DNA of 64,000 bases from Spirochaetia bacterium (GCA_963677925.2 CAXXYH010000004.1:2496001-2560000); one strand, 5' to 3'; counted from the stretch's first letter, positions 1 to 64,000 are shown. Made by a program: numbers and translations. Notes: generated by a model from the letters alone, not told the origin.

Positions 1-579
1 GCCCTCGGCGAGGACATCAACATCCTGATTCTTGATACAGAGGTGTATTCAAATACAGGCGGTCAGTCTTCAAAGGCTACCCCCATTGGAGCAGTGGCAC
101 AGTTTGCTGCCTCGGGTAAGAAGGTCGGCAAGAAGGATCTTGCCGCCCAGGCTATTGCCTACGGAAACGTTTATGTTGCTCAGGTAGCAATGGGAGCCAA
201 CCAGGGACATCTTATCAAGGTTCTTGAGGAAGCGGTCAATTATCCCGGACCGTCTCTCGTAATTGCATATGCACCCTGTATAGCACACGGCCTTAAGCGC
301 GGAATGAAGGATGCTCAGGAGGAAATGAAGCTGGCGGTAGATACAGGTTACTGGCATCTGTTCAGGTATAATCCCGCTCTAAAGGATGAGGGGCAAAATC
401 CATTCCAGCTTGATTCAAAGGAACCTTCGGTTGAGCTTGGAGAGTTCCTGAAGAGGGAAACAAGATATTCCGCGCTTGAGATTACATTCCCTGATGAGGC
501 AGAAAGGCTTTTTGCCGAAGCTGAACGTCAGGTGAAGGAAAAATTCCGCAAATATAAGATGATGAGTGAGAGTTATTAG
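1..579 (+). CDS. nifJ: pyruvate:ferredoxin (flavodoxin) oxidoreductase, C-terminal part (5' end outside window)
   Basis: Frame is open from base 1 (ALGEDINILILDTEVYSNTGGQSSKATP). Motifs KKDL, YGNVYVAQVAMGAN and GPSLVIAYAPCIAHG are typical of the PFOR TPP-binding domain. Confidence 0.95.
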   Translation, partial: ALGEDINILILDTEVYSNTGGQSSKATPIGAVAQFAASGKKVGKKDLAAQAIAYGNVYVAQVAMGANQGHLIKVLEEAVNYPGPSLVIAYAPCIAHGLKRGMKDAQEEMKLAVDTGYWHLFRYNPALKDEGQNPFQLDSKEPSVELGEFLKRETRYSALEITFPDEAERLFAEAERQVKEKFRKYKMMSESY

Positions 580-582
580 ACC

Positions 583-873
583 ATGGAAGAAAAAAGATAC
601 CCAAGAAATTATTTTTCGAGTCTCGGCATCTCAATCGGCGTGCCGGTTGGAGTTGCGCTGGGGCTGATTTTCGGTAACCTTGGAATTGGTGTTACAGTCG
701 GCTTAAGTGCCGGTGTCATCGTGGGCCGCCTTCTAGAAAAGAAGAAAAATCCCAATCCGCTGGATCAGGACAGTGAAGAGCATGCAAAAGGACGTAAGAG
801 GCTTCTTTTGATGTTTCTTATAGGTGATGCTGTTTTTCTTGCCCTCGCAGCTTATATTGTTCTTAGCAGATAG
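583..873 (+). CDS. small membrane protein (Gly-rich TM hairpin)
   Basis: 96 aa with GxxxG-rich hydrophobic segments; starts 3 nt after the nifJ stop. Confidence 0.7.
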   Translation: MEEKRYPRNYFSSLGISIGVPVGVALGLIFGNLGIGVTVGLSAGVIVGRLLEKKKNPNPLDQDSEEHAKGRKRLLLMFLIGDAVFLALAAYIVLSR

Positions 874-894
874 GCTGACTGATTTTATTGATCA

Positions 895-932
895 AACCCC
901 TTTTTCGGAATGAATAATCCGCAAAAGGGGTT
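895..932. terminator. probable bidirectional intrinsic terminator
   Basis: Inverted repeat AACCCCTTTTtCGGA...TCCGcAAAAGGGGTT between convergent genes. Confidence 0.7.
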
Positions 933-946
933 ATCTGTTTTCCGGC

Positions 947-2059
947 TCATTCAAATGTTGCAGCCACATCCTTCAGATGTTTTATTATTTCGATATGCTG
1001 CGGGCAGTTACTTTCACAGACTCCGCATTCAATACAGTCTGAAGCTTTCCCATGATTTTTAATATAGTTTCCGTAGTAGACCTTCTGAACTGAAAATCCT
1101 TTGAAAATATCCTGCTTTTCGGTATTGTAAAGTGAAAAATATTCAGGAATGGCTATATTCTGCGGACAGTCGTCAACACAGTATCTGCAGGCAGTGCAGG
1201 GGACAGTGATACTGTTGTTTATTATTTTTACCGCCTTATCAATCACTGATGATTCATCTTTGGTAATCGGCTTGAATTCCTGCATATAGCCGGTATTATC
1301 TGAAAGCTGCTCATAATCAGACATTCCGCTTAGCACCGTGAATATACCTTCAAGACTGGCTGCGTACCTGATTGCCCAGGAGGCGAGGGAAGCTTCGGGT
1401 TCTGATTCTTTGAACAGCTTTTCTGCTTCTTCAGGCAGAGCGGTAAGAGTTCCTCCCTTTACCGGTTCCATTACTATGATGGGCTTTTTGTGTTTACGTG
1501 CAATTTTATAACATTTTTCTGACTGAATAGCCTTGCTTTCCCAGTCCAGGTAATTTATCTGAAGCTGAACAAAATCAATTTCAGGATGATCCGACAAGAT
1601 TGTTTCAAGCAGATCCGCATAATCATGAAACGAAAACCCTATCTGCTTTATTTTTCCCTCAGCTTTCATTTTACTGATGAACTCAAAACTTCTGCATTTT
1701 TCAGCAATTTCATAGTGGCTTTCATTCAGGTTGTGCAGAAGGTAATAATCAAAATAATCCACACCGCATTTCTCAAGCTGTTCGTTGAAAATACGCTGAT
1801 TATCCTCTTCAGATTTTAGAAACATTGTCGGAAGCTTTGTAGCTACTGTAAAACTTTCTCTGGGGTGGCGTTTAACCAGTGATTCTCTGAGAGCAATCTC
1901 GCTTTTAAAACTGTGATACATATAGGCTGTATCAAAATATGTAAACCCCCGCTCAAGAAAGGTATCAACCATTCTGTTAAGTATGTCAAAATCTACTGAT
2001 TCCTGGTTTGCAGGTTCAGTAAGCGGCAGCCGCATGAAACCGAATCCGAGTTTCTTCAT
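947..2059 (-). CDS. aldo/keto reductase with C-terminal 4Fe-4S dicluster domain
   Basis: [19 protein letters not shown] and MEPVKGG motifs; C-terminal CTACRYC..CP and [12 protein letters not shown]; GAGGAG SD before ATG 2059. Confidence 0.9.
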
Positions 2060-2147
2060 AAATATTCTCCTCATCTAATTAAAGCAGATGATACGTATTA
2101 AGGTCAATATATTGAGATAATATAGATATATTCAGGGTATACTTAGA

Positions 2148-3185
2148 TTATTCGGAGCCCATATCAAACAGTATTTTCATATAGGGCTTCCCTCCGTAGA
2201 TAACATCATATGCTTTCTGAGCTTCATCAGCCTTAAACACATGGGAAATTACTCTCTCATCTTTTATGTATCCCTTTTTCAGCAGCTGGACAGCTATTTC
2301 CCATTCCCGTCCAGGCCAAGGTGCAGAATAGTTCATCCATGAACCCTTCACTGTCAGTTCCTTTCGATTAATCCGTTCCATAAGCTCCGGTTCAAATGTA
2401 GCGGACTTTGCAGCCGTACCGACCAGGACAATGGTCCCTCTTCCGTTGCAGACATTAAGTGCATCAATCTTACCAAAATTAGTTCCCGAACACTCCAGTA
2501 TGATATCAGGACGCCGGTGATTGCTGTAGTATTCTGTTAAGGGCACTGACTTTGAGTTAACAGTAAAATCGGCACCGCATTCGGCCGCGAGTGAAAGTTT
2601 TTCATCCACAACATCGGATACGGTAATACTGGCCGGTCCCATCATTTTAACTGCAGAAACAGCAAGAAGACCAATGGTGCCTGCACCTATCACCAGAACA
2701 TTTTTCCCTGCAATCGTTCCGAGCTCCAGTACAGGATGAAGACTTACAGTAATCGGTTCAAGAAGAGCTGCCTGCATTAGACTGATATCATCTCCGATAG
2801 GAATAATATTTGAAGCTTTGACTCTTACATATTCTGCAAAGGCTCCGTTTTTTCGTGAGCCTACGAAAGAGTAGCTCTCACAAAGCGAGTAATGTCCCTG
2901 CTGGCACCATTCGCATTCATGGCAGGGTTCAAGGGGCACTGCGGCAACACGGGCACCGGGTTTTATATTCTCAACCCCTGGACCAACTTCATCGACGATG
3001 CCTGAAAACTCGTGGCCGAGGGCTATTGTATTCCATTTAGGATTGTCCTCTCTGACCCGCTGAATGTCTGAGCCGCATATACCGGCATAGGCAACCCGTA
3101 CTATAACCTCTCCTTCTCCTGCGGAGGGTTTTTCTATTTCAATTGCAGATACCTTCATGGGTTCGGTTCTTATAATTGCTTTCAT
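2148..3185 (-). CDS. zinc-dependent sugar/polyol(-phosphate) dehydrogenase (galactitol-1-P dehydrogenase-like)
   Basis: GICGSD, GHEFSG, structural-Zn CxxCxxC...C, GAGTIG and GSWMNYSAPWPG motifs. Confidence 0.88.
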   Translation of the reverse strand: MKAIIRTEPMKVSAIEIEKPSAGEGEVIVRVAYAGICGSDIQRVREDNPKWNTIALGHEFSGIVDEVGPGVENIKPGARVAAVPLEPCHECEWCQQGHYSLCESYSFVGSRKNGAFAEYVRVKASNIIPIGDDISLMQAALLEPITVSLHPVLELGTIAGKNVLVIGAGTIGLLAVSAVKMMGPASITVSDVVDEKLSLAAECGADFTVNSKSVPLTEYYSNHRRPDIILECSGTNFGKIDALNVCNGRGTIVLVGTAAKSATFEPELMERINRKELTVKGSWMNYSAPWPGREWEIAVQLLKKGYIKDERVISHVFKADEAQKAYDVIYGGKPYMKILFDMGSE

Positions 3186-4681
3186 TTTGTTTCTCCATAA
3201 ATATTCAGTTGGTGAAAAACCGGTTCAAGTCCGGAATACAGCATTTTAAAAATTTCAGAACGTTTGCGGTTCAGCTGCATGGTCTTTTCAGTCTCATCCG
3301 GATTAAAGCTTTCGCGAATGGTGATCTTCTCTGCGGCTTCCTCGAAGGAGCCGAATATTCCGGTTCCGACTCCTGCTGTTACAGCTGCGCCCAGGGAAGC
3401 CACATCATCATTTCCTGGTATTGAAATTGTACAGTTTAAAATATCTGCGAACATCCGGGCCCAGACGCTGCTGTTTGAACAGCCGCCGGTCAGTCTGACA
3501 GCATCGGGAAAAATGCCCTTTTCTCGCTGAATATCAATTATCGTACTGACTCCCAGAACATTTCCTTCCATAAGAGCCCTGTACATTTCGTTACGCGTTG
3601 TTTCCGGTGTAAGCCCGAAAAATACTCCCTTTGTGTCGTTATTCCAAAGAGGAGCCCGCTGTCCTACCATGTATGGAAGAAACATCGGGGAATGCTGATT
3701 AAGCTCAACCTGTTCTGAACCTATATTTACCCTTTCAAAGCTTTCCTCGCCAATCAGTTCCTTGAACCACTTGAGCCCGGCTCCGCCGTAATCAACACCG
3801 GCAACACTAAGCCATTTACCGTGAACTGCATGTCGGTAAAGGTGCATCCGGCTGTCATAATCAGGCTTTTCAATACAGCAGTTGACAGTTGTTACAGTTC
3901 CGGCAGAAACATAAATCTCGCGGTTTTTATACAGTCCGGCACCGGTACCTGCTGCAGCGTTGTCCATTGAGCCGCAGACTACCGGTGTTCCCTGCTTGAG
4001 CCCCGATGCAGACGCCGCCTTGGCCGAGATCGTTCCTGCTATTTCGGTGCTCTCATATATATCGGGAAGCTTCTCTGCTGAAATGCCGCAGCCCCTCAGC
4101 AGGTCTTCAGACCACTGTGAATCGGAAGTTCTGCATAACTGGGAAAGTCCGCATTCAGTTACATCCATTGTATTCAGCCCTGTAAGCTTTTTTACAAGAT
4201 AGCCATTCGCATGAAGTATCATATCGGTTTTATTATAAATTTCAGGCCGGTTATTTTTGAGCCACATCACCTTGGGGCCGAAATTGGAAGGATCATTGTG
4301 ATTTCCTGCAATCTTAAAAAAATCATTTCCGAAGATGCTGTCGATTGCACTGCATTCCTTTTCAGCCCGGCGGTCCAGCCAAAGCATAGCAGGGTGAAGC
4401 GGATTACCGCTTTTATCCAGAGCTACAACGGCGGAGGACATTGTATCTATTCCTACGGCTGCTATATCAGATGAATTGAAATCACTTTCAGCGAATATTT
4501 CAGTGGTTGATTCACAAAGAAGTTTCCACCACATCTGAGGATCCTGTTCGGCTCCATTATCTTCAGTATGATTTGTACGGTAGAACTTCTGAACACCGTA
4601 AAGTGTTTTTAACTCAGAGCTGTACAGCACTGTTTTCATACTTGTGGTGCCGAGATCTACACTAAGAATCAGGTTTTTCAT
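3182..4681 (-). CDS. FGGY-family carbohydrate kinase (xylulokinase-like)
   Basis: VDLGTTSMK, AEQDP, WLDRRA, FLPYMVGQRAPLWN and TGGCS motifs; 4-nt overlap with the dehydrogenase. Confidence 0.9.
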   Translation of the reverse strand: MKNLILSVDLGTTSMKTVLYSSELKTLYGVQKFYRTNHTEDNGAEQDPQMWWKLLCESTTEIFAESDFNSSDIAAVGIDTMSSAVVALDKSGNPLHPAMLWLDRRAEKECSAIDSIFGNDFFKIAGNHNDPSNFGPKVMWLKNNRPEIYNKTDMILHANGYLVKKLTGLNTMDVTECGLSQLCRTSDSQWSEDLLRGCGISAEKLPDIYESTEIAGTISAKAASASGLKQGTPVVCGSMDNAAAGTGAGLYKNREIYVSAGTVTTVNCCIEKPDYDSRMHLYRHAVHGKWLSVAGVDYGGAGLKWFKELIGEESFERVNIGSEQVELNQHSPMFLPYMVGQRAPLWNNDTKGVFFGLTPETTRNEMYRALMEGNVLGVSTIIDIQREKGIFPDAVRLTGGCSNSSVWARMFADILNCTISIPGNDDVASLGAAVTAGVGTGIFGSFEEAAEKITIRESFNPDETEKTMQLNRKRSEIFKMLYSGLEPVFHQLNIYGETK

Positions 4682-4709
4682 CACTTCTCCCGTGTCTATC
4701 GTATAATTA

Positions 4710-4739
4710 AATATAGTTAATCGATTAACCTTTTGTAAA
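4710..4739 (-). promoter_or_regulatory. sigma70 promoter of the kinase operon with a LacI-type operator in the spacer
   Basis: Minus strand TTTACA-N18-TATATT; the spacer holds the perfect 14-bp palindrome GTTAATCGATTAAC (4716-4729) with a central CG. Confidence 0.7.
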
Positions 4740-4848
4740 GTAGGCTATTCCTTAAAATGACAAAATAATAAAATAATTGATTTAAATAGTTTTTTAAAAA
4801 AATGTTTCAAAGTACCTTGTAAACTAACCGAGTTTTTCAGGAAGCTCA

Positions 4849-4877
4849 TTGAAAAGTTTATAGACCAGTGCTAAGAT
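4849..4877 (+). promoter_or_regulatory. sigma70 promoter of the LacI gene
   Basis: TTGAAA-N17-TAAGAT with TGn extension. Confidence 0.55.
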
Positions 4878-4905
4878 TTTTACAATTAAAATACAGGAGA
4901 AATAC

Positions 4906-5904
4906 TTGGCTGCTTCAATGAAGGATGTCGCCTCACTTGCAGGAGTTTCAACTGCTACCGTATCTCATGTAATAAACCGGACCAGGAATGTTAAACCGGA
5001 AACTTACCGAAGGGTCATGGATGCAGTCAGTGAACTGCAGTACTCAGTTAACCCGGTAGCCAGGAATCTCCGAAACGGCAGATCGCGGATTATCGGATAT
5101 CTGGTTTCAAATCTGGCCAATTACTTTTATATAGAAATTTCAAGGAAAATGGAAGAAATACTATATGCTGCCGGTTACAGCGTTATTCATTTGAATACTG
5201 ATGAGGATCCGGTGAAAGAAAAAGAGAGTCTTCAGAATCTGGTCCTGCAGAATGTCGACGGTCTTATTATTGTGCCTGTCTCAAATGACTGGAGCGAGCT
5301 TGAAGATATTGTCGGAGGCAGATGTCCCTGTGTTTTCATCGACCGAAAACCACAAAACTGTCAGCATGACAGTGTCCTTTCAACCAATTATGAGGGAGCA
5401 TATGAATGTACACGTATTCTTCTGGATCGCGGATATGAGCGGGTAGGATTTCTGGCGTCACGAAGGGATACAACTATGGATGAGCGTCTGAACGGCTACC
5501 TGCAGGCATTGAAAGATACGGGACGTAAAACTGATGACAAGCTTATCAAAACCGGAAGCGGCCGGCCGATGATTACCAGGGAGCTCCAGAAGGGAGAAAG
5601 TTATTATCTGATGAAAGAGCTATATGAGGTTGAAAATATAAAGGCTTTGTTTATTGGAAATGATCTATTTGCCCTGGGTGCCTTTAATTATGTGATCGAC
5701 AATGGACTGCGTATTCCGGAAGATATTGATATTGTCACATTTGATAACCCATTCTGGCTGTCAATGCTTGATACCCCTATACCGGCAATGAGGCAGGATG
5801 TTGAGTCTATGGGTAAGGCCGCGGCTGAAATAATGCTTGAAAGACTGAAAGGTGCTGATCATGAAATTAAAGAATACCGGATTGAAACGCAGTTAATCAC
5901 TTAA
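4906..5904 (+). CDS. LacI-family transcriptional regulator
   Basis: N-terminal HTH SMKDVASLAGVSTATVSHVIN plus periplasmic-binding-like sensor; AGGAG SD before TTG. Confidence 0.95.
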   Translation: MAASMKDVASLAGVSTATVSHVINRTRNVKPETYRRVMDAVSELQYSVNPVARNLRNGRSRIIGYLVSNLANYFYIEISRKMEEILYAAGYSVIHLNTDEDPVKEKESLQNLVLQNVDGLIIVPVSNDWSELEDIVGGRCPCVFIDRKPQNCQHDSVLSTNYEGAYECTRILLDRGYERVGFLASRRDTTMDERLNGYLQALKDTGRKTDDKLIKTGSGRPMITRELQKGESYYLMKELYEVENIKALFIGNDLFALGAFNYVIDNGLRIPEDIDIVTFDNPFWLSMLDTPIPAMRQDVESMGKAAAEIMLERLKGADHEIKEYRIETQLIT

Positions 5905-5979
5905 CCTATGTTTTAATGCGTTAAAAAATTGAGTTCACAGCCGAAGGTTTCAATAGTATTATATTAAAAAGGGGAAACT

Positions 5980-6465
5980 ATGAGCGGACCGTTTAAAAAC
6001 ATTCTTGTTTACGTTGATGGCTCCGAAGCTTCTATTTCAGCTGCGATGTACGCAATAATTCTGGCTGAAAGTACAGGGGCTTCTCTGACCGCCGTCTATA
6101 TCATAAATACAAGAGCTTTAAGCGATCTTGTGACCGCTCATATCTTTATCAAGAGTGAAGAGGCCGAATACCAGCAGGATCTTGAAAAAGATGCTGACAG
6201 GTATCTTAAGCATGTTTCAAAACTTGCCGCAGGAAAGGGTCTCGAAATATCAACACTCAAGCTTTCCGGATCTGTAAACAAGGAAATCAAGAATATTATT
6301 AAGGAAGATAATTTTGATCTTCTTGTAATAGGCGGGGTTTCCCAAATTAGAAGCCGCAGAGACGAGTTTTACAATGAAGCCGACAGGGCAATGAGAAGTG
6401 TATCCTGTCCGGTACTGGTCGTAAAAGAAGATGAACAGCTGTGGGATCTTTTCGAGTCCCTTTAA
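5980..6465 (+). CDS. universal stress protein
   Basis: FKNILVYVDGS at the N-terminus, DLLVIG, and CPVLVVK at the C-terminus. Confidence 0.9.
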   Translation: MSGPFKNILVYVDGSEASISAAMYAIILAESTGASLTAVYIINTRALSDLVTAHIFIKSEEAEYQQDLEKDADRYLKHVSKLAAGKGLEISTLKLSGSVNKEIKNIIKEDNFDLLVIGGVSQIRSRRDEFYNEADRAMRSVSCPVLVVKEDEQLWDLFESL

Positions 6466-6479
6466 AATAAGGAGTAAAG

Positions 6480-6929
6480 ATGGGGTTTATTGATTTACTT
6501 GATAAAAATCTTATAAGGGTTCCTGTAAAAGCCACCAAGAAACTTGAGCTTATTGAAGAACTTATTCAGGTCCTTGATAAGAATGGTGCACTTAAAGATC
6601 GTGAAAAGGCGCTGAACGATGTTCTGAAAAGAGAACAGATGGGCAGCACCGGCCTTGAAAAGGGAATAGCTGTTCCGCATTCAAAGACCGATGCGGTTGA
6701 AAAGATGGTTATGGCTATTGGTATTGCTCCTTCGGGAATTGATTTTAATGCACTGGATGGTAAGTCTTCCACGCTTTTCTTTATGATACTGGCTCCGCCC
6801 GACCAGTCAGGGCCCCATATTGAGGTTCTTGCCGATATTGCTCGGGCAACCAAGTCGGCTGCGCTGTGCAGACTTCTTGTAAATGCCGCTGATGCGGATG
6901 AGGTGCTTGAACTGTTTGAGGAAACCTGA
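6480..6929 (+). CDS. PTS IIA component (Fru/Ntr type)
   Basis: REQMGSTGLEKGIAVPH phospho-His motif; GIDFNALDG. Confidence 0.9.
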   Translation: MGFIDLLDKNLIRVPVKATKKLELIEELIQVLDKNGALKDREKALNDVLKREQMGSTGLEKGIAVPHSKTDAVEKMVMAIGIAPSGIDFNALDGKSSTLFFMILAPPDQSGPHIEVLADIARATKSAALCRLLVNAADADEVLELFEET

Positions 6930-6980
6930 TTAAGCCCGGCAGAAATATGCCGGAGCCGGGCTGTGAGCCGGGCTTTCGGC

Positions 6981-8213
6981 CTATACCTCCGAATCTTCCG
7001 GAGAAAACGGTGAAGTTTCAGTTTTGCCGGGAGCCTTTGCCGGTTCAGAACTGTGAGTAAACCGTATTGGTTCTGAAACCTTAAGCTGTACATGCGGAAA
7101 GGGAATTGATATTTTCTGTTCGTCAAACCTCTTCCATATCTCCCTGTTTGTCCAGTCTTCGGCATCATACTTATACATCACGTCATCAATCCAGGTAAAA
7201 AGGCCCAGATCAAGTCCTGAGTCGCCGAATGACCGGAACCTGGGTATCGGCTCCATATTTTTTATTGCCCAGGGATTATCCTTTCCGATTTCATACAGGA
7301 TTTTCAGCGCAATTTCGGGATTAGTGTCATAGGAAATCTGTACAAAATTCTTTACAAGGATTCTGCGGTCTTCATAGGAATAATTGTGTACCTCGTTCTG
7401 AACAAGCTTTGAATTCGGAATAATTATGCTTTCGTTTGTAAGAGTGTTAATTACTGTCGTGGAAAGTTTTATCTGCGATACAGTACCCTCAAGTCCGTTA
7501 ATCAGAATACGGTCTCCCTCTTTTACCGGGCGTGTGAAAATGATCTGAATGCCGGCTATAAAATTGGCAACTGTATTCTGAAGCCCGAAACCCAGACCAA
7601 GACCAAGCACACCGAAGATTACAGTGATGGCCGAAAGGTCAATTCCGATAACTGAAAAGCCGGTGAGTGCAACGACTACCATCACACTGTACTGCAGGAT
7701 TGAAACTACGCTGAATTTACGTGAAGCATCAAATCCAATACGATCAAGAAAGCTTGTATTAATCATCTTTCTTGAAGCTTTTCCTGCCCATGATGCAATG
7801 TAGAACACAGGAATAGTCATTATCAAAGTCAGAAAGGTGATCTTTGTGCTGCCCGATTCTATGAGAGGCTGGTTCAGTATGTTAATGAATATGCCCACGT
7901 ATTTGAGAGTCTCGGCTCCGAAAAGATTAGCCGCCAGACTGACTACTATTACCAGAAATGCGGCATTGAATATCCGTCTGATCCACAGAATGCTTCTGTC
8001 CTTTGACTTCTGCTGGATATTACTTTTTCTAATCAGGTGAAAAACTGCTCTTTTAATAAGTTTGAAAACTATAAAAATAATGATTGAAGGTAGTAGAAAT
8101 CTTAACAGCAGGTCGAAGACCGAAAACGGAAATGCAAAATCTCCGAGGCTGATTTTTGAAAATAAAATGTCTGTTGCAATAGATTTAAGCTGCATACTAA
8201 TATTAAACCTCAT
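6981..8213 (-). CDS. mscS: small-conductance mechanosensitive channel
   Basis: GLGLGFGLQNTVANFIAG, PVKEGD, IIPNS and FGDSGL motifs. Confidence 0.92.
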   Translation of the reverse strand: MRFNISMQLKSIATDILFSKISLGDFAFPFSVFDLLLRFLLPSIIIFIVFKLIKRAVFHLIRKSNIQQKSKDRSILWIRRIFNAAFLVIVVSLAANLFGAETLKYVGIFINILNQPLIESGSTKITFLTLIMTIPVFYIASWAGKASRKMINTSFLDRIGFDASRKFSVVSILQYSVMVVVALTGFSVIGIDLSAITVIFGVLGLGLGFGLQNTVANFIAGIQIIFTRPVKEGDRILINGLEGTVSQIKLSTTVINTLTNESIIIPNSKLVQNEVHNYSYEDRRILVKNFVQISYDTNPEIALKILYEIGKDNPWAIKNMEPIPRFRSFGDSGLDLGLFTWIDDVMYKYDAEDWTNREIWKRFDEQKISIPFPHVQLKVSEPIRFTHSSEPAKAPGKTETSPFSPEDSEV

Positions 8214-8309
8214 TTATTCCCTGTTGTAAATACAGAATATTAATCCTAATGAATAAAGATTTCTCTATATAAATACATTTATTTATATCGATATTATTTT
8301 ATAAATATT

Positions 8310-8338
8310 TTGACAACGATATAATTTGCCTGTATCAT
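8310..8338 (+). promoter_or_regulatory. sigma70 promoter of the hydrogenase operon
   Basis: TTGACA-N17-TATCAT. Confidence 0.7.
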
Positions 8339-8430
8339 GGAAATAATTATTTACAACAGTATTACTAATATTTGGACATCAGCCTTTCTTTATGATCCAG
8401 GTCAAAGCCTGCTAATCAACAAAGAAGGAG

Positions 8431-8955
8431 ATGCAAATGGCAGAAACAGCCCAGATTTCCCACCACAAGACAGAAGAGGAAATAATTCAACAGACTGACA
8501 TCGTAGTCAACGAACTTGCAGGAAAAAAAGGTGCACTCATACCTGTACTGCAGACTTTGCAGGATATCTTCGGATACCTGCCCGAAACCGCCCTGAAAAG
8601 GACAAGCGAACAGATGAAGATTCCCTACAGCGAGGTAGCCGGAGTAGTAAGTTTCTACAAGTACTTTTCTACTTCACCGCGGGGAAAATATCTTATCAGG
8701 GTATGTCTAGGAACATCGTGTTACGTAAGGGGAGGCCGTGAAGTACTCAACAGCCTCCGGGATGCTCTCGGTATCGAGATCGATCAGACTACTGAAGACG
8801 GTCTGTTTTCACTCAAGGTCGGCAGATGCTTCGGTGCCTGCGGTCTTGCGCCGGTCATCATGATAAATGATGATATCTACAGACGGGTAAAGCCTTCCAA
8901 GGTCGATGAAATCATCGCGGTTTACAAGGATATGGAGGCTGCCGATGAAGAGTGA
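8431..8955 (+). CDS. hydC: NuoE/HydC-like 2Fe-2S subunit of a multimeric [FeFe]-hydrogenase
   Basis: VCLGTSCYVRGG and CFGACGLAPV thioredoxin-like 2Fe-2S motifs; AAGGAG SD. Confidence 0.92.
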   Translation: MQMAETAQISHHKTEEEIIQQTDIVVNELAGKKGALIPVLQTLQDIFGYLPETALKRTSEQMKIPYSEVAGVVSFYKYFSTSPRGKYLIRVCLGTSCYVRGGREVLNSLRDALGIEIDQTTEDGLFSLKVGRCFGACGLAPVIMINDDIYRRVKPSKVDEIIAVYKDMEAADEE

Positions 8956-11900
8956 GAACAAGTTTATTAAATCTGTAAAAGACCTTGAAAAAATAAAAAA
9001 GGATAATGCTGAAAAAATCAATTTCAGGCTCCTTGAAAAGGCCGATTCAGGAGATCTTCAGCAGCAGATGAAATCAAGGGACGGGCGATACGATATAGCT
9101 CTATGCATGGGCACAAGCTGTCAGTCCTCGGCATCAGCAGAGGTTGCTGAGGCGGTTGATGAAGAAATAAAGAAACTCAAGCTTGAAGATAAGGTCACCC
9201 TGGTCCGTACCGGATGCAACGGTTTTTGCGCTGTCGGTCCGATCATGGTCATATATCCGGGAAGTATTCTCTATCATGGAATGAATGCGAAGGATGTCCC
9301 TGAAATTTTTGAAGAACATATTCTTAATAACAGAACAGTTGAAAGACTGATGTATCATCATCCGGTTTCAGATGCGGTCATTCCCCGCTACATGGATCTT
9401 CCCTTTTTCTCCAGCCAGGAGCTGAGGGTCCTGCGTAATAAGGGCATAATAGAAGCGGACAGTATTGATGAGTATATTGCCAGAGACGGATATTTTGCTG
9501 CCGCAAAGGCTTTAATGAATATGAGCTCCGATGAGATCATTAGTGAAATATCAGAATCAGGACTTCGCGGCAGAGGCGGCGGAGGTTTTCCTACAGGCCT
9601 GAAATGGTCTTTCTGTAAAAAGGCTGAGGGAGACAAGAAATACATCCTCTGCAATGCAGATGAGGGCGATCCAGGCGCATTTATGGACCGCAGTATCATC
9701 GAATCTGATCCGCATACAGTGATTGAAGGTATGATGATCGGAGCGAAGGCTATAGGAGCCGACGAAGGATACGTATACTGCCGTGCCGAATATCCGCTGG
9801 CCTTAAAACGCCTGGAAACCGCGATTGCCAAATGCCGTGAATACGGCCTTCTGGGTGAAAATATTCTCGGGACAGGGTTCAACTTTGAACTGCATATTTC
9901 ACGCGGATCGGGTGCCTTTGTCTGCGGTGAGGAAACCGCACTTATGAATTCGATCGAAGGCAAGCGCGGCGAACCCCGGCCCAGACCTCCCTTTCCTGCG
10001 GTAAAAGGTCTCTGGGGTAAACCTTCTGTATTGAATAATGTTGAAACATACGGAAATATCCCGCAGATAATACTCAAAGGCGCAGGCTGGTACCGGGAAA
10101 CCGGAACTGAAAAATCTCCCGGAACAAAAATATTCGCACTTACAGGTAATGTAAGAAATGTCGGTCTGGTGGAAGTTCCTGTCGGAACAAGCCTCGGCGA
10201 CCTGGTATTCGATATCGGCGGCGGTATGCAGGGTGAGAAAAAATACAAGGCAGCTCAAATTGGCGGTCCTTCCGGCGGATGCATCCCCAGAAGTCATCTG
10301 AGTGTTCCGCTTGATTATGAATCTCTCACCGAACTCGGCGCGATAATGGGATCGGGCGGACTCGTTGTTATGAACGATGAAACCTGCATGGTCGATGTTG
10401 CCAAGTTTTTTCTTGAGTTTGTACTCGAAGAATCCTGCGGAAAGTGTGTTCCCTGCCGTGTAGGAATCAAGAGAATGCATGAAATACTTGCAAGAATATG
10501 CGAAGGTCAGGGCGAGGAAGGCGACATTGAAAGACTGATTGAGCTTGGTCAGACGATCAAGGATACTGCTCTCTGCGGTCTTGGCCAGACAGCTCCGAAC
10601 CCTGTCCTTTCTACAATCCAGCATTTCCGCGATGAGTATGAAGACCACATTATTCACAAACACTGTGAAGCAGGTGTCTGTCCAGGACTCGTCAGGGCTC
10701 CATGTCAGAGTTCCTGTCCGGCAAGTGTTGATATTCCGGGCTTCGTTGCTCTTATTCGGGAAAAACGCTATGAAGAGGCATTAAAACTTCACCGTGAAAA
10801 GAATCCATTTGCGGTTGTATGCGCAAGGGTATGCTTTCATACCTGTGAGGAAAAATGCCGCCGAGCAATGCTTGATGATCCTGTTTCAATACGCGCTCTC
10901 AAGCGCTACCTGGTTGAGCAGGAGATAATAGTGCAGCTCCCTGAGGTTCTGGAGAACAAAGAAAACGAAGCAAAAAAGATAGCTATAGTCGGTGCCGGTC
11001 CGGCGGGCCTGTCATGTGCCTACTTTCTAGCTAGACTGGGATACAAACCTGTGATATTCGAATCAGAAAACCGCCCCGGCGGAATGCTTACTCAGGCTAT
11101 CCCTTCATACAGACTTCCGCGTGAAGAACTAGCCCGTGAGATCCGTATGATTGAGAGGCTCGGTGTTCAGATAAATACGGAAAAGAAACTGGGACGGGAC
11201 TTTACCCTGAACAGTCTGAAAGAAGACGGATATGATGCTGTTTTTGTCGGCATCGGAGCTCCGAAGGGTACTCTTCTTGGCATTAAGGGCGATGATGCTG
11301 AAGATGTTGTTGATGCACTTTCATTTCTGAAAGAGTACAACATCAGAGGTAACGTAAAAGTAAACAACGATATTCTGGTTATAGGCGGCGGGAATGCTGC
11401 CATCGATGCAGCAAGAACTGCGGTTCGTCTGGGTGCAGAAAATGTAACCATCATCTACCGCAGAAAACGCGAACAGATGCCTGCCTACCAGGAAGAAATT
11501 GAAGAAGCAATTGTTGAAGGTGTTAAGCTTATAGATCTGACTCAGCCGGTTGAGGTTGTAAAGACAGCCGACGGTAAGGTTAAAGGCCTGAAATGTCTTC
11601 ATATGGAGCTTGGTGAATTCGACAAGCAGGGCAGAAGACGTGCCGTGAAATCCGATGAAGATTATTTTGAGATTCCCGGTGACCAGATAATTACCGCAAT
11701 CGGACAGAATGTGGATCTATCAGTTTTCAAGGATTCGGAAGGCCTCAAGTTTGATGAAAAGGGCTTTATACGTGCTGACAGCAGTACAGGCAAGACATCA
11801 ATTGACTGGGTTTTTGCCGGAGGCGATTCATCAAGCGGTCCTTCATCAGTAGTAAAGGCAATCAAAGGCGGTGAGGTAGCCGCGGTTGGTATTGATTATT

Positions 11901-12148
11901 TCCTGACGGGTGAAGATCATGCATTCTGGCGCGAGGAGCGAAAGGTTGAGACAGCCTTTGATCCGGATGCAGATCCAGCACCATATCCAAGGGAGAAGGT
12001 TCCACTGGTGGCAGTTGAAAAGCGGCGGTCGAACTTTACGGAAGTGGAAATGGCATGGACTGAGGCTGTTGCCCTGCGTCAGAGCTCAAGATGTCTGCGC
12101 TGTGACTACGGAAAACCTGTTGCACCTAGGGAGGTTTTACATGATTAA
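8945..12148 (+). CDS. hydB: NuoF/HydB-like FMN/NADH subunit fused to a GltD/NfnL-like FAD/NAD(P)H domain
   Basis: N-terminal 2Fe-2S; GLRGRGGGGF, CNADEGDPGAFMDR, CGKCVPCRVG; then APCQSSCP, CARVCFHTCEEKC, GAGPAG, GGGNAAID and YRR; GGAGG SD before ATG 8945. Confidence 0.92.
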   Translation: MKSENKFIKSVKDLEKIKKDNAEKINFRLLEKADSGDLQQQMKSRDGRYDIALCMGTSCQSSASAEVAEAVDEEIKKLKLEDKVTLVRTGCNGFCAVGPIMVIYPGSILYHGMNAKDVPEIFEEHILNNRTVERLMYHHPVSDAVIPRYMDLPFFSSQELRVLRNKGIIEADSIDEYIARDGYFAAAKALMNMSSDEIISEISESGLRGRGGGGFPTGLKWSFCKKAEGDKKYILCNADEGDPGAFMDRSIIESDPHTVIEGMMIGAKAIGADEGYVYCRAEYPLALKRLETAIAKCREYGLLGENILGTGFNFELHISRGSGAFVCGEETALMNSIEGKRGEPRPRPPFPAVKGLWGKPSVLNNVETYGNIPQIILKGAGWYRETGTEKSPGTKIFALTGNVRNVGLVEVPVGTSLGDLVFDIGGGMQGEKKYKAAQIGGPSGGCIPRSHLSVPLDYESLTELGAIMGSGGLVVMNDETCMVDVAKFFLEFVLEESCGKCVPCRVGIKRMHEILARICEGQGEEGDIERLIELGQTIKDTALCGLGQTAPNPVLSTIQHFRDEYEDHIIHKHCEAGVCPGLVRAPCQSSCPASVDIPGFVALIREKRYEEALKLHREKNPFAVVCARVCFHTCEEKCRRAMLDDPVSIRALKRYLVEQEIIVQLPEVLENKENEAKKIAIVGAGPAGLSCAYFLARLGYKPVIFESENRPGGMLTQAIPSYRLPREELAREIRMIERLGVQINTEKKLGRDFTLNSLKEDGYDAVFVGIGAPKGTLLGIKGDDAEDVVDALSFLKEYNIRGNVKVNNDILVIGGGNAAIDAARTAVRLGAENVTIIYRRKREQMPAYQEEIEEAIVEGVKLIDLTQPVEVVKTADGKVKGLKCLHMELGEFDKQGRRRAVKSDEDYFEIPGDQIITAIGQNVDLSVFKDSEGLKFDEKGFIRADSSTGKTSIDWVFAGGDSSSGPSSVVKAIKGGEVAAVGIDYFLTGEDHAFWREERKVETAFDPDADPAPYPREKVPLVAVEKRRSNFTEVEMAWTEAVALRQSSRCLRCDYGKPVAPREVLHD

Positions 12149-13907
12149 TCTGACTGTTAACGGAACAGAATTACTGGTCGAAAGCGGTACAAGTGTTCTC
12201 GACGCCGCAAGACTGACCGGAGTAGATATACCCACGCTCTGCAATTATGAAGGAAAACCGGCTGTCGGCGCATGCAGGGTCTGTGTAGTTGAGGTGGAAG
12301 GTGCAAAAGCTCTGATGCCTGCCTGTGCGACACCTGCATCCAACGGTATGAAGATTTTTACAAACACAAAGCGCGTTCGTGATGCAAGACGGACTGTTGT
12401 CGAACTGCTGCTAAGCGAGCACGAAGGAAACTGCCAGTACTGTGAGAGAAACAGTGACTGCGAGCTGGAAAGGCTTGCCTTAAAGATGGGAATTACAAAA
12501 CCTGTTTATGAAGGAGAAAAACCTGATGCCCGAACAGATAATTCCACCTGGGCTCTGGTTCGTGATACGGGTAAATGTATAAAATGCAGGCGCTGTGTTA
12601 CCGTCTGTAATGAGGTTCAGGCCGTCGGTGCACTCTTTCCTCAGTACAGAGGTTATGAAACGATAATAGGTCCTGCATTTACGATGGATCTTGCAGATGT
12701 AAAATGTGTACAGTGCGGTCAGTGTGCTGCAGTCTGTCCGGTGGGTGCTATTGTTGAAAGATCGGCGATAGAGAGTGTCTGGTCGGCTATTGATGATCCG
12801 AAAAAGCATGTAGTTGTACAGACTGCTCCGGCAATCCGCGCGGCTCTGGGTGAATGCTTTGACTATGAACCCGGCACCCTTGTTACAGGAAAGATGGTAA
12901 CCGCGCTTAAGCAGATGGGATTTGATTCTGTATTCGATACAAACTTCACTGCCGACCTTACAATACTTGAAGAGGGTACGGAACTGCTGACCCGGCTTAA
13001 GAAGAAACTTGTTGAAAACGAAGATATAGCACTTCCGATGTTTACAAGCTGCTCTCCCGGCTGGATTAATTTTGCTGAATATTTTTATCCGGATTTTCTG
13101 CCAAATCTTTCCACATGTAAATCACCCCAGCAGATGTTCGGAGCTGTTACTAAGACATATTACGCAGCGAAGAAAGGTGTCGATCCGGCTGATATTGTCA
13201 TGGTTTCGGTAATGCCCTGTACAGCCAAGAAGTTTGAAGCCTCAAGGGATGAGATGAATGACAGCGGTTTTATGGATGTTGATTATGTTTTAACCACCAG
13301 AGAGCTGGGCAGAATGATTAAATCAGCTGGTATAGATTTCCACAAGCTTGAAGATTCCGAAATGGATTCACCGCTTGGTGAATCAACCGGTGCTGCTGAT
13401 ATCTTTGCCAATTCAGGCGGTGTTATGGAAGCGGCTATCAGAACAGTGTATGAAATAGTAACAGGACGCGAAGTACCCTTTGATAATCTGCATCTGCAGC
13501 CGGTCGCTGGACTTCAGGGGCTGAAGGAAGCAAGTCTGAAACTTGAGGGAACAGTTGCTGACTGGTCTTTCCTTGAAGGCGTTGAAGTCAAGGTTGCTGT
13601 AGCCCATGGACTTGGAAATGCTGTCGAAGTGATGAAAAAGATAGAGGAAAACGGTTCCACATACCACTTTGTCGAAGTGATGGCCTGCCCGGGAGGCTGT
13701 ATAGGCGGCGGAGGACAGCCGAGATTTACTACTGATGAAGTTCGGATGGCCAGAATGAAGGCCATATTTGCTGAAGATGAGGGCAAACCGCTTAGAAAAT
13801 CACATCTCAATCCTTCAGTGGCAAAGATATATGAAGAATTTCTCATCAATCCGCTTGGCGAGAAGTCTCATCATCTGCTTCATACGCATTATGCAAAAAA
13901 AATGTAG
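12141..13907 (+). CDS. hydA: [FeFe]-hydrogenase catalytic subunit (group A, with 2Fe-2S, His-ligated 4Fe-4S and 2x4Fe-4S)
   Basis: H-cluster motifs TSCSPGW, MPCTAKKFE and EVMACPGGCIGGGGQP; GGGAGG SD before ATG 12141. Confidence 0.96.
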   Translation: MINLTVNGTELLVESGTSVLDAARLTGVDIPTLCNYEGKPAVGACRVCVVEVEGAKALMPACATPASNGMKIFTNTKRVRDARRTVVELLLSEHEGNCQYCERNSDCELERLALKMGITKPVYEGEKPDARTDNSTWALVRDTGKCIKCRRCVTVCNEVQAVGALFPQYRGYETIIGPAFTMDLADVKCVQCGQCAAVCPVGAIVERSAIESVWSAIDDPKKHVVVQTAPAIRAALGECFDYEPGTLVTGKMVTALKQMGFDSVFDTNFTADLTILEEGTELLTRLKKKLVENEDIALPMFTSCSPGWINFAEYFYPDFLPNLSTCKSPQQMFGAVTKTYYAAKKGVDPADIVMVSVMPCTAKKFEASRDEMNDSGFMDVDYVLTTRELGRMIKSAGIDFHKLEDSEMDSPLGESTGAADIFANSGGVMEAAIRTVYEIVTGREVPFDNLHLQPVAGLQGLKEASLKLEGTVADWSFLEGVEVKVAVAHGLGNAVEVMKKIEENGSTYHFVEVMACPGGCIGGGGQPRFTTDEVRMARMKAIFAEDEGKPLRKSHLNPSVAKIYEEFLINPLGEKSHHLLHTHYAKKM

Positions 13908-13962
13908 TCTAATATATAGCGGATGTTGTATTATGTTATTATTATATTAATCGGAGGCTAAT

Positions 13963-14397
13963 ATGAATATAGGAGATGTGCTTAAAGTTAAAGGGACCAC
14001 CGTTGAAACCATCGGTGCCGGAGAGAAGCTGGACACAGCATTGGGTAAACTTAATGAAAAGCGTATCGGCGCTCTTATGGTTACTGATGACAGCGGGGCG
14101 ATCGCAGGAATAGTCAGTGAACGTGATTTCCTCAGAGTCTGCAGTAAATGCGCTCCCGACCTGGTTGTGAAAGATCTGATGACTCCTAAAGAGAAAATTT
14201 CTTCACTGACTCCGAAAGATTCACTGCAGACCGCAATGAAGATTTTTACAGAGAAGAGAATACGTCACCTTCCCGTACTGGAGAATGACGACCTTAAGGG
14301 TATGCTGTCAATAGGTGATGCTGTAAAAGCTCTGCTTGATGCAGTTGAGCAGGAGAACAAGTATCTTAAAGAATATATCATGGGACAGGATATCTGA
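13963..14397 (+). CDS. CBS-domain pair protein
   Basis: IGALMV..GIVSERD and RIRHLPV..GMLSIGD motifs. Confidence 0.9.
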   Translation: MNIGDVLKVKGTTVETIGAGEKLDTALGKLNEKRIGALMVTDDSGAIAGIVSERDFLRVCSKCAPDLVVKDLMTPKEKISSLTPKDSLQTAMKIFTEKRIRHLPVLENDDLKGMLSIGDAVKALLDAVEQENKYLKEYIMGQDI

Positions 14398-14419
14398 TAT
14401 CCTGATACTTAAATTTCAG

Positions 14420-14455
14420 GGCTGACCGGGCTTAATACCAGGTCAGCCTTTTTTT
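14420..14455 (+). terminator. intrinsic terminator
   Basis: GGCTGACC...GGTCAGCC stem followed by a T7 run. Confidence 0.8.
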
Positions 14456-14474
14456 ATAGATGAACAGGCTGGGC

Positions 14475-16448
14475 CTAGTCCGTCTGGACAAGAAAGTCAA
14501 ATTCATCGTCTTCAAAGGTTTCTCTGGTATACTTCATAAGTTCATCATCTTCCAGTTCTGAAAAGCTTTCCAGGGTTGTTGTAAGGTCGCTGTTAATATC
14601 TTTTTTGTGGTTCACATAGGTTGTCTGATAAAATCCGAGTTTCTTTTCCTTATGAAGACCCATATCAAGAAGTTTTTTTGATGCCTGACGCATCATTTTT
14701 AACCTTTTGATCAAGCCTTCATCTGAATCGATGCTCCAGACTCCTAAATAGATAGGTTTCAGATCATTGTTAAGGTCACCTGTAAACTCTCCCCGTAATA
14801 GATCATTTTTCTCCTTTCCGAGGTAGGGAACAAAATCAAGATGCTCGGCCAGCTTTCTGTCAGATGCGAAGAATCTGCCGCTCTCAGGATCCATTGTAAA
14901 GATGATGACATTGTCTACTGCCTGCCCGTAGCTCTTAAACAGAGCACCCTTGAAAGAATTAAGATCGTAAACCTTTTGAGAAAGGTGGGCGATACGTTTT
15001 TTTATTTCAATGGAGATATCGAAAAGCCATTCCTTCAGGATTTCATGATCGCTTTTCAGGTTGAATATATATTCATTTAAATTGTCTTCAGTTGTTTTGT
15101 CCATCATGAATGACAGAATGGTACGGTATATAAATCTGATGTTCTGAAAGGTGGAAAACAGCATAATTAGATCAAAAAGAAAGATTTCCATTTTACGCAG
15201 CTGCCAGATGAATGCAATTATTTCATTTCTGGGGGTTGTTTTCTTTATGCTGTAATCCTCCCAGAGGTCCTTAAATTCATTATACCTGCGGCTTAAAACT
15301 GCATGCCTCTCGTCCAGTTCGCTTGATGATTTAGAGAAAAGAATTTTATAGCAGGTTCCTTCAGGACTGCTTTTTACCGTTATATTCTCCGCCCCGAATG
15401 TAGCGAAAATCTGCTGAGTTCCAAGTCCTTCCCCGGAAGAGCTGTTTCCGGCTGATTTTGTAGTTTTCCCAACGAAAATCGGTATACCGTTTTCATCTTT
15501 TTCGAGAAGCTCAGCATCTATTCCGATGCCGTTGTCACGTATCGAAAGGGTGAGATTTTCTTCATCATCTGTCAGCCCGATTTTTATTACACCTTTATCA
15601 GCCTTGGCTTCAATAGCGTCCATGGAATTTGAAACGATATTTATCAGGGCTCTTCCAATTGTCTCATGATAACCAAGTATCACTGAGGATTTCGCATTTA
15701 GTTTCAGATGAAGCGCGCATCTAAGCGGTGAGGCCTGTATATAGGGAACAATCCTTTCGAGGAGGAGATCACGAAGATTTACCTCATGAATGATTTTTCT
15801 CGAATCCCTGAAGATGTTCAGCATATTAATCATTGCAGTCGTTTCCCTGTTAACATCTTCAACAATGCGGTCGCAGTTTTCTGCAGAAAGTGAATCAATC
15901 ATATGCGACAGAAGCCTGACTATCTTTCTGGCATCGTGCCTTGTTTTTCCGATCTCTGCTTCTTCAAGAGCCTTGGCTTTCTGCGCCAGATTCCCTTTTA
16001 GAATCTCTTCCTTATAAGTATAAATATGGTAGTAGACCAGGTTTCGATAGACGATTGTATCTCCCAGGCTGAACCCTCTTGTTCTGAAGAATTCAAGTGT
16101 ATCGGACTGTTTTTCCCAGAGGTACAGGTAAATGCAGGCTTTATCGGGGATATTTTCTGCAAGGTTGTAGATGAAAGCCTGTCCGATTCCTCGGCCGCGT
16201 CCGAAGGGGCTGGCAACAAGTTTATAAATATGAAAGTTCTGCTGTCTGGCGTCAGAATAAACAAGAAGATAACCAAGGATTTCGCGTTCTTCAATCCATA
16301 TATAGCTGTGTTCATAATCTTTCTCAAGAGTTGAATCCTTGATATATGGAGACGGAATTATAAAGGTATCAAGATTGAGAAGCGGATTTTTTTTAATTCT
16401 TGCTTCAATCTTGGGAGTAAGTTTAACAATATGAGATGAAGTTTCCAT
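14475..16448 (-). CDS. GNAT-domain / histidine kinase-like (HATPase) fusion protein
   Basis: N-terminal GNAT motif A (GRGRGIG) and FFRTRGF; RHDARK H-box-like; N-box NIVSNSMDA; DNGIG; GEGLGT. Confidence 0.75.
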   Translation of the reverse strand: METSSHIVKLTPKIEARIKKNPLLNLDTFIIPSPYIKDSTLEKDYEHSYIWIEEREILGYLLVYSDARQQNFHIYKLVASPFGRGRGIGQAFIYNLAENIPDKACIYLYLWEKQSDTLEFFRTRGFSLGDTIVYRNLVYYHIYTYKEEILKGNLAQKAKALEEAEIGKTRHDARKIVRLLSHMIDSLSAENCDRIVEDVNRETTAMINMLNIFRDSRKIIHEVNLRDLLLERIVPYIQASPLRCALHLKLNAKSSVILGYHETIGRALINIVSNSMDAIEAKADKGVIKIGLTDDEENLTLSIRDNGIGIDAELLEKDENGIPIFVGKTTKSAGNSSSGEGLGTQQIFATFGAENITVKSSPEGTCYKILFSKSSSELDERHAVLSRRYNEFKDLWEDYSIKKTTPRNEIIAFIWQLRKMEIFLFDLIMLFSTFQNIRFIYRTILSFMMDKTTEDNLNEYIFNLKSDHEILKEWLFDISIEIKKRIAHLSQKVYDLNSFKGALFKSYGQAVDNVIIFTMDPESGRFFASDRKLAEHLDFVPYLGKEKNDLLRGEFTGDLNNDLKPIYLGVWSIDSDEGLIKRLKMMRQASKKLLDMGLHKEKKLGFYQTTYVNHKKDINSDLTTTLESFSELEDDELMKYTRETFEDDEFDFLVQTD

Positions 16449-16548
16449 TCTTTATATTATATCAATTAGGCAGCAGCAATCAATATTTTACGGTTTTTCT
16501 TGATAGTGGTGCATAGCTTTATTATCTTTGTCTAAGTGAGGTGATAGA

Positions 16549-17043
16549 ATGAAAAAAATATTTATTATTCTTTTAGTTCTTCTTCCTGTTTCAGTATTTG
16601 CGTCGGATTGGAAGTCTGAGAATATAAAAGACTTTAGTTTCAATTGGAGATTTGAAGGTTCAAATCTTGAAGTAAAGCTCAGCTATCCTGGAACCGGATG
16701 GGTGGCAGTTGGTTTTGGTGCTGAGAACAAAATGAAGGGTGCGAATATAATTATCGGTGCTGTTGATAAGGGTGAGCTGACTATTGAAGATCATTATGGA
16801 AACAGCCCTGTAAGCCATAAGGAGGATATCCGGCTTGACGGTACTGATGATATAATCAGTGCAAGCGGTACGGAGTCCGGCGGCGTTACTACTATCCAAT
16901 TTACTATTCCCTTATCTTCAGGTGACCAAAATGATAAAGACCTTGTTGAAGGAAGGGTCTACCGTGTTATTTTTGCAGCATCAAACAGCGACAACCTGGG
17001 GAGGATTCACAAAATCGCTACAGGAAAGGATATTAAACTGTAG
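16549..17043 (+). CDS. secreted DOMON-domain protein
   Basis: Signal peptide; GWVAVGFG..MKGANIIIG; C-terminal His. Confidence 0.85.
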   Translation: MKKIFIILLVLLPVSVFASDWKSENIKDFSFNWRFEGSNLEVKLSYPGTGWVAVGFGAENKMKGANIIIGAVDKGELTIEDHYGNSPVSHKEDIRLDGTDDIISASGTESGGVTTIQFTIPLSSGDQNDKDLVEGRVYRVIFAASNSDNLGRIHKIATGKDIKL

Positions 17044-17045
17044 AA

Positions 17046-17354
17046 TTACCAGCCCTTAATGCTGTCAGGCAGGAGCGGTTTGAACATCCTGCCTGATCTG
17101 GGCTTTTCCATCCATGGTTCGACAGTTTCCCTCCATTTTTTATAGTGTTCAGTTGTTTTATGATAGGCAACTGCTTCTTCATCTTCATAAACTTCATATA
17201 GAAAGAACAGCCCGGGATCTTTCGGATCCTGTGAAAGATCAAAGCGTACATTACCTTCCTCCTTCCTTGCGGCCAGGTGGTTAAGTCTTGTCGCTTCAAT
17301 GAATTCTTTTTCATTTCCCTTCTTAACAAAAACATCAACACAATAAACAACCAT
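17046..17354 (-). CDS. antibiotic biosynthesis monooxygenase (LsrG-like) protein
   Basis: EEGNVRFD, LYEVY..EAVAYHKTTEHYKKWRETVEPWM. Confidence 0.88.
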   Translation of the reverse strand: MVVYCVDVFVKKGNEKEFIEATRLNHLAARKEEGNVRFDLSQDPKDPGLFFLYEVYEDEEAVAYHKTTEHYKKWRETVEPWMEKPRSGRMFKPLLPDSIKGW

Positions 17355-17484
17355 AGGATCCTCCTGTAATTATTATACTCAGACAGAGAAAAAAATGCAT
17401 CTGTTTATTTGAATTACGTTAGTAGATTGCTTAGGATTTATGTTAGCTCATAAAAGCTTATTTAACATAGAGAAGAGGTTAATA

Positions 17485-19404
17485 ATGTTTTGGAAAAATC
17501 TAAAAGTCAGAACCAAGATGTATGCCGGCTTTGGACTGGTTCTGCTATTGCTTGGAACCACCGCAGTTTTTGCAATATCAGGAATAATTGAGATAGTCAG
17601 CAACGCAGGGATTGTCATTGAAGGGAATAAACTTGACGGCCTTCTGGCTCAGAAAGAAATTGATCATCTTAACTGGGCGTCTGAAGTAAACGCTCTTCTC
17701 ACTGATGAGAATATTACAGAATTGAATGTCGAACTTGATGATCATAACTGTGCCTTCGGTAAATGGCTTTACGGCTCCGAACGTGAACAGATCGAGGCTT
17801 TTATTCCTGATTTAGCAGCACTTCTGAATCAGATTGAATCTCCTCATAAGGCACTCCATGATTCGGCTGCCGAGATAAAAGAACTTTTCGTTCAGGCAGA
17901 TCAAAGCCTTCCGGCAGTCCTGAGGCAGCGAGAAATTGAGCATCTTAACTGGGCAGCGGCTATTAGAGATTCTCTTCTTGCCGGAGATAGAACGCTGAAT
18001 GTTCAGACTGATCCCGGGCAGTGCGGACTGGGAGTCTGGCTGGCCGGTCCGGAAGCAAAGCATATATATTCAAACGCATCACAGGAATTTAAGGCTGCAT
18101 GGGACAGAATGCTTCTGGTACATGAAAAACTGCATGAATCTGCAATCAACCTTGAACGGCAGATGCAAGTATCAGAAACTGCAGCCCTGAATTATTTTAG
18201 AAATATAACACTTCAGTATCTTCAGCAGACTATTGATGAGCTTCGATTTATGACTGAAGAATCTGAAGCCGCACTTGCAGGAATGCTGTCCGCAAACCGT
18301 GTATACAGTGAAAGTACCAAGCCGGCTTTACATGAGGTTCAGCGAATCCTTTTAGATGTACGGGCAACCGCCAGGGCTAATATCATGACTGATGAGCAGA
18401 TGCTGAAAGCAGCTTCTACCACCAGGTTTTCAGTTATTGTAATCAGTATTATCGCTTTGGTGGTGGGGCTGCTTCTGGCATTTTTCATTTCAAATGGAAT
18501 AACAGCTCCATTAAAGGACGGTATAGTATTTGCCTCCAAGCTTTCGGAGGGGGATCTTTCCTATGCTATGCAGATAAAACAGAACGATGAATGCGGTCAG
18601 CTGGTAGGTTCCCTGATGGCTATGCGGGAAAGTCTGCGTGATATAGTTTCAAATGTAATAACGGCTTCAGAGAATGTTTCATCCGGCAGCAGCCAGCTTT
18701 CCGATACTTCGCTGGTGCTTTCTCAGGGGGCCAGTGAGCAGGCGGCTTCAGCGGAGGAAATCTCGGCTTCCATGGAGCAGATGATCTCAAATATCAGCCA
18801 GAACTCCGATAACGCTTCTCAGACTGCCAGGATATCTGATAAGGCTCTTCGAACAGTAGAAGAGGGTGGAAGCGCCGTAATGCAGACAGTGAAAGCAATG
18901 AACGATATTGCTGAAAAAATAAGCATAATAGAGCAAATTGCTAACCAGACAAACTTATTAAGTCTTAACGCTGCAATAGAAGCCGCAAGAGCGGGTGAGT
19001 ACGGGAAGGGCTTTGCCGTGGTTGCTGCAGAAGTAGGCAAGCTTGCGTCCAGAAGCAAGGAAGCTGCTACAGAGATTTCTGAATTAACCGGTTCAAGCGT
19101 TAAACAGGCAAATGAAACCGGTCAGATTATGCAGGATATTGTTGAACAGATTCAGAAGACTGCAAGTCTTGTTCAGGAAATTGATGCGGCAAGCCGTGAA
19201 CAGCAGACCGGCGCCGAGCAGATAAACGCATCGGTTATGCAGCTTGATTCGGTTGTCCAGCAGAATGCCTCGGCTTCTGAAGAGGCTGCTTCGATGTCTG
19301 AAGAGCTGTCCGCTCAGGCTGTGAAGCTTAAGGAGCTGATAGGATTTTTTAAGCTTGATTCAGGCCGGCTTAAAGCTCCTGAAGATGATTTTGATCAGCT
19401 GTAA
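17485..19404 (+). CDS. methyl-accepting chemotaxis protein with two CZB domains
   Basis: TM-CZB-CZB-TM-HAMP-MCP layout; HLNW..CAFGKW..H..LH repeated twice; [30 protein letters not shown]. Confidence 0.93.
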
Positions 19405-19460
19405 CCCCTGATCAGGTTGAAACACCAGCGATGCCTGATTTGAAAAAAAATTATATATTA

Positions 19461-19489
19461 TTGTCAATCTTTAGTTCTAATCATATACT
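19461..19489 (+). promoter_or_regulatory. sigma70 promoter
   Basis: TTGTCA-N17-TATACT; places the CDS start at ATG 19517 rather than GTG 19490. Confidence 0.6.
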
Positions 19490-19516
19490 GTGTCCATAGG
19501 TGGTTTTTCGAAACTT

Positions 19517-21337
19517 ATGGCACTGAATAAGGCAGAAAGGGTATTATTTCTTCTCAAAGGCATAAATCCGGAGGGCAGCGGGCTCTATCAGACTGTAGCC
19601 GCTCTGGGTTACAGTGTTAAAGTCTGCTCGGTTTTCGATGAATCAGAACAGACTGCTGATGCTTTTTCTCCTGATATAATTCTTTATGATAGCGGTTCTG
19701 TCAGCTTAACTGAGGAGCTTATTGAAGTCCTTATCAAACTGTCCAGGAATTCCAGAACTCCGATTGTGCTCCCTGCTTCATATGCTTCTGATGAAAACCT
19801 TTTTAGACTGATAAAAGAAGCTCCATGCAGTTTCATCCCCGCTGAAGCATCTTCTGATTTACTTAATTCCGTAATACAGGCCGCTTTTTATTCATGCAGG
19901 CAGTGCTTCTCTTCAAATACTGTAAAACTTGCAGATGATTTGGGAAAAGCCAGAGCTATGCTGGATGATGTGTTAAATACAATTCCCGTACGTGTTTTCT
20001 GGAAGGATTTGGAAAGTGTTTATCTTGGATGCAACAGGCTTTTCGCCCTGGATTCAGGGAAAGCCAGTCCCGAAGAAATTATAGGACTTACTGATTATGA
20101 TATCCGTGACCGGGAAAGGGCGGGACTTAACCGTGCCGACGATAAGGAAATAATGGCTGCAGGAAAGCCTAAAATCAATTATGAAGAGCCTTTTATAACA
20201 TCTGATGGTGAAAAAAACTGGATTATGACGTCAAAAATCCCCTTAAAAAACCGTGCAGGAAAAATGTACGGAATTCTGGGGACTTATGAGAATATAACAG
20301 AAAGAAAAAAACTGCAGGAAGAATTGATTCTGCAGAGAAACCGTTTATCCGATATTCTTTACGGAAGTCATGTCGGTACCTGGGAATGGAATGTTCAAAC
20401 CGGAATAAATATTGTAAATAAACAATGGGCTGATATTATCGGCTACAGCCTTGATGAATTATATCTGAATGGAAGAGATTCCTGGAAGGATTTTCTGCAT
20501 CCTGATGATTTGATTGATACAGAAAAAGAACTTCAGAAGCATTTTGACGGAGCAACAGAATATTTCGAATCTTACTTTAGAATGCAGCACAAGGATGGAC
20601 ACTGGGTTTGGGTATTATCCAGAGGCCGGGTTTCTTCCAGAACTGCTGATGGATATCCGCTGGTTGTTTCCGGGACTCATCTTGATATGAGTGAGCAGAA
20701 AAAAGCTGAAGAGGAGATTCTGAATCAGCTTAATGAAAAGGAAATGATTTTAAAAGAAACAAATCATCGTATCAAAAATAATTTATCTTCAATAAGCAGT
20801 CTGCTGTCGCTTCAGGCAAATACCGACATTCCGGTCGAAGCCCAGGAAGCACTTCAGGATGCCGGTAATCGTGTTATGAGTATGGAAGTTCTGTATGAAA
20901 ACCTTCTGAATACAGAAGATCATCAGAATACTTCCATTGTTTCGTATTTAAAGGAGCTTGTTGCAGACATAGTCGCGGTTCAGAATATAAACACCGATTT
21001 GGAAATTTTATATGACATTCAAGATACTGCAATCACTCCAAAGAAGCTCTTTCCAATAGGTCTAATCGTAAATGAGTCAATTACAAACATTCTGAAATAT
21101 GCTTTTAAAGATCGCGATTACGGAAAAGTGAAATTGTGTTTATGGCGAAAAGAGGATATTGTTCATCTGGTAATAGAAGATGACGGAATCGGAATGCCGG
21201 ATAAGATTGTTCCCGGAGAAAGCGGAGGTTTCGGCCTGATGCTAATGGATATTCTGATCAGACAAATTGAAGGGGAATATAAAATTGACGGCTCAGATGG
21301 AACAAAAATATCAATTGAAATTAGAGATCCGCAATAA
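19517..21337 (+). CDS. PAS/PAC sensor histidine kinase (HisKA_2 type) with a degenerate N-terminal receiver-like region
   Basis: Two PAS/PAC domains; ETNHRIKNNL H-box; NESITNILKYAF; DDGIG; GFG. Confidence 0.88.
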   Translation: MALNKAERVLFLLKGINPEGSGLYQTVAALGYSVKVCSVFDESEQTADAFSPDIILYDSGSVSLTEELIEVLIKLSRNSRTPIVLPASYASDENLFRLIKEAPCSFIPAEASSDLLNSVIQAAFYSCRQCFSSNTVKLADDLGKARAMLDDVLNTIPVRVFWKDLESVYLGCNRLFALDSGKASPEEIIGLTDYDIRDRERAGLNRADDKEIMAAGKPKINYEEPFITSDGEKNWIMTSKIPLKNRAGKMYGILGTYENITERKKLQEELILQRNRLSDILYGSHVGTWEWNVQTGINIVNKQWADIIGYSLDELYLNGRDSWKDFLHPDDLIDTEKELQKHFDGATEYFESYFRMQHKDGHWVWVLSRGRVSSRTADGYPLVVSGTHLDMSEQKKAEEEILNQLNEKEMILKETNHRIKNNLSSISSLLSLQANTDIPVEAQEALQDAGNRVMSMEVLYENLLNTEDHQNTSIVSYLKELVADIVAVQNINTDLEILYDIQDTAITPKKLFPIGLIVNESITNILKYAFKDRDYGKVKLCLWRKEDIVHLVIEDDGIGMPDKIVPGESGGFGLMLMDILIRQIEGEYKIDGSDGTKISIEIRDPQ

Positions 21338-21484
21338 TTAAAACCGAATTATTTCATACAAATTAGTAGCAATCGGGTAAGTATTTACATTTATGTAAAA
21401 TTATAATTCAAGACCCATTTTTTCAAATTTAATTAAAATATTATTCTGTAACCAATTATATAAATAATATAGTAAGTTCTGCTT

Positions 21485-21500
21485 TGGTATGATATCTGCT
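21485..21500 (+). promoter_or_regulatory. putative sigma54 (-24/-12) promoter
   Basis: TGGTAT-GATAT-CTGCT, i.e. GG-N10-GC, placing +1 near 21511 at the AGGAGG SD. Confidence 0.55.
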
Positions 21501-21521
21501 TTAAATAAACAGGAGGTTATT

Positions 21522-21839
21522 ATGCCGTTTATTGATGCACAGAACTTTATTAAAGAAATTGCTCCGAATAATGAGATGCGGAGATCCCTTTACGAATTCG
21601 AAAATGCCAGGGCGATTAAAGAGCATATCGAAACACTTGGTTTTAATTTTAAACTTTATGAATTTGAGCAGTCCATCCTTTATCTTAAAACTGAAGCGCC
21701 TAATGAGGAGCAGGCAATCATGCTTGATGAACTTCTATTGTGGTGGAATATGCTTATGTATGACGGCAGTATCACTGAGGAAGTAGATTCCTCTGAGTGT
21801 TCACCGGTTAAATGCGGAACCTGCAGTTCCTGCGGATAG
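21522..21839 (+). CDS. Nif11-like leader-peptide-family protein with Cys-rich tail
   Basis: N-terminus AQNFIKEI..NNEMR..LGFNF..EF resembles Nif11 leaders; C-terminal CSPVKCGTCSSCG; perfect AGGAGG SD. Confidence 0.6.
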   Translation: MPFIDAQNFIKEIAPNNEMRRSLYEFENARAIKEHIETLGFNFKLYEFEQSILYLKTEAPNEEQAIMLDELLLWWNMLMYDGSITEEVDSSECSPVKCGTCSSCG

Positions 21840-21861
21840 AAGTTCATCCTGAAGATTGTAT

Positions 21862-23100
21862 CTAATACCATAATGTTGAACTTGAATGCTCGTTACGGAA
21901 CTGCTTTGGCGACTGATCGGTAAACTTTTTGAATACTTTTGTAAAATGGCTTTGATCGTAAAAATTAAGTGCTGTTGAAATATCCAGAATTGAAAACTGG
22001 GTAAAAAGAAGCATTCTTTTTGCTTCACTAATCTTCTCCTTCATTATATATTCTGTAACTGAAATTCCAACCTCAGTCTTAAAGGCATTGGAAAGATAGC
22101 TTCCATTAACATCAAGCTGTTCTGAAATTTGGGCAAGAGTCAGTGTTTTATCCATATTTTTTGAAATATAATTCAATGCTCTTGTTACAAGCTTGGAGTA
22201 ATGCATTTTTTTCAGGCTGTTAACCCTGTCTGCAAGGTCGATAAATACTTTATTTGCAAGATCTTCAACATCCTTAATTCTGTTAAGTTCTTCAAGTTTC
22301 TGAATAAAAACATCGGAAATGGCATAGGTTGTTTCAGTTGCCAGACCTCCTTCCATAGCTGCACGGCAGCTGATAGTAATAAAGCATATAACAAGGTTTT
22401 TCCAGCTTCGAAGGGGGTTGTTTTTTGCAAGTACTATATATTCACCGTCAAGGCTGTGAACACTGAGCAACTTTTTTAATTTATCTGTTTCACCATTCTT
22501 GATAAGGCTGTAAAAATGCCGTTCAAAGAAAGAGGAACGATGCAGATAGTTTAGATCCCTGTACTGAATGTTATATTCATTTTCAATTTTTAAATGAAAA
22601 TTCTGCAGCGCACTGTCTGCTGTATTAATTGAATCAAGATCTATTTTTTCTTTATGAAGAATATAGTGAATAAAAATGCCATGCTTAATCAGTTCATGAT
22701 AATTGATAACAGGCAGTAATTTATAATATTTTATTAACAGGGATTTTTCTTTAGCACTCATTCTCCGGTTGATAACTGAATCAATAGACTCATCAATTAC
22801 ATGAGCTATCGAAGGGCCGAGTATCATAAATCCGTTCTGACCATCAGGCAGAGAGACTGTAAGTGCAAGAAAGTTTTCCAGATATTCTGAAGAATAGGTT
22901 CTGGGAAACTCTTCTCTGCTTCTTGAAATGATATCACTGAAAATTGCTTCTCTGTTATCGTTAATCGGATTTTCAATTTCATTGTCAGCAATTTTAAATA
23001 AAGCAAGTCCGTTTTCATCGATTACAAGGATAGGAATCTTAATAACGGAATACAGTATGGCGGAAAAATCCTGAAGTTCGGTATTATTTTGAAGAAGCAT
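21862..23100 (-). CDS. AraC-family transcriptional regulator with N-terminal PocR-like sensor
   Basis: C-terminal YLSNAFKTEVG..FYDQSHFTKVFKKFT..PKQFR; central RSWKNL...RAAMEGG region. Confidence 0.9.
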   Translation of the reverse strand: MLLQNNTELQDFSAILYSVIKIPILVIDENGLALFKIADNEIENPINDNREAIFSDIISRSREEFPRTYSSEYLENFLALTVSLPDGQNGFMILGPSIAHVIDESIDSVINRRMSAKEKSLLIKYYKLLPVINYHELIKHGIFIHYILHKEKIDLDSINTADSALQNFHLKIENEYNIQYRDLNYLHRSSFFERHFYSLIKNGETDKLKKLLSVHSLDGEYIVLAKNNPLRSWKNLVICFITISCRAAMEGGLATETTYAISDVFIQKLEELNRIKDVEDLANKVFIDLADRVNSLKKMHYSKLVTRALNYISKNMDKTLTLAQISEQLDVNGSYLSNAFKTEVGISVTEYIMKEKISEAKRMLLFTQFSILDISTALNFYDQSHFTKVFKKFTDQSPKQFRNEHSSSTLWY

Positions 23101-23206
23101 TGTTTTAACTCCCTATATTCCTGTTTAATTTACCAAAAAACAAAAATACATACAAAAACTGTATATGATTATATATATAATATACCACAGTTATCAGGGG
23201 GTAAAT

Positions 23207-24715
23207 ATGCAACATGCAGATGTTGTTTTTAAAGTAGAAAATCTGAATAAATCATTTACTGCAACTAAAGCGGTAATAGACCTCAGTCTTGATCTATATA
23301 AGGGTGAGATAAGAGGACTGATTGGTGAAAACGGATCAGGAAAATCCACTCTTGCATCAATGATTGCAGGAACTCTAAAACCGGACAGCGGCAGGATGTT
23401 TATCAAAAACAGTGAACCATATTCCCCTGCCAGCATGCTTGATGGAAGAGCTGCCGGAATAAGTATTCTTGTTCAGGAAATGGGAACAATAGACGGGCTC
23501 TCTGTAGCAGAGAATATCTTTTTAGGAAAAGAAAAGAATTTTATCAGGAACGGTTTGATAAAAAAAACAGCAATGCTGTCGGAAGCTAAAAAAGTTTTAT
23601 CTTCAATTGATGCTGATGATATAGACCCGGCCTGTTTAATAGATGAGATATCATTTGAGGATCGAAAACTGCTTGAAGTTGCAGTTTCGCTGAATGATAA
23701 TCCCGATATTCTGATACTTGATGAAACAACGACGGCTCTTTCTCAGAAAGGCCGGGATAAAATATACAGTATTATTGAAAAAATGAGGCGGGATGGAAAG
23801 ACTATAATTCTGATTTCCCATGACCTTTTAGAGCTGAAAGAGCAGTGTGATCGCATAACCGTACTCAGGGATGGAAGTCTCGTAAAAACAATTGAAAAAG
23901 ATGAAATATCCGAAGATACGATGAAGCGGCTCATGATCGGCCGTGATCTTACAGATTCATATTACAGAGCCGACAGCGAATGCAATTACAGCGATGAAGT
24001 TGTCCTTTCGGCAGAAAATATAAGTATGGGTTCAGTTCTTCATAATATCTCATTTGATCTGCACAAGGGTGAAATCCTTGGTATAGGCGGACTCACAGAC
24101 TGCGGAATGCATGAGCTGTGCAAGATAGTTTTCGGAGTCATTAAACCTGACTCGGGAAGTGTAAAAGTAACTAAGACCGGCGATATCATAAAGAATGCAG
24201 AGACGGCAATTCAAAATAAAATCGCATATATTCCGAAAAACAGGGAGCAGGAAGCCCTGCTGTTAAGCGGAAGCATAAAGGACAATGTAGTTCTTATGTC
24301 CTATGATAAAATTCGCAGGGGTGCTTATATTTCCAGAAAAAGCGAAAAGGTCCTTGCTCAGAAACAGGCAGATCTCCTTCGAATCAAAATGGTTTCCATC
24401 GAACAGCTTACAATGGCCTTATCAGGCGGAAACAAGCAGAAAGTAGTAATCGGCAGATGGCTCGCAAATGACTCGGAAATCCTGATTATGGACTGTCCGA
24501 CCAGAGGTATTGATGTCGGTGTAAAGGCTTCAATTTATGAATTGATGGACGGCCTTAAAAAAGAAGGAAAATCCATAATTATGGTATCAGAAGAGCTGCC
24601 TGAACTTATCGGAATGTCGGATCGTATTCTCATTTTAAGAGAAGGCCGTATGTCAGCCGTATTTAATCGAAGCGCCGAATTAAGCGAAGAAAAAATAATT
24701 CATGAGATGATTTGA
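23207..24715 (+). CDS. sugar ABC transporter ATP-binding protein (CUT2, tandem ATPase)
   Basis: GENGSGKST, LSGGNKQKVV and PTRGIDVG motifs. Confidence 0.93.
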   Translation: MQHADVVFKVENLNKSFTATKAVIDLSLDLYKGEIRGLIGENGSGKSTLASMIAGTLKPDSGRMFIKNSEPYSPASMLDGRAAGISILVQEMGTIDGLSVAENIFLGKEKNFIRNGLIKKTAMLSEAKKVLSSIDADDIDPACLIDEISFEDRKLLEVAVSLNDNPDILILDETTTALSQKGRDKIYSIIEKMRRDGKTIILISHDLLELKEQCDRITVLRDGSLVKTIEKDEISEDTMKRLMIGRDLTDSYYRADSECNYSDEVVLSAENISMGSVLHNISFDLHKGEILGIGGLTDCGMHELCKIVFGVIKPDSGSVKVTKTGDIIKNAETAIQNKIAYIPKNREQEALLLSGSIKDNVVLMSYDKIRRGAYISRKSEKVLAQKQADLLRIKMVSIEQLTMALSGGNKQKVVIGRWLANDSEILIMDCPTRGIDVGVKASIYELMDGLKKEGKSIIMVSEELPELIGMSDRILILREGRMSAVFNRSAELSEEKIIHEMI

Positions 24716-24725
24716 GGTTTGCAGA

Positions 24726-25685
24726 ATGAAATTTAATACCACACAGTTGAAGATCAGAATAAAAAATTCCAATTTCAGAATTCAGAGCATCACCTCTTTT
24801 TTAGGACTTGCCTTTGTTGTAATTTTATTTGCAATTCTTACTCACGGGCTCAGTCTCAGACCTGCAAATATTCAGCGGATACTGCTGCAGTCGATCCTGT
24901 TGATAATCGGAGGAGCAGGGGTTTCATTTACTATTGCACACGGGCATCTTGATTTCGCCATAGGGGGAATTCTGGGAATGTCGGTGGTGCTCGGCGGACT
25001 TGCCGGAAGCATACATCCGCTTCTTACAATTCCTGTAATAATTCTTGCTGCAGTTCTTGGTGAATTACTTGTTGTTTCGACTTCAATATTTCTTGCAATT
25101 CCTTCTTTTATAGTATCACTTGCCATGATGTTTATAACCAAGGGTGTTCTTGTCGGTATTACGCAGACAGTTTCTGTAAGTCTTGATCCGGTGTTCAACA
25201 GCTGGGATTCACAGATATTTTACTTCGTAGTACTGATAGCTGTACTTATAGCGGCTGTTTTTCTGATGGAATTTACAAAAATCGGAAAGTTCAATAAAGC
25301 AATCGGGGCAAATTACACCGCTGCAGAGACTACGGGCATCCCGGTAAACAAGTACAAGGTTCTTGCTTTCATTGTCGCCGGAGCTGCCGTCGGATTGAGT
25401 GCATTTCTTAATTTTGTCAGGGCGGGCGGAGTTTCCGCAACAACAGGTTCCGGATATGAGATTAATGTTCTTATTTCACTTGTCCTCGGCGGCACCTCTC
25501 TGACCGGAGGAACAAGTGTGAAAATAAGGGGCGCTGTAATTGGCTGCCTTATTCTGATGGTGCTTGAGAACGGACTGGTCATACTGGGTGTTCAGCCTGC
25601 AATGATGGGTCTGATAAAGGGTTTGCTGTTTCTTGTAGCAATTGCCCTGGCTTACGATAGAAAATCGGGACAGGTTATTTCCTGA
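24726..25685 (+). CDS. sugar ABC transporter permease
   Basis: Hydrophobic; KAIGAN..AAETTGIP; LGGTSLTGG. Confidence 0.9.
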   Translation: MKFNTTQLKIRIKNSNFRIQSITSFLGLAFVVILFAILTHGLSLRPANIQRILLQSILLIIGGAGVSFTIAHGHLDFAIGGILGMSVVLGGLAGSIHPLLTIPVIILAAVLGELLVVSTSIFLAIPSFIVSLAMMFITKGVLVGITQTVSVSLDPVFNSWDSQIFYFVVLIAVLIAAVFLMEFTKIGKFNKAIGANYTAAETTGIPVNKYKVLAFIVAGAAVGLSAFLNFVRAGGVSATTGSGYEINVLISLVLGGTSLTGGTSVKIRGAVIGCLILMVLENGLVILGVQPAMMGLIKGLLFLVAIALAYDRKSGQVIS

Positions 25686-25734
25686 TTTCTATATATATAC
25701 CGTGCTTGTGCACAAAATTAAATGGAGGAAAAGG

Positions 25735-26910
25735 ATGAAGATTCAGAAAAAAATCAGCGTAATGCTTCTTGCCGCATTGATTGCTGTAAGTGTCCTTTCA
25801 GGATGTCAGAAAGACCAGTCTTCAGATAAGAGCGCTTCAGCTGAAACTGAAAATGCTGCTGTTGCCAGTGCTCCTGAAATGAAGAAAATTGGTGTAGTAA
25901 TTTGGGGAACCGAGGATGGTCTTGGTTCAGCTGTAAAGAGAATTCTTGAGTATGCCGGTGAGGCTCTCAACATCGAAGTTCGTTTTAAAACCGGTGACTT
26001 TGATACTGAAGCCCAGGTAAAGGCAATGGAGAATTTTGTTGCTGCTGATATGGATGGTATTATCTGTGTGCCTCTTATTGACAGCGGTATACCTAAAATC
26101 TACAAAGTATGTGAAGATGCAAAGATTCCCTATATCCAGGCATTCAGAAGAATTGATGATCCCGCAAATGCTGCTCAGCTTGATAAGGCTCCATACTTTC
26201 TCGGTTACACAGTAGAAGATGAGGAAAAGGCCGGATACGATCTTCTTAAAATACTTGCCGATGCAGGCGGTTCAACAGTTGGATGTATTTACAATGCACC
26301 TGGTTCAAGCTTTGCAGACAGACGAAAGGCCGGTATTGAAAAAGGTCTCTCAGAAAATATAGCAGATAAAATTGCCGAGTTTACTCTTCCGCTTTCACCA
26401 ACAAGTGAAGCCTGGGTTGAAGGAACAAACAACTTCATCAACACCTATCCGGAGCTCAACGGTATCATCATGACATCCGGATCAGTCGGAGGCTCAGAAG
26501 GCGCTATCGCTACAATTATCAGAAATAAGGCAGAAGGTAAAGTTAAAATGGTTACCTTTGATCAGCCCGCTAATGCCAATGAAGCATTTGAGAAAGGCAT
26601 CCTTGTAGGTCTTGCCTCAGGTATATATACAGATGCTCTGTGGTCATTCATTGTTATGGCAAATGAGCTTCAGGGTAATCCGCTGTCTGATAAACCAATC
26701 AAAATTGATTCAAACTACATCTACATTACAAGCATTGAAGATGCACAGAACTACAGCAAGTATGTTGATGGAGAGGGTATTTATCCTTATACAAAGGAAG
26801 AAATCCAGCAGATGACAAAATTCTATAATCCTGATTTTACTGCAGAAGACCTGCAGAGAGTTGCATCAGAATGGACTATGGAAAATGTAATCTCAAAAGC
26901 TCAGAAATAA
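25735..26910 (+). CDS. sugar ABC transporter substrate-binding lipoprotein
   Basis: Lipobox LSGC; RbsB-like features; GGAGG SD before ATG 25735. Confidence 0.88.
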   Translation: MKIQKKISVMLLAALIAVSVLSGCQKDQSSDKSASAETENAAVASAPEMKKIGVVIWGTEDGLGSAVKRILEYAGEALNIEVRFKTGDFDTEAQVKAMENFVAADMDGIICVPLIDSGIPKIYKVCEDAKIPYIQAFRRIDDPANAAQLDKAPYFLGYTVEDEEKAGYDLLKILADAGGSTVGCIYNAPGSSFADRRKAGIEKGLSENIADKIAEFTLPLSPTSEAWVEGTNNFINTYPELNGIIMTSGSVGGSEGAIATIIRNKAEGKVKMVTFDQPANANEAFEKGILVGLASGIYTDALWSFIVMANELQGNPLSDKPIKIDSNYIYITSIEDAQNYSKYVDGEGIYPYTKEEIQQMTKFYNPDFTAEDLQRVASEWTMENVISKAQK

Positions 26911-26921
26911 ATTAAACCAGT

Positions 26922-26949
26922 CCGGGAGGGCTTTGCCTTCCCGGTTTTT
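26922..26949 (+). terminator. intra-operon stem-loop / leaky terminator after the SBP gene
   Basis: CCGGGAGGGC-TTT-GCCTTCCCGG followed by T5. Confidence 0.65.
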
Positions 26950-26961
26950 CAGGACGGTAAC

Positions 26962-27939
26962 ATGGACAGGTTCTTTCACTTTGGAAAACGAGTATTATTA
27001 AGCATAGCAATCCCTGCAATTTTATTTATCATCGGTCTTATAGTATTTCCGGATCGGGTAGACTTTGATCTGCTCAGGGTTTTATTGATTCAGGCAATTC
27101 CGCCGGCCATTCTTGCATGGGGTGTATGTTTTGAGATTAAGGTTAAAATATGGGATTTTTCCGTCGGTTCAGTGGTGCTCATATCAGGTATTCTGGCTGG
27201 ACAGCTTGCCAATATCCTGAACCTCGGAGTTGCAGGTATAGTGATTTTAAGCCCGTTAATTGGTATGACAGCAGGGCTTCTCACCGGAACAATTTTCAGA
27301 TTGGTAAAAATTCCCTCTATTATAGTATCTGTAGGAATGATGCTCGTTTTTGAAAGTATCAGCGGTTTAATGTTCAAGGGCCAGGGGGTTCTTGTTTCAA
27401 CTGATGTCTATGCGCTTGCAAGTTTTCCAATAAATGTAATCATCGGTATTATCGCTTTTTCCATTGCGTACGTTCTATATAATTTCCGCAGTTTCGGTTA
27501 TCACGTTAAAGCCGTCGGAAATGGAATTTCAATAGCCAGACAGAGCGGCATCAATGTCGACCGGGTCAGGGTGATGTGTTTTGCAACTACAGGCCTTTTT
27601 GCCGGAATGTTCGCATTCATGCAGCTTGGCGGTGCCGGAGTAATTAAAGCCCAGAGCAATATGACTACAATGGGGCTGGTCGTAGATGCAATCATCTGTG
27701 CCTGTATTGCCCTGTCTCTTGAAAAAGTTTCAAATCTTATAATCGGTGTATACATCGGAAGCGTTGTTACCCAGATCATCAAGATAACAGTTCTTATAAG
27801 TGGTTTTCCAAGTATGTTCCAGCAGGTTGTAATCGCCTTCTTTCTGCTTGTGTTTATGGGTATCAGCTCAAGAGCAGACTACCTTCAGAGGTTTTTCGGC
27901 AGGTTCAAATTCGGTTCTGCACAGCAGGCGGTAAAGTAG
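26962..27939 (+). CDS. sugar ABC transporter permease
   Basis: DFSVGS and KAVGNG..IARQSGIN motifs; multiple TM segments. Confidence 0.9.
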   Translation: MDRFFHFGKRVLLSIAIPAILFIIGLIVFPDRVDFDLLRVLLIQAIPPAILAWGVCFEIKVKIWDFSVGSVVLISGILAGQLANILNLGVAGIVILSPLIGMTAGLLTGTIFRLVKIPSIIVSVGMMLVFESISGLMFKGQGVLVSTDVYALASFPINVIIGIIAFSIAYVLYNFRSFGYHVKAVGNGISIARQSGINVDRVRVMCFATTGLFAGMFAFMQLGGAGVIKAQSNMTTMGLVVDAIICACIALSLEKVSNLIIGVYIGSVVTQIIKITVLISGFPSMFQQVVIAFFLLVFMGISSRADYLQRFFGRFKFGSAQQAVK

Positions 27940-27942
27940 AGT

Positions 27943-28758
27943 ATGAAAACAGATAAGAAATTTCTTTATGAGACTACTCTTGAGTATCTTGAAGCTATCA
28001 CAAGTAATGATGTCTCAAGACTTCCTCTTGCTGCTGAGTGCAGGATGACTGTAAACGGGAAGAATACCAGCCCGGGAAACAGCCCTGTATGGGGAAGTCC
28101 CAGAAGAATACCCTACCGCCAGAGTTTTGTTGACCCTGTTACAGGATCATCTGTTTTTTTTGGAATTATTACAAACACTACAACCACACATGCAGGTTTC
28201 GGTGAGAAATGGTGGCTGTATACAGTAAGACTTAAAACAGAATCAGGACTGATCACCGAGATTGAAGAAATTATTAATGATAATACTTTTGCACACTACG
28301 AAAGAAAGCCATGGGAGATGACCCCGAATCAGGCTTTCAGCCATATACTTCCGGAAGACGAACGTCTTGATCGTGAGAGTCTTATTACTGTTGTAGAAAG
28401 CTACTGGAATGCTGTTGAAAGAAGTGTAGACGGTTTCAGTGTACCATTTCATCCGGATGCTGTCAGATATGAGTGCGGCACCATTACAACCGACGCAAAG
28501 AATTTTCCCAACAGCGCACGCGGAGATTTTATTAAGGCTGAAAACGCCGGATGGAGGTGGAGGGTACTTAACCGGAGATATCCTGTAATTGATACCGATA
28601 GGGGTGTGGTAGTCTCCTACGGTGAACTGAGCATGACGGACAGCACAAATCCGGATTTTCTTCCCTGTATAGTTACCGAGGTATTTAAAATCGAATCAGG
28701 CTTGATTAAGGAGCTTAATGCGTTCTTCTATGCCGGCGAAAGTGTTTCTAACTGGTAG
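27943..28758 (+). CDS. uncharacterised protein with two tandem NTF2/SnoaL-like domains (DUF8021-like)
   Basis: Internal duplication: YLEAI..LPLA..R...RLKTESGLITEIE versus YWNAV..VPFH..R...VFKIESGLIKELN. Confidence 0.65.
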   Translation: MKTDKKFLYETTLEYLEAITSNDVSRLPLAAECRMTVNGKNTSPGNSPVWGSPRRIPYRQSFVDPVTGSSVFFGIITNTTTTHAGFGEKWWLYTVRLKTESGLITEIEEIINDNTFAHYERKPWEMTPNQAFSHILPEDERLDRESLITVVESYWNAVERSVDGFSVPFHPDAVRYECGTITTDAKNFPNSARGDFIKAENAGWRWRVLNRRYPVIDTDRGVVVSYGELSMTDSTNPDFLPCIVTEVFKIESGLIKELNAFFYAGESVSNW

Positions 28759-28772
28759 AACCGGAGATGGAA

Positions 28773-31046
28773 ATGGAAATTGATATAAAAAAAATTCTCG
28801 GTGCAATGACCACCGAGGATAAAGCTGCTATTTGTTCCGGTCAGGATTTTTTTACCACTAAAGCTTTAGAGGAATATGATATACCTTCAATTCTTCTCTC
28901 TGACGGACCCCATGGTCTTCGCAAGCAGAGTGAGAATGCTGATTTTCTGGGAATTAACGAAAGTATTAAATCGACCTGTTTTCCTACAGAAGCAACACTG
29001 GCATGTTCATTTGATCGGGAACTGATTCATGAAGTCGGGGCAGCTCTGGGAGCCGAATGCCAGGCTGAGGGTGTGGGCGTACTTCTGGGGCCTGCCGTGA
29101 ATATAAAACGCTCTCCGCTGTGCGGAAGGAATTTTGAATATTTTTCTGAAGACCCCTATTTAACATCTGAACTGGCTACCGCCTATATAGAAGGGCTTCA
29201 ATCTCAGGGTGTAGGCGCCTGTATCAAGCATTTTGCTGCAAACAATCAGGAAGATTTCAGGCTGTCGGTTGATGTGAAAATTGATGAAAGAACCCTAAGA
29301 GAGATTTATCTTTCCAGTTTTGAGAAACCTGTAAAAGAAGCCAGGCCCTGGTCGGTGATGTGTGCATACAATAAACTCAACGGCGTATACTGTTCCGAGA
29401 ATAAGATTCTTCTCACTGATATTCTTAGACAACAATGGGGTTTTGAAGGCTTTGTTGTATCCGACTGGGGAGCTGTAGCACACAGGGTAGAAGGCATAAT
29501 GGCGGGACTGAATCTTGAAATGCCTCCCAGCGGAAAGTTAAATGATGCAAAAATTCTGAAAGCTCTTGATAGTGGAGAACTTGATCCAGTTTTGCTTGAT
29601 AAGTCTGTTGAAGAGCTTTTAAAAATAGTATTCAAATCTGCAGAGAACAGAAAAACCGGTATTGCAGCCGATCTTGAAAAACACCATGAACTTGCCAAGC
29701 GTGCCGCATCCGAGAGTATGGTTCTGTTAAAAAATGAAGATTCTATACTCCCTCTTGATAATAAACGTTCAATTGCTGTTATCGGTGAAATGGCAATGTC
29801 ACCGAGGTTTCAGGGCGCGGGAAGCTCTCATGTAAACCCTGCCTACCGTGAGAACATATATAAAATGATGCTTGAGAAGTCGGCAGATTTAAGTTTTTCG
29901 GCTGGATATAAAATCAACAGCGATTTGACAGATGACTCCCTGCTGCAGAAGGCGGTCTCTACAGCAGAAGCAGCGGAAACTGCAGTTATATTTGCAGGGC
30001 TTATTGAAGAATATGAATCAGAAGGCTATGACCGATCACATATGAGACTGCCTGACAGCCACATTGAATTAATTGAAGCGGTTTCTGCGGTTCAGCCCAA
30101 TACAGTAGTTGTTCTTGCAAACGGTGCCCCGGTTGAAATGCCCTGGGCAGCAAGGGTAAAGGGGCTGCTGGAAGGATATCTTGGCGGTCAGGCTCTTGGC
30201 GGCGCTATAGCAGATATTCTTTTCGGCGATGTGAACCCCTGCGGAAAGCTGGCTGAAACTTTTCCCGAGAAACTGAGTCATAATCCGTCATACTGCAATT
30301 TCCCGGGCTCAGGTAAAACCGTGGAGTACAGAGAAGGACTTTTTATCGGTTACAGGTATTATGATAAGAAAGGAATAAAACCACTCTGGCCCTTCGGCTA
30401 CGGCCTTTCCTACACCAGCTTTGAATATAGTTCTCTGGAACTGGATAAGAATCAAATGACCGATAAAGACTTTCTTTCTCTAAGTTTTAAGGTTAAAAAT
30501 ACAGGAACTGTACAGGGAAAAGAAATTGTTCAGCTTTATGTTGGTAAAAACTCGGCAAGAATAATCAGAGCTCCGCGGGAATTAAAAGGTTTTCAAAAAA
30601 TAAGTCTTAAGCCGGGTGAACAAAAAACTGTCAGATTTAAATTGGAGAAAAGAGCATTTGCATATTACGATGAAGAACTGTCCGACTGGTCAGTTGAAGG
30701 CGGTGAATATCAAATTATGGCCGCATCATCATCTGCAGATATCAGACTGACAGGTACAGTCCAAATTAAAAATACTGAAAGAAAGAAGACTGCCTATACC
30801 CGTTTTTCAACTATCGGAGAAATCATGGATGATCCGGAGCAGCAGACTGTCCTGGCAGAATTAATTGACTACCTAAGCGTTGAAGGTGCCTTACTTTACA
30901 ATACAAGCGACAACAAAAAAATGGGCGATGGAATGGTTAGAGGAATGCCTCTGTGTACCCTGTATTCCTATTCTAATGCCTGTTTTGATGAAGAAAAGCT
31001 TCAGTACATACTAAAACAACTCAACAAAACTTCCAGGGAGAACTGA
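28773..31046 (+). CDS. GH3 beta-glucosidase with Fn3-like domain
   Basis: SDGPHGLR, GRNFEYFSEDP, CIKHFAAN, VSDW nucleophile, YREGLFIGYRYY and ELKGFQK motifs. Confidence 0.95.
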   Translation: MEIDIKKILGAMTTEDKAAICSGQDFFTTKALEEYDIPSILLSDGPHGLRKQSENADFLGINESIKSTCFPTEATLACSFDRELIHEVGAALGAECQAEGVGVLLGPAVNIKRSPLCGRNFEYFSEDPYLTSELATAYIEGLQSQGVGACIKHFAANNQEDFRLSVDVKIDERTLREIYLSSFEKPVKEARPWSVMCAYNKLNGVYCSENKILLTDILRQQWGFEGFVVSDWGAVAHRVEGIMAGLNLEMPPSGKLNDAKILKALDSGELDPVLLDKSVEELLKIVFKSAENRKTGIAADLEKHHELAKRAASESMVLLKNEDSILPLDNKRSIAVIGEMAMSPRFQGAGSSHVNPAYRENIYKMMLEKSADLSFSAGYKINSDLTDDSLLQKAVSTAEAAETAVIFAGLIEEYESEGYDRSHMRLPDSHIELIEAVSAVQPNTVVVLANGAPVEMPWAARVKGLLEGYLGGQALGGAIADILFGDVNPCGKLAETFPEKLSHNPSYCNFPGSGKTVEYREGLFIGYRYYDKKGIKPLWPFGYGLSYTSFEYSSLELDKNQMTDKDFLSLSFKVKNTGTVQGKEIVQLYVGKNSARIIRAPRELKGFQKISLKPGEQKTVRFKLEKRAFAYYDEELSDWSVEGGEYQIMAASSSADIRLTGTVQIKNTERKKTAYTRFSTIGEIMDDPEQQTVLAELIDYLSVEGALLYNTSDNKKMGDGMVRGMPLCTLYSYSNACFDEEKLQYILKQLNKTSREN

Positions 31047-31048
31047 GA

Positions 31049-32983
31049 ATGAAGAATTACGATAATCTGTTAAAACCTATAAAAGTGAACAGCCTGTTTT
31101 TAAAAAACAGAATTATAGCAGCTCCTATGGGAGGAGGATTTGTAGAACGTCATAAAATAGAGAACATTGCAGCCAAGGCTCGCGGCGGAGCTGCAGTAGT
31201 TGTGCTTGGAAGCTGTAATGTTGATAATGACCGCTCCTTCATCGCCCCCGGCTGGCCCGGACTTTACGAACCCTATATGGAAATTTATATGGATCAGCTG
31301 AATATTATCCATATGTACGGGGCGAAGGCTTCGATAGAGCTGATGCATGCAGGGCTTTGGGCCATCACTGATCATGTGGGTAAAAACCCGCTCGGACCGG
31401 TTACTATGAAAAGAACAATCGGCAAGGATGCTGATGATGCCCAGATAGACGGAATGACTCTGGAAGATATGAACAGGGTTGCAGACAGCTTCGCCGAATC
31501 TGCCTTAAGTGCAAAAAAACTGGGCTTTGACATCTGTATGCTTCACTTTGCCCATGGCTGGCTGCCAGCGCAGTTTCTTTCTCCAAAATTTAATAAAAGG
31601 ACCGATGAATTCGGCGGAAGTTTTGAAAACCGGATACGTTTTCCGATGATGATAGTGGACAGAGTCCGTAAAGCGGTCGGTCCTGATTATCCTATTGACA
31701 TGAGAATCAGCGGTGATGAACGCTGTGAAGATGGAATGGATCCGGATGAAGTGATACGCTTTGTTCAGCAGATACAGAGTAAAATCGATATGATACATGT
31801 CTCATCAGGAATCGATAAGTATTTCGATCTGACTACATGGGTCGAATCTCCGCAGTTATACCCTCATCTGATAAACGTTGAACTTGCTGCAGCTATGAAG
31901 AAGGCGGTGAAAATTCCTGTCACTGTTGTCGGCGGTATCACAATGCCTGATGAAGCTGAGAAAATACTGGCAGATGGAAAGGCAGACTTTATAGCAATGG
32001 CCAGACCGCTGCTTGCAGATCCGGATTGGCCGGTAAAAGTAAAAACCGGAAAGGTTGATGATATTGTTCCCTGTCTAAGATGTACTTCATGCTATCATGT
32101 TGCAACAGAAGGGTTCAGCCTGGGCTGTTCGGTTAACCCGGTATTCTGCCGTGAGGACAGGATCAGACTTGATATGCAGAAGCCCGTTCCTCCTAAAAAA
32201 ATTGTAATTGTCGGAGGCGGACCTGCCGGACTTAAAGCCGCCCTGACTGCGTCGGAATACGGTCACAGTGTAATACTTCTGGAAAAAGCTTCCAAACTAG
32301 GCGGGCTTGCAAATCTTGCAGATTTTGAGGAACGAAAGATAGATTTAAGAAACTACAAGACCTACCTTGTAAATAAAGTTTTGCATTCCGGTATAGATAT
32401 CAGGCTGAATACCGAGGCTACGCCGGATATGGTCAAAGAACTGAAACCGGAAGTACTTATAGTTGGGGTTGGTTCTGTTCCATCACTTGCTCCCATAAAG
32501 GGTATTGACCATCCTGCTGTTGTTCAGGCTCTCGATGTATATGAAAATATGGATGACCTCGGGGCCAGGGTTGCTGTCATAGGCGGCGGAGAAATCGGAA
32601 GTGAGCTTGGACTCTCTATTGCCGAAACAGGCAGACAGACAACTATTATTGAAATGACGGGTAAGCTTGCACCCTCCGGAAATATTTTATACAGAGAGGG
32701 GCTCAAAATTATTATGGATGCAACCCCCGGACTTAATATTCTCTTAAACACTTCCTGTCTTGAGATCACAGAAGCAGGTTTGCGGATTGCCGGCAAGGAC
32801 GGGAAAGAAAGTTTTGTTGAAGCTGATTCTATTGTTATTGCTACAGGTATGAAACCCCGAAAAGAGCTTGCAGATTCATTCTACGGCATAGCAGAGGACG
32901 TAAGAATCATAGGCGACTGCATGCGGCCCAGAAAGATTGACAGCGCAGTATACGAAGGGTATTTTGCCGTAACTTCAATCTAA
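31049..32983 (+). CDS. old-yellow-enzyme / NADH:flavin oxidoreductase (BaiCD/FadH-like ene-reductase)
   Basis: LKNRIIAAPM, HFAHGW..QFLSP..NKRTDEFGGS, Fe-S motif CLRCTSC..C, GGGPAG and GGGEIG. Confidence 0.92.
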   Translation: MKNYDNLLKPIKVNSLFLKNRIIAAPMGGGFVERHKIENIAAKARGGAAVVVLGSCNVDNDRSFIAPGWPGLYEPYMEIYMDQLNIIHMYGAKASIELMHAGLWAITDHVGKNPLGPVTMKRTIGKDADDAQIDGMTLEDMNRVADSFAESALSAKKLGFDICMLHFAHGWLPAQFLSPKFNKRTDEFGGSFENRIRFPMMIVDRVRKAVGPDYPIDMRISGDERCEDGMDPDEVIRFVQQIQSKIDMIHVSSGIDKYFDLTTWVESPQLYPHLINVELAAAMKKAVKIPVTVVGGITMPDEAEKILADGKADFIAMARPLLADPDWPVKVKTGKVDDIVPCLRCTSCYHVATEGFSLGCSVNPVFCREDRIRLDMQKPVPPKKIVIVGGGPAGLKAALTASEYGHSVILLEKASKLGGLANLADFEERKIDLRNYKTYLVNKVLHSGIDIRLNTEATPDMVKELKPEVLIVGVGSVPSLAPIKGIDHPAVVQALDVYENMDDLGARVAVIGGGEIGSELGLSIAETGRQTTIIEMTGKLAPSGNILYREGLKIIMDATPGLNILLNTSCLEITEAGLRIAGKDGKESFVEADSIVIATGMKPRKELADSFYGIAEDVRIIGDCMRPRKIDSAVYEGYFAVTSI

Positions 32984-32993
32984 GGAGAATAAG

Positions 32994-33800
32994 ATGGCAA
33001 CTGCAGTAATAAAAGAGTTGTCCAGGGAAGAGGTGAAAGCGCTCTGTAAAAATACAGGGGCAGCAGGAAAAAGCGGGATAGGTGTCTCCATGCGCAGTTC
33101 CTTTTCAGAGAAGCTTAACGGTAAAAAAATTGAACTGGTATTTGATGATATACCTGAGCTCCTTTATGAAATAACAAATTCGAATGAATTATTCTGGTCC
33201 GGTGATAATTTCAGCGGATCAGAATACTGCCAGATACTCGAACTTGGTACGGATGGTGAACTCTTTCTTGTTAACCATCTACGTGCCGGAACCTTTCCTC
33301 TTGAAAATATCAGCCTTGTTCTCGACTTTAAAACAGGATTATGTACTATAGTTCGTTCCAGACTTGGTGATGCACCAAGACCCCGCGATGTAGAAAGCAC
33401 CTTTCATTTCGGGTATATTAAAAATATCAACCCGCAAAGCAAAAACAGACACCGTTATACGGATGAGCTTGTTCATAAAATTATTGACTGGCATTATGAT
33501 AATGACAATATTTTTATTGTGAAGCATCTGTATGTAAGCAGAGAGCATATGGTTTACTACCTTTGCGAATCTGACGGATCTGACAAAGGCCTTGTTGAAG
33601 CTGCTGAGTGTTCATATATAAAGATAAGGGATGATATTTATATAATGAGCTGGCTTGAGAAGGGGCATCAGGGGATGCAGGGAACAGTTCTGATGGATTT
33701 AAAATCCATGCATGATGTAGGAAGCTTCTTCGGAATAAGCATTAAAAACGTACTGGACAGCTATACCTTTGAAGCCATGGGTGAGTTCTCAACCCTCTAG
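32994..33800 (+). CDS. MoaF-like (N- and C-domain) protein
   Basis: Two beta-barrel-like halves; RHRYTDELV..W.Y, KIRDDIYIMSWLE and DLKSMHDVGSFFG patterns. Confidence 0.65.
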   Translation: MATAVIKELSREEVKALCKNTGAAGKSGIGVSMRSSFSEKLNGKKIELVFDDIPELLYEITNSNELFWSGDNFSGSEYCQILELGTDGELFLVNHLRAGTFPLENISLVLDFKTGLCTIVRSRLGDAPRPRDVESTFHFGYIKNINPQSKNRHRYTDELVHKIIDWHYDNDNIFIVKHLYVSREHMVYYLCESDGSDKGLVEAAECSYIKIRDDIYIMSWLEKGHQGMQGTVLMDLKSMHDVGSFFGISIKNVLDSYTFEAMGEFSTL

Positions 33801-33815
33801 AAATCAGAACCATAT

Positions 33816-33842
33816 AAAAAAACCCTTACAAAGTAAGGGTTT
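33816..33842. terminator. terminator between the catabolic operon and tRNA-Leu
   Basis: AAACCCTTAC-AAA-GTAAGGGTTT; U-run on the minus strand downstream of the tRNA. Confidence 0.75.
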
Positions 33843-33847
33843 AAAAT

Positions 33848-33932
33848 TACCGAAGACGAGACTTGAACTCGTACAGCTTATACAGCCGGGGGATTTTAAG
33901 TCCCCTGTGTCTACCTATTCCACCACTTCGGC
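33848..33932 (-). tRNA. tRNA-Leu(TAA)
   Basis: Reverse complement GCCGAAGTGGTGGAATAGGTAGACACAGGGGACTTAAAATCCCC...GTTCAAGTCTCGTCTTCGGTA; long variable arm; CCA not encoded. Confidence 0.96.
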
Positions 33933-33975
33933 AATTGTGAAGTTATACTAACCAATCAATACGTATTGGTCAAGC

Positions 33976-34701
33976 TTATTCGGTCAGAATCTTGATTGCT
34001 TCAGAAGCAAGAACGAGGCCGAATACACCGGTTACCGTTGGAAGACTTCCCAGAAATTTTACCGGGCGTCCTTCGCCGCCTGACTCTTCATTAACAAGTT
34101 TCTGTTTTACCGGATGTGCAGGGAATTCTGTCGAGTAGACACACTTTATTCCCTGTGTGATGCCGCGGCGCTTTAGTGATTTTCTAACCAGTCTTGCCAG
34201 AGGGCAGGTGACTGTATCAAACAGATCTCCAACCTTCACAGCCAGAGGATCGCTTCGTCTAGCTGCGCCCATCGATGAAAGAACAGGAATTTCATTAAGG
34301 TAGGAATACGCCAGGAGTTCAGTTTTAGGTCCCACCGAGTCAATGGCGTCGATTACGACATCCGGCTTGTCCGAAAGTATCTCCGGGATTGAACCGGCAT
34401 CAGCAAAGCGGTTTTCCTGAATTATGTTGCAGGCAGGGTTTATGTCTGACAGTCTTTTGAGCGCTACTTCAGTTTTCGGCTTACCAATAGTGCTCTGAAG
34501 CGCAAAAAGCTGACGGTTAATATTACTTATACAGATAGTATCAAAATCGACAATTGTTATATTGCCGACACCGCTTCTTACAAGCGCCTCTGCGGCAAAG
34601 CTTCCGACTGCGCCGGCTCCGAAAAGAACTACTTTTGAGTTCTTAAGTTTTTCAAGTTTCTCAGGTCCAAGGAGTTTCTCTGTGCGTGAAAACCTTTCCA
34701 T
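33976..34701 (-). CDS. tcdA: tRNA threonylcarbamoyladenosine dehydratase
   Basis: RFSRT, GAGAVGS, SNINRQ, DAIDS, SSMGAA and CPLARLVRK motifs. Confidence 0.9.
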   Translation of the reverse strand: MERFSRTEKLLGPEKLEKLKNSKVVLFGAGAVGSFAAEALVRSGVGNITIVDFDTICISNINRQLFALQSTIGKPKTEVALKRLSDINPACNIIQENRFADAGSIPEILSDKPDVVIDAIDSVGPKTELLAYSYLNEIPVLSSMGAARRSDPLAVKVGDLFDTVTCPLARLVRKSLKRRGITQGIKCVYSTEFPAHPVKQKLVNEESGGEGRPVKFLGSLPTVTGVFGLVLASEAIKILTE

Positions 34702-35452
34702 TATCAATAACCCTCTCGGTCAATTCTTCTATGCTTACGTTTCTAATTTCTGATACTGTATTATAGATATTTTTTAACTGCTGTAAATATTGGATAGTAC
34801 TAAATTCATCAGAATTCATAGTCATATCAGACTCTATCAACAGTTTTTCAACAGGAATTTGACGGATAACTGAATATGATTTATTTGGATTTTTTAGCGA
34901 AGCAGGTGAAAGTGAAATGAAACCGCCAAGTTTTGTGATTCTATGCATTACTTCCGCTGATCCGTAGAACGAATGAATCATAAACCTTATTTTTGTATTA
35001 TTTGCAGCTTCTCCAATCAGTTTAAATATTGAATCCCAGGATTTTACAGAGTGAATTGAAACTGGTCTCCGCAATTCAATCCCGAGATCAAGCTGAGCTT
35101 TGAAAATTTCTAATTGAGTATCCATGTCTAATTTGAACTTAGGTGAGAAATCAAGACCGCATTCTCCGATACCTGCATCAGGATTTGCCTGAAGATACTT
35201 TTTAAGAACCTTGATATCAAAATTGCTTTTGACGTACCAGGGATGTATGCCGAAGAATTTATGTATAGTATCTGATTTTATGCTGTCAGTATCAGATGCG
35301 TTAAAAGAGCTGGAAACAGTATTTGAATTCTCAGGAGAAACAGAATTCAGCAAAAGATTCCCCCCATGAAGTGAGAGCTGATTTAATAGCTCTTCAGGAA
35401 TACTTGTACCCGTTTTTATATGTATGTGCGCATCAAAGAGAGGCGTATTCAT
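34661..35452 (-). CDS. tatD: TatD-family nuclease
   Basis: DAHIH, GIHPW, IGECGLD, IHS and LLIESD motifs. Confidence 0.88.
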   Translation of the reverse strand: MNTPLFDAHIHIKTGTSIPEELLNQLSLHGGNLLLNSVSPENSNTVSSSFNASDTDSIKSDTIHKFFGIHPWYVKSNFDIKVLKKYLQANPDAGIGECGLDFSPKFKLDMDTQLEIFKAQLDLGIELRRPVSIHSVKSWDSIFKLIGEAANNTKIRFMIHSFYGSAEVMHRITKLGGFISLSPASLKNPNKSYSVIRQIPVEKLLIESDMTMNSDEFSTIQYLQQLKNIYNTVSEIRNVSIEELTERVIDNGKVFTHRETPWT

Positions 35453-35457
35453 ATCAA

Positions 35458-35676
35458 TTACTCTTCTTTTACAAAATCCTTATCCATTGATTCCCTTGAT
35501 TTGAGACTGTTGCAGGTATCACAGAAGAAGCTTACCGCTCCGCAGCCTGCAAGTACGCTGGGTAAATTTTTGCATACTTCGCAGGTAAAGGTAACTTTCC
35601 ACCTGGTTTTACATGAGCTGCAGGTGTAATGGCTGCCTTTTCCTTCAAGATCTCCGCTGCATTCCGGACAATTCAT
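35458..35676 (-). CDS. double zinc-ribbon protein (YfgJ-like)
   Basis: Four CxxC pairs; L.GCGAVSFFC..C..LKS pattern. Confidence 0.8.
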   Translation of the reverse strand: MNCPECSGDLEGKGSHYTCSSCKTRWKVTFTCEVCKNLPSVLAGCGAVSFFCDTCNSLKSRESMDKDFVKEE

Positions 35677-35751
35677 AAAAATCTCCTAAAATATTTAAAA
35701 ATTCTGCAGAAAAAATTTGCTTTCTGCGTACTTAATTCGTAATATTATATA

Positions 35752-35837
35752 TAGGAACGTTTGGGCGACGGACCTCCTTTTTTTTACTTCTTCTCCTTTT
35801 TTTAAAGGGTACCATGTTATGGTACCCTTTATTTTTT
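35752..35837 (+). ncRNA. candidate small RNA with two anti-SD (CUCCUUU) tracts
   Basis: Upstream TTGCTT-N17-TAATAT (35717-35745); no ORF; ends in a 13-bp perfect stem plus U-run; opposite strand to both neighbours. Confidence 0.4.
35803..35837. terminator. intrinsic terminator hairpin
   Basis: TAAAGGGTACCAT-GTT-ATGGTACCCTTTA followed by T6 on the + strand. Confidence 0.8.
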
Positions 35838-37838
35838 ATTTCCCAATTTTGCTTTAAGAGCCGCAAACTGGTCAATAGCCGAGCTGGTATCAAGCACCTC
35901 ATCAGGCTGATGTACTTCTATCAGGTCTCCGGGGATTTCCTCAAGAAAACGTGAAGGCATAGTTTCTGTAAGTTCTCTCATGACACGCCTTGAGCTGCAT
36001 GAAGTAATATATAGTTTTTCACGCGCTCTGGTTATTGCTACATAGAAAAGTCTTCTTTCTTCTTCGATGTTATCCGGATTTTCTTCAATAGAACGGCTGT
36101 GCGGAATGATATGATCTTCAACACCGGCTAGAAAAACCACCCGAAACTCAAGCCCCTTGGAAGCATGTATGGTCATCAGGTTAAGCTTTCCTTCTTCTTC
36201 GTCATCAACGTCATCGCGGGTGACAAGGGTAATCTTGTTTAAGTAGTCATAGATGCTTGGTTTCAGATTATCAGGATCCCGCTCCCAGTTCTCGAAGAAA
36301 TCAAGAAATTTTGATACATTACCGAATTTCCACCTTGCAAGTTTTTCATTCTTGGCGTTATCGGTTATCAGGTATCCCCAGTAATCAATCTCATCAACCA
36401 TGGTGCGCAGAGTTTTGGACATATTCCGCCCTGAGAGAAGCTTTTCCCGGTATCCGTTTATCAGCTCGATAAACTCGGAAATGTTCGCCTTGGCACTGTC
36501 CTTAAGCGATGAATCCTCATCACGGATTAATAGTGTTAATGCCGAGAAAATTGACGTTCCCATGTTTTCTGCCATGCTTCTAACTTTTAGCAGGGTTGTA
36601 TTTCCAATTCCGCGCCGGGGCGTGTTTATAATTCTTAGCAGGTTAACATCGTCATCAGGATTCGATGCAACCCTCATGTATGAGATAATATCCTTGATTT
36701 CCTTGCGCTGAAAGAAGCTCTGACCGCCGGATATCTTATATGGAATATTTTCGGATAAAAAAGCCTCTTCAAGTCCTGCAGTCAGGCTGTTTGTCCGTAC
36801 CAGAACTCCTATTTCATGAAAATGTACGCCTTCTTCGTAATTCAGACGGTGAATCATCTCAGCTATGAAATCAGCTTCCTTAACTTCATTTTCAGGATAA
36901 AAGACCTCAATTGAGCGTCCGGAACCGGTTCCCGTCCAGAGTTCTTTTTCTTTACGGTTTGTGTTATTTGCAATTACATGGTTTGCTGCAGTCAGAATAT
37001 TCTTGGTTGAGCGGTAATTCTGCTCAAGCTTAATCTCTACACGCTCCGGAAAGTCCTTTTCAAAATTGACTATATTCTGATAGTTGGCACCGCGCCAGGA
37101 ATATATACTCTGATCATCATCACCTACTACAACAACGTTCCGGTTTGTTTCACCAAGAAGGCGTACCATCTCATACTGGGCCATCGACGTATCCTGAAAT
37201 TCATCTACCATCAGGTATTTATATCGTTCACGATAGCCTTCAAGAACTTCAGGATGTTCTTTAAAAAGAATCTGGGGTAAAACTATCAGATCATCAAAAT
37301 CAACCGCGTTATAAGCAACCAGGTGCTGCTGGTAGCGCTCAAACAGGGGCTTATAGAAATCGTTTGTATTATCCCAGGGTGTACGTCCGGTTTTAATCTC
37401 TGAAATGAGGTTATTTATAGTATAAAAATCGAGGTTCTCCGCTCCGAAACCGGAATGCCTTGCAGCCTCTTTTATTGCTGCAATCTTATCAGCCTGATCA
37501 TATATAGTGAAATTCTCACGGTAGCCCTCAAGGCAGCTTATAGATTCACGCAGTATTTTCACTCCGAAAGCATGGAAGGTGGATACTGTGAGATGGCTGA
37601 GCTTTTTACCGGTCAGTTCCCTGATTCTTTCTTCCATCTCCCTTGCCGCCTTGTTTGTGAAGGTTAGGGCGAGTATAGCAGACTGGGGAATTCCCTTCTC
37701 CAGCATATGCGCTATCCGGAAGGTTATCATTCTTGTCTTTCCGCTCCCTGCTCCGGCAATAATCAGCACCGGACCGTCAATTATGGAAGCAGCCTGACAT
37801 TGTCTTTCGTTGAGTTCATTTTCAAGCTGTATGGGCAT
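35829..37838 (-). CDS. UvrD/PcrA/Rep ATP-dependent DNA helicase
   Basis: AGAGSGKT, TFTNKAA, DEFQD, GDDDQSIY, LEQNYRST, MTIHASKGLEF and EERRLFYVAITRA motifs. Confidence 0.96.
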   Translation of the reverse strand: MPIQLENELNERQCQAASIIDGPVLIIAGAGSGKTRMITFRIAHMLEKGIPQSAILALTFTNKAAREMEERIRELTGKKLSHLTVSTFHAFGVKILRESISCLEGYRENFTIYDQADKIAAIKEAARHSGFGAENLDFYTINNLISEIKTGRTPWDNTNDFYKPLFERYQQHLVAYNAVDFDDLIVLPQILFKEHPEVLEGYRERYKYLMVDEFQDTSMAQYEMVRLLGETNRNVVVVGDDDQSIYSWRGANYQNIVNFEKDFPERVEIKLEQNYRSTKNILTAANHVIANNTNRKEKELWTGTGSGRSIEVFYPENEVKEADFIAEMIHRLNYEEGVHFHEIGVLVRTNSLTAGLEEAFLSENIPYKISGGQSFFQRKEIKDIISYMRVASNPDDDVNLLRIINTPRRGIGNTTLLKVRSMAENMGTSIFSALTLLIRDEDSSLKDSAKANISEFIELINGYREKLLSGRNMSKTLRTMVDEIDYWGYLITDNAKNEKLARWKFGNVSKFLDFFENWERDPDNLKPSIYDYLNKITLVTRDDVDDEEEGKLNLMTIHASKGLEFRVVFLAGVEDHIIPHSRSIEENPDNIEEERRLFYVAITRAREKLYITSCSSRRVMRELTETMPSRFLEEIPGDLIEVHQPDEVLDTSSAIDQFAALKAKLGNKK

Positions 37839-37841
37839 AAA

Positions 37842-38321
37842 TCAGACCTGTTTAATAAAGATAGAATGAGCCTGTGCTCCGAAATACATAATCAGAGATA
37901 CAATCAGCCCCGACATGATTACTCCGCCAAGTACGGCAAGACAGGTTTTCTTTCTGTCAAGACCGAGTATCCAGGCTCCTAGTGTGCCGGTATAGGCTCC
38001 GGTGATTGGAAGGGGGATACCCACAAAAAGCATAATTCCTATATATCCGTATTTTTTAACCTGGCTGTGTACTTTAGTCCGTGCCCGGGAGACAAGCTTA
38101 TCAAAAAGGTCTTTATACCAGTTCCATTTGTAGAAAAGTTTATGAAGTGAATCAAGAAAAACATAGACCAGAGGGCCGACAAGGGCGTTTATGCCTACAC
38201 ATAAGATATATGCTGCTATGGGATGCATTCCGTTCAAAACGGCATAGGGAATCGAGCCCCTGAGTTCAAATATCGGTACAAGAGTAAATAGAGCTGAGAT
38301 CAGCCATGTTTTCAAATCCAT
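37842..38321 (-). CDS. COG2426 / small multi-drug export family membrane protein
   Basis: PIFELRGSIP and FVGIPLPITGAYTG motifs. Confidence 0.88.
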   Translation of the reverse strand: MDLKTWLISALFTLVPIFELRGSIPYAVLNGMHPIAAYILCVGINALVGPLVYVFLDSLHKLFYKWNWYKDLFDKLVSRARTKVHSQVKKYGYIGIMLFVGIPLPITGAYTGTLGAWILGLDRKKTCLAVLGGVIMSGLIVSLIMYFGAQAHSIFIKQV

Positions 38322-38373
38322 AATTCATTCTAACAATATAAGTCTGTGTAGTCTATTCTTTACAGATATCTTA

Positions 38374-38402
38374 TTGACAATTCTGTCAAGGAGTGTTAGT
38401 GT
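38374..38402 (+). promoter_or_regulatory. sigma70 promoter with an inverted repeat over the -35
   Basis: TTGACA-N17-TAGTGT with TGn; TTGACA-N4-TGTCAA palindrome at 38374-38389. Confidence 0.6.
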
Positions 38403-38436
38403 TTCTATGCATAAGAACGTAAAAAAGGAGAATCTA

Positions 38437-39432
38437 ATGAAAAAAACATTAGCTGTTTTAATGCTTGCACTTATACTTGCTGTTTCATATGTTTCCGCCG
38501 GCGGAAGTCAGGAAGCTAAAGATGATACAGCCGCAGCCGAAGCTGTACCGTTTAAAATCGGTATATCAAAGATCGTTGCACATCCCGCTCTTGATGCCCT
38601 TGAACAGGGAATTATGGAAGTAGTTTCAGAAAAATATCCTGATACTGTATTCGATCTGCAGAATGCAAACGGTGAAATGTCTACTGCTTCATCAATTGCT
38701 CAGAAGTTTAAGTCAGAGAAGGTTGATCTTGCAGTCGGAATTGCCACACCAACCGCTATCGCTCTTGCACAGGCTATCACCGACGTTCCGGTAATTTTCT
38801 CTGCAGTGACCGACCCGGTTGATGCCGGCCTGATTACAAGCACAGCAAAGGGTGAGGGCAATGTTACCGGTATTTCAGACATGACACCGGTAAAGGAGCA
38901 GATTGAACTGCTGGCTTCTTTAATTGATCTCAAAACTCTCGGACATGTTTATACAAACAGTGAAGCAAATGCGGTAAGGCTTGCAGAAATTGCCGAGCAG
39001 GCATGTGACGAGCTTGGAATCAAGTTCATCGGTACCGGAGTAAACAACTCTGCAGAGGTAAAACAGGCTGCTCAGACACTTGCCGGTAAGGTTGATGCTT
39101 TCTATGTAAGTACAGACAACACAGTAGTATCTGCCATCGCAGCACTGATCGATGTTGCTGAAAAAGCAGAAATTCCAATTTGTTCAGCCGATACAACATC
39201 AGCAGAAAACGGCGGAGTACTTATCTCATGGGGATTTGATTACTACAAGATGGGTAAGGCTTCAGGACGGATGGTTCTTGATATTCTTGAGGGTGCTGAT
39301 CCTGCAGCAATACCGACACTTTTTATGACTGATCCTACTGATATCGATCTGCTTATCGATACAAAAGTTGCCGATGCGCTCGGAATAAATATTCCAGCTG
39401 ATTTACTTTCAAAGGCAAGAACAGTACAATAG
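38437..39432 (+). CDS. ABC transporter substrate-binding protein (COG2984, putative aromatic amino acid)
   Basis: IVAHPALD, NANGE, IATPTA, FSAVTDPV, NVTGISD and TDNTVVS motifs; AAGGAG SD. Confidence 0.9.
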   Translation: MKKTLAVLMLALILAVSYVSAGGSQEAKDDTAAAEAVPFKIGISKIVAHPALDALEQGIMEVVSEKYPDTVFDLQNANGEMSTASSIAQKFKSEKVDLAVGIATPTAIALAQAITDVPVIFSAVTDPVDAGLITSTAKGEGNVTGISDMTPVKEQIELLASLIDLKTLGHVYTNSEANAVRLAEIAEQACDELGIKFIGTGVNNSAEVKQAAQTLAGKVDAFYVSTDNTVVSAIAALIDVAEKAEIPICSADTTSAENGGVLISWGFDYYKMGKASGRMVLDILEGADPAAIPTLFMTDPTDIDLLIDTKVADALGINIPADLLSKARTVQ

Positions 39433-39436
39433 GCGC

Positions 39437-40336
39437 ATGATCGAAGGCATATTTGTAGAGGGCCTGATTTACGGAATCACGGCCCTCGGTGTTTTTATTA
39501 CATTCCGGATTCTCGACTTTCCGGATCTTACCGTAGACGGAACTTTTCCCTTAGGCGCCGCTGTAATGGCTATTTCACTGACCAGCGGAATGAACATGGG
39601 GGCCGCACTACTACTTGCATTCATAGCAGGTTTTGCGGCCGGCGGAGTAACTGCAATAATTCATAACAAACTCGGCGTTCCCGGCCTGCTTGCCGGTATT
39701 CTGACCATGACTATGCTCTGGTCTATCAATATACGGGTCCTGGGTGACCGCGCTAATCTTTCACTGCTTAGAGTCGATACCATTCTTACAAAGGTAAGAG
39801 ACCTCCTTGCTCCCGCCATTGGTGATACCGCTGCGGTTCTTGTTTTTGTATTTCTGGTAGTACTGATAATCAAGATACTTCTTGATCTGTTTTTTCATAC
39901 CGACCTTGGGCTTACCATGGGAGCCATGGGTGATAATGAACAGATGATAATAAGCCAGGGAGTTAATCCCGAGATGGTGAAAATTATCGGTGTGGGCATT
40001 TCCAACGGGCTCGTGGCTATTTCAGGTGCATTTGCGGCTCAGTATCAGGGCTTTGCCGATGTAAACCTGGGGCAGGGTATTGTTGTTTCCGGCCTTGCAA
40101 TGGTAATGCTCGGAGAGTTTCTGTTTTCATCGAATAAAATCGGATTTCTTACAATGCGTGTAATTCTAGGCGCAATTCTGTATAAGGCGATTATGTACGC
40201 CGGCCGTTATTACGGATACTACATCAAATTGACGCCGAATGACCTTAAGCTGCTTACAGGTATTCTTATTATTGCTTCGCTTGTTGTAAGCAAATACCGC
40301 ACAAAGAAATTAATCTTCCGGAGGCCGGCTAAATGA
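39437..40336 (+). CDS. ABC transporter permease (COG4120)
   Basis: FRILDFPDLTVDGTF, LLAGIL and QYQGFADV motifs. Confidence 0.9.
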   Translation: MIEGIFVEGLIYGITALGVFITFRILDFPDLTVDGTFPLGAAVMAISLTSGMNMGAALLLAFIAGFAAGGVTAIIHNKLGVPGLLAGILTMTMLWSINIRVLGDRANLSLLRVDTILTKVRDLLAPAIGDTAAVLVFVFLVVLIIKILLDLFFHTDLGLTMGAMGDNEQMIISQGVNPEMVKIIGVGISNGLVAISGAFAAQYQGFADVNLGQGIVVSGLAMVMLGEFLFSSNKIGFLTMRVILGAILYKAIMYAGRYYGYYIKLTPNDLKLLTGILIIASLVVSKYRTKKLIFRRPAK

Positions 40337-41124
40337 TTCAACTTGAGAAGGTTAATATAATTTTCGGTGAAGGAACCCCGAACAGAAACCACGTCCTCAA
40401 GGATGTGGACCTGCGCATTAAGAAGGGTGATTTTATTACGATAATCGGGTCCAACGGTGCCGGAAAAACAACACTGTTTAATGTAATTTCAGGAAACAAG
40501 AAACCCACCTCTGGAAGGGTTTCGATTAATGGAGCAGACGTAACCAATCATCCTGAGTATAAACGTGCTGCATATATAGGGCGGATTTTTCAGGATCCGC
40601 TGCTTGGAACTGCCGGAAATATGAGCATAGTAGACAACATGCTTGTTACCGGTAAAAAAGGCTTTAAGGGGCTTAAAATAAGTCTTAACAAGGCAAAAAA
40701 GAAATTCTTTCAGCAGCAGCTTGTAAAGCTTGATATGGAGCTTGAATCAAGGCTTGATGATAATGTAGGAATGCTTTCCGGCGGACAGCGACAGGCCCTC
40801 ACACTGCTTATGATGTCTTTATCAAAGCCGGAGCTTGTTCTTCTTGATGAACACACTGCAGCTCTAGATCCGCGAAACGCAGCAAAGGTAATGGAACTCA
40901 CCACACGCTTTATAGAAGAGCAGGGATTTACTGTTATGATGATTACTCATAACATGCAGCATGCAATTGACTACGGCAACCGTCTGATAATGATGGATGA
41001 GGGCCGTATAATTATTGATATTGAAGGCGATGAAAAGAAATCGCTGACAGTAGAGAAGCTGGTGAAAAAGTTTCATGATATCCGTCAGAAAGATTTTACC
41101 AGCGATGAAGCTCTCCTTTCTTAA
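40333..41124 (+). CDS. ABC transporter ATP-binding protein (COG1101)
   Basis: GSNGAGKT, LSGGQRQAL and LLDEHTAALDP motifs. Confidence 0.92.
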   Translation: MIQLEKVNIIFGEGTPNRNHVLKDVDLRIKKGDFITIIGSNGAGKTTLFNVISGNKKPTSGRVSINGADVTNHPEYKRAAYIGRIFQDPLLGTAGNMSIVDNMLVTGKKGFKGLKISLNKAKKKFFQQQLVKLDMELESRLDDNVGMLSGGQRQALTLLMMSLSKPELVLLDEHTAALDPRNAAKVMELTTRFIEEQGFTVMMITHNMQHAIDYGNRLIMMDEGRIIIDIEGDEKKSLTVEKLVKKFHDIRQKDFTSDEALLS

Positions 41125-41187
41125 GGAGAGCCTTTTTCTCTGTAAAAGTATTCCGTTTCAGAGGTATTTTCAGACAGGAATAAAGTA

Positions 41188-42456
41188 ATGAATATACTGC
41201 ATATAGACAGAAGCAGTTTTGTGCACAAGACTGTTAGACAGGGGATTGAGTCCGGGAATGTAAAATACAGCGTCTGTACTTCAATCTCTGAAGCTTTTGT
41301 CATATTGAGGCAGACTGACATCGATTTAATACTTACCGGTATTGAACTCTCCGACGGTACGGCTTCAGAACTTCTGGACCGGTTAAAATCTACAGAATTC
41401 AGAGATACTCCTGTAATTCTTCTCACGTCTGATGATAATCTAAATGTAAGAGATAAATATTTCAGTCTGGGTGTTGTTGATTTCATAATTAAAAACGGGA
41501 CTTTCATTGAGGAATTGAATGAGTACATCAATTTCTTCCATGAAAACAGCCGTCTGATGTCTGCAATGCAGGATGCTTCAATAGCAGTCCTTGATGACAG
41601 TAAATTCAGTATACAGGTAATAAAATCAACCCTGAGTCTGGCCGGAATTAATAATCCGGATATATATGAAGACCCGGTAGAATTAATTGAAACTAAAAAG
41701 ATATACGATATCTATCTACTCGATATGGTTCTGCCGAATATGTCCGGAAAACAGATACTGATGAAGCTGAGAAAATCAAATCCATTTGCAACAATTCTTA
41801 TGGTTTCTTCTTCAGAGCATTACAATACTATCCTTCATGTACTTGAGACCGGCGCGGACGATTATATTATCAAGCCCTTTGATTCGCGGATGATGCTTGC
41901 CAGATTGAAAACAAACTTTCGTAATTATCTGCTGATAAAGGAGCTTCAGAAGCAGAAGGAAATTGTATCTGAAATGTCAGTCACAGATCCTCTTACAGGA
42001 GCAAAAAATCGAAGATTTATTTTCGAACGTCTGGATATTGAGATCAACAATGCGAAAAGAACAAAACGTCCGCTTTCGATATTAATGATTGACCTGGATA
42101 ATTTTAAAGCGGTTAATGATAATTATGGTCACCCGATGGGTGATCTTGTTCTGAAAGCGCTTGCGGAGCTTTTTATGAGCAATATCCGTCCATCTGATAC
42201 CTTCAGCCGTTACGGCGGTGAGGAATTCATGCTGATTATGCCTGAAACTTCTATTGAAGCTGCGCAGGGGACTGCCCTGCGATTAAAGCAGCTTTTTTCA
42301 GAGGTTGAAATTGCAGACTTTAAAGACCGGCCTGCAATTTCATTCAGCGGAGGCCTGGTTGAATGGAAGGGTGAAGAGCTTGATATGTGCATAAAACTTG
42401 CCGATGACCTGCTTTATAAGGCCAAAAGCGGCGGTAAAAACACAATCTGTATTTAG
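41188..42456 (+). CDS. response-regulator diguanylate cyclase (REC-REC-GGDEF, PleD-like)
   Basis: Two receiver-like domains (second has LDMVLP and KPF); TDPLTG, DLDNFKAVND and RYGGEEF. Confidence 0.92.
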   Translation: MNILHIDRSSFVHKTVRQGIESGNVKYSVCTSISEAFVILRQTDIDLILTGIELSDGTASELLDRLKSTEFRDTPVILLTSDDNLNVRDKYFSLGVVDFIIKNGTFIEELNEYINFFHENSRLMSAMQDASIAVLDDSKFSIQVIKSTLSLAGINNPDIYEDPVELIETKKIYDIYLLDMVLPNMSGKQILMKLRKSNPFATILMVSSSEHYNTILHVLETGADDYIIKPFDSRMMLARLKTNFRNYLLIKELQKQKEIVSEMSVTDPLTGAKNRRFIFERLDIEINNAKRTKRPLSILMIDLDNFKAVNDNYGHPMGDLVLKALAELFMSNIRPSDTFSRYGGEEFMLIMPETSIEAAQGTALRLKQLFSEVEIADFKDRPAISFSGGLVEWKGEELDMCIKLADDLLYKAKSGGKNTICI

Positions 42457-42475
42457 CAAAGCTCAACCCGTGTTC

Positions 42476-44227
42476 TTATCTTTCCGCTTCTATCAGCGCA
42501 GCTGTCTGAAGGCATAAATCTTCCCGGTACATAGCCGAAATAATCTGTATTCCATAATAGCTGCCCTCATATACTTTAACCGGCGCTGAAACTGCAGGAT
42601 ATCCCATGAAGCCCAGTGCGCTGCATATGCGCCCCGAATCAGAATTAAGATTTGCTTCATCAGAGTTAATATAATCCGAGTAAGGAAGCGGTGCCAGTAC
42701 TACAGGAAAGTCTCTGAAATAGTCAGCCCATATTTTTATCCATGTTTCACGCATCATCAGCAATTTCAGATAGTTTTTCATCTCAGAATCGCTTACAGTA
42801 CCGGTAACGTATCGAGTTTCAGTTTCAAGCATTCTGAGGCTGGCTTCTGCAATTTGATTAAGTTCCGGCAGCTCTGTCTCAATTATTTCGTAGCCCTTTC
42901 TTGCAAAAACTCCCGATGCATCGTCAACAGCTCTGGCTGTATTTGCATCAACAGTACTGCCGCCCGGATTTCTAATAATACCGACTTTAAAGGGAATAGA
43001 TATCTCAGGCCCTGAAGCTGGTATCGGAAGTGCTCTAGGATCCTCGGAATCTGCACCGGCTGTTATCTGGAAAGCGAGATGCAGATCTGCTACTGTGGCC
43101 GATGCAAAGCCGGAAACTGAAATCAAACGTGATGCAAATGCCTCTGAGCCGCCGGCTGAATATGAGGCAATTCTCCCGTATGACGGTTTCAGTGCTGACA
43201 GGCCTTTCCGGACTGAAGAGACTGCAAGTGAGCCGCAAATATCGCCGGCAATATGCAGAGGGGCGGATGCCGATGCAGATACAGCAGATTCTGCTTCAGC
43301 AGGGACAGTCTGGGTATAGCCCATAAAAACAGCTCCTGCTTCTTTTAGTTTTCTCGCTGCAGGAGAGGCTTCATCTGCCGTAAAAGGAACTCCGGTTAGA
43401 GGTCCCAGATATTCTCCGTTTGCTATGCAGCGATCAATAATTTCAGCATCTTCACGCAGAGACTGCAGAATTACCATAGACCCCCCGGTCTCTTCAATAA
43501 ATGAATCGGCTATATCGACTGCTTTTAACTTACCGGTTTTTACAGCTTCAGCAAGTTTAACAGCAGAAAGTTTCCATGGTTCTGTAATCTTATCCGGCAC
43601 ATTGTATTCAGACTTAAGTGCAGAAATTCTGGCAATTTTTGAATCGAACCATTTGTCCGACGCTGTATTCTGCCTTACCGGTTGTAAAAGCATATTTAGA
43701 TGCCCGGTTATATCTGAAGGCCATGGAGCAGTGAGGGCATCAAATACCTGCCATTTACCTCCATACAGTGCACGGCCGGCTTCTTCAAACCCTGGGAGGT
43801 TTCCTCCTATTGCCCACATAAAATTACCTGCTGCTTCAATGGTCTGCTTTTTAAGCTGTTCGGGACTGATTTCCTTCGAGGCGTTTTCAACCAGGTTCCG
43901 TATGGTGCCAGAAGCCTTTTTTGGCTGTTTCTCAAGCCACTCCCAGTGTCTGGGCATCAGAGAGACTTCTCCGCAGACTACACCAAGTTTCGGTCTGCCG
44001 GGACCCTTTTTCGGTTTATCTTCAGGTATCACTCTTGAGATAACTTCATCAAGACTTCCTGTAAAATTAAAATCAGTCTGTCTGCCGGTGCTGTTGTCGA
44101 AAATGAGAATAGCTGTATCAGGTTTCGATTGAATATGAGTCCAGACAGCTTCAAGCAGCTGCTCCAGCGGACCGGTTACGATGAGATTCATTCCGGAAAA
44201 TGCACTGAATGTTTTTATCTTGTTCAT
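42476..44227 (-). CDS. DUF2239-domain protein fused to a degenerate amidase-signature domain
   Basis: N-terminal GRPKLGVV.GEVSLMPRHWEWL..QP..AS and GNLPGFEEA.RALY; C-terminal GPLTGVPF, LKPSYGRI and GIQII...REDLCL. Confidence 0.8.
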   Translation of the reverse strand: MNKIKTFSAFSGMNLIVTGPLEQLLEAVWTHIQSKPDTAILIFDNSTGRQTDFNFTGSLDEVISRVIPEDKPKKGPGRPKLGVVCGEVSLMPRHWEWLEKQPKKASGTIRNLVENASKEISPEQLKKQTIEAAGNFMWAIGGNLPGFEEAGRALYGGKWQVFDALTAPWPSDITGHLNMLLQPVRQNTASDKWFDSKIARISALKSEYNVPDKITEPWKLSAVKLAEAVKTGKLKAVDIADSFIEETGGSMVILQSLREDAEIIDRCIANGEYLGPLTGVPFTADEASPAARKLKEAGAVFMGYTQTVPAEAESAVSASASAPLHIAGDICGSLAVSSVRKGLSALKPSYGRIASYSAGGSEAFASRLISVSGFASATVADLHLAFQITAGADSEDPRALPIPASGPEISIPFKVGIIRNPGGSTVDANTARAVDDASGVFARKGYEIIETELPELNQIAEASLRMLETETRYVTGTVSDSEMKNYLKLLMMRETWIKIWADYFRDFPVVLAPLPYSDYINSDEANLNSDSGRICSALGFMGYPAVSAPVKVYEGSYYGIQIISAMYREDLCLQTAALIEAER

Positions 44228-44238
44228 AAAACCATTAA

Positions 44239-44248
44239 TACCCGGGTA
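44239..44248. promoter_or_regulatory. palindromic candidate operator upstream of the DUF2239 fusion
   Basis: Perfect TACCCGGGTA between TTGACA (44258-44263, minus strand) and the start codon. Confidence 0.5.
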
Positions 44249-44290
44249 AAAATAATTTGTCAATAAAATATTGGTTAAATATGCATTTTT

Positions 44291-46578
44291 TTACCAATAT
44301 TCTATAGCGCCTACATCAACAGTACCATTTTCTCTTGGGTTTCCCGCAAGATCGAGCAGATCCTCATCAAAAAGGTAACTTCCGTTTCCGTTATCTCTTG
44401 CCGGGCTTGCCGCGATAGGAATAAAATCGGTATCAAGTTCTGGATCACAGATGAAAGTAGAATAAGAACTCATGTCAAAATCCCCGTCATCGGAATCATA
44501 GGAGTCGATATCTGTTTTAATTATTGAATAATAGGAAGCAACACTGCTGGGGGCGTCTTCATTGAGCATGTAAATCTGTGCTCCGTTGCCTGCAGTATTA
44601 TCGCTTAAAATACTGTTTCTCAGATAAAGGTTGGATCCATTAGAAAGATATAAGCCTCCACCGTTTTCACTTGTGGAATTACCAATCAGCGTACAGTTAA
44701 GTAAAGTTAAATTTATATAATTTAGGAATATTCCGCCTCCGGAATATTCTGCATAGTTATTGTAAAGAAGTGAATTTTTTACATACAGATTGTTGTCATC
44801 ATATGAGTAAATTGCTCCGCCGTAATCCGCCTGGTTATTCCTGAAAATGCACCTGTCTACAAGACTCCAGCTTGAAGTGGAACTGTGCCAATCGTCTATA
44901 TACAATGCACCTCCGAAAACTGCTGTATTATTTTCAAAAGTGCATCCGCTCACCTTATAAGGGGCGGAATATGCACTTATAGCGCCTCCATACCTTGCCG
45001 CGGTATTCCCGTAAAAATAGCAGTCTGTAAATATTGGAACTGGCGCATTAAAGCCGCCGATATAAACGGCTCCGCCATCATCGTTCAGATTGTGATTATT
45101 TATAAAATCACAGTCAGTGACCTGCAACTCCGCCATATAGGAGTATATAGTACCGCCCCAGTATGGAGTACTGTTGTCCTCAAATTTACAGTCGCTGATA
45201 TAATAAATACTGTAGCCTATATTCAGTACTCCGGCGGAATTACCTCTGAAAGTACAGCCGGAAAGAGTGTGAACTGTATCTTCCGGATAACCATTATAAT
45301 AAATTGCCCTTCCTCCGTCGTTGTCTATAAACTCGCAGTCGGTAATATTTGATTCACTGGTCCATTGCACATACACAAGTGAGGATGTTGATGCATTATT
45401 ATTAAAACTACAGTTTTCTATTTCCAATTTTGCGCCGGCTTCAGCAAAAAGAAGGGCATGCCGGTATCTTATGTTTTCAAAATAAGAATCCTTAATAAGC
45501 AGATCAAGATTCTGTTCATTATCATTTTCATTTTAAAATTGATTCCCACACCGTCAAAATGACAGTTTTCTATGGCAAGTTTTGTTCCGTCAAAATCAAG
45601 ATAACTTGAGTAGGAAGTAGAATCTGAGAAATCACAGTCGGAAAAGGTTATAATGGATTCATCAGCTGAAAATGAATCACTGCCATCAGACAGATTGAAA
45701 CTGCAGTCTGAGAATGAAATACTACTGTTCTCTATTTCGATTGCACTGCAACTGAAGGTACAGTTTTCAAAAAGGGAACCGGCATTACAGCAATCAAGCG
45801 TGTCCCAGTATGAAGTAAAAACCGTATTGGTAATAAAGGGGGAAGAATCGGTATTCTGCATTCCGTCAGCCCCGGAAATATATACACCGTCAAGGACTGA
45901 AGTTTCATCAAGAGCCGCAGACGCAGGATTGTATATTCTGGTACCTATTATCGATTTGTACTTTGAATAATCTCTTTCCTCAATTGAGCTTTCCCCGCCC
46001 TTAAAGCCCCCGTAAATTTTTAAATTATTTCTAAGCGCAATATGGCAATAATCATCCGTCCAGGGATAACTTTCAGTTTCATAAGTTCCATCTGCAATCC
46101 AGACTTCAGGGATACCTTTCTCCCAGGCGTAGTCTATGGCCTGCTGAAGGTCTGTAAATGCAGAATCCCAGGAATCTCCGTAACCCGGGATTGCAGTGTT
46201 GATATCAACCAGTATCTTTTCCAGATCAGAATCAACTGTTATTTCACATTCACAGCTTATCATACCGTCGGAGTCTTCGACAGTAATAACAGCAGTTCCG
46301 AATGAAATGGCCTTCACAAGCCCTTCATCAGATACTTCTACAACAGATATGTTGCTTGAAGTCCAGATAGTTGACGCCGGGACAGCATATTCCGGAAAGA
46401 AAGTAAGAGCAAGCTGACGCTCAGCCCCTACAGCCAGATGAAAAGAGGAGTAGTTTAGCCTCATGTCCTCCAGCTCATAGGACTGCATACTGCAGGATGT
46501 AAGAAAGGCCGTAATCATAATGCTGATGAGAAATAAATAAATATTCAGGATGGTACTGATATTTCTTTTTATAATCAT
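44291..46578 (-). pseudogene. frameshifted surface lipoprotein (Ig-like + parallel beta-helix/Pmp-type GGAI repeats + choice-of-anchor-Q-like tail)
   Basis: ORFs 45469-46602 and 44291-45427 join into one frame by adding one A near 45531-45534. Lipobox FLTSC; GDSWDSAFTDLQQA; N.A..GGAI repeats; DLAGNPR..VDVGAIEY. Confidence 0.75.
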
Positions 46579-46582
46579 TGGT

Positions 46583-48553
46583 TCAGGATCTCCCGCCGTC
46601 ATGAATAGTCCAGCCTAGCTCATTAGTAAGTTTAGCTCTGGCGGCTTCAGCCTCATCGCTGCTGTATCTGGAGCTTCCCCCATGAAAGGTCAGACCTGTC
46701 TTTGTTACCTGTTCTGCAAGACTTATCAGCAGTTTATTGTAATTCTCAGCAGAAAGTTTCGCATAATCAAGAAAATAATAAAAACTAGCCACTTTTCTGA
46801 AATCCCAGCCGCTTATATCCTGATCAAAAGCTTCCGCTCCGCTGAACATATCTCTCATATCTACAACATTTGATGTATTCCAGCTGCCAATATCCTGATT
46901 GAATGCCCTGGCTTTATAAAACATATAAGACATATCGGTTACATTTGAAGTATCCCAGCTGCCTATATCCTGATTAAAATCATTTGCATATTCGAACATT
47001 TCATTCATTTTGATTACATTTGATGTATTCCAGCCGCCTATATCCTGATTAAACTGAGTGGCACTTCCGAACATCTCAGACATATTATAAACCTTTGATG
47101 TATCCCATCCGCCTATATCCTGATTGAAATCACCGGCCATGTAGAAGACCCTATTCATTGAAGTTACATTCGATGTATCCCAGTTTCCAATATCCTGGTT
47201 AAATGTGGAATGGTTAGAGAACATCCTGCCTATGTTGGTAACATTTGAAATATCCCAGCCGCCTATATCCTGATCAAATGAATCGGCATTCAGAAACATA
47301 CAGTACATGCTCTCCGCGGCTGAAACATCCCAGCCGCTTATATCCTGATTAAAAAGATCAGCATCCATAAACATCCCGTTAAAATCTTTCACATTTGATG
47401 TGTCCCAGGCGCTTATGTCCTGATTGAAGGATGAAGCGCCGCAGAACATATAAGCCATATCGGTAGCATTGGAAGTGTTCCAGTCTCCTATGTCCTGATT
47501 AAAGGCGGATGCACCATAAAATAATCGGCTTATATCCTGCACTCTCCATATCTCCCAGTCTTCAAGTCCCTGTATCTCAGTGAGCGAATCACAGTTTTCA
47601 AATGGGTAGCTTAGTCCGTAAATATCTGTAAGATCAGGAGTATCGTAAGCGGTAATTACAAGATTTTTACAGTCGTAAAATGTTCCGGAAATATTGTAAA
47701 AACTGAAATCTCCCCATTGCTTGAGTTCAATTATTTTGGAAGATTCGGTGGGTGAGCTGAAACGCAGCCCTTTTATAATACCGGTTATCTTTACATCATA
47801 TACGCCTTCAGTATCGTATATATGAAGTTTATCAGAATCATCATAGGAGGTAATCAGGCTTGAACTGCCGTCGCCCCATTCCGCGAGGAATGTATAATTA
47901 CCATCACTGGAAAGAGGCAGTGCAATTCTAGCATCATCGTAATATCCGCCTGATTCAACATCCCAGGTAGTTATGAATTGACTGCCGCCGACAAAAACAA
48001 CACAGTAATCAAGATATGCTCCATAGGCCGAACTTGCCTGTATCAGGCCCACGCCTTCAGAGACTGCAGTAACTTTCCCGCTGTCTTCGACTGACACTAT
48101 ACTTGGGGTCTTGGATTCCCAGTTCACTGAATCATATTCAGATGAATCTGTTATTACTTCCGCAGTAAGGATATATTTTTCATTTAAACCAAGATTAATA
48201 TATTCAGAGTCAATTGAAATGCCTGATATGTCTGTTACTATTATTTCACAGCTGTCAGAAAGCTCTCCGTCAGGGGTTTCAATCCATACATATGTAACTC
48301 CTGGTTTCAATCCGGTAACAATTCCGTTCTCGTTAATGGATGCAGTCAGCGGATCATCGACAAGCCATCTTCTCTCATCGCCGGTATGCCAGTAGTCATA
48401 CTCTCCAACCCAGTTGTAAAACAGCTGCACAGATTCATCAACAGAAAGGTATATCGAATCTTCTGTAATGACTATGCCATCGGCAAATTTTCCGCATGAT
48501 AGATGAATAAAGATCAGGGGAATAAGCACGGCAGATACAAAAAACTTTTTCAA
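46583..48553 (-). CDS. BspA/DUF285 leucine-rich-repeat surface lipoprotein with two Ig-like and one PKD-like domain
   Basis: Lipobox IHLSC; FITTW..EWGDG; FNQDIG.WDTSNV..M..MF repeats. Confidence 0.9.
46805..47554 (-). repeat. ten tandem 75-bp (25-aa) BspA/DUF285 repeats
   Basis: Recurring atcctgatt/cccagc every 75 bp; 750 bp in total. Confidence 0.9.
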
Positions 48554-48598
48554 TTTCTCACCTTTTTAGATTATGAGGTGATTATATAAACAAAAAAA

Positions 48599-49132
48599 TT
48601 ACACGTCAATTATATTCTTTTTGAACTTGAGCAGCAGGTCTGCCAGTATCATCACCAAACCTGCCAGCTCTACGGCATGAATATGCCGGATATAAATATA
48701 ATTTGCCCTCATCAGTACAAACAGCATCAGTACAATTATTCCGGCAATCGACAGCATGGAATGAACCACGGCGTTTCTGTTCTTAATAAAAATGAAAAGA
48801 ATCAGGATTATAAAGATTATAGCCACCGTAAGAATTACTGAGAAATATACAATATACCTGTACTCAAAAAGATGAAACCGGTAGGAAATATAGCGCCATA
48901 TCATTGCCAGAAGGATTTGGACATCAAGCTGTTTATTGACCCCGAGCAGAAAGAGGAAGGATGTAATAACTGTCCATAATCTGAAGTTGCCGCGCTCTTT
49001 GCGGATCTTAATAGTAAACAGCAGTGCTGAAATAAAAGTTACAATGTACATGAATGTGATGATCCATGACCAGAAGGTTGTGTCTCCGTTTCTGGAAAAC
49101 CAGACGGCAAGAAAGTGTATTATTTTATCGAT
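48599..49132 (-). CDS. integral membrane protein (LGVNKQLD motif), start uncertain (ATC 49132 or ATG 49051)
   Basis: Hydrophobic ORF; frame open upstream of the ATG to an ATC preceded by a GAGGT SD. Confidence 0.65.
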   Translation of the reverse strand: MDKIIHFLAVWFSRNGDTTFWSWIITFMYIVTFISALLFTIKIRKERGNFRLWTVITSFLFLLGVNKQLDVQILLAMIWRYISYRFHLFEYRYIVYFSVILTVAIIFIILILFIFIKNRNAVVHSMLSIAGIIVLMLFVLMRANYIYIRHIHAVELAGLVMILADLLLKFKKNIIDV

Positions 49133-49146
49133 AAAGCAAAAACCTC

Positions 49147-50367
49147 TTATGTGGGAATATTCAATTTCAGCTTTTCCCGCTGCAGATAATCGACTGCATT
49201 CACAAACTTGTATGAGCAGAACCGCCGTTTTTTGTCTGATACCGTATAGAGTATTCCCTTATGATAAAAATCAAGGACTTCTTTATTCTGTACATTGATT
49301 CCGCTTATTTCATTCAGTGGTGCTCTCAGCACCTCACTGCCCTTAGCATCCTTCATTACCAGAGCATCAGAGTAGAGGTTAAGGCTTCCTGATGAAAACT
49401 GTTTTAATCTTCGGCTTTTATAGCCTGTCTGGAATACCGCATTCTCTCCTTTAAGAAGGAGTTTATCAGTTCCGTAGTCCCGATCAAGTCTGTCTTTTAG
49501 GTGATCAAGCTGCCATTTGTTCCAGTCGCGGAGGTTGTCAAAGCCCTTTTGCCTGTTTACAGGGCTGATTACCTGATAATCATCAATGTGCCACTTATTT
49601 CCGCAGCTGGAGCATGTGAAATCAGGACCCTCAGAGATGAAGCCTGAGGTCTCCCCGCATTCTGGACAGCAGAACAGGAACTGTTCAATATTTTCAGCAT
49701 AACGGTTGCCGGTGAATCTGATTTTTGCTTCTTTCTGATATTCAATTTCATCATGATCTAGTGCTTCTGTCAGTGCGGAGTGTATATCCGATATTTTCAT
49801 TGAGGCGCATTCTTCACCGTCGAAAAGCAGCCGATATTCAACCCTGAGCTTTCCCTTTCTGATAGACATCCCCCAGCGCGGCTGGCTGAAAAATCCGCCC
49901 TTAAAAATTGCAACCACCACCGGCATTTTCAGCATGCGTACAAGCTTTGATGTTGATTTAATAACCGGAAGGGTACATCCGTCCCAGGTTCTCTGACCCT
50001 CGGGGAATATTCCTATGGAGCCGCCCCTCTCTTTTATCTCAAAAATATTTTTAAGCGCGTCAATATCAGATTGAGCTTTAGTTTTAGGGACTGCTCCCAT
50101 GAACTTCAGAAGAAATCCGAAAAGTCTTGAGCGGAATACAGCATCTGAAGTAATATAAAAAATTGAACCCTTAAGGTACATTCCAGCAATGAATGGATCC
50201 CAGAAACCCTGATGATTTGCTAAAAGAAGGTAGGGCGGTTTTAATTCTGCAATTTCTCGGGGCATGGATATTTCGATGTTTAACAGTTTTCCAAGTATCC
50301 GCTTCAGCGCAAATCTAATCACAGCTTCTACACCATGATACGAGTTTATCCTGCGTTTGGAACCCAT
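49147..50367 (-). CDS. lysophospholipid acyltransferase family protein (PlsC-like) with C-terminal Zn-ribbon extension
   Basis: NHQGFWD (NHxxxxD) and IFPEG motifs; CPEC...CSSC. Confidence 0.88.
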   Translation of the reverse strand: MGSKRRINSYHGVEAVIRFALKRILGKLLNIEISMPREIAELKPPYLLLANHQGFWDPFIAGMYLKGSIFYITSDAVFRSRLFGFLLKFMGAVPKTKAQSDIDALKNIFEIKERGGSIGIFPEGQRTWDGCTLPVIKSTSKLVRMLKMPVVVAIFKGGFFSQPRWGMSIRKGKLRVEYRLLFDGEECASMKISDIHSALTEALDHDEIEYQKEAKIRFTGNRYAENIEQFLFCCPECGETSGFISEGPDFTCSSCGNKWHIDDYQVISPVNRQKGFDNLRDWNKWQLDHLKDRLDRDYGTDKLLLKGENAVFQTGYKSRRLKQFSSGSLNLYSDALVMKDAKGSEVLRAPLNEISGINVQNKEVLDFYHKGILYTVSDKKRRFCSYKFVNAVDYLQREKLKLNIPT

Positions 50368-50458
50368 AGATTATCTCCTGTCTAAGAACATAGTTGCATT
50401 AATTTGAAAACCCTACAATAATTATAGTGAAATTACTTTATAGCGAAAGAGGCATTTA

Positions 50459-51889
50459 ATGAATTATCAGTGGTCTATATTCATAAATCTCGGCATCATT
50501 TCCTGCGGACTTCTTCTTGCAACAGTAATCCGTGCGAAAGTCCGTTTCTTTCAGCGGTTCCTTATTCCTAATTCACTGCTTGCAGGCTTTATCCTGCTGC
50601 CCCTGTATAACTTCGTTTTTCCAAGGCTTGGGATTTCCTCTGTCGATCTCGGTGAGCTTGCATATCATCTTTTAAGCCTATCTTTTGTTGCTCTTTCGCT
50701 TAAAGCCCTCCCGAGAAAGAAACCCGGAAAGGGAAGAATATTCGGTACAACGCTCTCAATACTTTTTCAGTTCGGTGTTCAGGGCTTTATCGGCCTGATT
50801 CTGACCTTTGTATTTATTAAAACCCTTTATCCGAATCTTTTTCACAGCTTCGGATATCTCCTGCCGCTTGGTTATGCACAGGGGCCTGGACAGGCGTATT
50901 CAATAGGTTCAAGCTGGTCGTCCTTCGGTGTTGAAGGGGCAGGAAGCATCGGCCTTACTTTTGCAGCACTTGGATTTATAATCTGCAGTTTCGGCGGTAT
51001 ATTCATCATCCATTACGGAATAAAGAATAGATGGATATCCAAAGAAGAAATAAAATTCTTTAAAAAGAAAAGCGTCTTAAGCGGAATAATTCCCAAAGGA
51101 GAGGATCTGCAGCCCGGTTCCTACCAGACAACAGAAACAGAGGCTATCGATACGCTTACAATAAACAGTATTATTGTGATTCTGGGTTATTTTATGGCTT
51201 ATCTTGTATTAACGGGCCTGGACTTTCTTCTGAGTTTTATAGGTCCGGCAGGGGAGCAGCTTGCAGAAACTTTCTGGGGACTCAGTTTTATCTTTGCTGC
51301 GATGATGGGCCTTCTTCTTAGACAGATTCTTAAGGTTACAGATAATCAGCATATTATTGATAATCTTACAATGAACAGATTGACAGGATTGTTTGTTGAT
51401 CTGATGGTGGCAAGTGCAATAGCAGCCATTTCAATTGTTGTAATTAAAAACTTCTGGCTTCCTATTCTGACAATCGCTATTGTGGGCGGCCTTGTGACTG
51501 CATTCACCACCTTCTGGTACTCATCCAGAGTTTTTACGGATCATCGTTTCCTCCGCAGTCTGCTGGTCTTCGGGGTTTCAACAGGAACGTTGTCGACAGG
51601 GCTTGCATTGCTCAGAGTCGTTGATCCGGATTTCGAATCTCCAGTTGCTACAGACTATACATATTCAGCCGGTATAACCTTTGCTCTGGCTATTCCATAT
51701 GTACTTACAATGAACCTTCCTCTGCATACATATACCAGCGGTGATTACAAGTGGTTCTGGATGGCAGTGCTGATAAATGTAGCCTACCTGATTTTTACGG
51801 GTATATTCTTTATAAAGTTTGCCGGAAAAAAGACTTTTAAACATAAGTCCAGCATCTGGTATCCTGAAGAGGTTTCTGCTTCGGAGTAA
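50459..51889 (+). CDS. sodium:glutamate symporter (GltS/ESS family)
   Basis: FLIPNSLLAG, GYAQGPGQA and GVSTGTLSTGLALLRVVDP motifs. Confidence 0.88.
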   Translation: MNYQWSIFINLGIISCGLLLATVIRAKVRFFQRFLIPNSLLAGFILLPLYNFVFPRLGISSVDLGELAYHLLSLSFVALSLKALPRKKPGKGRIFGTTLSILFQFGVQGFIGLILTFVFIKTLYPNLFHSFGYLLPLGYAQGPGQAYSIGSSWSSFGVEGAGSIGLTFAALGFIICSFGGIFIIHYGIKNRWISKEEIKFFKKKSVLSGIIPKGEDLQPGSYQTTETEAIDTLTINSIIVILGYFMAYLVLTGLDFLLSFIGPAGEQLAETFWGLSFIFAAMMGLLLRQILKVTDNQHIIDNLTMNRLTGLFVDLMVASAIAAISIVVIKNFWLPILTIAIVGGLVTAFTTFWYSSRVFTDHRFLRSLLVFGVSTGTLSTGLALLRVVDPDFESPVATDYTYSAGITFALAIPYVLTMNLPLHTYTSGDYKWFWMAVLINVAYLIFTGIFFIKFAGKKTFKHKSSIWYPEEVSASE

Positions 51890-51895
51890 TATAAA

Positions 51896-52651
51896 ATGAT
51901 ATTTAAAGAATTCGGTCCAGGCGGAAAGCCGGTCATTCTGATGTTTCACGGGGGTGGATTATCCTGGTGGTCTCTTAAGCCTCTAATCAGAAATCTTGAA
52001 TCAGATTACCGTATAATTACCGCTGTAATTGACGGTCACGGAGAGAACAGCAGTGAAACCTTTATAAGTATTGAGGATTCCGCTTTACGCGCAGTGGAAT
52101 ACATCGATACAACCGAAGGCGGAAAGATTTTCTGTATATGCGGTCTGTCTATCGGTGCTCAGATTGCAGTTGAAATTCTTTCATTAAAAGCTGATATATG
52201 TGAATATGCTGTAATTGAAAGTGCCCTGTTATATCCGATAAAATTTCTTAAGACTCTCCTTATACCTATGGTTTCAATATCATATCCCCTGATAAAGAAA
52301 AAATGGTATGCACGGCTTCAGTCCAAATCTTTATTTGTTCCGGACGATATGTTTGAAACATATTTTGAAGACAGCAGCAGGATGTCGAAAGCTTCTCTTC
52401 TGAATATTACGCTCAGTAACGGAACCTACAGTATTAAGCCCGGACTTACAGAAACAAAAGCCCGTATACTGATAATTGCCGGGGGCAACGAAATACCCCT
52501 TATGAGAAAATCAGCACAAAGGCTTAATGATCTTTTGCCTGAACAAAGCAGACTTAAGATTATGGAAGGGCTGAAACACGGTGAATTAAGTCTTATGAAC
52601 CCCGAAGTCTACTGCAGCCTGATAAGGAATCTTTTCTCAGGCAAGGCTTGA
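51896..52651 (+). CDS. alpha/beta hydrolase
   Basis: HGGG, GHG, GLSIG nucleophile elbow, C-terminal HGE. Confidence 0.88.
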   Translation: MIFKEFGPGGKPVILMFHGGGLSWWSLKPLIRNLESDYRIITAVIDGHGENSSETFISIEDSALRAVEYIDTTEGGKIFCICGLSIGAQIAVEILSLKADICEYAVIESALLYPIKFLKTLLIPMVSISYPLIKKKWYARLQSKSLFVPDDMFETYFEDSSRMSKASLLNITLSNGTYSIKPGLTETKARILIIAGGNEIPLMRKSAQRLNDLLPEQSRLKIMEGLKHGELSLMNPEVYCSLIRNLFSGKA

Positions 52652-52652
52652 A

Positions 52653-53006
52653 TTATCCGAAAACTTTCAGAGCTTCTTCAATATTTTCTGTGAAAATTAC
52701 CTGTCCGGTTCGATTGCTTTCATATATAAAATCCCTGAGGCTTTTGCTTGAGGCAGAATATTCGTTTAAATCCCCGATTATTCCGAGTCTGAAGTTGTAG
52801 TTGCTCACCTTCTGAAGAACTTCACCGGCAAACCTGCTTGATAGATTAAAGAACTCCGGATTAACTGAACTCTTATGCAGGAGAACAGTTCTTGACGATG
52901 CATTGGCAATTACATCAAGGATATCTGATGTATCTTCAAGCTTATATGAGTTTTCAATCAGTTCTGATATCTTACCTGATTTTGTTTCATGAAATTTAAA
53001 ATTCAT
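52653..53006 (-). CDS. DUF4180-domain protein
   Basis: FFNLSSRFAGEVLQK..NY..LGIIGD..SKSLRDFIYESN. Confidence 0.88.
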   Translation of the reverse strand: MNFKFHETKSGKISELIENSYKLEDTSDILDVIANASSRTVLLHKSSVNPEFFNLSSRFAGEVLQKVSNYNFRLGIIGDLNEYSASSKSLRDFIYESNRTGQVIFTENIEEALKVFG

Positions 53007-53010
53007 ACCT

Positions 53011-53057
53011 GCTCCTTATGTTACCTTTTAAAGTAATTAAAAGTAACATAAGGGAGC
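53011..53057. promoter_or_regulatory. long inverted repeat covering the SD of the DUF4180 gene
   Basis: GCTCCTTATGTTAC-CTTTTAA...TTAAAA-GTAACATAAGGGAGC. Confidence 0.6.
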
Positions 53058-53073
53058 TATAAGGATCAATAAC

Positions 53074-54246
53074 TTAGAATATAATTCCCTTTGAAAAAGG
53101 TGCTTTTTTTACTGCTATTGCATCGGCAGGGCAAACCTCATGACAGCAGAAGCAGCGGATGCACTTGCTGTAATCAATATTCACCATGTTTTTAAATTTC
53201 GGCTGTATTCCGGCCGTCTCCTTTAGTTCAAGAGCCTTTGCCGGGCAGATCTTGACACATTCTCCGCATCTGATACAGGTCTTTTCCCTGAACACCGGCC
53301 GGGGAGTCATTGAGCTCATTATATTTCTTATAAAGGAGGGTGTGAGGAATTCAATCAGCTGGCTTGTGCTGCCGGTAAGTTTAATTTTCTTAAAGTCCGG
53401 AATTCTGACATCATCGATATTACAGCCTTTAACTGTCAGGTCATTTGTTGATTCAAGCCATAAACCCCTGTCAATAGCCTCCCTGTTTACAGGAATAATA
53501 TCGGGATCATAGCCGACAATCCTGCAAGCGGTGATATCAAGCGCCAGAAGATTTGATGAAGCAAGTATCAGCCCCACATTCCGCGGATAACCGTTGCCCG
53601 GCCCTGGACCTTCCATTGCAGTTATACCGTCCATAAAGGCATAATCAGGATTGACGGTCTGGTGCAGATCTACAAGCATTTTTGCAAATCCGGCGCGGCC
53701 GGGAAACATCATGTGGTAGGGGCTTTTAGTCAGACCGGGAAGAACTCCGAACTGGTTTTTTATTGCACCGGTAAAATACATCAGCTGATGTGTCTTCATC
53801 TTGGGAAGGCTTATTATTTTATCAACCTTGTCTACTATATCGCTTAGAACAAACTGATTTACTGCCCGTCCTTCCGGAATCTTTCTTACAACTGTGGCAG
53901 CTGTAAAGTCATACCACTCGGCGCCTTCTTCGTCACAGATATCCCATAGGCCGCATTTTTTTCCTTTGAATCCGGGTTTCTGAAATCCCGGAGAATCTCC
54001 GACATATATTTTTTTTGCGCCAAGTTCCTTGATTAGCCTGATAACAGCTCTCAGGAATTCCGGATGCGTTGTGATGGCTTTTGATGTCTCTGAATCTGAA
54101 AGGACATTGGGTTTAAGAAGAACGGTTTGTCCTGATACATCAAGAACCTCTGTGCCCCCGGATAATTCGAAGGCTTCCCTGATTACTCCGTAGATCAGAT
54201 CGGCGTCATATTTTGTACATTGTAATACTGCAACTGTCTTATTCAT
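53074..54246 (-). CDS. DUF362-domain protein with C-terminal 2x4Fe-4S
   Basis: VLLKPN, TTHP, VGDSPG, LPKMKTH, MEGPGP; CIRCGECVKICP and CIRCFCCHEVCP. Confidence 0.9.
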   Translation of the reverse strand: MNKTVAVLQCTKYDADLIYGVIREAFELSGGTEVLDVSGQTVLLKPNVLSDSETSKAITTHPEFLRAVIRLIKELGAKKIYVGDSPGFQKPGFKGKKCGLWDICDEEGAEWYDFTAATVVRKIPEGRAVNQFVLSDIVDKVDKIISLPKMKTHQLMYFTGAIKNQFGVLPGLTKSPYHMMFPGRAGFAKMLVDLHQTVNPDYAFMDGITAMEGPGPGNGYPRNVGLILASSNLLALDITACRIVGYDPDIIPVNREAIDRGLWLESTNDLTVKGCNIDDVRIPDFKKIKLTGSTSQLIEFLTPSFIRNIMSSMTPRPVFREKTCIRCGECVKICPAKALELKETAGIQPKFKNMVNIDYSKCIRCFCCHEVCPADAIAVKKAPFSKGIIF

Positions 54247-54287
54247 GCCGAAATAATATCAGAAAGCTCCAGTATTGAACAGAAAAA

Positions 54288-55088
54288 TTATAAGGTGCTG
54301 TCCTGCTTTTTAACCAGTGCTGCCATAAAGATAGGTCCGAAACCGGAATTCCTGTCGGGAAGGATATGTTTTCCAAACTCTGTCGTTTCGGCATCAAGCT
54401 CCAGCTCCGGAGGAATATCTGCTGAAACAACTTCCACAATGGATGAACGTTTTTTCAGAAGTTTCTCAATTACACCGTCGTTTTCAAGCGGAGAAAGGGC
54501 GCATGTACTGTAAATAAGCCTTCCTCCAGGCTTTAAGGCCTGGACCGCAGAAGCAAGCATGGCATGTGCCTGAACTGCAAGCTGTTTTGATCTGTTCGGT
54601 GTCCATTTACCAAGGTGGGCTGGAGAGTTTAGGACATGGGCTTCGGATGAGCAGGGCGCATCCAGCAGTATCCTGTCATATACATCCTGTTCAAAAAGTC
54701 CCCATTTTGTAGAATCATGGCCGGTTACGTTTATATTGCTTCTCCAGTCTGCAGGAAGATGTTTTTCTATAACATCCTTGAGCCTTCTGCGCCGGTCAGA
54801 GGAGCGATCGTTTGATACAAGCAGTCCGGTTCCTTTTAAGGCAAGTGCTATTACAAGTGTTTTGCCTCCGGGGGCTGCACACATATCAAGAACAGTATCC
54901 TCCTCTTGTATACCGAGGGCGAAAGCGGCAGCAGCGGAGGCTTTATCAAGAAAGTAGGGCTGTAGAAGTCCATCGGATAGGGAAAAGCCGGAAGAGCCTT
55001 CAGTCAATGCAGATTTAAGTGCCGGCCAGCGGACTGAGTATAATGATTCATAGTAGTCATCGAATGTAATCTTTTTTTTTGAAGCCAT
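54288..55088 (-). CDS. RsmB/NOP-family m5C RNA methyltransferase
   Basis: LDMCAAPGGKT, LLDAPCS and YSTC..ENDGV motifs. Confidence 0.92.
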   Translation of the reverse strand: MASKKKITFDDYYESLYSVRWPALKSALTEGSSGFSLSDGLLQPYFLDKASAAAAFALGIQEEDTVLDMCAAPGGKTLVIALALKGTGLLVSNDRSSDRRRRLKDVIEKHLPADWRSNINVTGHDSTKWGLFEQDVYDRILLDAPCSSEAHVLNSPAHLGKWTPNRSKQLAVQAHAMLASAVQALKPGGRLIYSTCALSPLENDGVIEKLLKKRSSIVEVVSADIPPELELDAETTEFGKHILPDRNSGFGPIFMAALVKKQDSTL

Positions 55089-55232
55089 ATTTAATTCTAT
55101 TTTAACAGTTATAATTTATAGAATCGATATAATTGTTAAAATTACTTTGTATACTGAATAAAAATCGCTCTGATGAGTATCATTCTATGCAGAACATTGT
55201 GTTTAATAATATTATCAATACAGGAAGTTAAC

Positions 55233-56318
55233 GTGGTAGAAGATTTCAACCTGAACAAATATCTCTCAAACGGCGTAAGGGAACTTGTCGGTTCCGCCCT
55301 GAAGGCCAGTATAATAAACCCCTCGCAGATAGCCTTCCTTACCGGCTTTGCAGCAGCCTCAAAACAAGCCGCTGCCAAAAGAGAGAAGGCTGAAAATGAG
55401 GGGATACACATACCGCCCTTTCTCATTGCAAGCATTACATCAAGCTGCAACCTCAGATGTGCAGGCTGCTATGCCAGAGAAAACCAATCATGTGCTGATG
55501 AGGCAAAGACTGATGATTTATCACCGGATGACTGGCAGGATATTTTCCTGCAGGCAGAGAAGGCTGGCATAAGCTTTATTCTTCTGGCAGGCGGTGAACC
55601 TCTGATCCGCAGAGATATAATTAAAAAAGCCGCAGCAAATAAAAAGATGATTTTTCCCGTTTTTACTAATGGGACTCTTATTGATGAGGAGTATATAGAA
55701 CTGTTTCGAAAAAACAGAAATATTATACCTGTTCTGAGTCTTGAAGGTTCAGCCGATGCGACAGATCATCGTCGGGGGGCGGGCGTATATGAAAAAGTGT
55801 TTAAAGCCATGGAAAAACTGGATAAAAGCGGAATTTTCTTCGGAACCTCACTTACCGTTACAAAAAAGAATTTGAGAGATATTACCGATGATATTTTCGC
55901 ACAGAAACTCAAATCTGCCGGATGCAGTCTTACATTTTATGTGGAGTATGTTCCTGCTGCAGGCAAAGATGACAGCCTTGAGCTGAGTGATGAAGAGCGG
56001 GTTATGCTTGAGTACAGAGTAAATTCGCTTAGAACAGATCTTTCAGGGATGATGTTTGTGAGCTTCCCGGGTGATGAAAAAGCTACAGGCGGCTGTCTGG
56101 CGGCAGGCAGGGGGTTTTTTCATATCAACTCAAGAGGCGGGGCTGAACCCTGTCCGTTTTCGCCTTTCTCGGATACCAATGTACTGCAGACAGGACTTAC
56201 AGGAGCTCTTGAATCACCCCTGTTTACAAGGATACGTGACGGCGGACTGCTTACACAGGAGCACAGCGGGGGCTGTACACTTTTCGCTCTTGAAGATTCT
56301 GTCAGAGCATTGCAGTAG
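55233..56318 (+). CDS. radical SAM protein with partial SPASM/twitch tail
   Basis: CNLRCAGC, GGEP, FTNGT; GCLAAGRGFFHIN..G..EPCPF...GGC. Confidence 0.88.
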   Translation: MVEDFNLNKYLSNGVRELVGSALKASIINPSQIAFLTGFAAASKQAAAKREKAENEGIHIPPFLIASITSSCNLRCAGCYARENQSCADEAKTDDLSPDDWQDIFLQAEKAGISFILLAGGEPLIRRDIIKKAAANKKMIFPVFTNGTLIDEEYIELFRKNRNIIPVLSLEGSADATDHRRGAGVYEKVFKAMEKLDKSGIFFGTSLTVTKKNLRDITDDIFAQKLKSAGCSLTFYVEYVPAAGKDDSLELSDEERVMLEYRVNSLRTDLSGMMFVSFPGDEKATGGCLAAGRGFFHINSRGGAEPCPFSPFSDTNVLQTGLTGALESPLFTRIRDGGLLTQEHSGGCTLFALEDSVRALQ

Positions 56319-56350
56319 TCTCATGCTTTAACATTTGATATTATACCGGC

Positions 56351-57856
56351 ATGATCTATGATGTAATAATAATCGGAGCCGGAGTAGTCGGCGGCGCAGT
56401 TGCGCGTGAACTCTCAAAACTAAAACTTGATATCCTTGCTCTTGAAAAAGAATCCGACGTTTGCTGCGGTACTTCAAAGGCTAATACAGGAATAATTCAT
56501 TCACCTGCACTGGTTCCCTCCGGAACATTGAAGGGCAGGATGAGTGCCCTTGGTAATTTACAATTTACAGAATTAAGCGGACAGCTCGGATTTACATATC
56601 AGAAAACAGGGGCTCTTGTTTTATCATATTCAGAAGAGAATGATAAAACTGCATTAAATGATCTGAAACAGGGCTGTGAAAACTGGCTTGATGCAGGCGC
56701 GGAAGCCCCTGAGTATGAAATTATATCTGCTGAAAAACTTAGAGAACTTGAGCCAGAAATAAGTGATGAAGTTGTTTCTGCACTCTACTGCCCTGACGCC
56801 GGGCGTATAATTCCCTATGAATATGGTATTGCCCTGTGGGAGAACGCTGTTGATAACGGTGTTGAGCTGAGGCTTGAATGCGGAGTTTTCGATGTTTCCT
56901 ATGATGAAGCGGAAAAATTATGGCATCTGAAAACCCCATCCGGCGAGATTCTATCACGATTTGTTGTAAACGCTGCGGGACACGGCAGCAATAGCATTGG
57001 AATGGCAGCAGGATTTAAGGACAGCAGAATAAAGGCTGTTAAGGGTGAATACATCATTCTGGATCGGGATACGCCGCAGCATATTAACCATATCCTTTTT
57101 CAGATACCCGATGAAGCTCAGAAATCAAAGGGAAAGGGTATTCTTGTCACCCGTACTGTTTACGGTAATATCATGATTGGTCCGGATGCGAGATCTCAGG
57201 ATGATGCTGATGACACTTCAACAGACATGGAGTCGCTGATTGAAGTAATTGCCGGTGCAGAGAAAAGCATACCCGGACTTGATATGAAAAAAGCAATTAA
57301 AACCTTTGCAGGGGTACGTCCCAAACCTGCAGAAGGTGACTTTATTATTGAAAGCAGAAATGGATTTGTTCACCTGTGCGGTATAGAGTCACCGGGGCTT
57401 ACCTCATCACCGGCCATAGCTGCCGAAGCAGTTGAAAGATTGAAAAAAATGGGACTTTCTTCAGACAGCAACACTGAATTTAATCCATTCAGGAAGCCGA
57501 TTGTCGGGGAAGTGCTTAATCTTCCGCATGATGTTGTCAGCAAAAGGATACAGTTTGCAGATGATGATCCTGAAAAACTTATATGCAGATGCGAACAGGT
57601 ACCTTTATCACGTATTGAGGATGCAGTAAGCAGAAGCATTCCTGTTACCACCATTGACGGTGTCAAACGAAGAACAAGAGCCGGCCAGGGGCGCTGTCAG
57701 GGGAATTTCTGCGGGCCCAGAGTAAAAAAGGTTCTTGCGGATATATTAAACCTTGAAGAGGAGCTGATAACCCGGCGTGGAAAAGAGCCTGAATTAAAAA
57801 GGATTTCAGCTGCGGAATTGCGGAAAATTGTGAAGGAAGAGCCTGTCCTTGAATGA
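56351..57856 (+). CDS. FAD-dependent oxidoreductase (GlpA/LhgO-like) with BFD-like 2Fe-2S domain
   Basis: GAGVVG, TSKANTGIIH, GIESPGLTSSPA; ICRCE..KRRTRAGQGRCQGNFC. Confidence 0.9.
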   Translation: MIYDVIIIGAGVVGGAVARELSKLKLDILALEKESDVCCGTSKANTGIIHSPALVPSGTLKGRMSALGNLQFTELSGQLGFTYQKTGALVLSYSEENDKTALNDLKQGCENWLDAGAEAPEYEIISAEKLRELEPEISDEVVSALYCPDAGRIIPYEYGIALWENAVDNGVELRLECGVFDVSYDEAEKLWHLKTPSGEILSRFVVNAAGHGSNSIGMAAGFKDSRIKAVKGEYIILDRDTPQHINHILFQIPDEAQKSKGKGILVTRTVYGNIMIGPDARSQDDADDTSTDMESLIEVIAGAEKSIPGLDMKKAIKTFAGVRPKPAEGDFIIESRNGFVHLCGIESPGLTSSPAIAAEAVERLKKMGLSSDSNTEFNPFRKPIVGEVLNLPHDVVSKRIQFADDDPEKLICRCEQVPLSRIEDAVSRSIPVTTIDGVKRRTRAGQGRCQGNFCGPRVKKVLADILNLEEELITRRGKEPELKRISAAELRKIVKEEPVLE

Positions 57857-58349
57857 TTTAAAGAAGTCACTTCAGCCTGTGATTAATTCAGAATCAAAGA
57901 TACTGGTTCTGGGCTCAATGCCCGGAGAAGAATCATTAAGGCTGCAGCAGTATTACGGTTATCCCCGTAATCATTTCTGGAGAATTATGACTGAAATTTC
58001 AGGCGTTGATTTTGATATTGAATATGAAAGCAGAAAGAAAAGACTGCTTTCACTTGGAATAGCCTTATGGGATGTTATAGCGAGCTGTGAACGGAAAGGC
58101 AGTCTTGATACAAATATAAAAAATGAAAATCCAAATAATATCACCGGCCTGCTGAATGATTATCCTGATATTCAAGCCCTGTTCTTTAACGGTCAGAAGG
58201 CTGCCGCATCCTTTAAAAAAAACATCGGATTAAACTCTCTAAGTGATTCGGGAATCTATTATCAGGTACTGCCGTCTACAAGCCCGGCTAATACAATGAA
58301 GTTCGACATCAAACTTGAGCAATGGCGGATTTTAAAAAATTATTTTTGA
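57849..58349 (+). CDS. DNA-deoxyinosine glycosylase (UDG superfamily)
   Basis: LGSMPG..SL..QYY..PRN.FW, IALWDV, GSLD and LPSTSPAN motifs. Confidence 0.9.
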   Translation: MNDLKKSLQPVINSESKILVLGSMPGEESLRLQQYYGYPRNHFWRIMTEISGVDFDIEYESRKKRLLSLGIALWDVIASCERKGSLDTNIKNENPNNITGLLNDYPDIQALFFNGQKAAASFKKNIGLNSLSDSGIYYQVLPSTSPANTMKFDIKLEQWRILKNYF

Positions 58350-58401
58350 GCAGATTATTGCCGTTTTTCCACTCAGCATAAAAACATGCTATATTGATGA
58401 A

Positions 58402-58884
58402 ATGAAAAATATCTATGAAAAACTGAATGAGGCAGGATTCATACTTCCTGAAGCTCCGGATTCTGTGGGCGCTTTTTCTACCGCCGTGGAGAGTGACGGT
58501 CTGCTGTACCTTTCTGGCTGCGGGGGCGCTGACCCTTCAAAACTAAAATATTACGGAAAACTGGGAAGTGCAGTCACTGTTGAACAGGGGAAAGAGTGCG
58601 CGCGTGATGCCGTGCTGGCTCTGCTTAGTACAGCGGAAAAATATATAGGCAGTCTTGAAAAAATTCAAAAGGTAGTAAAGCTGACAGGTTTTGTAAATTC
58701 AGAACCGGATTTTATAAAACAGCCCGCTGTGATTGACGGGGCATCTGAACTTCTGATTGATTTATTCGGTGAAGAAACAGGATTACATGCCCGATCGGCC
58801 ATCGGTGCTGCAAGTCTTCCGTTTAACATACCGGTGGAACTGGAACTTATACTGAAAATTAGGAAAAGTGATAAAAATGAATAA
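58402..58884 (+). CDS. RidA/YjgF-family imine deaminase (Rid subfamily)
   Basis: VVKLTGFVNS..F..QP.VIDGASE..FGE..HARSAIG..LP...VE. Confidence 0.9.
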   Translation: MKNIYEKLNEAGFILPEAPDSVGAFSTAVESDGLLYLSGCGGADPSKLKYYGKLGSAVTVEQGKECARDAVLALLSTAEKYIGSLEKIQKVVKLTGFVNSEPDFIKQPAVIDGASELLIDLFGEETGLHARSAIGAASLPFNIPVELELILKIRKSDKNE

Positions 58885-59896
58885 TTACAGTGATTACCTG
58901 AAAGGCCGGATATACTTTGATACACATGGTCATGATTCCGGACTTCTGCCGTTTTTATGGCGTGCGGCAAGTCTTTTCCGTATGCCGAAAGACCGTAATC
59001 CAAAGCAGATATTAAAAGCCGGACTTACAGGCGGGGTTTTAAGTGCGATCGGAGACCCAGCTTCCTATGGTATTCGAGGATACACTAATTCACCTGAGTT
59101 AATAATCGAACAGCTTGAAAAGCTGATTTTATCAGTGACGAGCTCGGGAGCGAAGCTTATACTGTCTCCGGATGACATAAGTAAGGCTCATGATCAGTCA
59201 ACAGGCGGTTTTTTGCTTGGAGTGGAAGGCTGTGATTTTTTAGACGATGATTTTGCCGCAGTTGATTCAGTATATCAGATGGGTGTAAGGCTGCTTGCTC
59301 CGATGCATTACAATATCAACAGCCTGGGAAGTGTCGGTCTCGGGTGGCGCGGAAGGCAGATCAAAGATGAGGAAAGAACCGGTCTTACGGACAGAGGCAG
59401 TGAGTTTATAAAAATATGCAACCGCAGGGGGATAATAATCGACCTGTCCCATGCGGATGAGCCTACAGTCGCAGATGCATGCAATATTACAAGAGCACCT
59501 TTAATCTGCTCGCATACAGGTCCCCGTGCACTGCAGGATTTTCCACGGTTTATATCTGATGAAGCAATGAAAAAGATAGCCGGTACCGGGGGATTAATTG
59601 GAATATGGCCCTATTTGAGCAGGAATAAAGGCACCGCGGATTACGACACATTTAAGAGATATGCCCTGCATCTTAGAAAAACCATAGGTTCAGAACATAT
59701 CTGCATAGGAACCGATTTTAACGGTGTTCCCGGCTACATGAGAGGATACCGCGGTATAGAGCAAAGCGGTCTTCTGTTGAAGCTGCTCTCTGAAGCAGGA
59801 TTCAGCGACAGTGAAACAGAGGGAATAGCCGGAATGAACTTTATACAGATGTTCAGCCGGATCACAGAAATAACTTCCGGCTCCGGCGAAGCCTGA
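58877..59896 (+). CDS. membrane/renal dipeptidase (M19 family)
   Basis: DTHGHD, LGVEG, GLTDRG, IDLSH, SHTG and IGTDFNG motifs. Confidence 0.88.
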   Translation: MNNYSDYLKGRIYFDTHGHDSGLLPFLWRAASLFRMPKDRNPKQILKAGLTGGVLSAIGDPASYGIRGYTNSPELIIEQLEKLILSVTSSGAKLILSPDDISKAHDQSTGGFLLGVEGCDFLDDDFAAVDSVYQMGVRLLAPMHYNINSLGSVGLGWRGRQIKDEERTGLTDRGSEFIKICNRRGIIIDLSHADEPTVADACNITRAPLICSHTGPRALQDFPRFISDEAMKKIAGTGGLIGIWPYLSRNKGTADYDTFKRYALHLRKTIGSEHICIGTDFNGVPGYMRGYRGIEQSGLLLKLLSEAGFSDSETEGIAGMNFIQMFSRITEITSGSGEA

Positions 59897-59900
59897 TGAT

Positions 59901-61187
59901 TTAGAAGGACCGCTTCACATGCGGTGTTTTAATCATTCTGCCTTTTGCTATTACCAGGGCCGGACTTGAAAGTGTTTCAATACTTTCGAGCGGATTGTCC
60001 CTGCAGACGATTATGTCGGCAGATTTTCCTTCGTCAATTGAGCCGGTAAGTTCCTCTATACCGAGAATTTTTGCTGAATCAATTGTCCCCATTTCAATTG
60101 CTTTAAGAGAACTGACTCCGCCTCTGTCCATGAAGAGTTTCAGTTCCTCCCAGACATCATAGTGAGATACAAAGGGTACCCCTGAATCTGTCCCGCAGCC
60201 GATAAGTACTCCTGCGTTCAGTGCCTGGGTAAATCCTTTAATCTGACCTTGCATAACAAGGTCTGCATTGGCAAGTTTGATTTCATCAAAATCCTTGATC
60301 TCAGCGCTGTTTTCAAAAATTTTAACAGGTGCGGAAAGTGTCGGAACATAGGCTGTATAACCTCTAAGTGCTTCAGGATTATTCAGAAAAAGTTTGAGCA
60401 TCTCTGAATCAAACTCTGCACCGTGTTCAATTGAGTCAACACCGCCTATAAGTGCATCCTTAACCCCTCGGCTGCTTTCCGCATGGCAGGCAACCATCAG
60501 TCCGCGCCTGTGAGCTTCATCACATATTGCAGCAATCTCGTCAACCGTCATATGGGGAGTCCCGGCTTCACCGATCTTCCGGGCATCTGAAACACCGCCG
60601 GTACTTATCAGTTTTATTACATCAGAGCCGTGACTGTCGTTTATTCGCACTGCTTTACGGCCTTCCCAGGGTGAATCTGCTGTAAGCGGGGTCAGCATCT
60701 CTCCATGTCCGCCCGAGGCGCATATAAGCTTTCCGGCGGTGAGAAGCCGCGGCCATGCTTCCTTTGATTTACTGATTGATTTTTTAACATCAATATCAAA
60801 GTAAAGCGGATCACCAAGGCTTCTAATAGTTGTGACGCCTGCGTTTACAGCATTTTTTATGTTCTTTTTTATAATACTTTCGGCAAGCTTTCTGCCTGCG
60901 CCGGTTGCAAGGAATTTAAGCAGAAGCCTGGTATTTGAATTATCGCCAATGCTGGGCTTACCGCTTGCAATAAGATGGGCATGCGAATTTATCAGGCCGG
61001 GCATTATCCATCGCCCGTCAAGGTCATGGACCTCGCCAGCAGATACATCAGGAGCACTGCCTGTTTTATAGATCTTTTCAATATTTCCGCTTTCTGAATC
61101 TATAAGAACTGCACCGCTGCGGATGATTTCATTTTCCGCTTTGCCGTTTATAATATTGCAGTTTGTCAGTAAATATTTTGTGCTCAT
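59901..61187 (-). CDS. metal-dependent amidohydrolase (Xaa-Pro dipeptidase-like)
   Basis: MPGLINSHAH, GGHG, IKL..TGGV, HAE, SIEHG, GTDSG and G.IDEGKSAD motifs. Confidence 0.9.
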   Translation of the reverse strand: MSTKYLLTNCNIINGKAENEIIRSGAVLIDSESGNIEKIYKTGSAPDVSAGEVHDLDGRWIMPGLINSHAHLIASGKPSIGDNSNTRLLLKFLATGAGRKLAESIIKKNIKNAVNAGVTTIRSLGDPLYFDIDVKKSISKSKEAWPRLLTAGKLICASGGHGEMLTPLTADSPWEGRKAVRINDSHGSDVIKLISTGGVSDARKIGEAGTPHMTVDEIAAICDEAHRRGLMVACHAESSRGVKDALIGGVDSIEHGAEFDSEMLKLFLNNPEALRGYTAYVPTLSAPVKIFENSAEIKDFDEIKLANADLVMQGQIKGFTQALNAGVLIGCGTDSGVPFVSHYDVWEELKLFMDRGGVSSLKAIEMGTIDSAKILGIEELTGSIDEGKSADIIVCRDNPLESIETLSSPALVIAKGRMIKTPHVKRSF

Positions 61188-61843
61188 AGTTTTCCTTTTT
61201 TATAGAGTATCCTTGCCGCAAGTACTGAGAGAAGGGCATTCAGCGGAATCATTGCAGATGTCGGCACATCGGTGATAAGGAAAACCAGGATAGTAATAAC
61301 AAGCGGTGTTACCGACAGTTTCCAGTTTTTCATGATCCAGTATGCACCAAGAGCACCGAACAGAGCCGGCAGTACATTATCAAAGGCCGGTTTCAATACA
61401 GGCTGATTCAGCACCGGTGAGAGAGGGACAATTAGAATAACTCCAAGAAGTATTATAACTGCAGAAACAATAGCTGTTGTAGCTACAGAAATTATTGAGA
61501 TTATTTCAGCCTCATCTGAAGCCGGGTCTGTTTCGGTTATTTCAAGTGCCATTGCGGCCGCAGGTACTTTGAGATTGGAAAGATTACCGGTTAGAAATCC
61601 CAGATAGGTTGCTCCGCTGCCCAGAATAGGCGCGTAGGTGAAGATTTCTGCAAAAGCCATTGGTATCATTATCAGTGAGAGGCTCAGGACCCCGGAAAGA
61701 ACTTTCAGCAGGGGCGGAAAAATATTCCATCTAAGGCTGATTACAAGGGGTATACTCAGCAGAAGCAGTGCTCCTGTACCCATGGTTATTCGTCCAAGAA
61801 GGTGTATTCTTTCATTGAAATCTGTTTTCAAAGTACTGTTCAT
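61184..61843 (-). CDS. membrane protein (partner of DUF5058)
   Basis: Y.PILG..TYL.FLTGNLSNLKVP and VLPALFGALG; translationally coupled to both neighbours. Confidence 0.8.
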   Translation of the reverse strand: MNSTLKTDFNERIHLLGRITMGTGALLLLSIPLVISLRWNIFPPLLKVLSGVLSLSLIMIPMAFAEIFTYAPILGSGATYLGFLTGNLSNLKVPAAAMALEITETDPASDEAEIISIISVATTAIVSAVIILLGVILIVPLSPVLNQPVLKPAFDNVLPALFGALGAYWIMKNWKLSVTPLVITILVFLITDVPTSAMIPLNALLSVLAARILYKKGKL

Positions 61844-62568
61844 GAAAGACCTCCCTGAAAAATTGCCGAAAAAAGCGCAGCTGCGGCCATTGCTCCAACC
61901 ATGCTGATGGAAAGGGAAAACTCCTTCAGCCAGGTAACTTTAAATTTTTTCTCAATGAAGGTTGATAAAAGCATAAGCACAGCACCCGTTAGAAGCGTGA
62001 CCAGCTGTATACCTCCTCGGGTTATAGGTGGACCTATAAAAACTGCCAGCAGTCCCATATAGGCTGCCATAATGAGAGCCTGCATCCAGCTGGAATCCTT
62101 TGTTTTAACCCTGTCAAAACCGGATGATATTCTTTTAAGAAAAAATACGATGATTACCGGTGCGGAGATGGTCCCCAGTGTCATAATCCAGGCCGAGCTG
62201 GAAAATACTTCGGCGGTATATCCGTCTCCGCCCAAACCGTTTATTCCCATCACTTCGGCACCCATTCCTGCCGCCATCAGTTCATATGAAGCCGAACCGA
62301 GTACCGACAGCCGTATCCATGGAAAGGGGATACCAAGAACCGGGGCCATTGCAATCAGTGAAATCACGATTGGAATTGAAGGAACTACAGCAAGAACTGC
62401 ACTCGATTTGACAGCCTTGAGCATTCTGCTTCGTTCAATTCCCCGGCGCTTGCCCTCCTTCCAGGCGGTTGCCAGAAAAATAATCGACTGTGCAGTTATA
62501 AAAATAAAAACTGCACCGGCAATGATGAAAAGCAGAGGGCTGTTTGCAACTGAGAGGTAGTCTTTCAT
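61840..62568 (-). CDS. DUF5058-family membrane protein
   Basis: VPSIPIVI..LG.P.PW.RLSV.GS..YE and LKEFSL.ISM..AM patterns. Confidence 0.85.
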   Translation of the reverse strand: MKDYLSVANSPLLFIIAGAVFIFITAQSIIFLATAWKEGKRRGIERSRMLKAVKSSAVLAVVPSIPIVISLIAMAPVLGIPFPWIRLSVLGSASYELMAAGMGAEVMGINGLGGDGYTAEVFSSSAWIMTLGTISAPVIIVFFLKRISSGFDRVKTKDSSWMQALIMAAYMGLLAVFIGPPITRGGIQLVTLLTGAVLMLLSTFIEKKFKVTWLKEFSLSISMVGAMAAAALFSAIFQGGLS

Positions 62569-62577
62569 ACTTTCTCC

Positions 62578-63576
62578 TTAAATCTGATCTGAAAGGGTAG
62601 CTATTCTGAATTCCTCAAGGTTCTCCTCCCGGCCGAACACAATTAAAGTGTCATGTTCAGAGAGACGGGTATCTGCAAGATTTGATGTATAAATCTGACC
62701 GCTGCGTTTTATACCCATTACGCTTATTTCGAATTTACTTCGAATATCCGCTTCCTTGAGACTCTTTCCAAGAAGCTTCGAAGTTCCAGAGAGGAACACT
62801 TCTTCAACTTTGAAACTTTCATTAGTCGAGGTAAGCATATTATCCATATAATCAAGGGCTGCGGGTTTCAGAACAGACAGTGCCATTCTAGTTCCGCCTA
62901 TTCGTTCGGGATTGATAACCCGGTCTGCTCCCGCCTTGCGCAGTTTTGATTCACTCTCCGCCTTTTCTGCACTTGACGTGATATTAAGCGCAGAGTTCAT
63001 CTCCCTTGCGGTGAGAATAATCAGTACATTCTCGGCATCGTTTTTAGTTGTAATAAGTCCGCCTGCCTTATCTATTCCGGCACGGGTAAGCACTTCTTCC
63101 TCGCACGGGTCTCCGGCCACAACTTTAAACTTATCCATATAGGGTTCAAGTTTGGGTTCATCGCTGTCTACAAGGACAAAATCCTGCTTTTCCTGAACCA
63201 TCTTTTCTATTATGGTCGGGGTCATTGAGCCGACACCGCAGACTATTATATGTCTGTTAAGTCTTTTTATTTTCTTTTCCATTCTTCTGCTCCGCTTGTA
63301 CGGTGAGATGTTGAATTCGACAATTATTCCGATTATCTGGCCCATAAGGTAGGTAAACATTATGATGCATACCGGGACAAGGAACATTGCAAAGATTTTT
63401 CCTGCTTCGGTTGTTGGAATTACATCGCCGAAACCGATTGTAAGCACTGTAGTAACAGTCATCCAGAGTGCATCAAAATAATTAATATCTTCAAAAACTG
63501 AGAAACCTATTACAGATGATATTAACAGCAGCACAAGAACGACAGAGGGTATTACGGTTTTAAGATATTGATTCAC
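62578..63576 (-). CDS. potassium channel with TrkA-N/TrkA-C (RCK) domains
   Basis: Selectivity filter TIGFGD; HIIVCG; AGADRVINP. Confidence 0.92.
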   Translation of the reverse strand: MNQYLKTVIPSVVLVLLLISSVIGFSVFEDINYFDALWMTVTTVLTIGFGDVIPTTEAGKIFAMFLVPVCIIMFTYLMGQIIGIIVEFNISPYKRSRRMEKKIKRLNRHIIVCGVGSMTPTIIEKMVQEKQDFVLVDSDEPKLEPYMDKFKVVAGDPCEEEVLTRAGIDKAGGLITTKNDAENVLIILTAREMNSALNITSSAEKAESESKLRKAGADRVINPERIGGTRMALSVLKPAALDYMDNMLTSTNESFKVEEVFLSGTSKLLGKSLKEADIRSKFEISVMGIKRSGQIYTSNLADTRLSEHDTLIVFGREENLEEFRIATLSDQI

Positions 63577-63623
63577 ATCCGATATTTTATTTTAAAGAGA
63601 CGGTCTGTACAACATTTTTCTAT

Positions 63624-63660
63624 AAAAAAAGAGCCGACAGGGTATAAACTCAGTCGGCTC
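63624..63660 (-). terminator. intrinsic terminator
   Basis: GAGCCGAC...GTCGGCTC stem followed by T7 on the minus strand. Confidence 0.8.
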
Positions 63661-63681
63661 ATTGAAATTTATGAGTAAGAT

Positions 63682-63999
63682 CTATTCTTCAGAAAATTCC
63701 ATTCCGAATCCCTTTAGAATTGATTCACCGGAATAAGCTGAAATAATGAAGCTGTATCCGCGTATTGAACTCCATGCAGGATACCCGTCTTCAGTTGCAG
63801 GCCATATCTGCAGGCTGATATCTTCATCGCCGGTAGAAAGACCGACAGTCCATTCAGGCTCTCCTGCCGGTTTTTCGGAAAGATACTTAGTAGATCTCAA
63901 AGATGTCAGGGTGGTTTCAGCCTTCGCAATCAGATCTGCATCAGGCTGGACTTCCGCCGAATCTTCTGTCCAGAGCTCGTTTTCATCCTTATACAGAAT
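63682..63999 (-). CDS. C-terminal part of a hypothetical protein (possibly DUF4340-like); 5' end outside window
   Basis: Frame open to the window edge (ILYKDENELWTEDS...); followed by a terminator. Confidence 0.6.
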   Translation of the reverse strand: MLYKDENELWTEDSAEVQPDADLIAKAETTLTSLRSTKYLSEKPAGEPEWTVGLSTGDEDISLQIWPATEDGYPAWSSIRGYSFIISAYSGESILKGFGMEFSEE

Positions 64000-64000
64000 C

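Follow-up and report, generated by a model that had tools for sequence, protein, structure and literature searches.

The window analyzed here, a 64,000-nt stretch of DNA from a Spirochaetia bacterium (GCA_963677925.2 CAXXYH010000004.1:2496001-2560000), holds at 21862..33800 a minus-strand gene for an AraC-family regulator and, divergent from it, eight plus-strand genes that span 23165/23207 to 33800. By our reading of ORFs and strands, the eight encode in order an ABC ATPase, permease 1, an SBP, permease 2, a DUF8021 protein, a GH3 glycosidase, an Fe-S flavoenzyme of the OYE family and a MoaF-like protein. The ATPase ORF opens at 23165, and the better RBS stands before an ATG at 23207. The intergenic gaps measure 10, 49, 51, 3, 8, 2 and 10 nt (range 2-51), where the 49-nt value assumes that the SBP starts at the ATG at 25735, which is preceded by a good RBS. 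An earlier note on this DNA had described a tightly spaced eight-gene operon divergent from AraC, and our ORFs, strands and spacing agree with it; to its gene list we add that the permease genes flank the SBP gene. A strong terminator-like hairpin, identified as a consensus match only, lies 3' of the SBP gene (26922..26944, plus strand; 10 pairs, 8 of them G-C, followed by a T-run). Transcription may therefore be attenuated within the operon, and room is left for two transcription units, which counts against a single-pathway view. The cluster ends at another terminator-like hairpin (33820..33842), palindromic and called on the minus strand, with a tRNA-Leu gene (33847-33933) downstream.

The regulator (21862..23100, minus strand; 412 aa) has a C-terminal double HTH matching Pfam HTH_AraC/HTH_18 at residues 326-403. 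Its best NCBIfam match is TIGR04094 (168 bits, cut-off 200), and its N-terminal sensor part of ~290 aa matches no Pfam or NCBIfam family. The CUT2 ABC importer proposed earlier is present in all its parts, each on the plus strand: an ATPase of two fused ABC domains in one polypeptide (23207..24715; ABC_tran in two stretches, 516 aa), permease 1 (24726..25685; 319 aa, BPD_transp_2, E 2e-26), a lipoprotein SBP (25735..26910; 391 aa, Pfam Peripla_BP_4, with an L-S-G-C lipobox in the translation) and permease 2 (26962..27939; 325 aa, BPD_transp_2, E 2e-17). This is the architecture of the CUT2 importers Rbs, Ara, Als, Ytf, Mgl and Lsr, but unlike them the cluster scores far below the cut-off on every equivalog model, the ATPase reaching 380-388 bits on the AraG/AlsA/RbsA/XylG NCBIfam models, all below cut-off. 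Solved CUT2 SBPs bind monosaccharide-sized ligands. The SBP of the window diverges from the rest of its family and is extended at the C terminus. Its best solved relatives (5dte, YtfQ) score at most 36.6 bits, and at such a distance no ligand can be assigned from them.

The glycosidase (28767..31046, plus strand; 759 aa) is a GH3 of the BglB type with GH3 N and C domains and an Fn3-like domain (Pfam). It is predicted to be cytoplasmic, and its translation has no N-terminal hydrophobic stretch, as expected from its earlier description as a GH3 without a signal peptide. The protein aligns over its full length (residues 3-754) with thermostable beta-glucosidase B (7ms2, 948 bits), its best PDB match, while its best NCBIfam match is exo-alpha-1,6-L-arabinopyranosidase (815 bits, cut-off 1300). 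A GFVVSDW motif at residue 228 includes the SDW that presumably holds the nucleophile Asp. The absence of a sugar kinase, also remarked upon before, is borne out by Pfam and NCBIfam, which find no kinase domain in the nine proteins; the same searches of these proteins gave no isomerase, aldolase or dehydrogenase for the entry of a sugar into central metabolism. A missing kinase is weak evidence that the aglycone is the focus, since housekeeping enzymes can handle the glucose that is released.

The Fe-S flavoenzyme (31049..32983, plus strand; 644 aa) combines an OYE/FMN TIM barrel and an FAD/NAD(P) domain in one chain (Oxidored_FMN with Pyr_redox_2 in Pfam) and carries between them, at residue 342, the four-Cys motif CLRCTSCYHVATEGFSLGC, all of which supports its original assignment to the OYE family. 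In these features it resembles BaiCD/BaiH of the bai operon, DZNR of the equol pathway, BilR and OsrA/B. Tried as a BaiCD equivalog, it scores 405 bits against an NCBIfam cut-off of 825, and as the long form of BilR 361 bits against 750, which separates it from both. In classical OYEs, the Tyr of HxxHGY is the catalytic proton donor. The earlier note had pointed to HFAHGW (residues 166-171), with Trp in place of this Tyr, and Trp171 indeed aligns with the Tyr of the PDB matches NCR (6qkg, 274 bits) and 2,4-dienoyl-CoA reductase (DCR; 1ps9, 222 bits). The substitution is not peculiar to this cluster, however. H-x-[AG]-H-G-W occurs in all 120 nearest homologues, down to 44% identity, and the Trp therefore marks a subfamily. 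The H-x-x-H pair, the four cysteines and both nucleotide domains are retained. The cysteine spacing, CX2CX2CX11C, recurs in 119 of the 120 best homologues; compared with the CX2CX3CX11-13C motif given for Fe-S flavoenzymes in PMC11574389, it has one residue fewer in the second spacer.

The remaining two proteins are the least familiar. The first (27943..28758, plus strand; 271 aa, predicted cytoplasmic) bears the precomputed Pfam label PF26061, as do all 45 of its homologue hits, and the Atlas names this family DUF8021; a local Pfam set that lacks the PF26061 model returned no match. The AF2 model (pLDDT 94.3) folds as two NTF2/SnoaL-like cones by Foldseek, consistent with the duplicated NTF2-like protein predicted earlier. 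It has 85 PDB matches at E <=1e-3, all NTF2-like among the matches listed. The best full-length matches are Lsd19 and MonBI-MonBII (E 6e-9 to 3e-6, TM 0.33-0.37), polyether epoxide hydrolase-cyclases that likewise have two NTF2 cones per unit. Single cones reach a TMt of about 0.6, but over the full length the rmsd is about 17 A and identity only 11-15%; such TM and rmsd values mean that the cones are oriented differently relative to each other. Solved NTF2 enzymes give no PDB hit by sequence at E up to 10. As in Lsd19/MonB, conserved acidic, Tyr and Arg residues lie inside both cones; across 36 DUF8021 sequences the invariant ionizable residues are D64, R96, E106 and E108 in one cone and Y154, R175, E177 and R212 in the other. 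The setting differs, with catabolism in an anaerobe here and polyether biosynthesis there, and the likeness implies no epoxide chemistry. We found no characterized DUF8021 member in the databases or literature searched.

The MoaF-like protein (32994..33800, plus strand; 268 aa) contains the MoaF N and C domains (PF10703 and PF17409), each at 50.4 bits against gathering cut-offs of 23.3 and 22.1. Its AF2 model (pLDDT 94.6) consists of two beta barrels, each eight-stranded and of the calycin or phenolic acid decarboxylase (PAD) type, and matches MoaF (4q51) with a TM of 0.76-0.78 and E 2e-14 by Foldseek, so that it belongs to this family by both Pfam and fold. Each barrel also superposes on PAD structures, a resemblance of fold (TMt about 0.5, E 2e-3 to 1.5e-2, identity 11-15%), and Pfam detects no PAD family match. 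The model thus agrees with the previous suggestion of a MoaF-like, PAD-like barrel. The databases and literature searched held neither a characterized MoaF member nor a paper on MoaF function.

We asked whether the genes co-occur elsewhere by comparing 23 loci around DUF8021 copies. A single one, on a Spirochaetaceae MAG contig (L001), carries the cluster, with contiguous genes for the SBP (76% identity to the window), permease 2 (62%), DUF8021 (64%), the OYE (64%) and GH3 (50%). The SBP is thus the best conserved protein and GH3 the least; for this reason, and because it is of a generic BglB type, GH3 may be auxiliary. The OYE gene precedes GH3 in L001, which places the redox genes between transporter and glycosidase. 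That the order is rearranged and the gene set retained argues for selection on the set. No MoaF gene is found in the 1.1 kb 3' of the L001 GH3 gene, where a convergent DUF2804 gene lies, and MoaF is therefore not an obligatory neighbor. The other 22 loci hold distant DUF8021 copies (33-40% identity) beside bicupins, TonB receptors, SnoaL_4 proteins, SDRs and oligopeptide ABC genes, unrelated contexts which show that the DUF8021 family as a whole has no fixed link with glycosidases or OYEs. Among these, L008 (Treponema sp. TIM-1) and L022 have DUF8021 directly 3' of CUT2-type ATPase and permease genes, and L008 additionally has a Peripla_BP_4 protein.

In metagenomes, we took orthologues on longest contigs of equal size as an indirect proxy for linkage. 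The orthologue sets comprised 21 DUF8021 (55-69% identity), 26 OYE (57-75%) and 12 MoaF-like proteins (51-60%). Eleven of the 21 DUF8021 proteins match an OYE orthologue in longest-contig size, over 10 distinct sizes, and 7 of the 12 MoaF-like proteins match a DUF8021 or OYE orthologue; four sizes (15830, 6728, 108923 and 11782) are common to all three lists. Below the orthologue group, identity steps from 55% to 40% for DUF8021, from 57% to 53% for the OYE and from 51% to 37% for MoaF, a pattern consistent with one co-inherited orthologue set. Together with L001, the shared contig sizes bear out the idea that these genes travel together. The cluster is real and conserved, and its gene set is kept across phyla.

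Clusters built around an Fe-S flavoenzyme are already a catalogued class. For Clostridia, PMC7371122 describes 849 gene cluster families; saccharides are the predicted substrates of 80, and the function of most clades is unknown. Our cluster resembles those described there in that it is substrate-specific, includes a transporter and belongs to an anaerobe, but differs in its partners (DUF8021, MoaF and GH3) and in having a CUT2 ABC importer in place of the MFS transporter that PMC7371122 gives as typical. In pathway logic it also recalls the flavonoid set of Eubacterium ramulus, Flavonifractor and Catenibacillus, in which the sugar is removed, an activated C=C bond is reduced, and isomerase and C-C hydrolase reactions that need no cofactor follow. 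That set consists of an O-glycosidase, a flavone reductase, a chalcone isomerase, a reductase that cleaves flavanones/flavanonols, and phloretin hydrolase. Neither sequence nor fold links DUF8021 or MoaF to chalcone isomerase or phloretin hydrolase, their only fold matches being NTF2 enzymes and PAD. For intracellular GH3 enzymes of Lachnospiraceae, a role in polyphenol deglycosylation has been suggested (PMC11170127). As the earlier note anticipated, we found no characterized pathway that matches in the databases and literature searched. The cluster is a further uncharacterized Fe-S flavoenzyme cluster, one with two conserved partners of unknown function.

Tentatively, and with somewhat less than even confidence, we read the locus as an AraC-controlled catabolic cluster for a single small molecule taken up by the cell, most probably a small plant beta-glycoside whose aglycone has an activated C=C bond; that the substrate is a plant glycoside is a guess, and none of the searches favors an aryl-glycoside over a sugar-derived compound. 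A plausible scheme would begin with import of the compound by the lipoprotein SBP and the CUT2 system, after which the cytoplasmic GH3 would take off the sugar. The Fe-S flavoenzyme would then relay electrons from NAD(P)H via FAD, [4Fe-4S] and FMN and so reduce a C=C bond whose conjugated carbonyl is bound by His166 and His169. Before or after this reduction, DUF8021 and the MoaF-like double barrel could catalyze acid-base reactions that need no cofactor, for instance isomerization, ring opening, hydration or decarboxylation. In its favor the scheme has, besides linkage and conservation, the invariant ionizable residues in both DUF8021 cones, the PAD-like barrels and the occurrence of MoaF units fused to NmrA-like NAD-binding domains and a PNPOx-like flavin domain, seen in 3 of the 20 longer proteins scanned. 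How the steps are ordered, what chemistry DUF8021 and MoaF perform and which class the substrate belongs to are inferred, and the purpose might be energy, an electron sink or detoxification.

Much of the same evidence can be read differently. A pathway for a sugar or cyclitol is a less likely alternative: the importer would bring in a monosaccharide-like, carbocyclic or very small glycosidic compound, DUF8021 and the flavoenzyme would act on the skeleton of a carbohydrate derivative, such as an enone that arises by dehydration, and GH3 would be accessory. The CUT2 architecture, with AraG/AlsA/RbsA as nearest models and rhizopine and YtfQ SBPs as nearest relatives, suits this explanation, as do the DUF8021 genes directly 3' of CUT2-type genes in L008 and L022 and the contrast between the best conserved SBP and the least conserved GH3. 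Yet each of the two full instances of the cluster (the window and L001) retains a GH3, Pfam and NCBIfam show no enzymes for sugar entry among the nine proteins, the MoaF barrels resemble phenolic-acid enzymes, and the H-x-x-H site of the OYE is generic, with no preference for sugars. The genes could also form two unrelated adjacent modules, an importer and beta-glucosidase for ordinary beta-glucosides or cellodextrins next to a separate DUF8021-flavoenzyme-MoaF redox module. This we consider improbable. The hairpin 3' of the SBP gene, the generic GH3 and the predominance of the DUF8021-OYE pair on equal-sized contigs point that way, but L001 is again contiguous, with its redox genes between the transporter genes and GH3, and in the window permease 2, DUF8021, GH3, OYE and MoaF follow one another at distances of 2-10 nt. 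Moreover, cellodextrins are normally taken up by CUT1 rather than CUT2 systems.

Processing of saponins, that is, steroidal or triterpenoid glycosides, is very improbable. Here GH3 would deglycosylate and the NTF2 protein would work as ketosteroid isomerase does, or as a dehydratase of the BaiE type; the flavoenzyme would act like BaiCD or OsrB on a 3-oxo-delta-4 ring. Ketosteroid isomerase and BaiE share the NTF2 fold of DUF8021, and the exo-alpha-1,6-L-arabinopyranosidase family, the best NCBIfam match of GH3, acts on ginsenosides. Among NCBIfam models the flavoenzyme matches BaiCD best, and Fe-S flavoenzymes of gut clostridia reduce steroid hormones, as reported in PMC11482826. However, the BaiCD score is under half of its cut-off, Pfam and NCBIfam find no hydroxysteroid dehydrogenase in the cluster to form the 3-oxo group, DUF8021 lacks a sequence match to solved NTF2 enzymes, and large amphiphiles are unlikely to enter through a CUT2 system.

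A bolder form of the plant-glycoside reading is possible, though we hold it to be doubtful. DUF8021 and MoaF would be two new cofactor-independent enzymes and would form, with the Trp-type Fe-S ene-reductase and GH3, an undescribed reductive pathway for plant glycosides (of a coumarin, hydroxycinnamate, flavonoid or iridoid, for example), which horizontal transfer would have carried into anaerobes of the Bacillota, Spirochaetota and perhaps Chloroflexota. If true, this would provide the first function for the DUF8021 and MoaF families and a new substrate class for Fe-S flavoenzymes.

The cluster occupies window positions 21862-33800, where gene calls and translations give nine genes. An AraC-family regulator on the minus strand (21862-23100; Pfam/NCBIfam) is followed by eight plus-strand genes, which encode an ATPase, a permease, a substrate-binding lipoprotein (SBP), a second permease, a 271-aa protein of the DUF8021 family, a GH3 glycosidase, an Fe-S flavoenzyme and a MoaF-like protein. 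Assuming the starts backed by a ribosome-binding site for the ATPase (23207) and the SBP (25735), the intergenic gaps are 10, 49, 51, 3, 8, 2 and 10 nt. A terminator-like hairpin with a T-run follows the last gene (33820-33842), and a tRNA-Leu(taa) gene lies 3' of this hairpin on the minus strand (33847-33933). Another strong terminator-like hairpin (26922-26944, plus strand; 10 pairs, 8 of them G-C) is found directly 3' of the SBP gene and may boost SBP expression over that of the downstream genes. The gene content and operon described in an earlier note on this DNA were confirmed, with three corrections: the order of the genes, the internal hairpin, and a tryptophan in the flavoenzyme that belongs to a whole subfamily.

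Upstream lie a histidine kinase, a chemoreceptor and an [FeFe]-hydrogenase set, and downstream ThiF-like, TatD and UvrD genes; both flanks are normal chromosomal sequence of a fermenting Gram-positive anaerobe. None of the 19 short repeat families in the window is an att-like direct repeat matching the neighboring tRNA-Leu gene, no integrase lies near the cluster, and no genomic-island boundary was found in the window. Between the histidine kinase and AraC genes is a 116-aa ORF (21489-21839, plus strand), a putative gene with no Pfam match.

The ATPase has two ABC domains, and its top NCBIfam models, AraG, AlsA, RbsA and XylG, score 380-388 bits, all below their cut-offs. Both permeases belong to the BPD_transp_2 family (Pfam), and the SBP is a Peripla_BP_4 protein (Pfam) whose translation contains the lipobox L-S-G-C. 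The GH3 protein has N, C and Fn3-like domains (Pfam) and a GFVVSDW motif, and its N-terminus bears out the earlier claim that it has no signal peptide. It aligns across its entire length with the thermostable beta-glucosidase B (7ms2) at 948 bits. Its top NCBIfam model is that of an alpha-L-arabinopyranosidase, which it matches with 815 bits where the cut-off is 1300. Pfam and NCBIfam identified no kinase domain among the nine cluster proteins.

The 644-aa flavoenzyme is a two-domain protein (in Pfam, Oxidored_FMN plus Pyr_redox_2) of the OYE type, as had been read from the sequence, with HFAHGW at residues 166-171 and a CX2CX2CX11C motif at residue 342. Among solved structures, the closest are 2-naphthoyl-CoA reductase (6qkg), at 274 bits, and 2,4-dienoyl-CoA reductase (1ps9), at 222 bits. 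The tryptophan of HFAHGW aligns opposite a tyrosine in both structures, and the H-x-x-H pair that the cluster enzyme keeps is missing from these two reductases. We rejected an assignment as BaiCD or BilR, since the scores of 405 and 361 bits fall well under the respective cut-offs of 825 and 750. The tryptophan is not confined to this cluster: H-x-[AG]-H-G-W is present in all 120 best homologues, which range down to 44% identity and take in Paenibacillus, Gibbsiella and Amphibacillus; the cysteine spacing is kept in 119 of the 120. The accessible text of PMC11574389 and of the OsrABC paper makes no statement about the residue at this position in BaiCD, DZNR, BilR or OsrB. The family's electron path, from NAD(P)H through FAD and [4Fe-4S] to FMN, is established according to the former (PMC11574389). 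Four paralogous Trp-type flavoenzymes from the protein searches (P0107, P0116, P0131 and P0145; ~920 aa, 45-48% identity) are natural reductase-hydrolase fusions, with dienelactone-hydrolase or alpha/beta-hydrolase domains in precomputed Pfam annotations. These fusions hint at enone-lactone or ester substrates in the wider Trp-type subfamily and say nothing firm about the cluster enzyme.

The 271-aa protein, whose gene separates permease 2 from the GH3, matched none of the Pfam models searched, even at an E-value of 10, and a sequence search of the PDB returned no matches; it carries the precomputed label PF26061, named DUF8021 in the Atlas. An AlphaFold2 model built from a 36-sequence alignment (pLDDT 94.3, pTM 0.92) contains two units of helix plus curved sheet, and a Foldseek search with this model gave 85 PDB matches with E-values of at most 1e-3, confirming the duplicated NTF2 fold proposed earlier. 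The best full-length matches are Lsd19 and MonBI-MonBII (E 6e-9 to 3e-6), which are epoxide hydrolase-cyclases with NTF2 units in tandem or in pairs. TM scores to these proteins are only 0.33-0.37, so the orientation of one cone to the other differs in DUF8021. Single cones match SnoaL2, AclR, NsrQ and PhzA/B (TMt ~0.5-0.6). Twelve positions never vary among the 36 sequences; D64, R96, E106 and E108 in cone 1 and Y154, R175, E177 and R212 in cone 2 belong to this set. Such a pattern would suit an acid-base enzyme better than a protein that only binds passively. Neither PF26061 nor DUF8021 is mentioned in the literature we searched.

The last protein of the cluster (268 aa) matches both MoaF Pfam domains above cut-off, and its AlphaFold2 model (pLDDT 94.6) consists of two eight-stranded barrels, which confirms its earlier description as a MoaF-like barrel. 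It superimposes on 4q51, the sole solved MoaF protein, with a TM score of 0.76-0.78 and more weakly on phenolic acid decarboxylases (TMt ~0.5, E 2e-3 to 1.5e-2, 11-15% identity). The MoaF family is small, with 204 representatives at E-values of at most 1e-3 among 1.84 billion. Most of the 20 longer MoaF proteins that we scanned are double MoaF units; the fusion partners seen are NmrA-like NAD-binding domains in two proteins, a PNPOx-like domain in one and cell-surface modules in two. Among the papers listed by the literature searches, none gave MoaF a function or linked it to Old Yellow Enzymes.

A conservation search indicated that these genes do co-occur elsewhere. Scanning genome contigs with an alignment of 26 closer DUF8021 sequences recovered 23 loci, one of which, L001 (8673 bases, from a Spirochaetaceae MAG), holds contiguous cluster genes on a single strand. 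Identities to the window proteins are 76% for the SBP, 62% for permease 2, 64% for both DUF8021 and the flavoenzyme, and 50% for the GH3. The order differs in that the flavoenzyme precedes the GH3, and a convergent DUF2804 gene, not MoaF, lies 3' of the GH3. This contig begins within the cluster, and any genes for the ATPase, permease 1 and regulator would lie beyond its edge. For metagenomes, we used equal longest-contig size across three protein searches as a proxy for co-occurrence, which is not proof of adjacency. By this measure, 11 of 21 DUF8021 proteins (55-69% identity) share a size with a flavoenzyme orthologue (n=26, 57-75% identity), at 10 distinct sizes, and 7 of 12 MoaF-like proteins (51-60% identity) share one with an orthologue of DUF8021 or of the flavoenzyme. 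All three lists have four sizes in common. Matches between such five- and six-digit numbers are unlikely to be due to chance. Beyond the orthologue group, identity drops from 55% to at most 40% for DUF8021, from 57% to at most 53% for the flavoenzyme and from 51% to at most 37% for MoaF. One flavoenzyme orthologue (64% identity) is labelled Flexilinea sp. We conclude that this rare gene set is co-inherited and occurs in no fewer than two phyla, a distribution that points to horizontal transfer. Two distinct DUF8021 proteins, P0018 (61%) and P0022 (55%), share the longest-contig size 21905 with the flavoenzyme orthologue P0079, which suggests that in one variant the cluster carries a pair of DUF8021 paralogues.

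The other 22 loci contain DUF8021 at 33-40% identity in settings quite unlike the cluster. Three MAG or genome loci from Oscillospiraceae and Treponema have a bicupin gene directly 3' of DUF8021 (38-40% identity), the pairs spanning 1248-3195 in L002, 4423-6333 in L008 and 371-2209 in L009. The bicupins (~320-326 aa) gave one weak PDB match (E 0.009) and no functional lead, and NCBIfam matched none of seven neighbor proteins of distant DUF8021 copies, bicupins included. Distant cluster partners also appear, namely a MoaF-like gene (25% identity) near DUF8021 in L002 and Fe-S flavoenzymes (31-33% identity) less than 8 kb from it in L003 and L004. The MAGs behind this group of loci, the bicupin ones included, bear the labels Oscillospiraceae, Clostridiales and Treponema. 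In MAGs of Steroidobacteraceae and other Gammaproteobacteria, DUF8021 proteins have N-terminal extensions that resemble signal peptides, and their neighbors are TonB-dependent receptors, SnoaL_4, DUF4440 and short-chain dehydrogenases. Within the Steroidobacteraceae MAGs (L016, L017, L018 and L023), DUF8021 is often duplicated (L017, L018), and FecR genes also adjoin it. These varied settings argue that DUF8021 is a general catabolic module with no tie to glycosidases.

The most economical reading of the cluster, uptake and catabolism of a small beta-glycoside, employs all eight genes, and we favor it tentatively, at somewhat less than an even chance. The glycoside would enter via the SBP and be hydrolyzed by the GH3 in the cytoplasm; the flavoenzyme would then reduce a carbonyl-conjugated C=C bond, and DUF8021 and MoaF would add a cofactor-free step or two. 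What the analysis shows is limited to domain identities, folds, gene linkage and conservation; the substrate, the sequence of reactions, what DUF8021 and MoaF catalyze, and the physiological purpose are inferred. The earlier proposal of aryl-glycoside import, deglycosylation, and aglycone reduction and cleavage is partly supported. A pathway centered on a sugar or cyclitol is unlikely but carries appreciable weight. CUT2-type ATPase and permease genes lie 5' of DUF8021 in L008, where a CUT2-type SBP, ATPase and permease precede the DUF8021-bicupin pair, and in L022; this repeated linkage keeps alive the idea that DUF8021 acts on an imported sugar-like molecule. That two unrelated modules merely stand side by side seems improbable to us. 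A pathway for saponins or steroid glycosides would accord with the steroid hormones and bile acids reduced by related enzymes, but the cluster has no dehydrogenase and its importer is of the CUT2 type, and we rank this explanation as very improbable. The rest of the probability goes to explanations outside those considered here.

Anaerobes use Fe-S flavoenzymes for important reductions of bile acids, bilirubin, isoflavones and steroid hormones, and the accessible parts of two sources describe most clades and clusters as having no known substrate (PMC7371122; PMC11574389). For Clostridia, Pascal Andreu et al. report, in the text available, 849 Fe-S-flavoenzyme gene cluster families, with saccharides as the predicted substrates of 80 and with most clades of unknown function (PMC7371122), and the available portion of a 2024 review says the same of the vast majority of these enzymes (PMC11574389). 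The main text of PMC7371122 does not mention glycos-, MoaF, ABC, NTF2, SnoaL or sugar, and its supplementary cluster tables may list such an architecture uncommented. An MFS transporter is usual in known Fe-S-flavoenzyme clusters, whereas the window cluster has a CUT2 importer instead. No combination of NTF2, flavoenzyme and beta-glucosidase in anaerobes was found in the literature searched. Taken together, the enzyme class and the pathway logic are known, and what is new is the conserved, undescribed partnership with DUF8021 and MoaF, along with the CUT2 importer.

Because the cluster is small, conserved, rearranged yet kept across phyla, and equipped with its own regulator and SBP, it is a tractable case, in which the SBP and the AraC sensor each offer a separate way to get at the substrate. 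An answer would give DUF8021 and MoaF, families without a characterized member, their first function; should the cluster prove to be an ordinary beta-glucoside operon whose reductase serves detoxification, the return would be modest. The cluster is a good target for substrate discovery and holds no surprise for a specialist before the substrate is found.

Other features of the window deserve mention. The [FeFe]-hydrogenase set (8431-13907, plus strand) encodes a thioredoxin-like 2Fe-2S protein, a 1080-aa fusion and the large subunit of the hydrogenase (665 aa). In the fusion, NuoF-like domains for FMN and 4Fe-4S are linked with a GltD-like module (Fer4_20 and Pyr_redox_2), an arrangement that is unusual for HydABC-type sets. 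A second ABC importer (38374-42456, plus strand) consists of an ABC_sub_bind SBP, a BPD_transp_2 permease and an ATPase, followed by a response-regulator-GGDEF protein. On the minus strand, positions 42476-48553 encode a 595-aa DUF2239-amidase fusion and then three proteins of surface type that bear Chlamydia-PMP repeats and domains of the Big_2 and DUF285 families. A polyol/sugar cluster (947-5904, minus strand), adjoined by a divergent LacI regulator, contains a Zn-dependent alcohol dehydrogenase, an FGGY kinase and an aldo/keto reductase that bears a 4Fe-4S dicluster domain at its C-terminus. In L007, one of the distant loci, a comparable AKR-ferredoxin fusion is encoded close to the DUF8021 gene.
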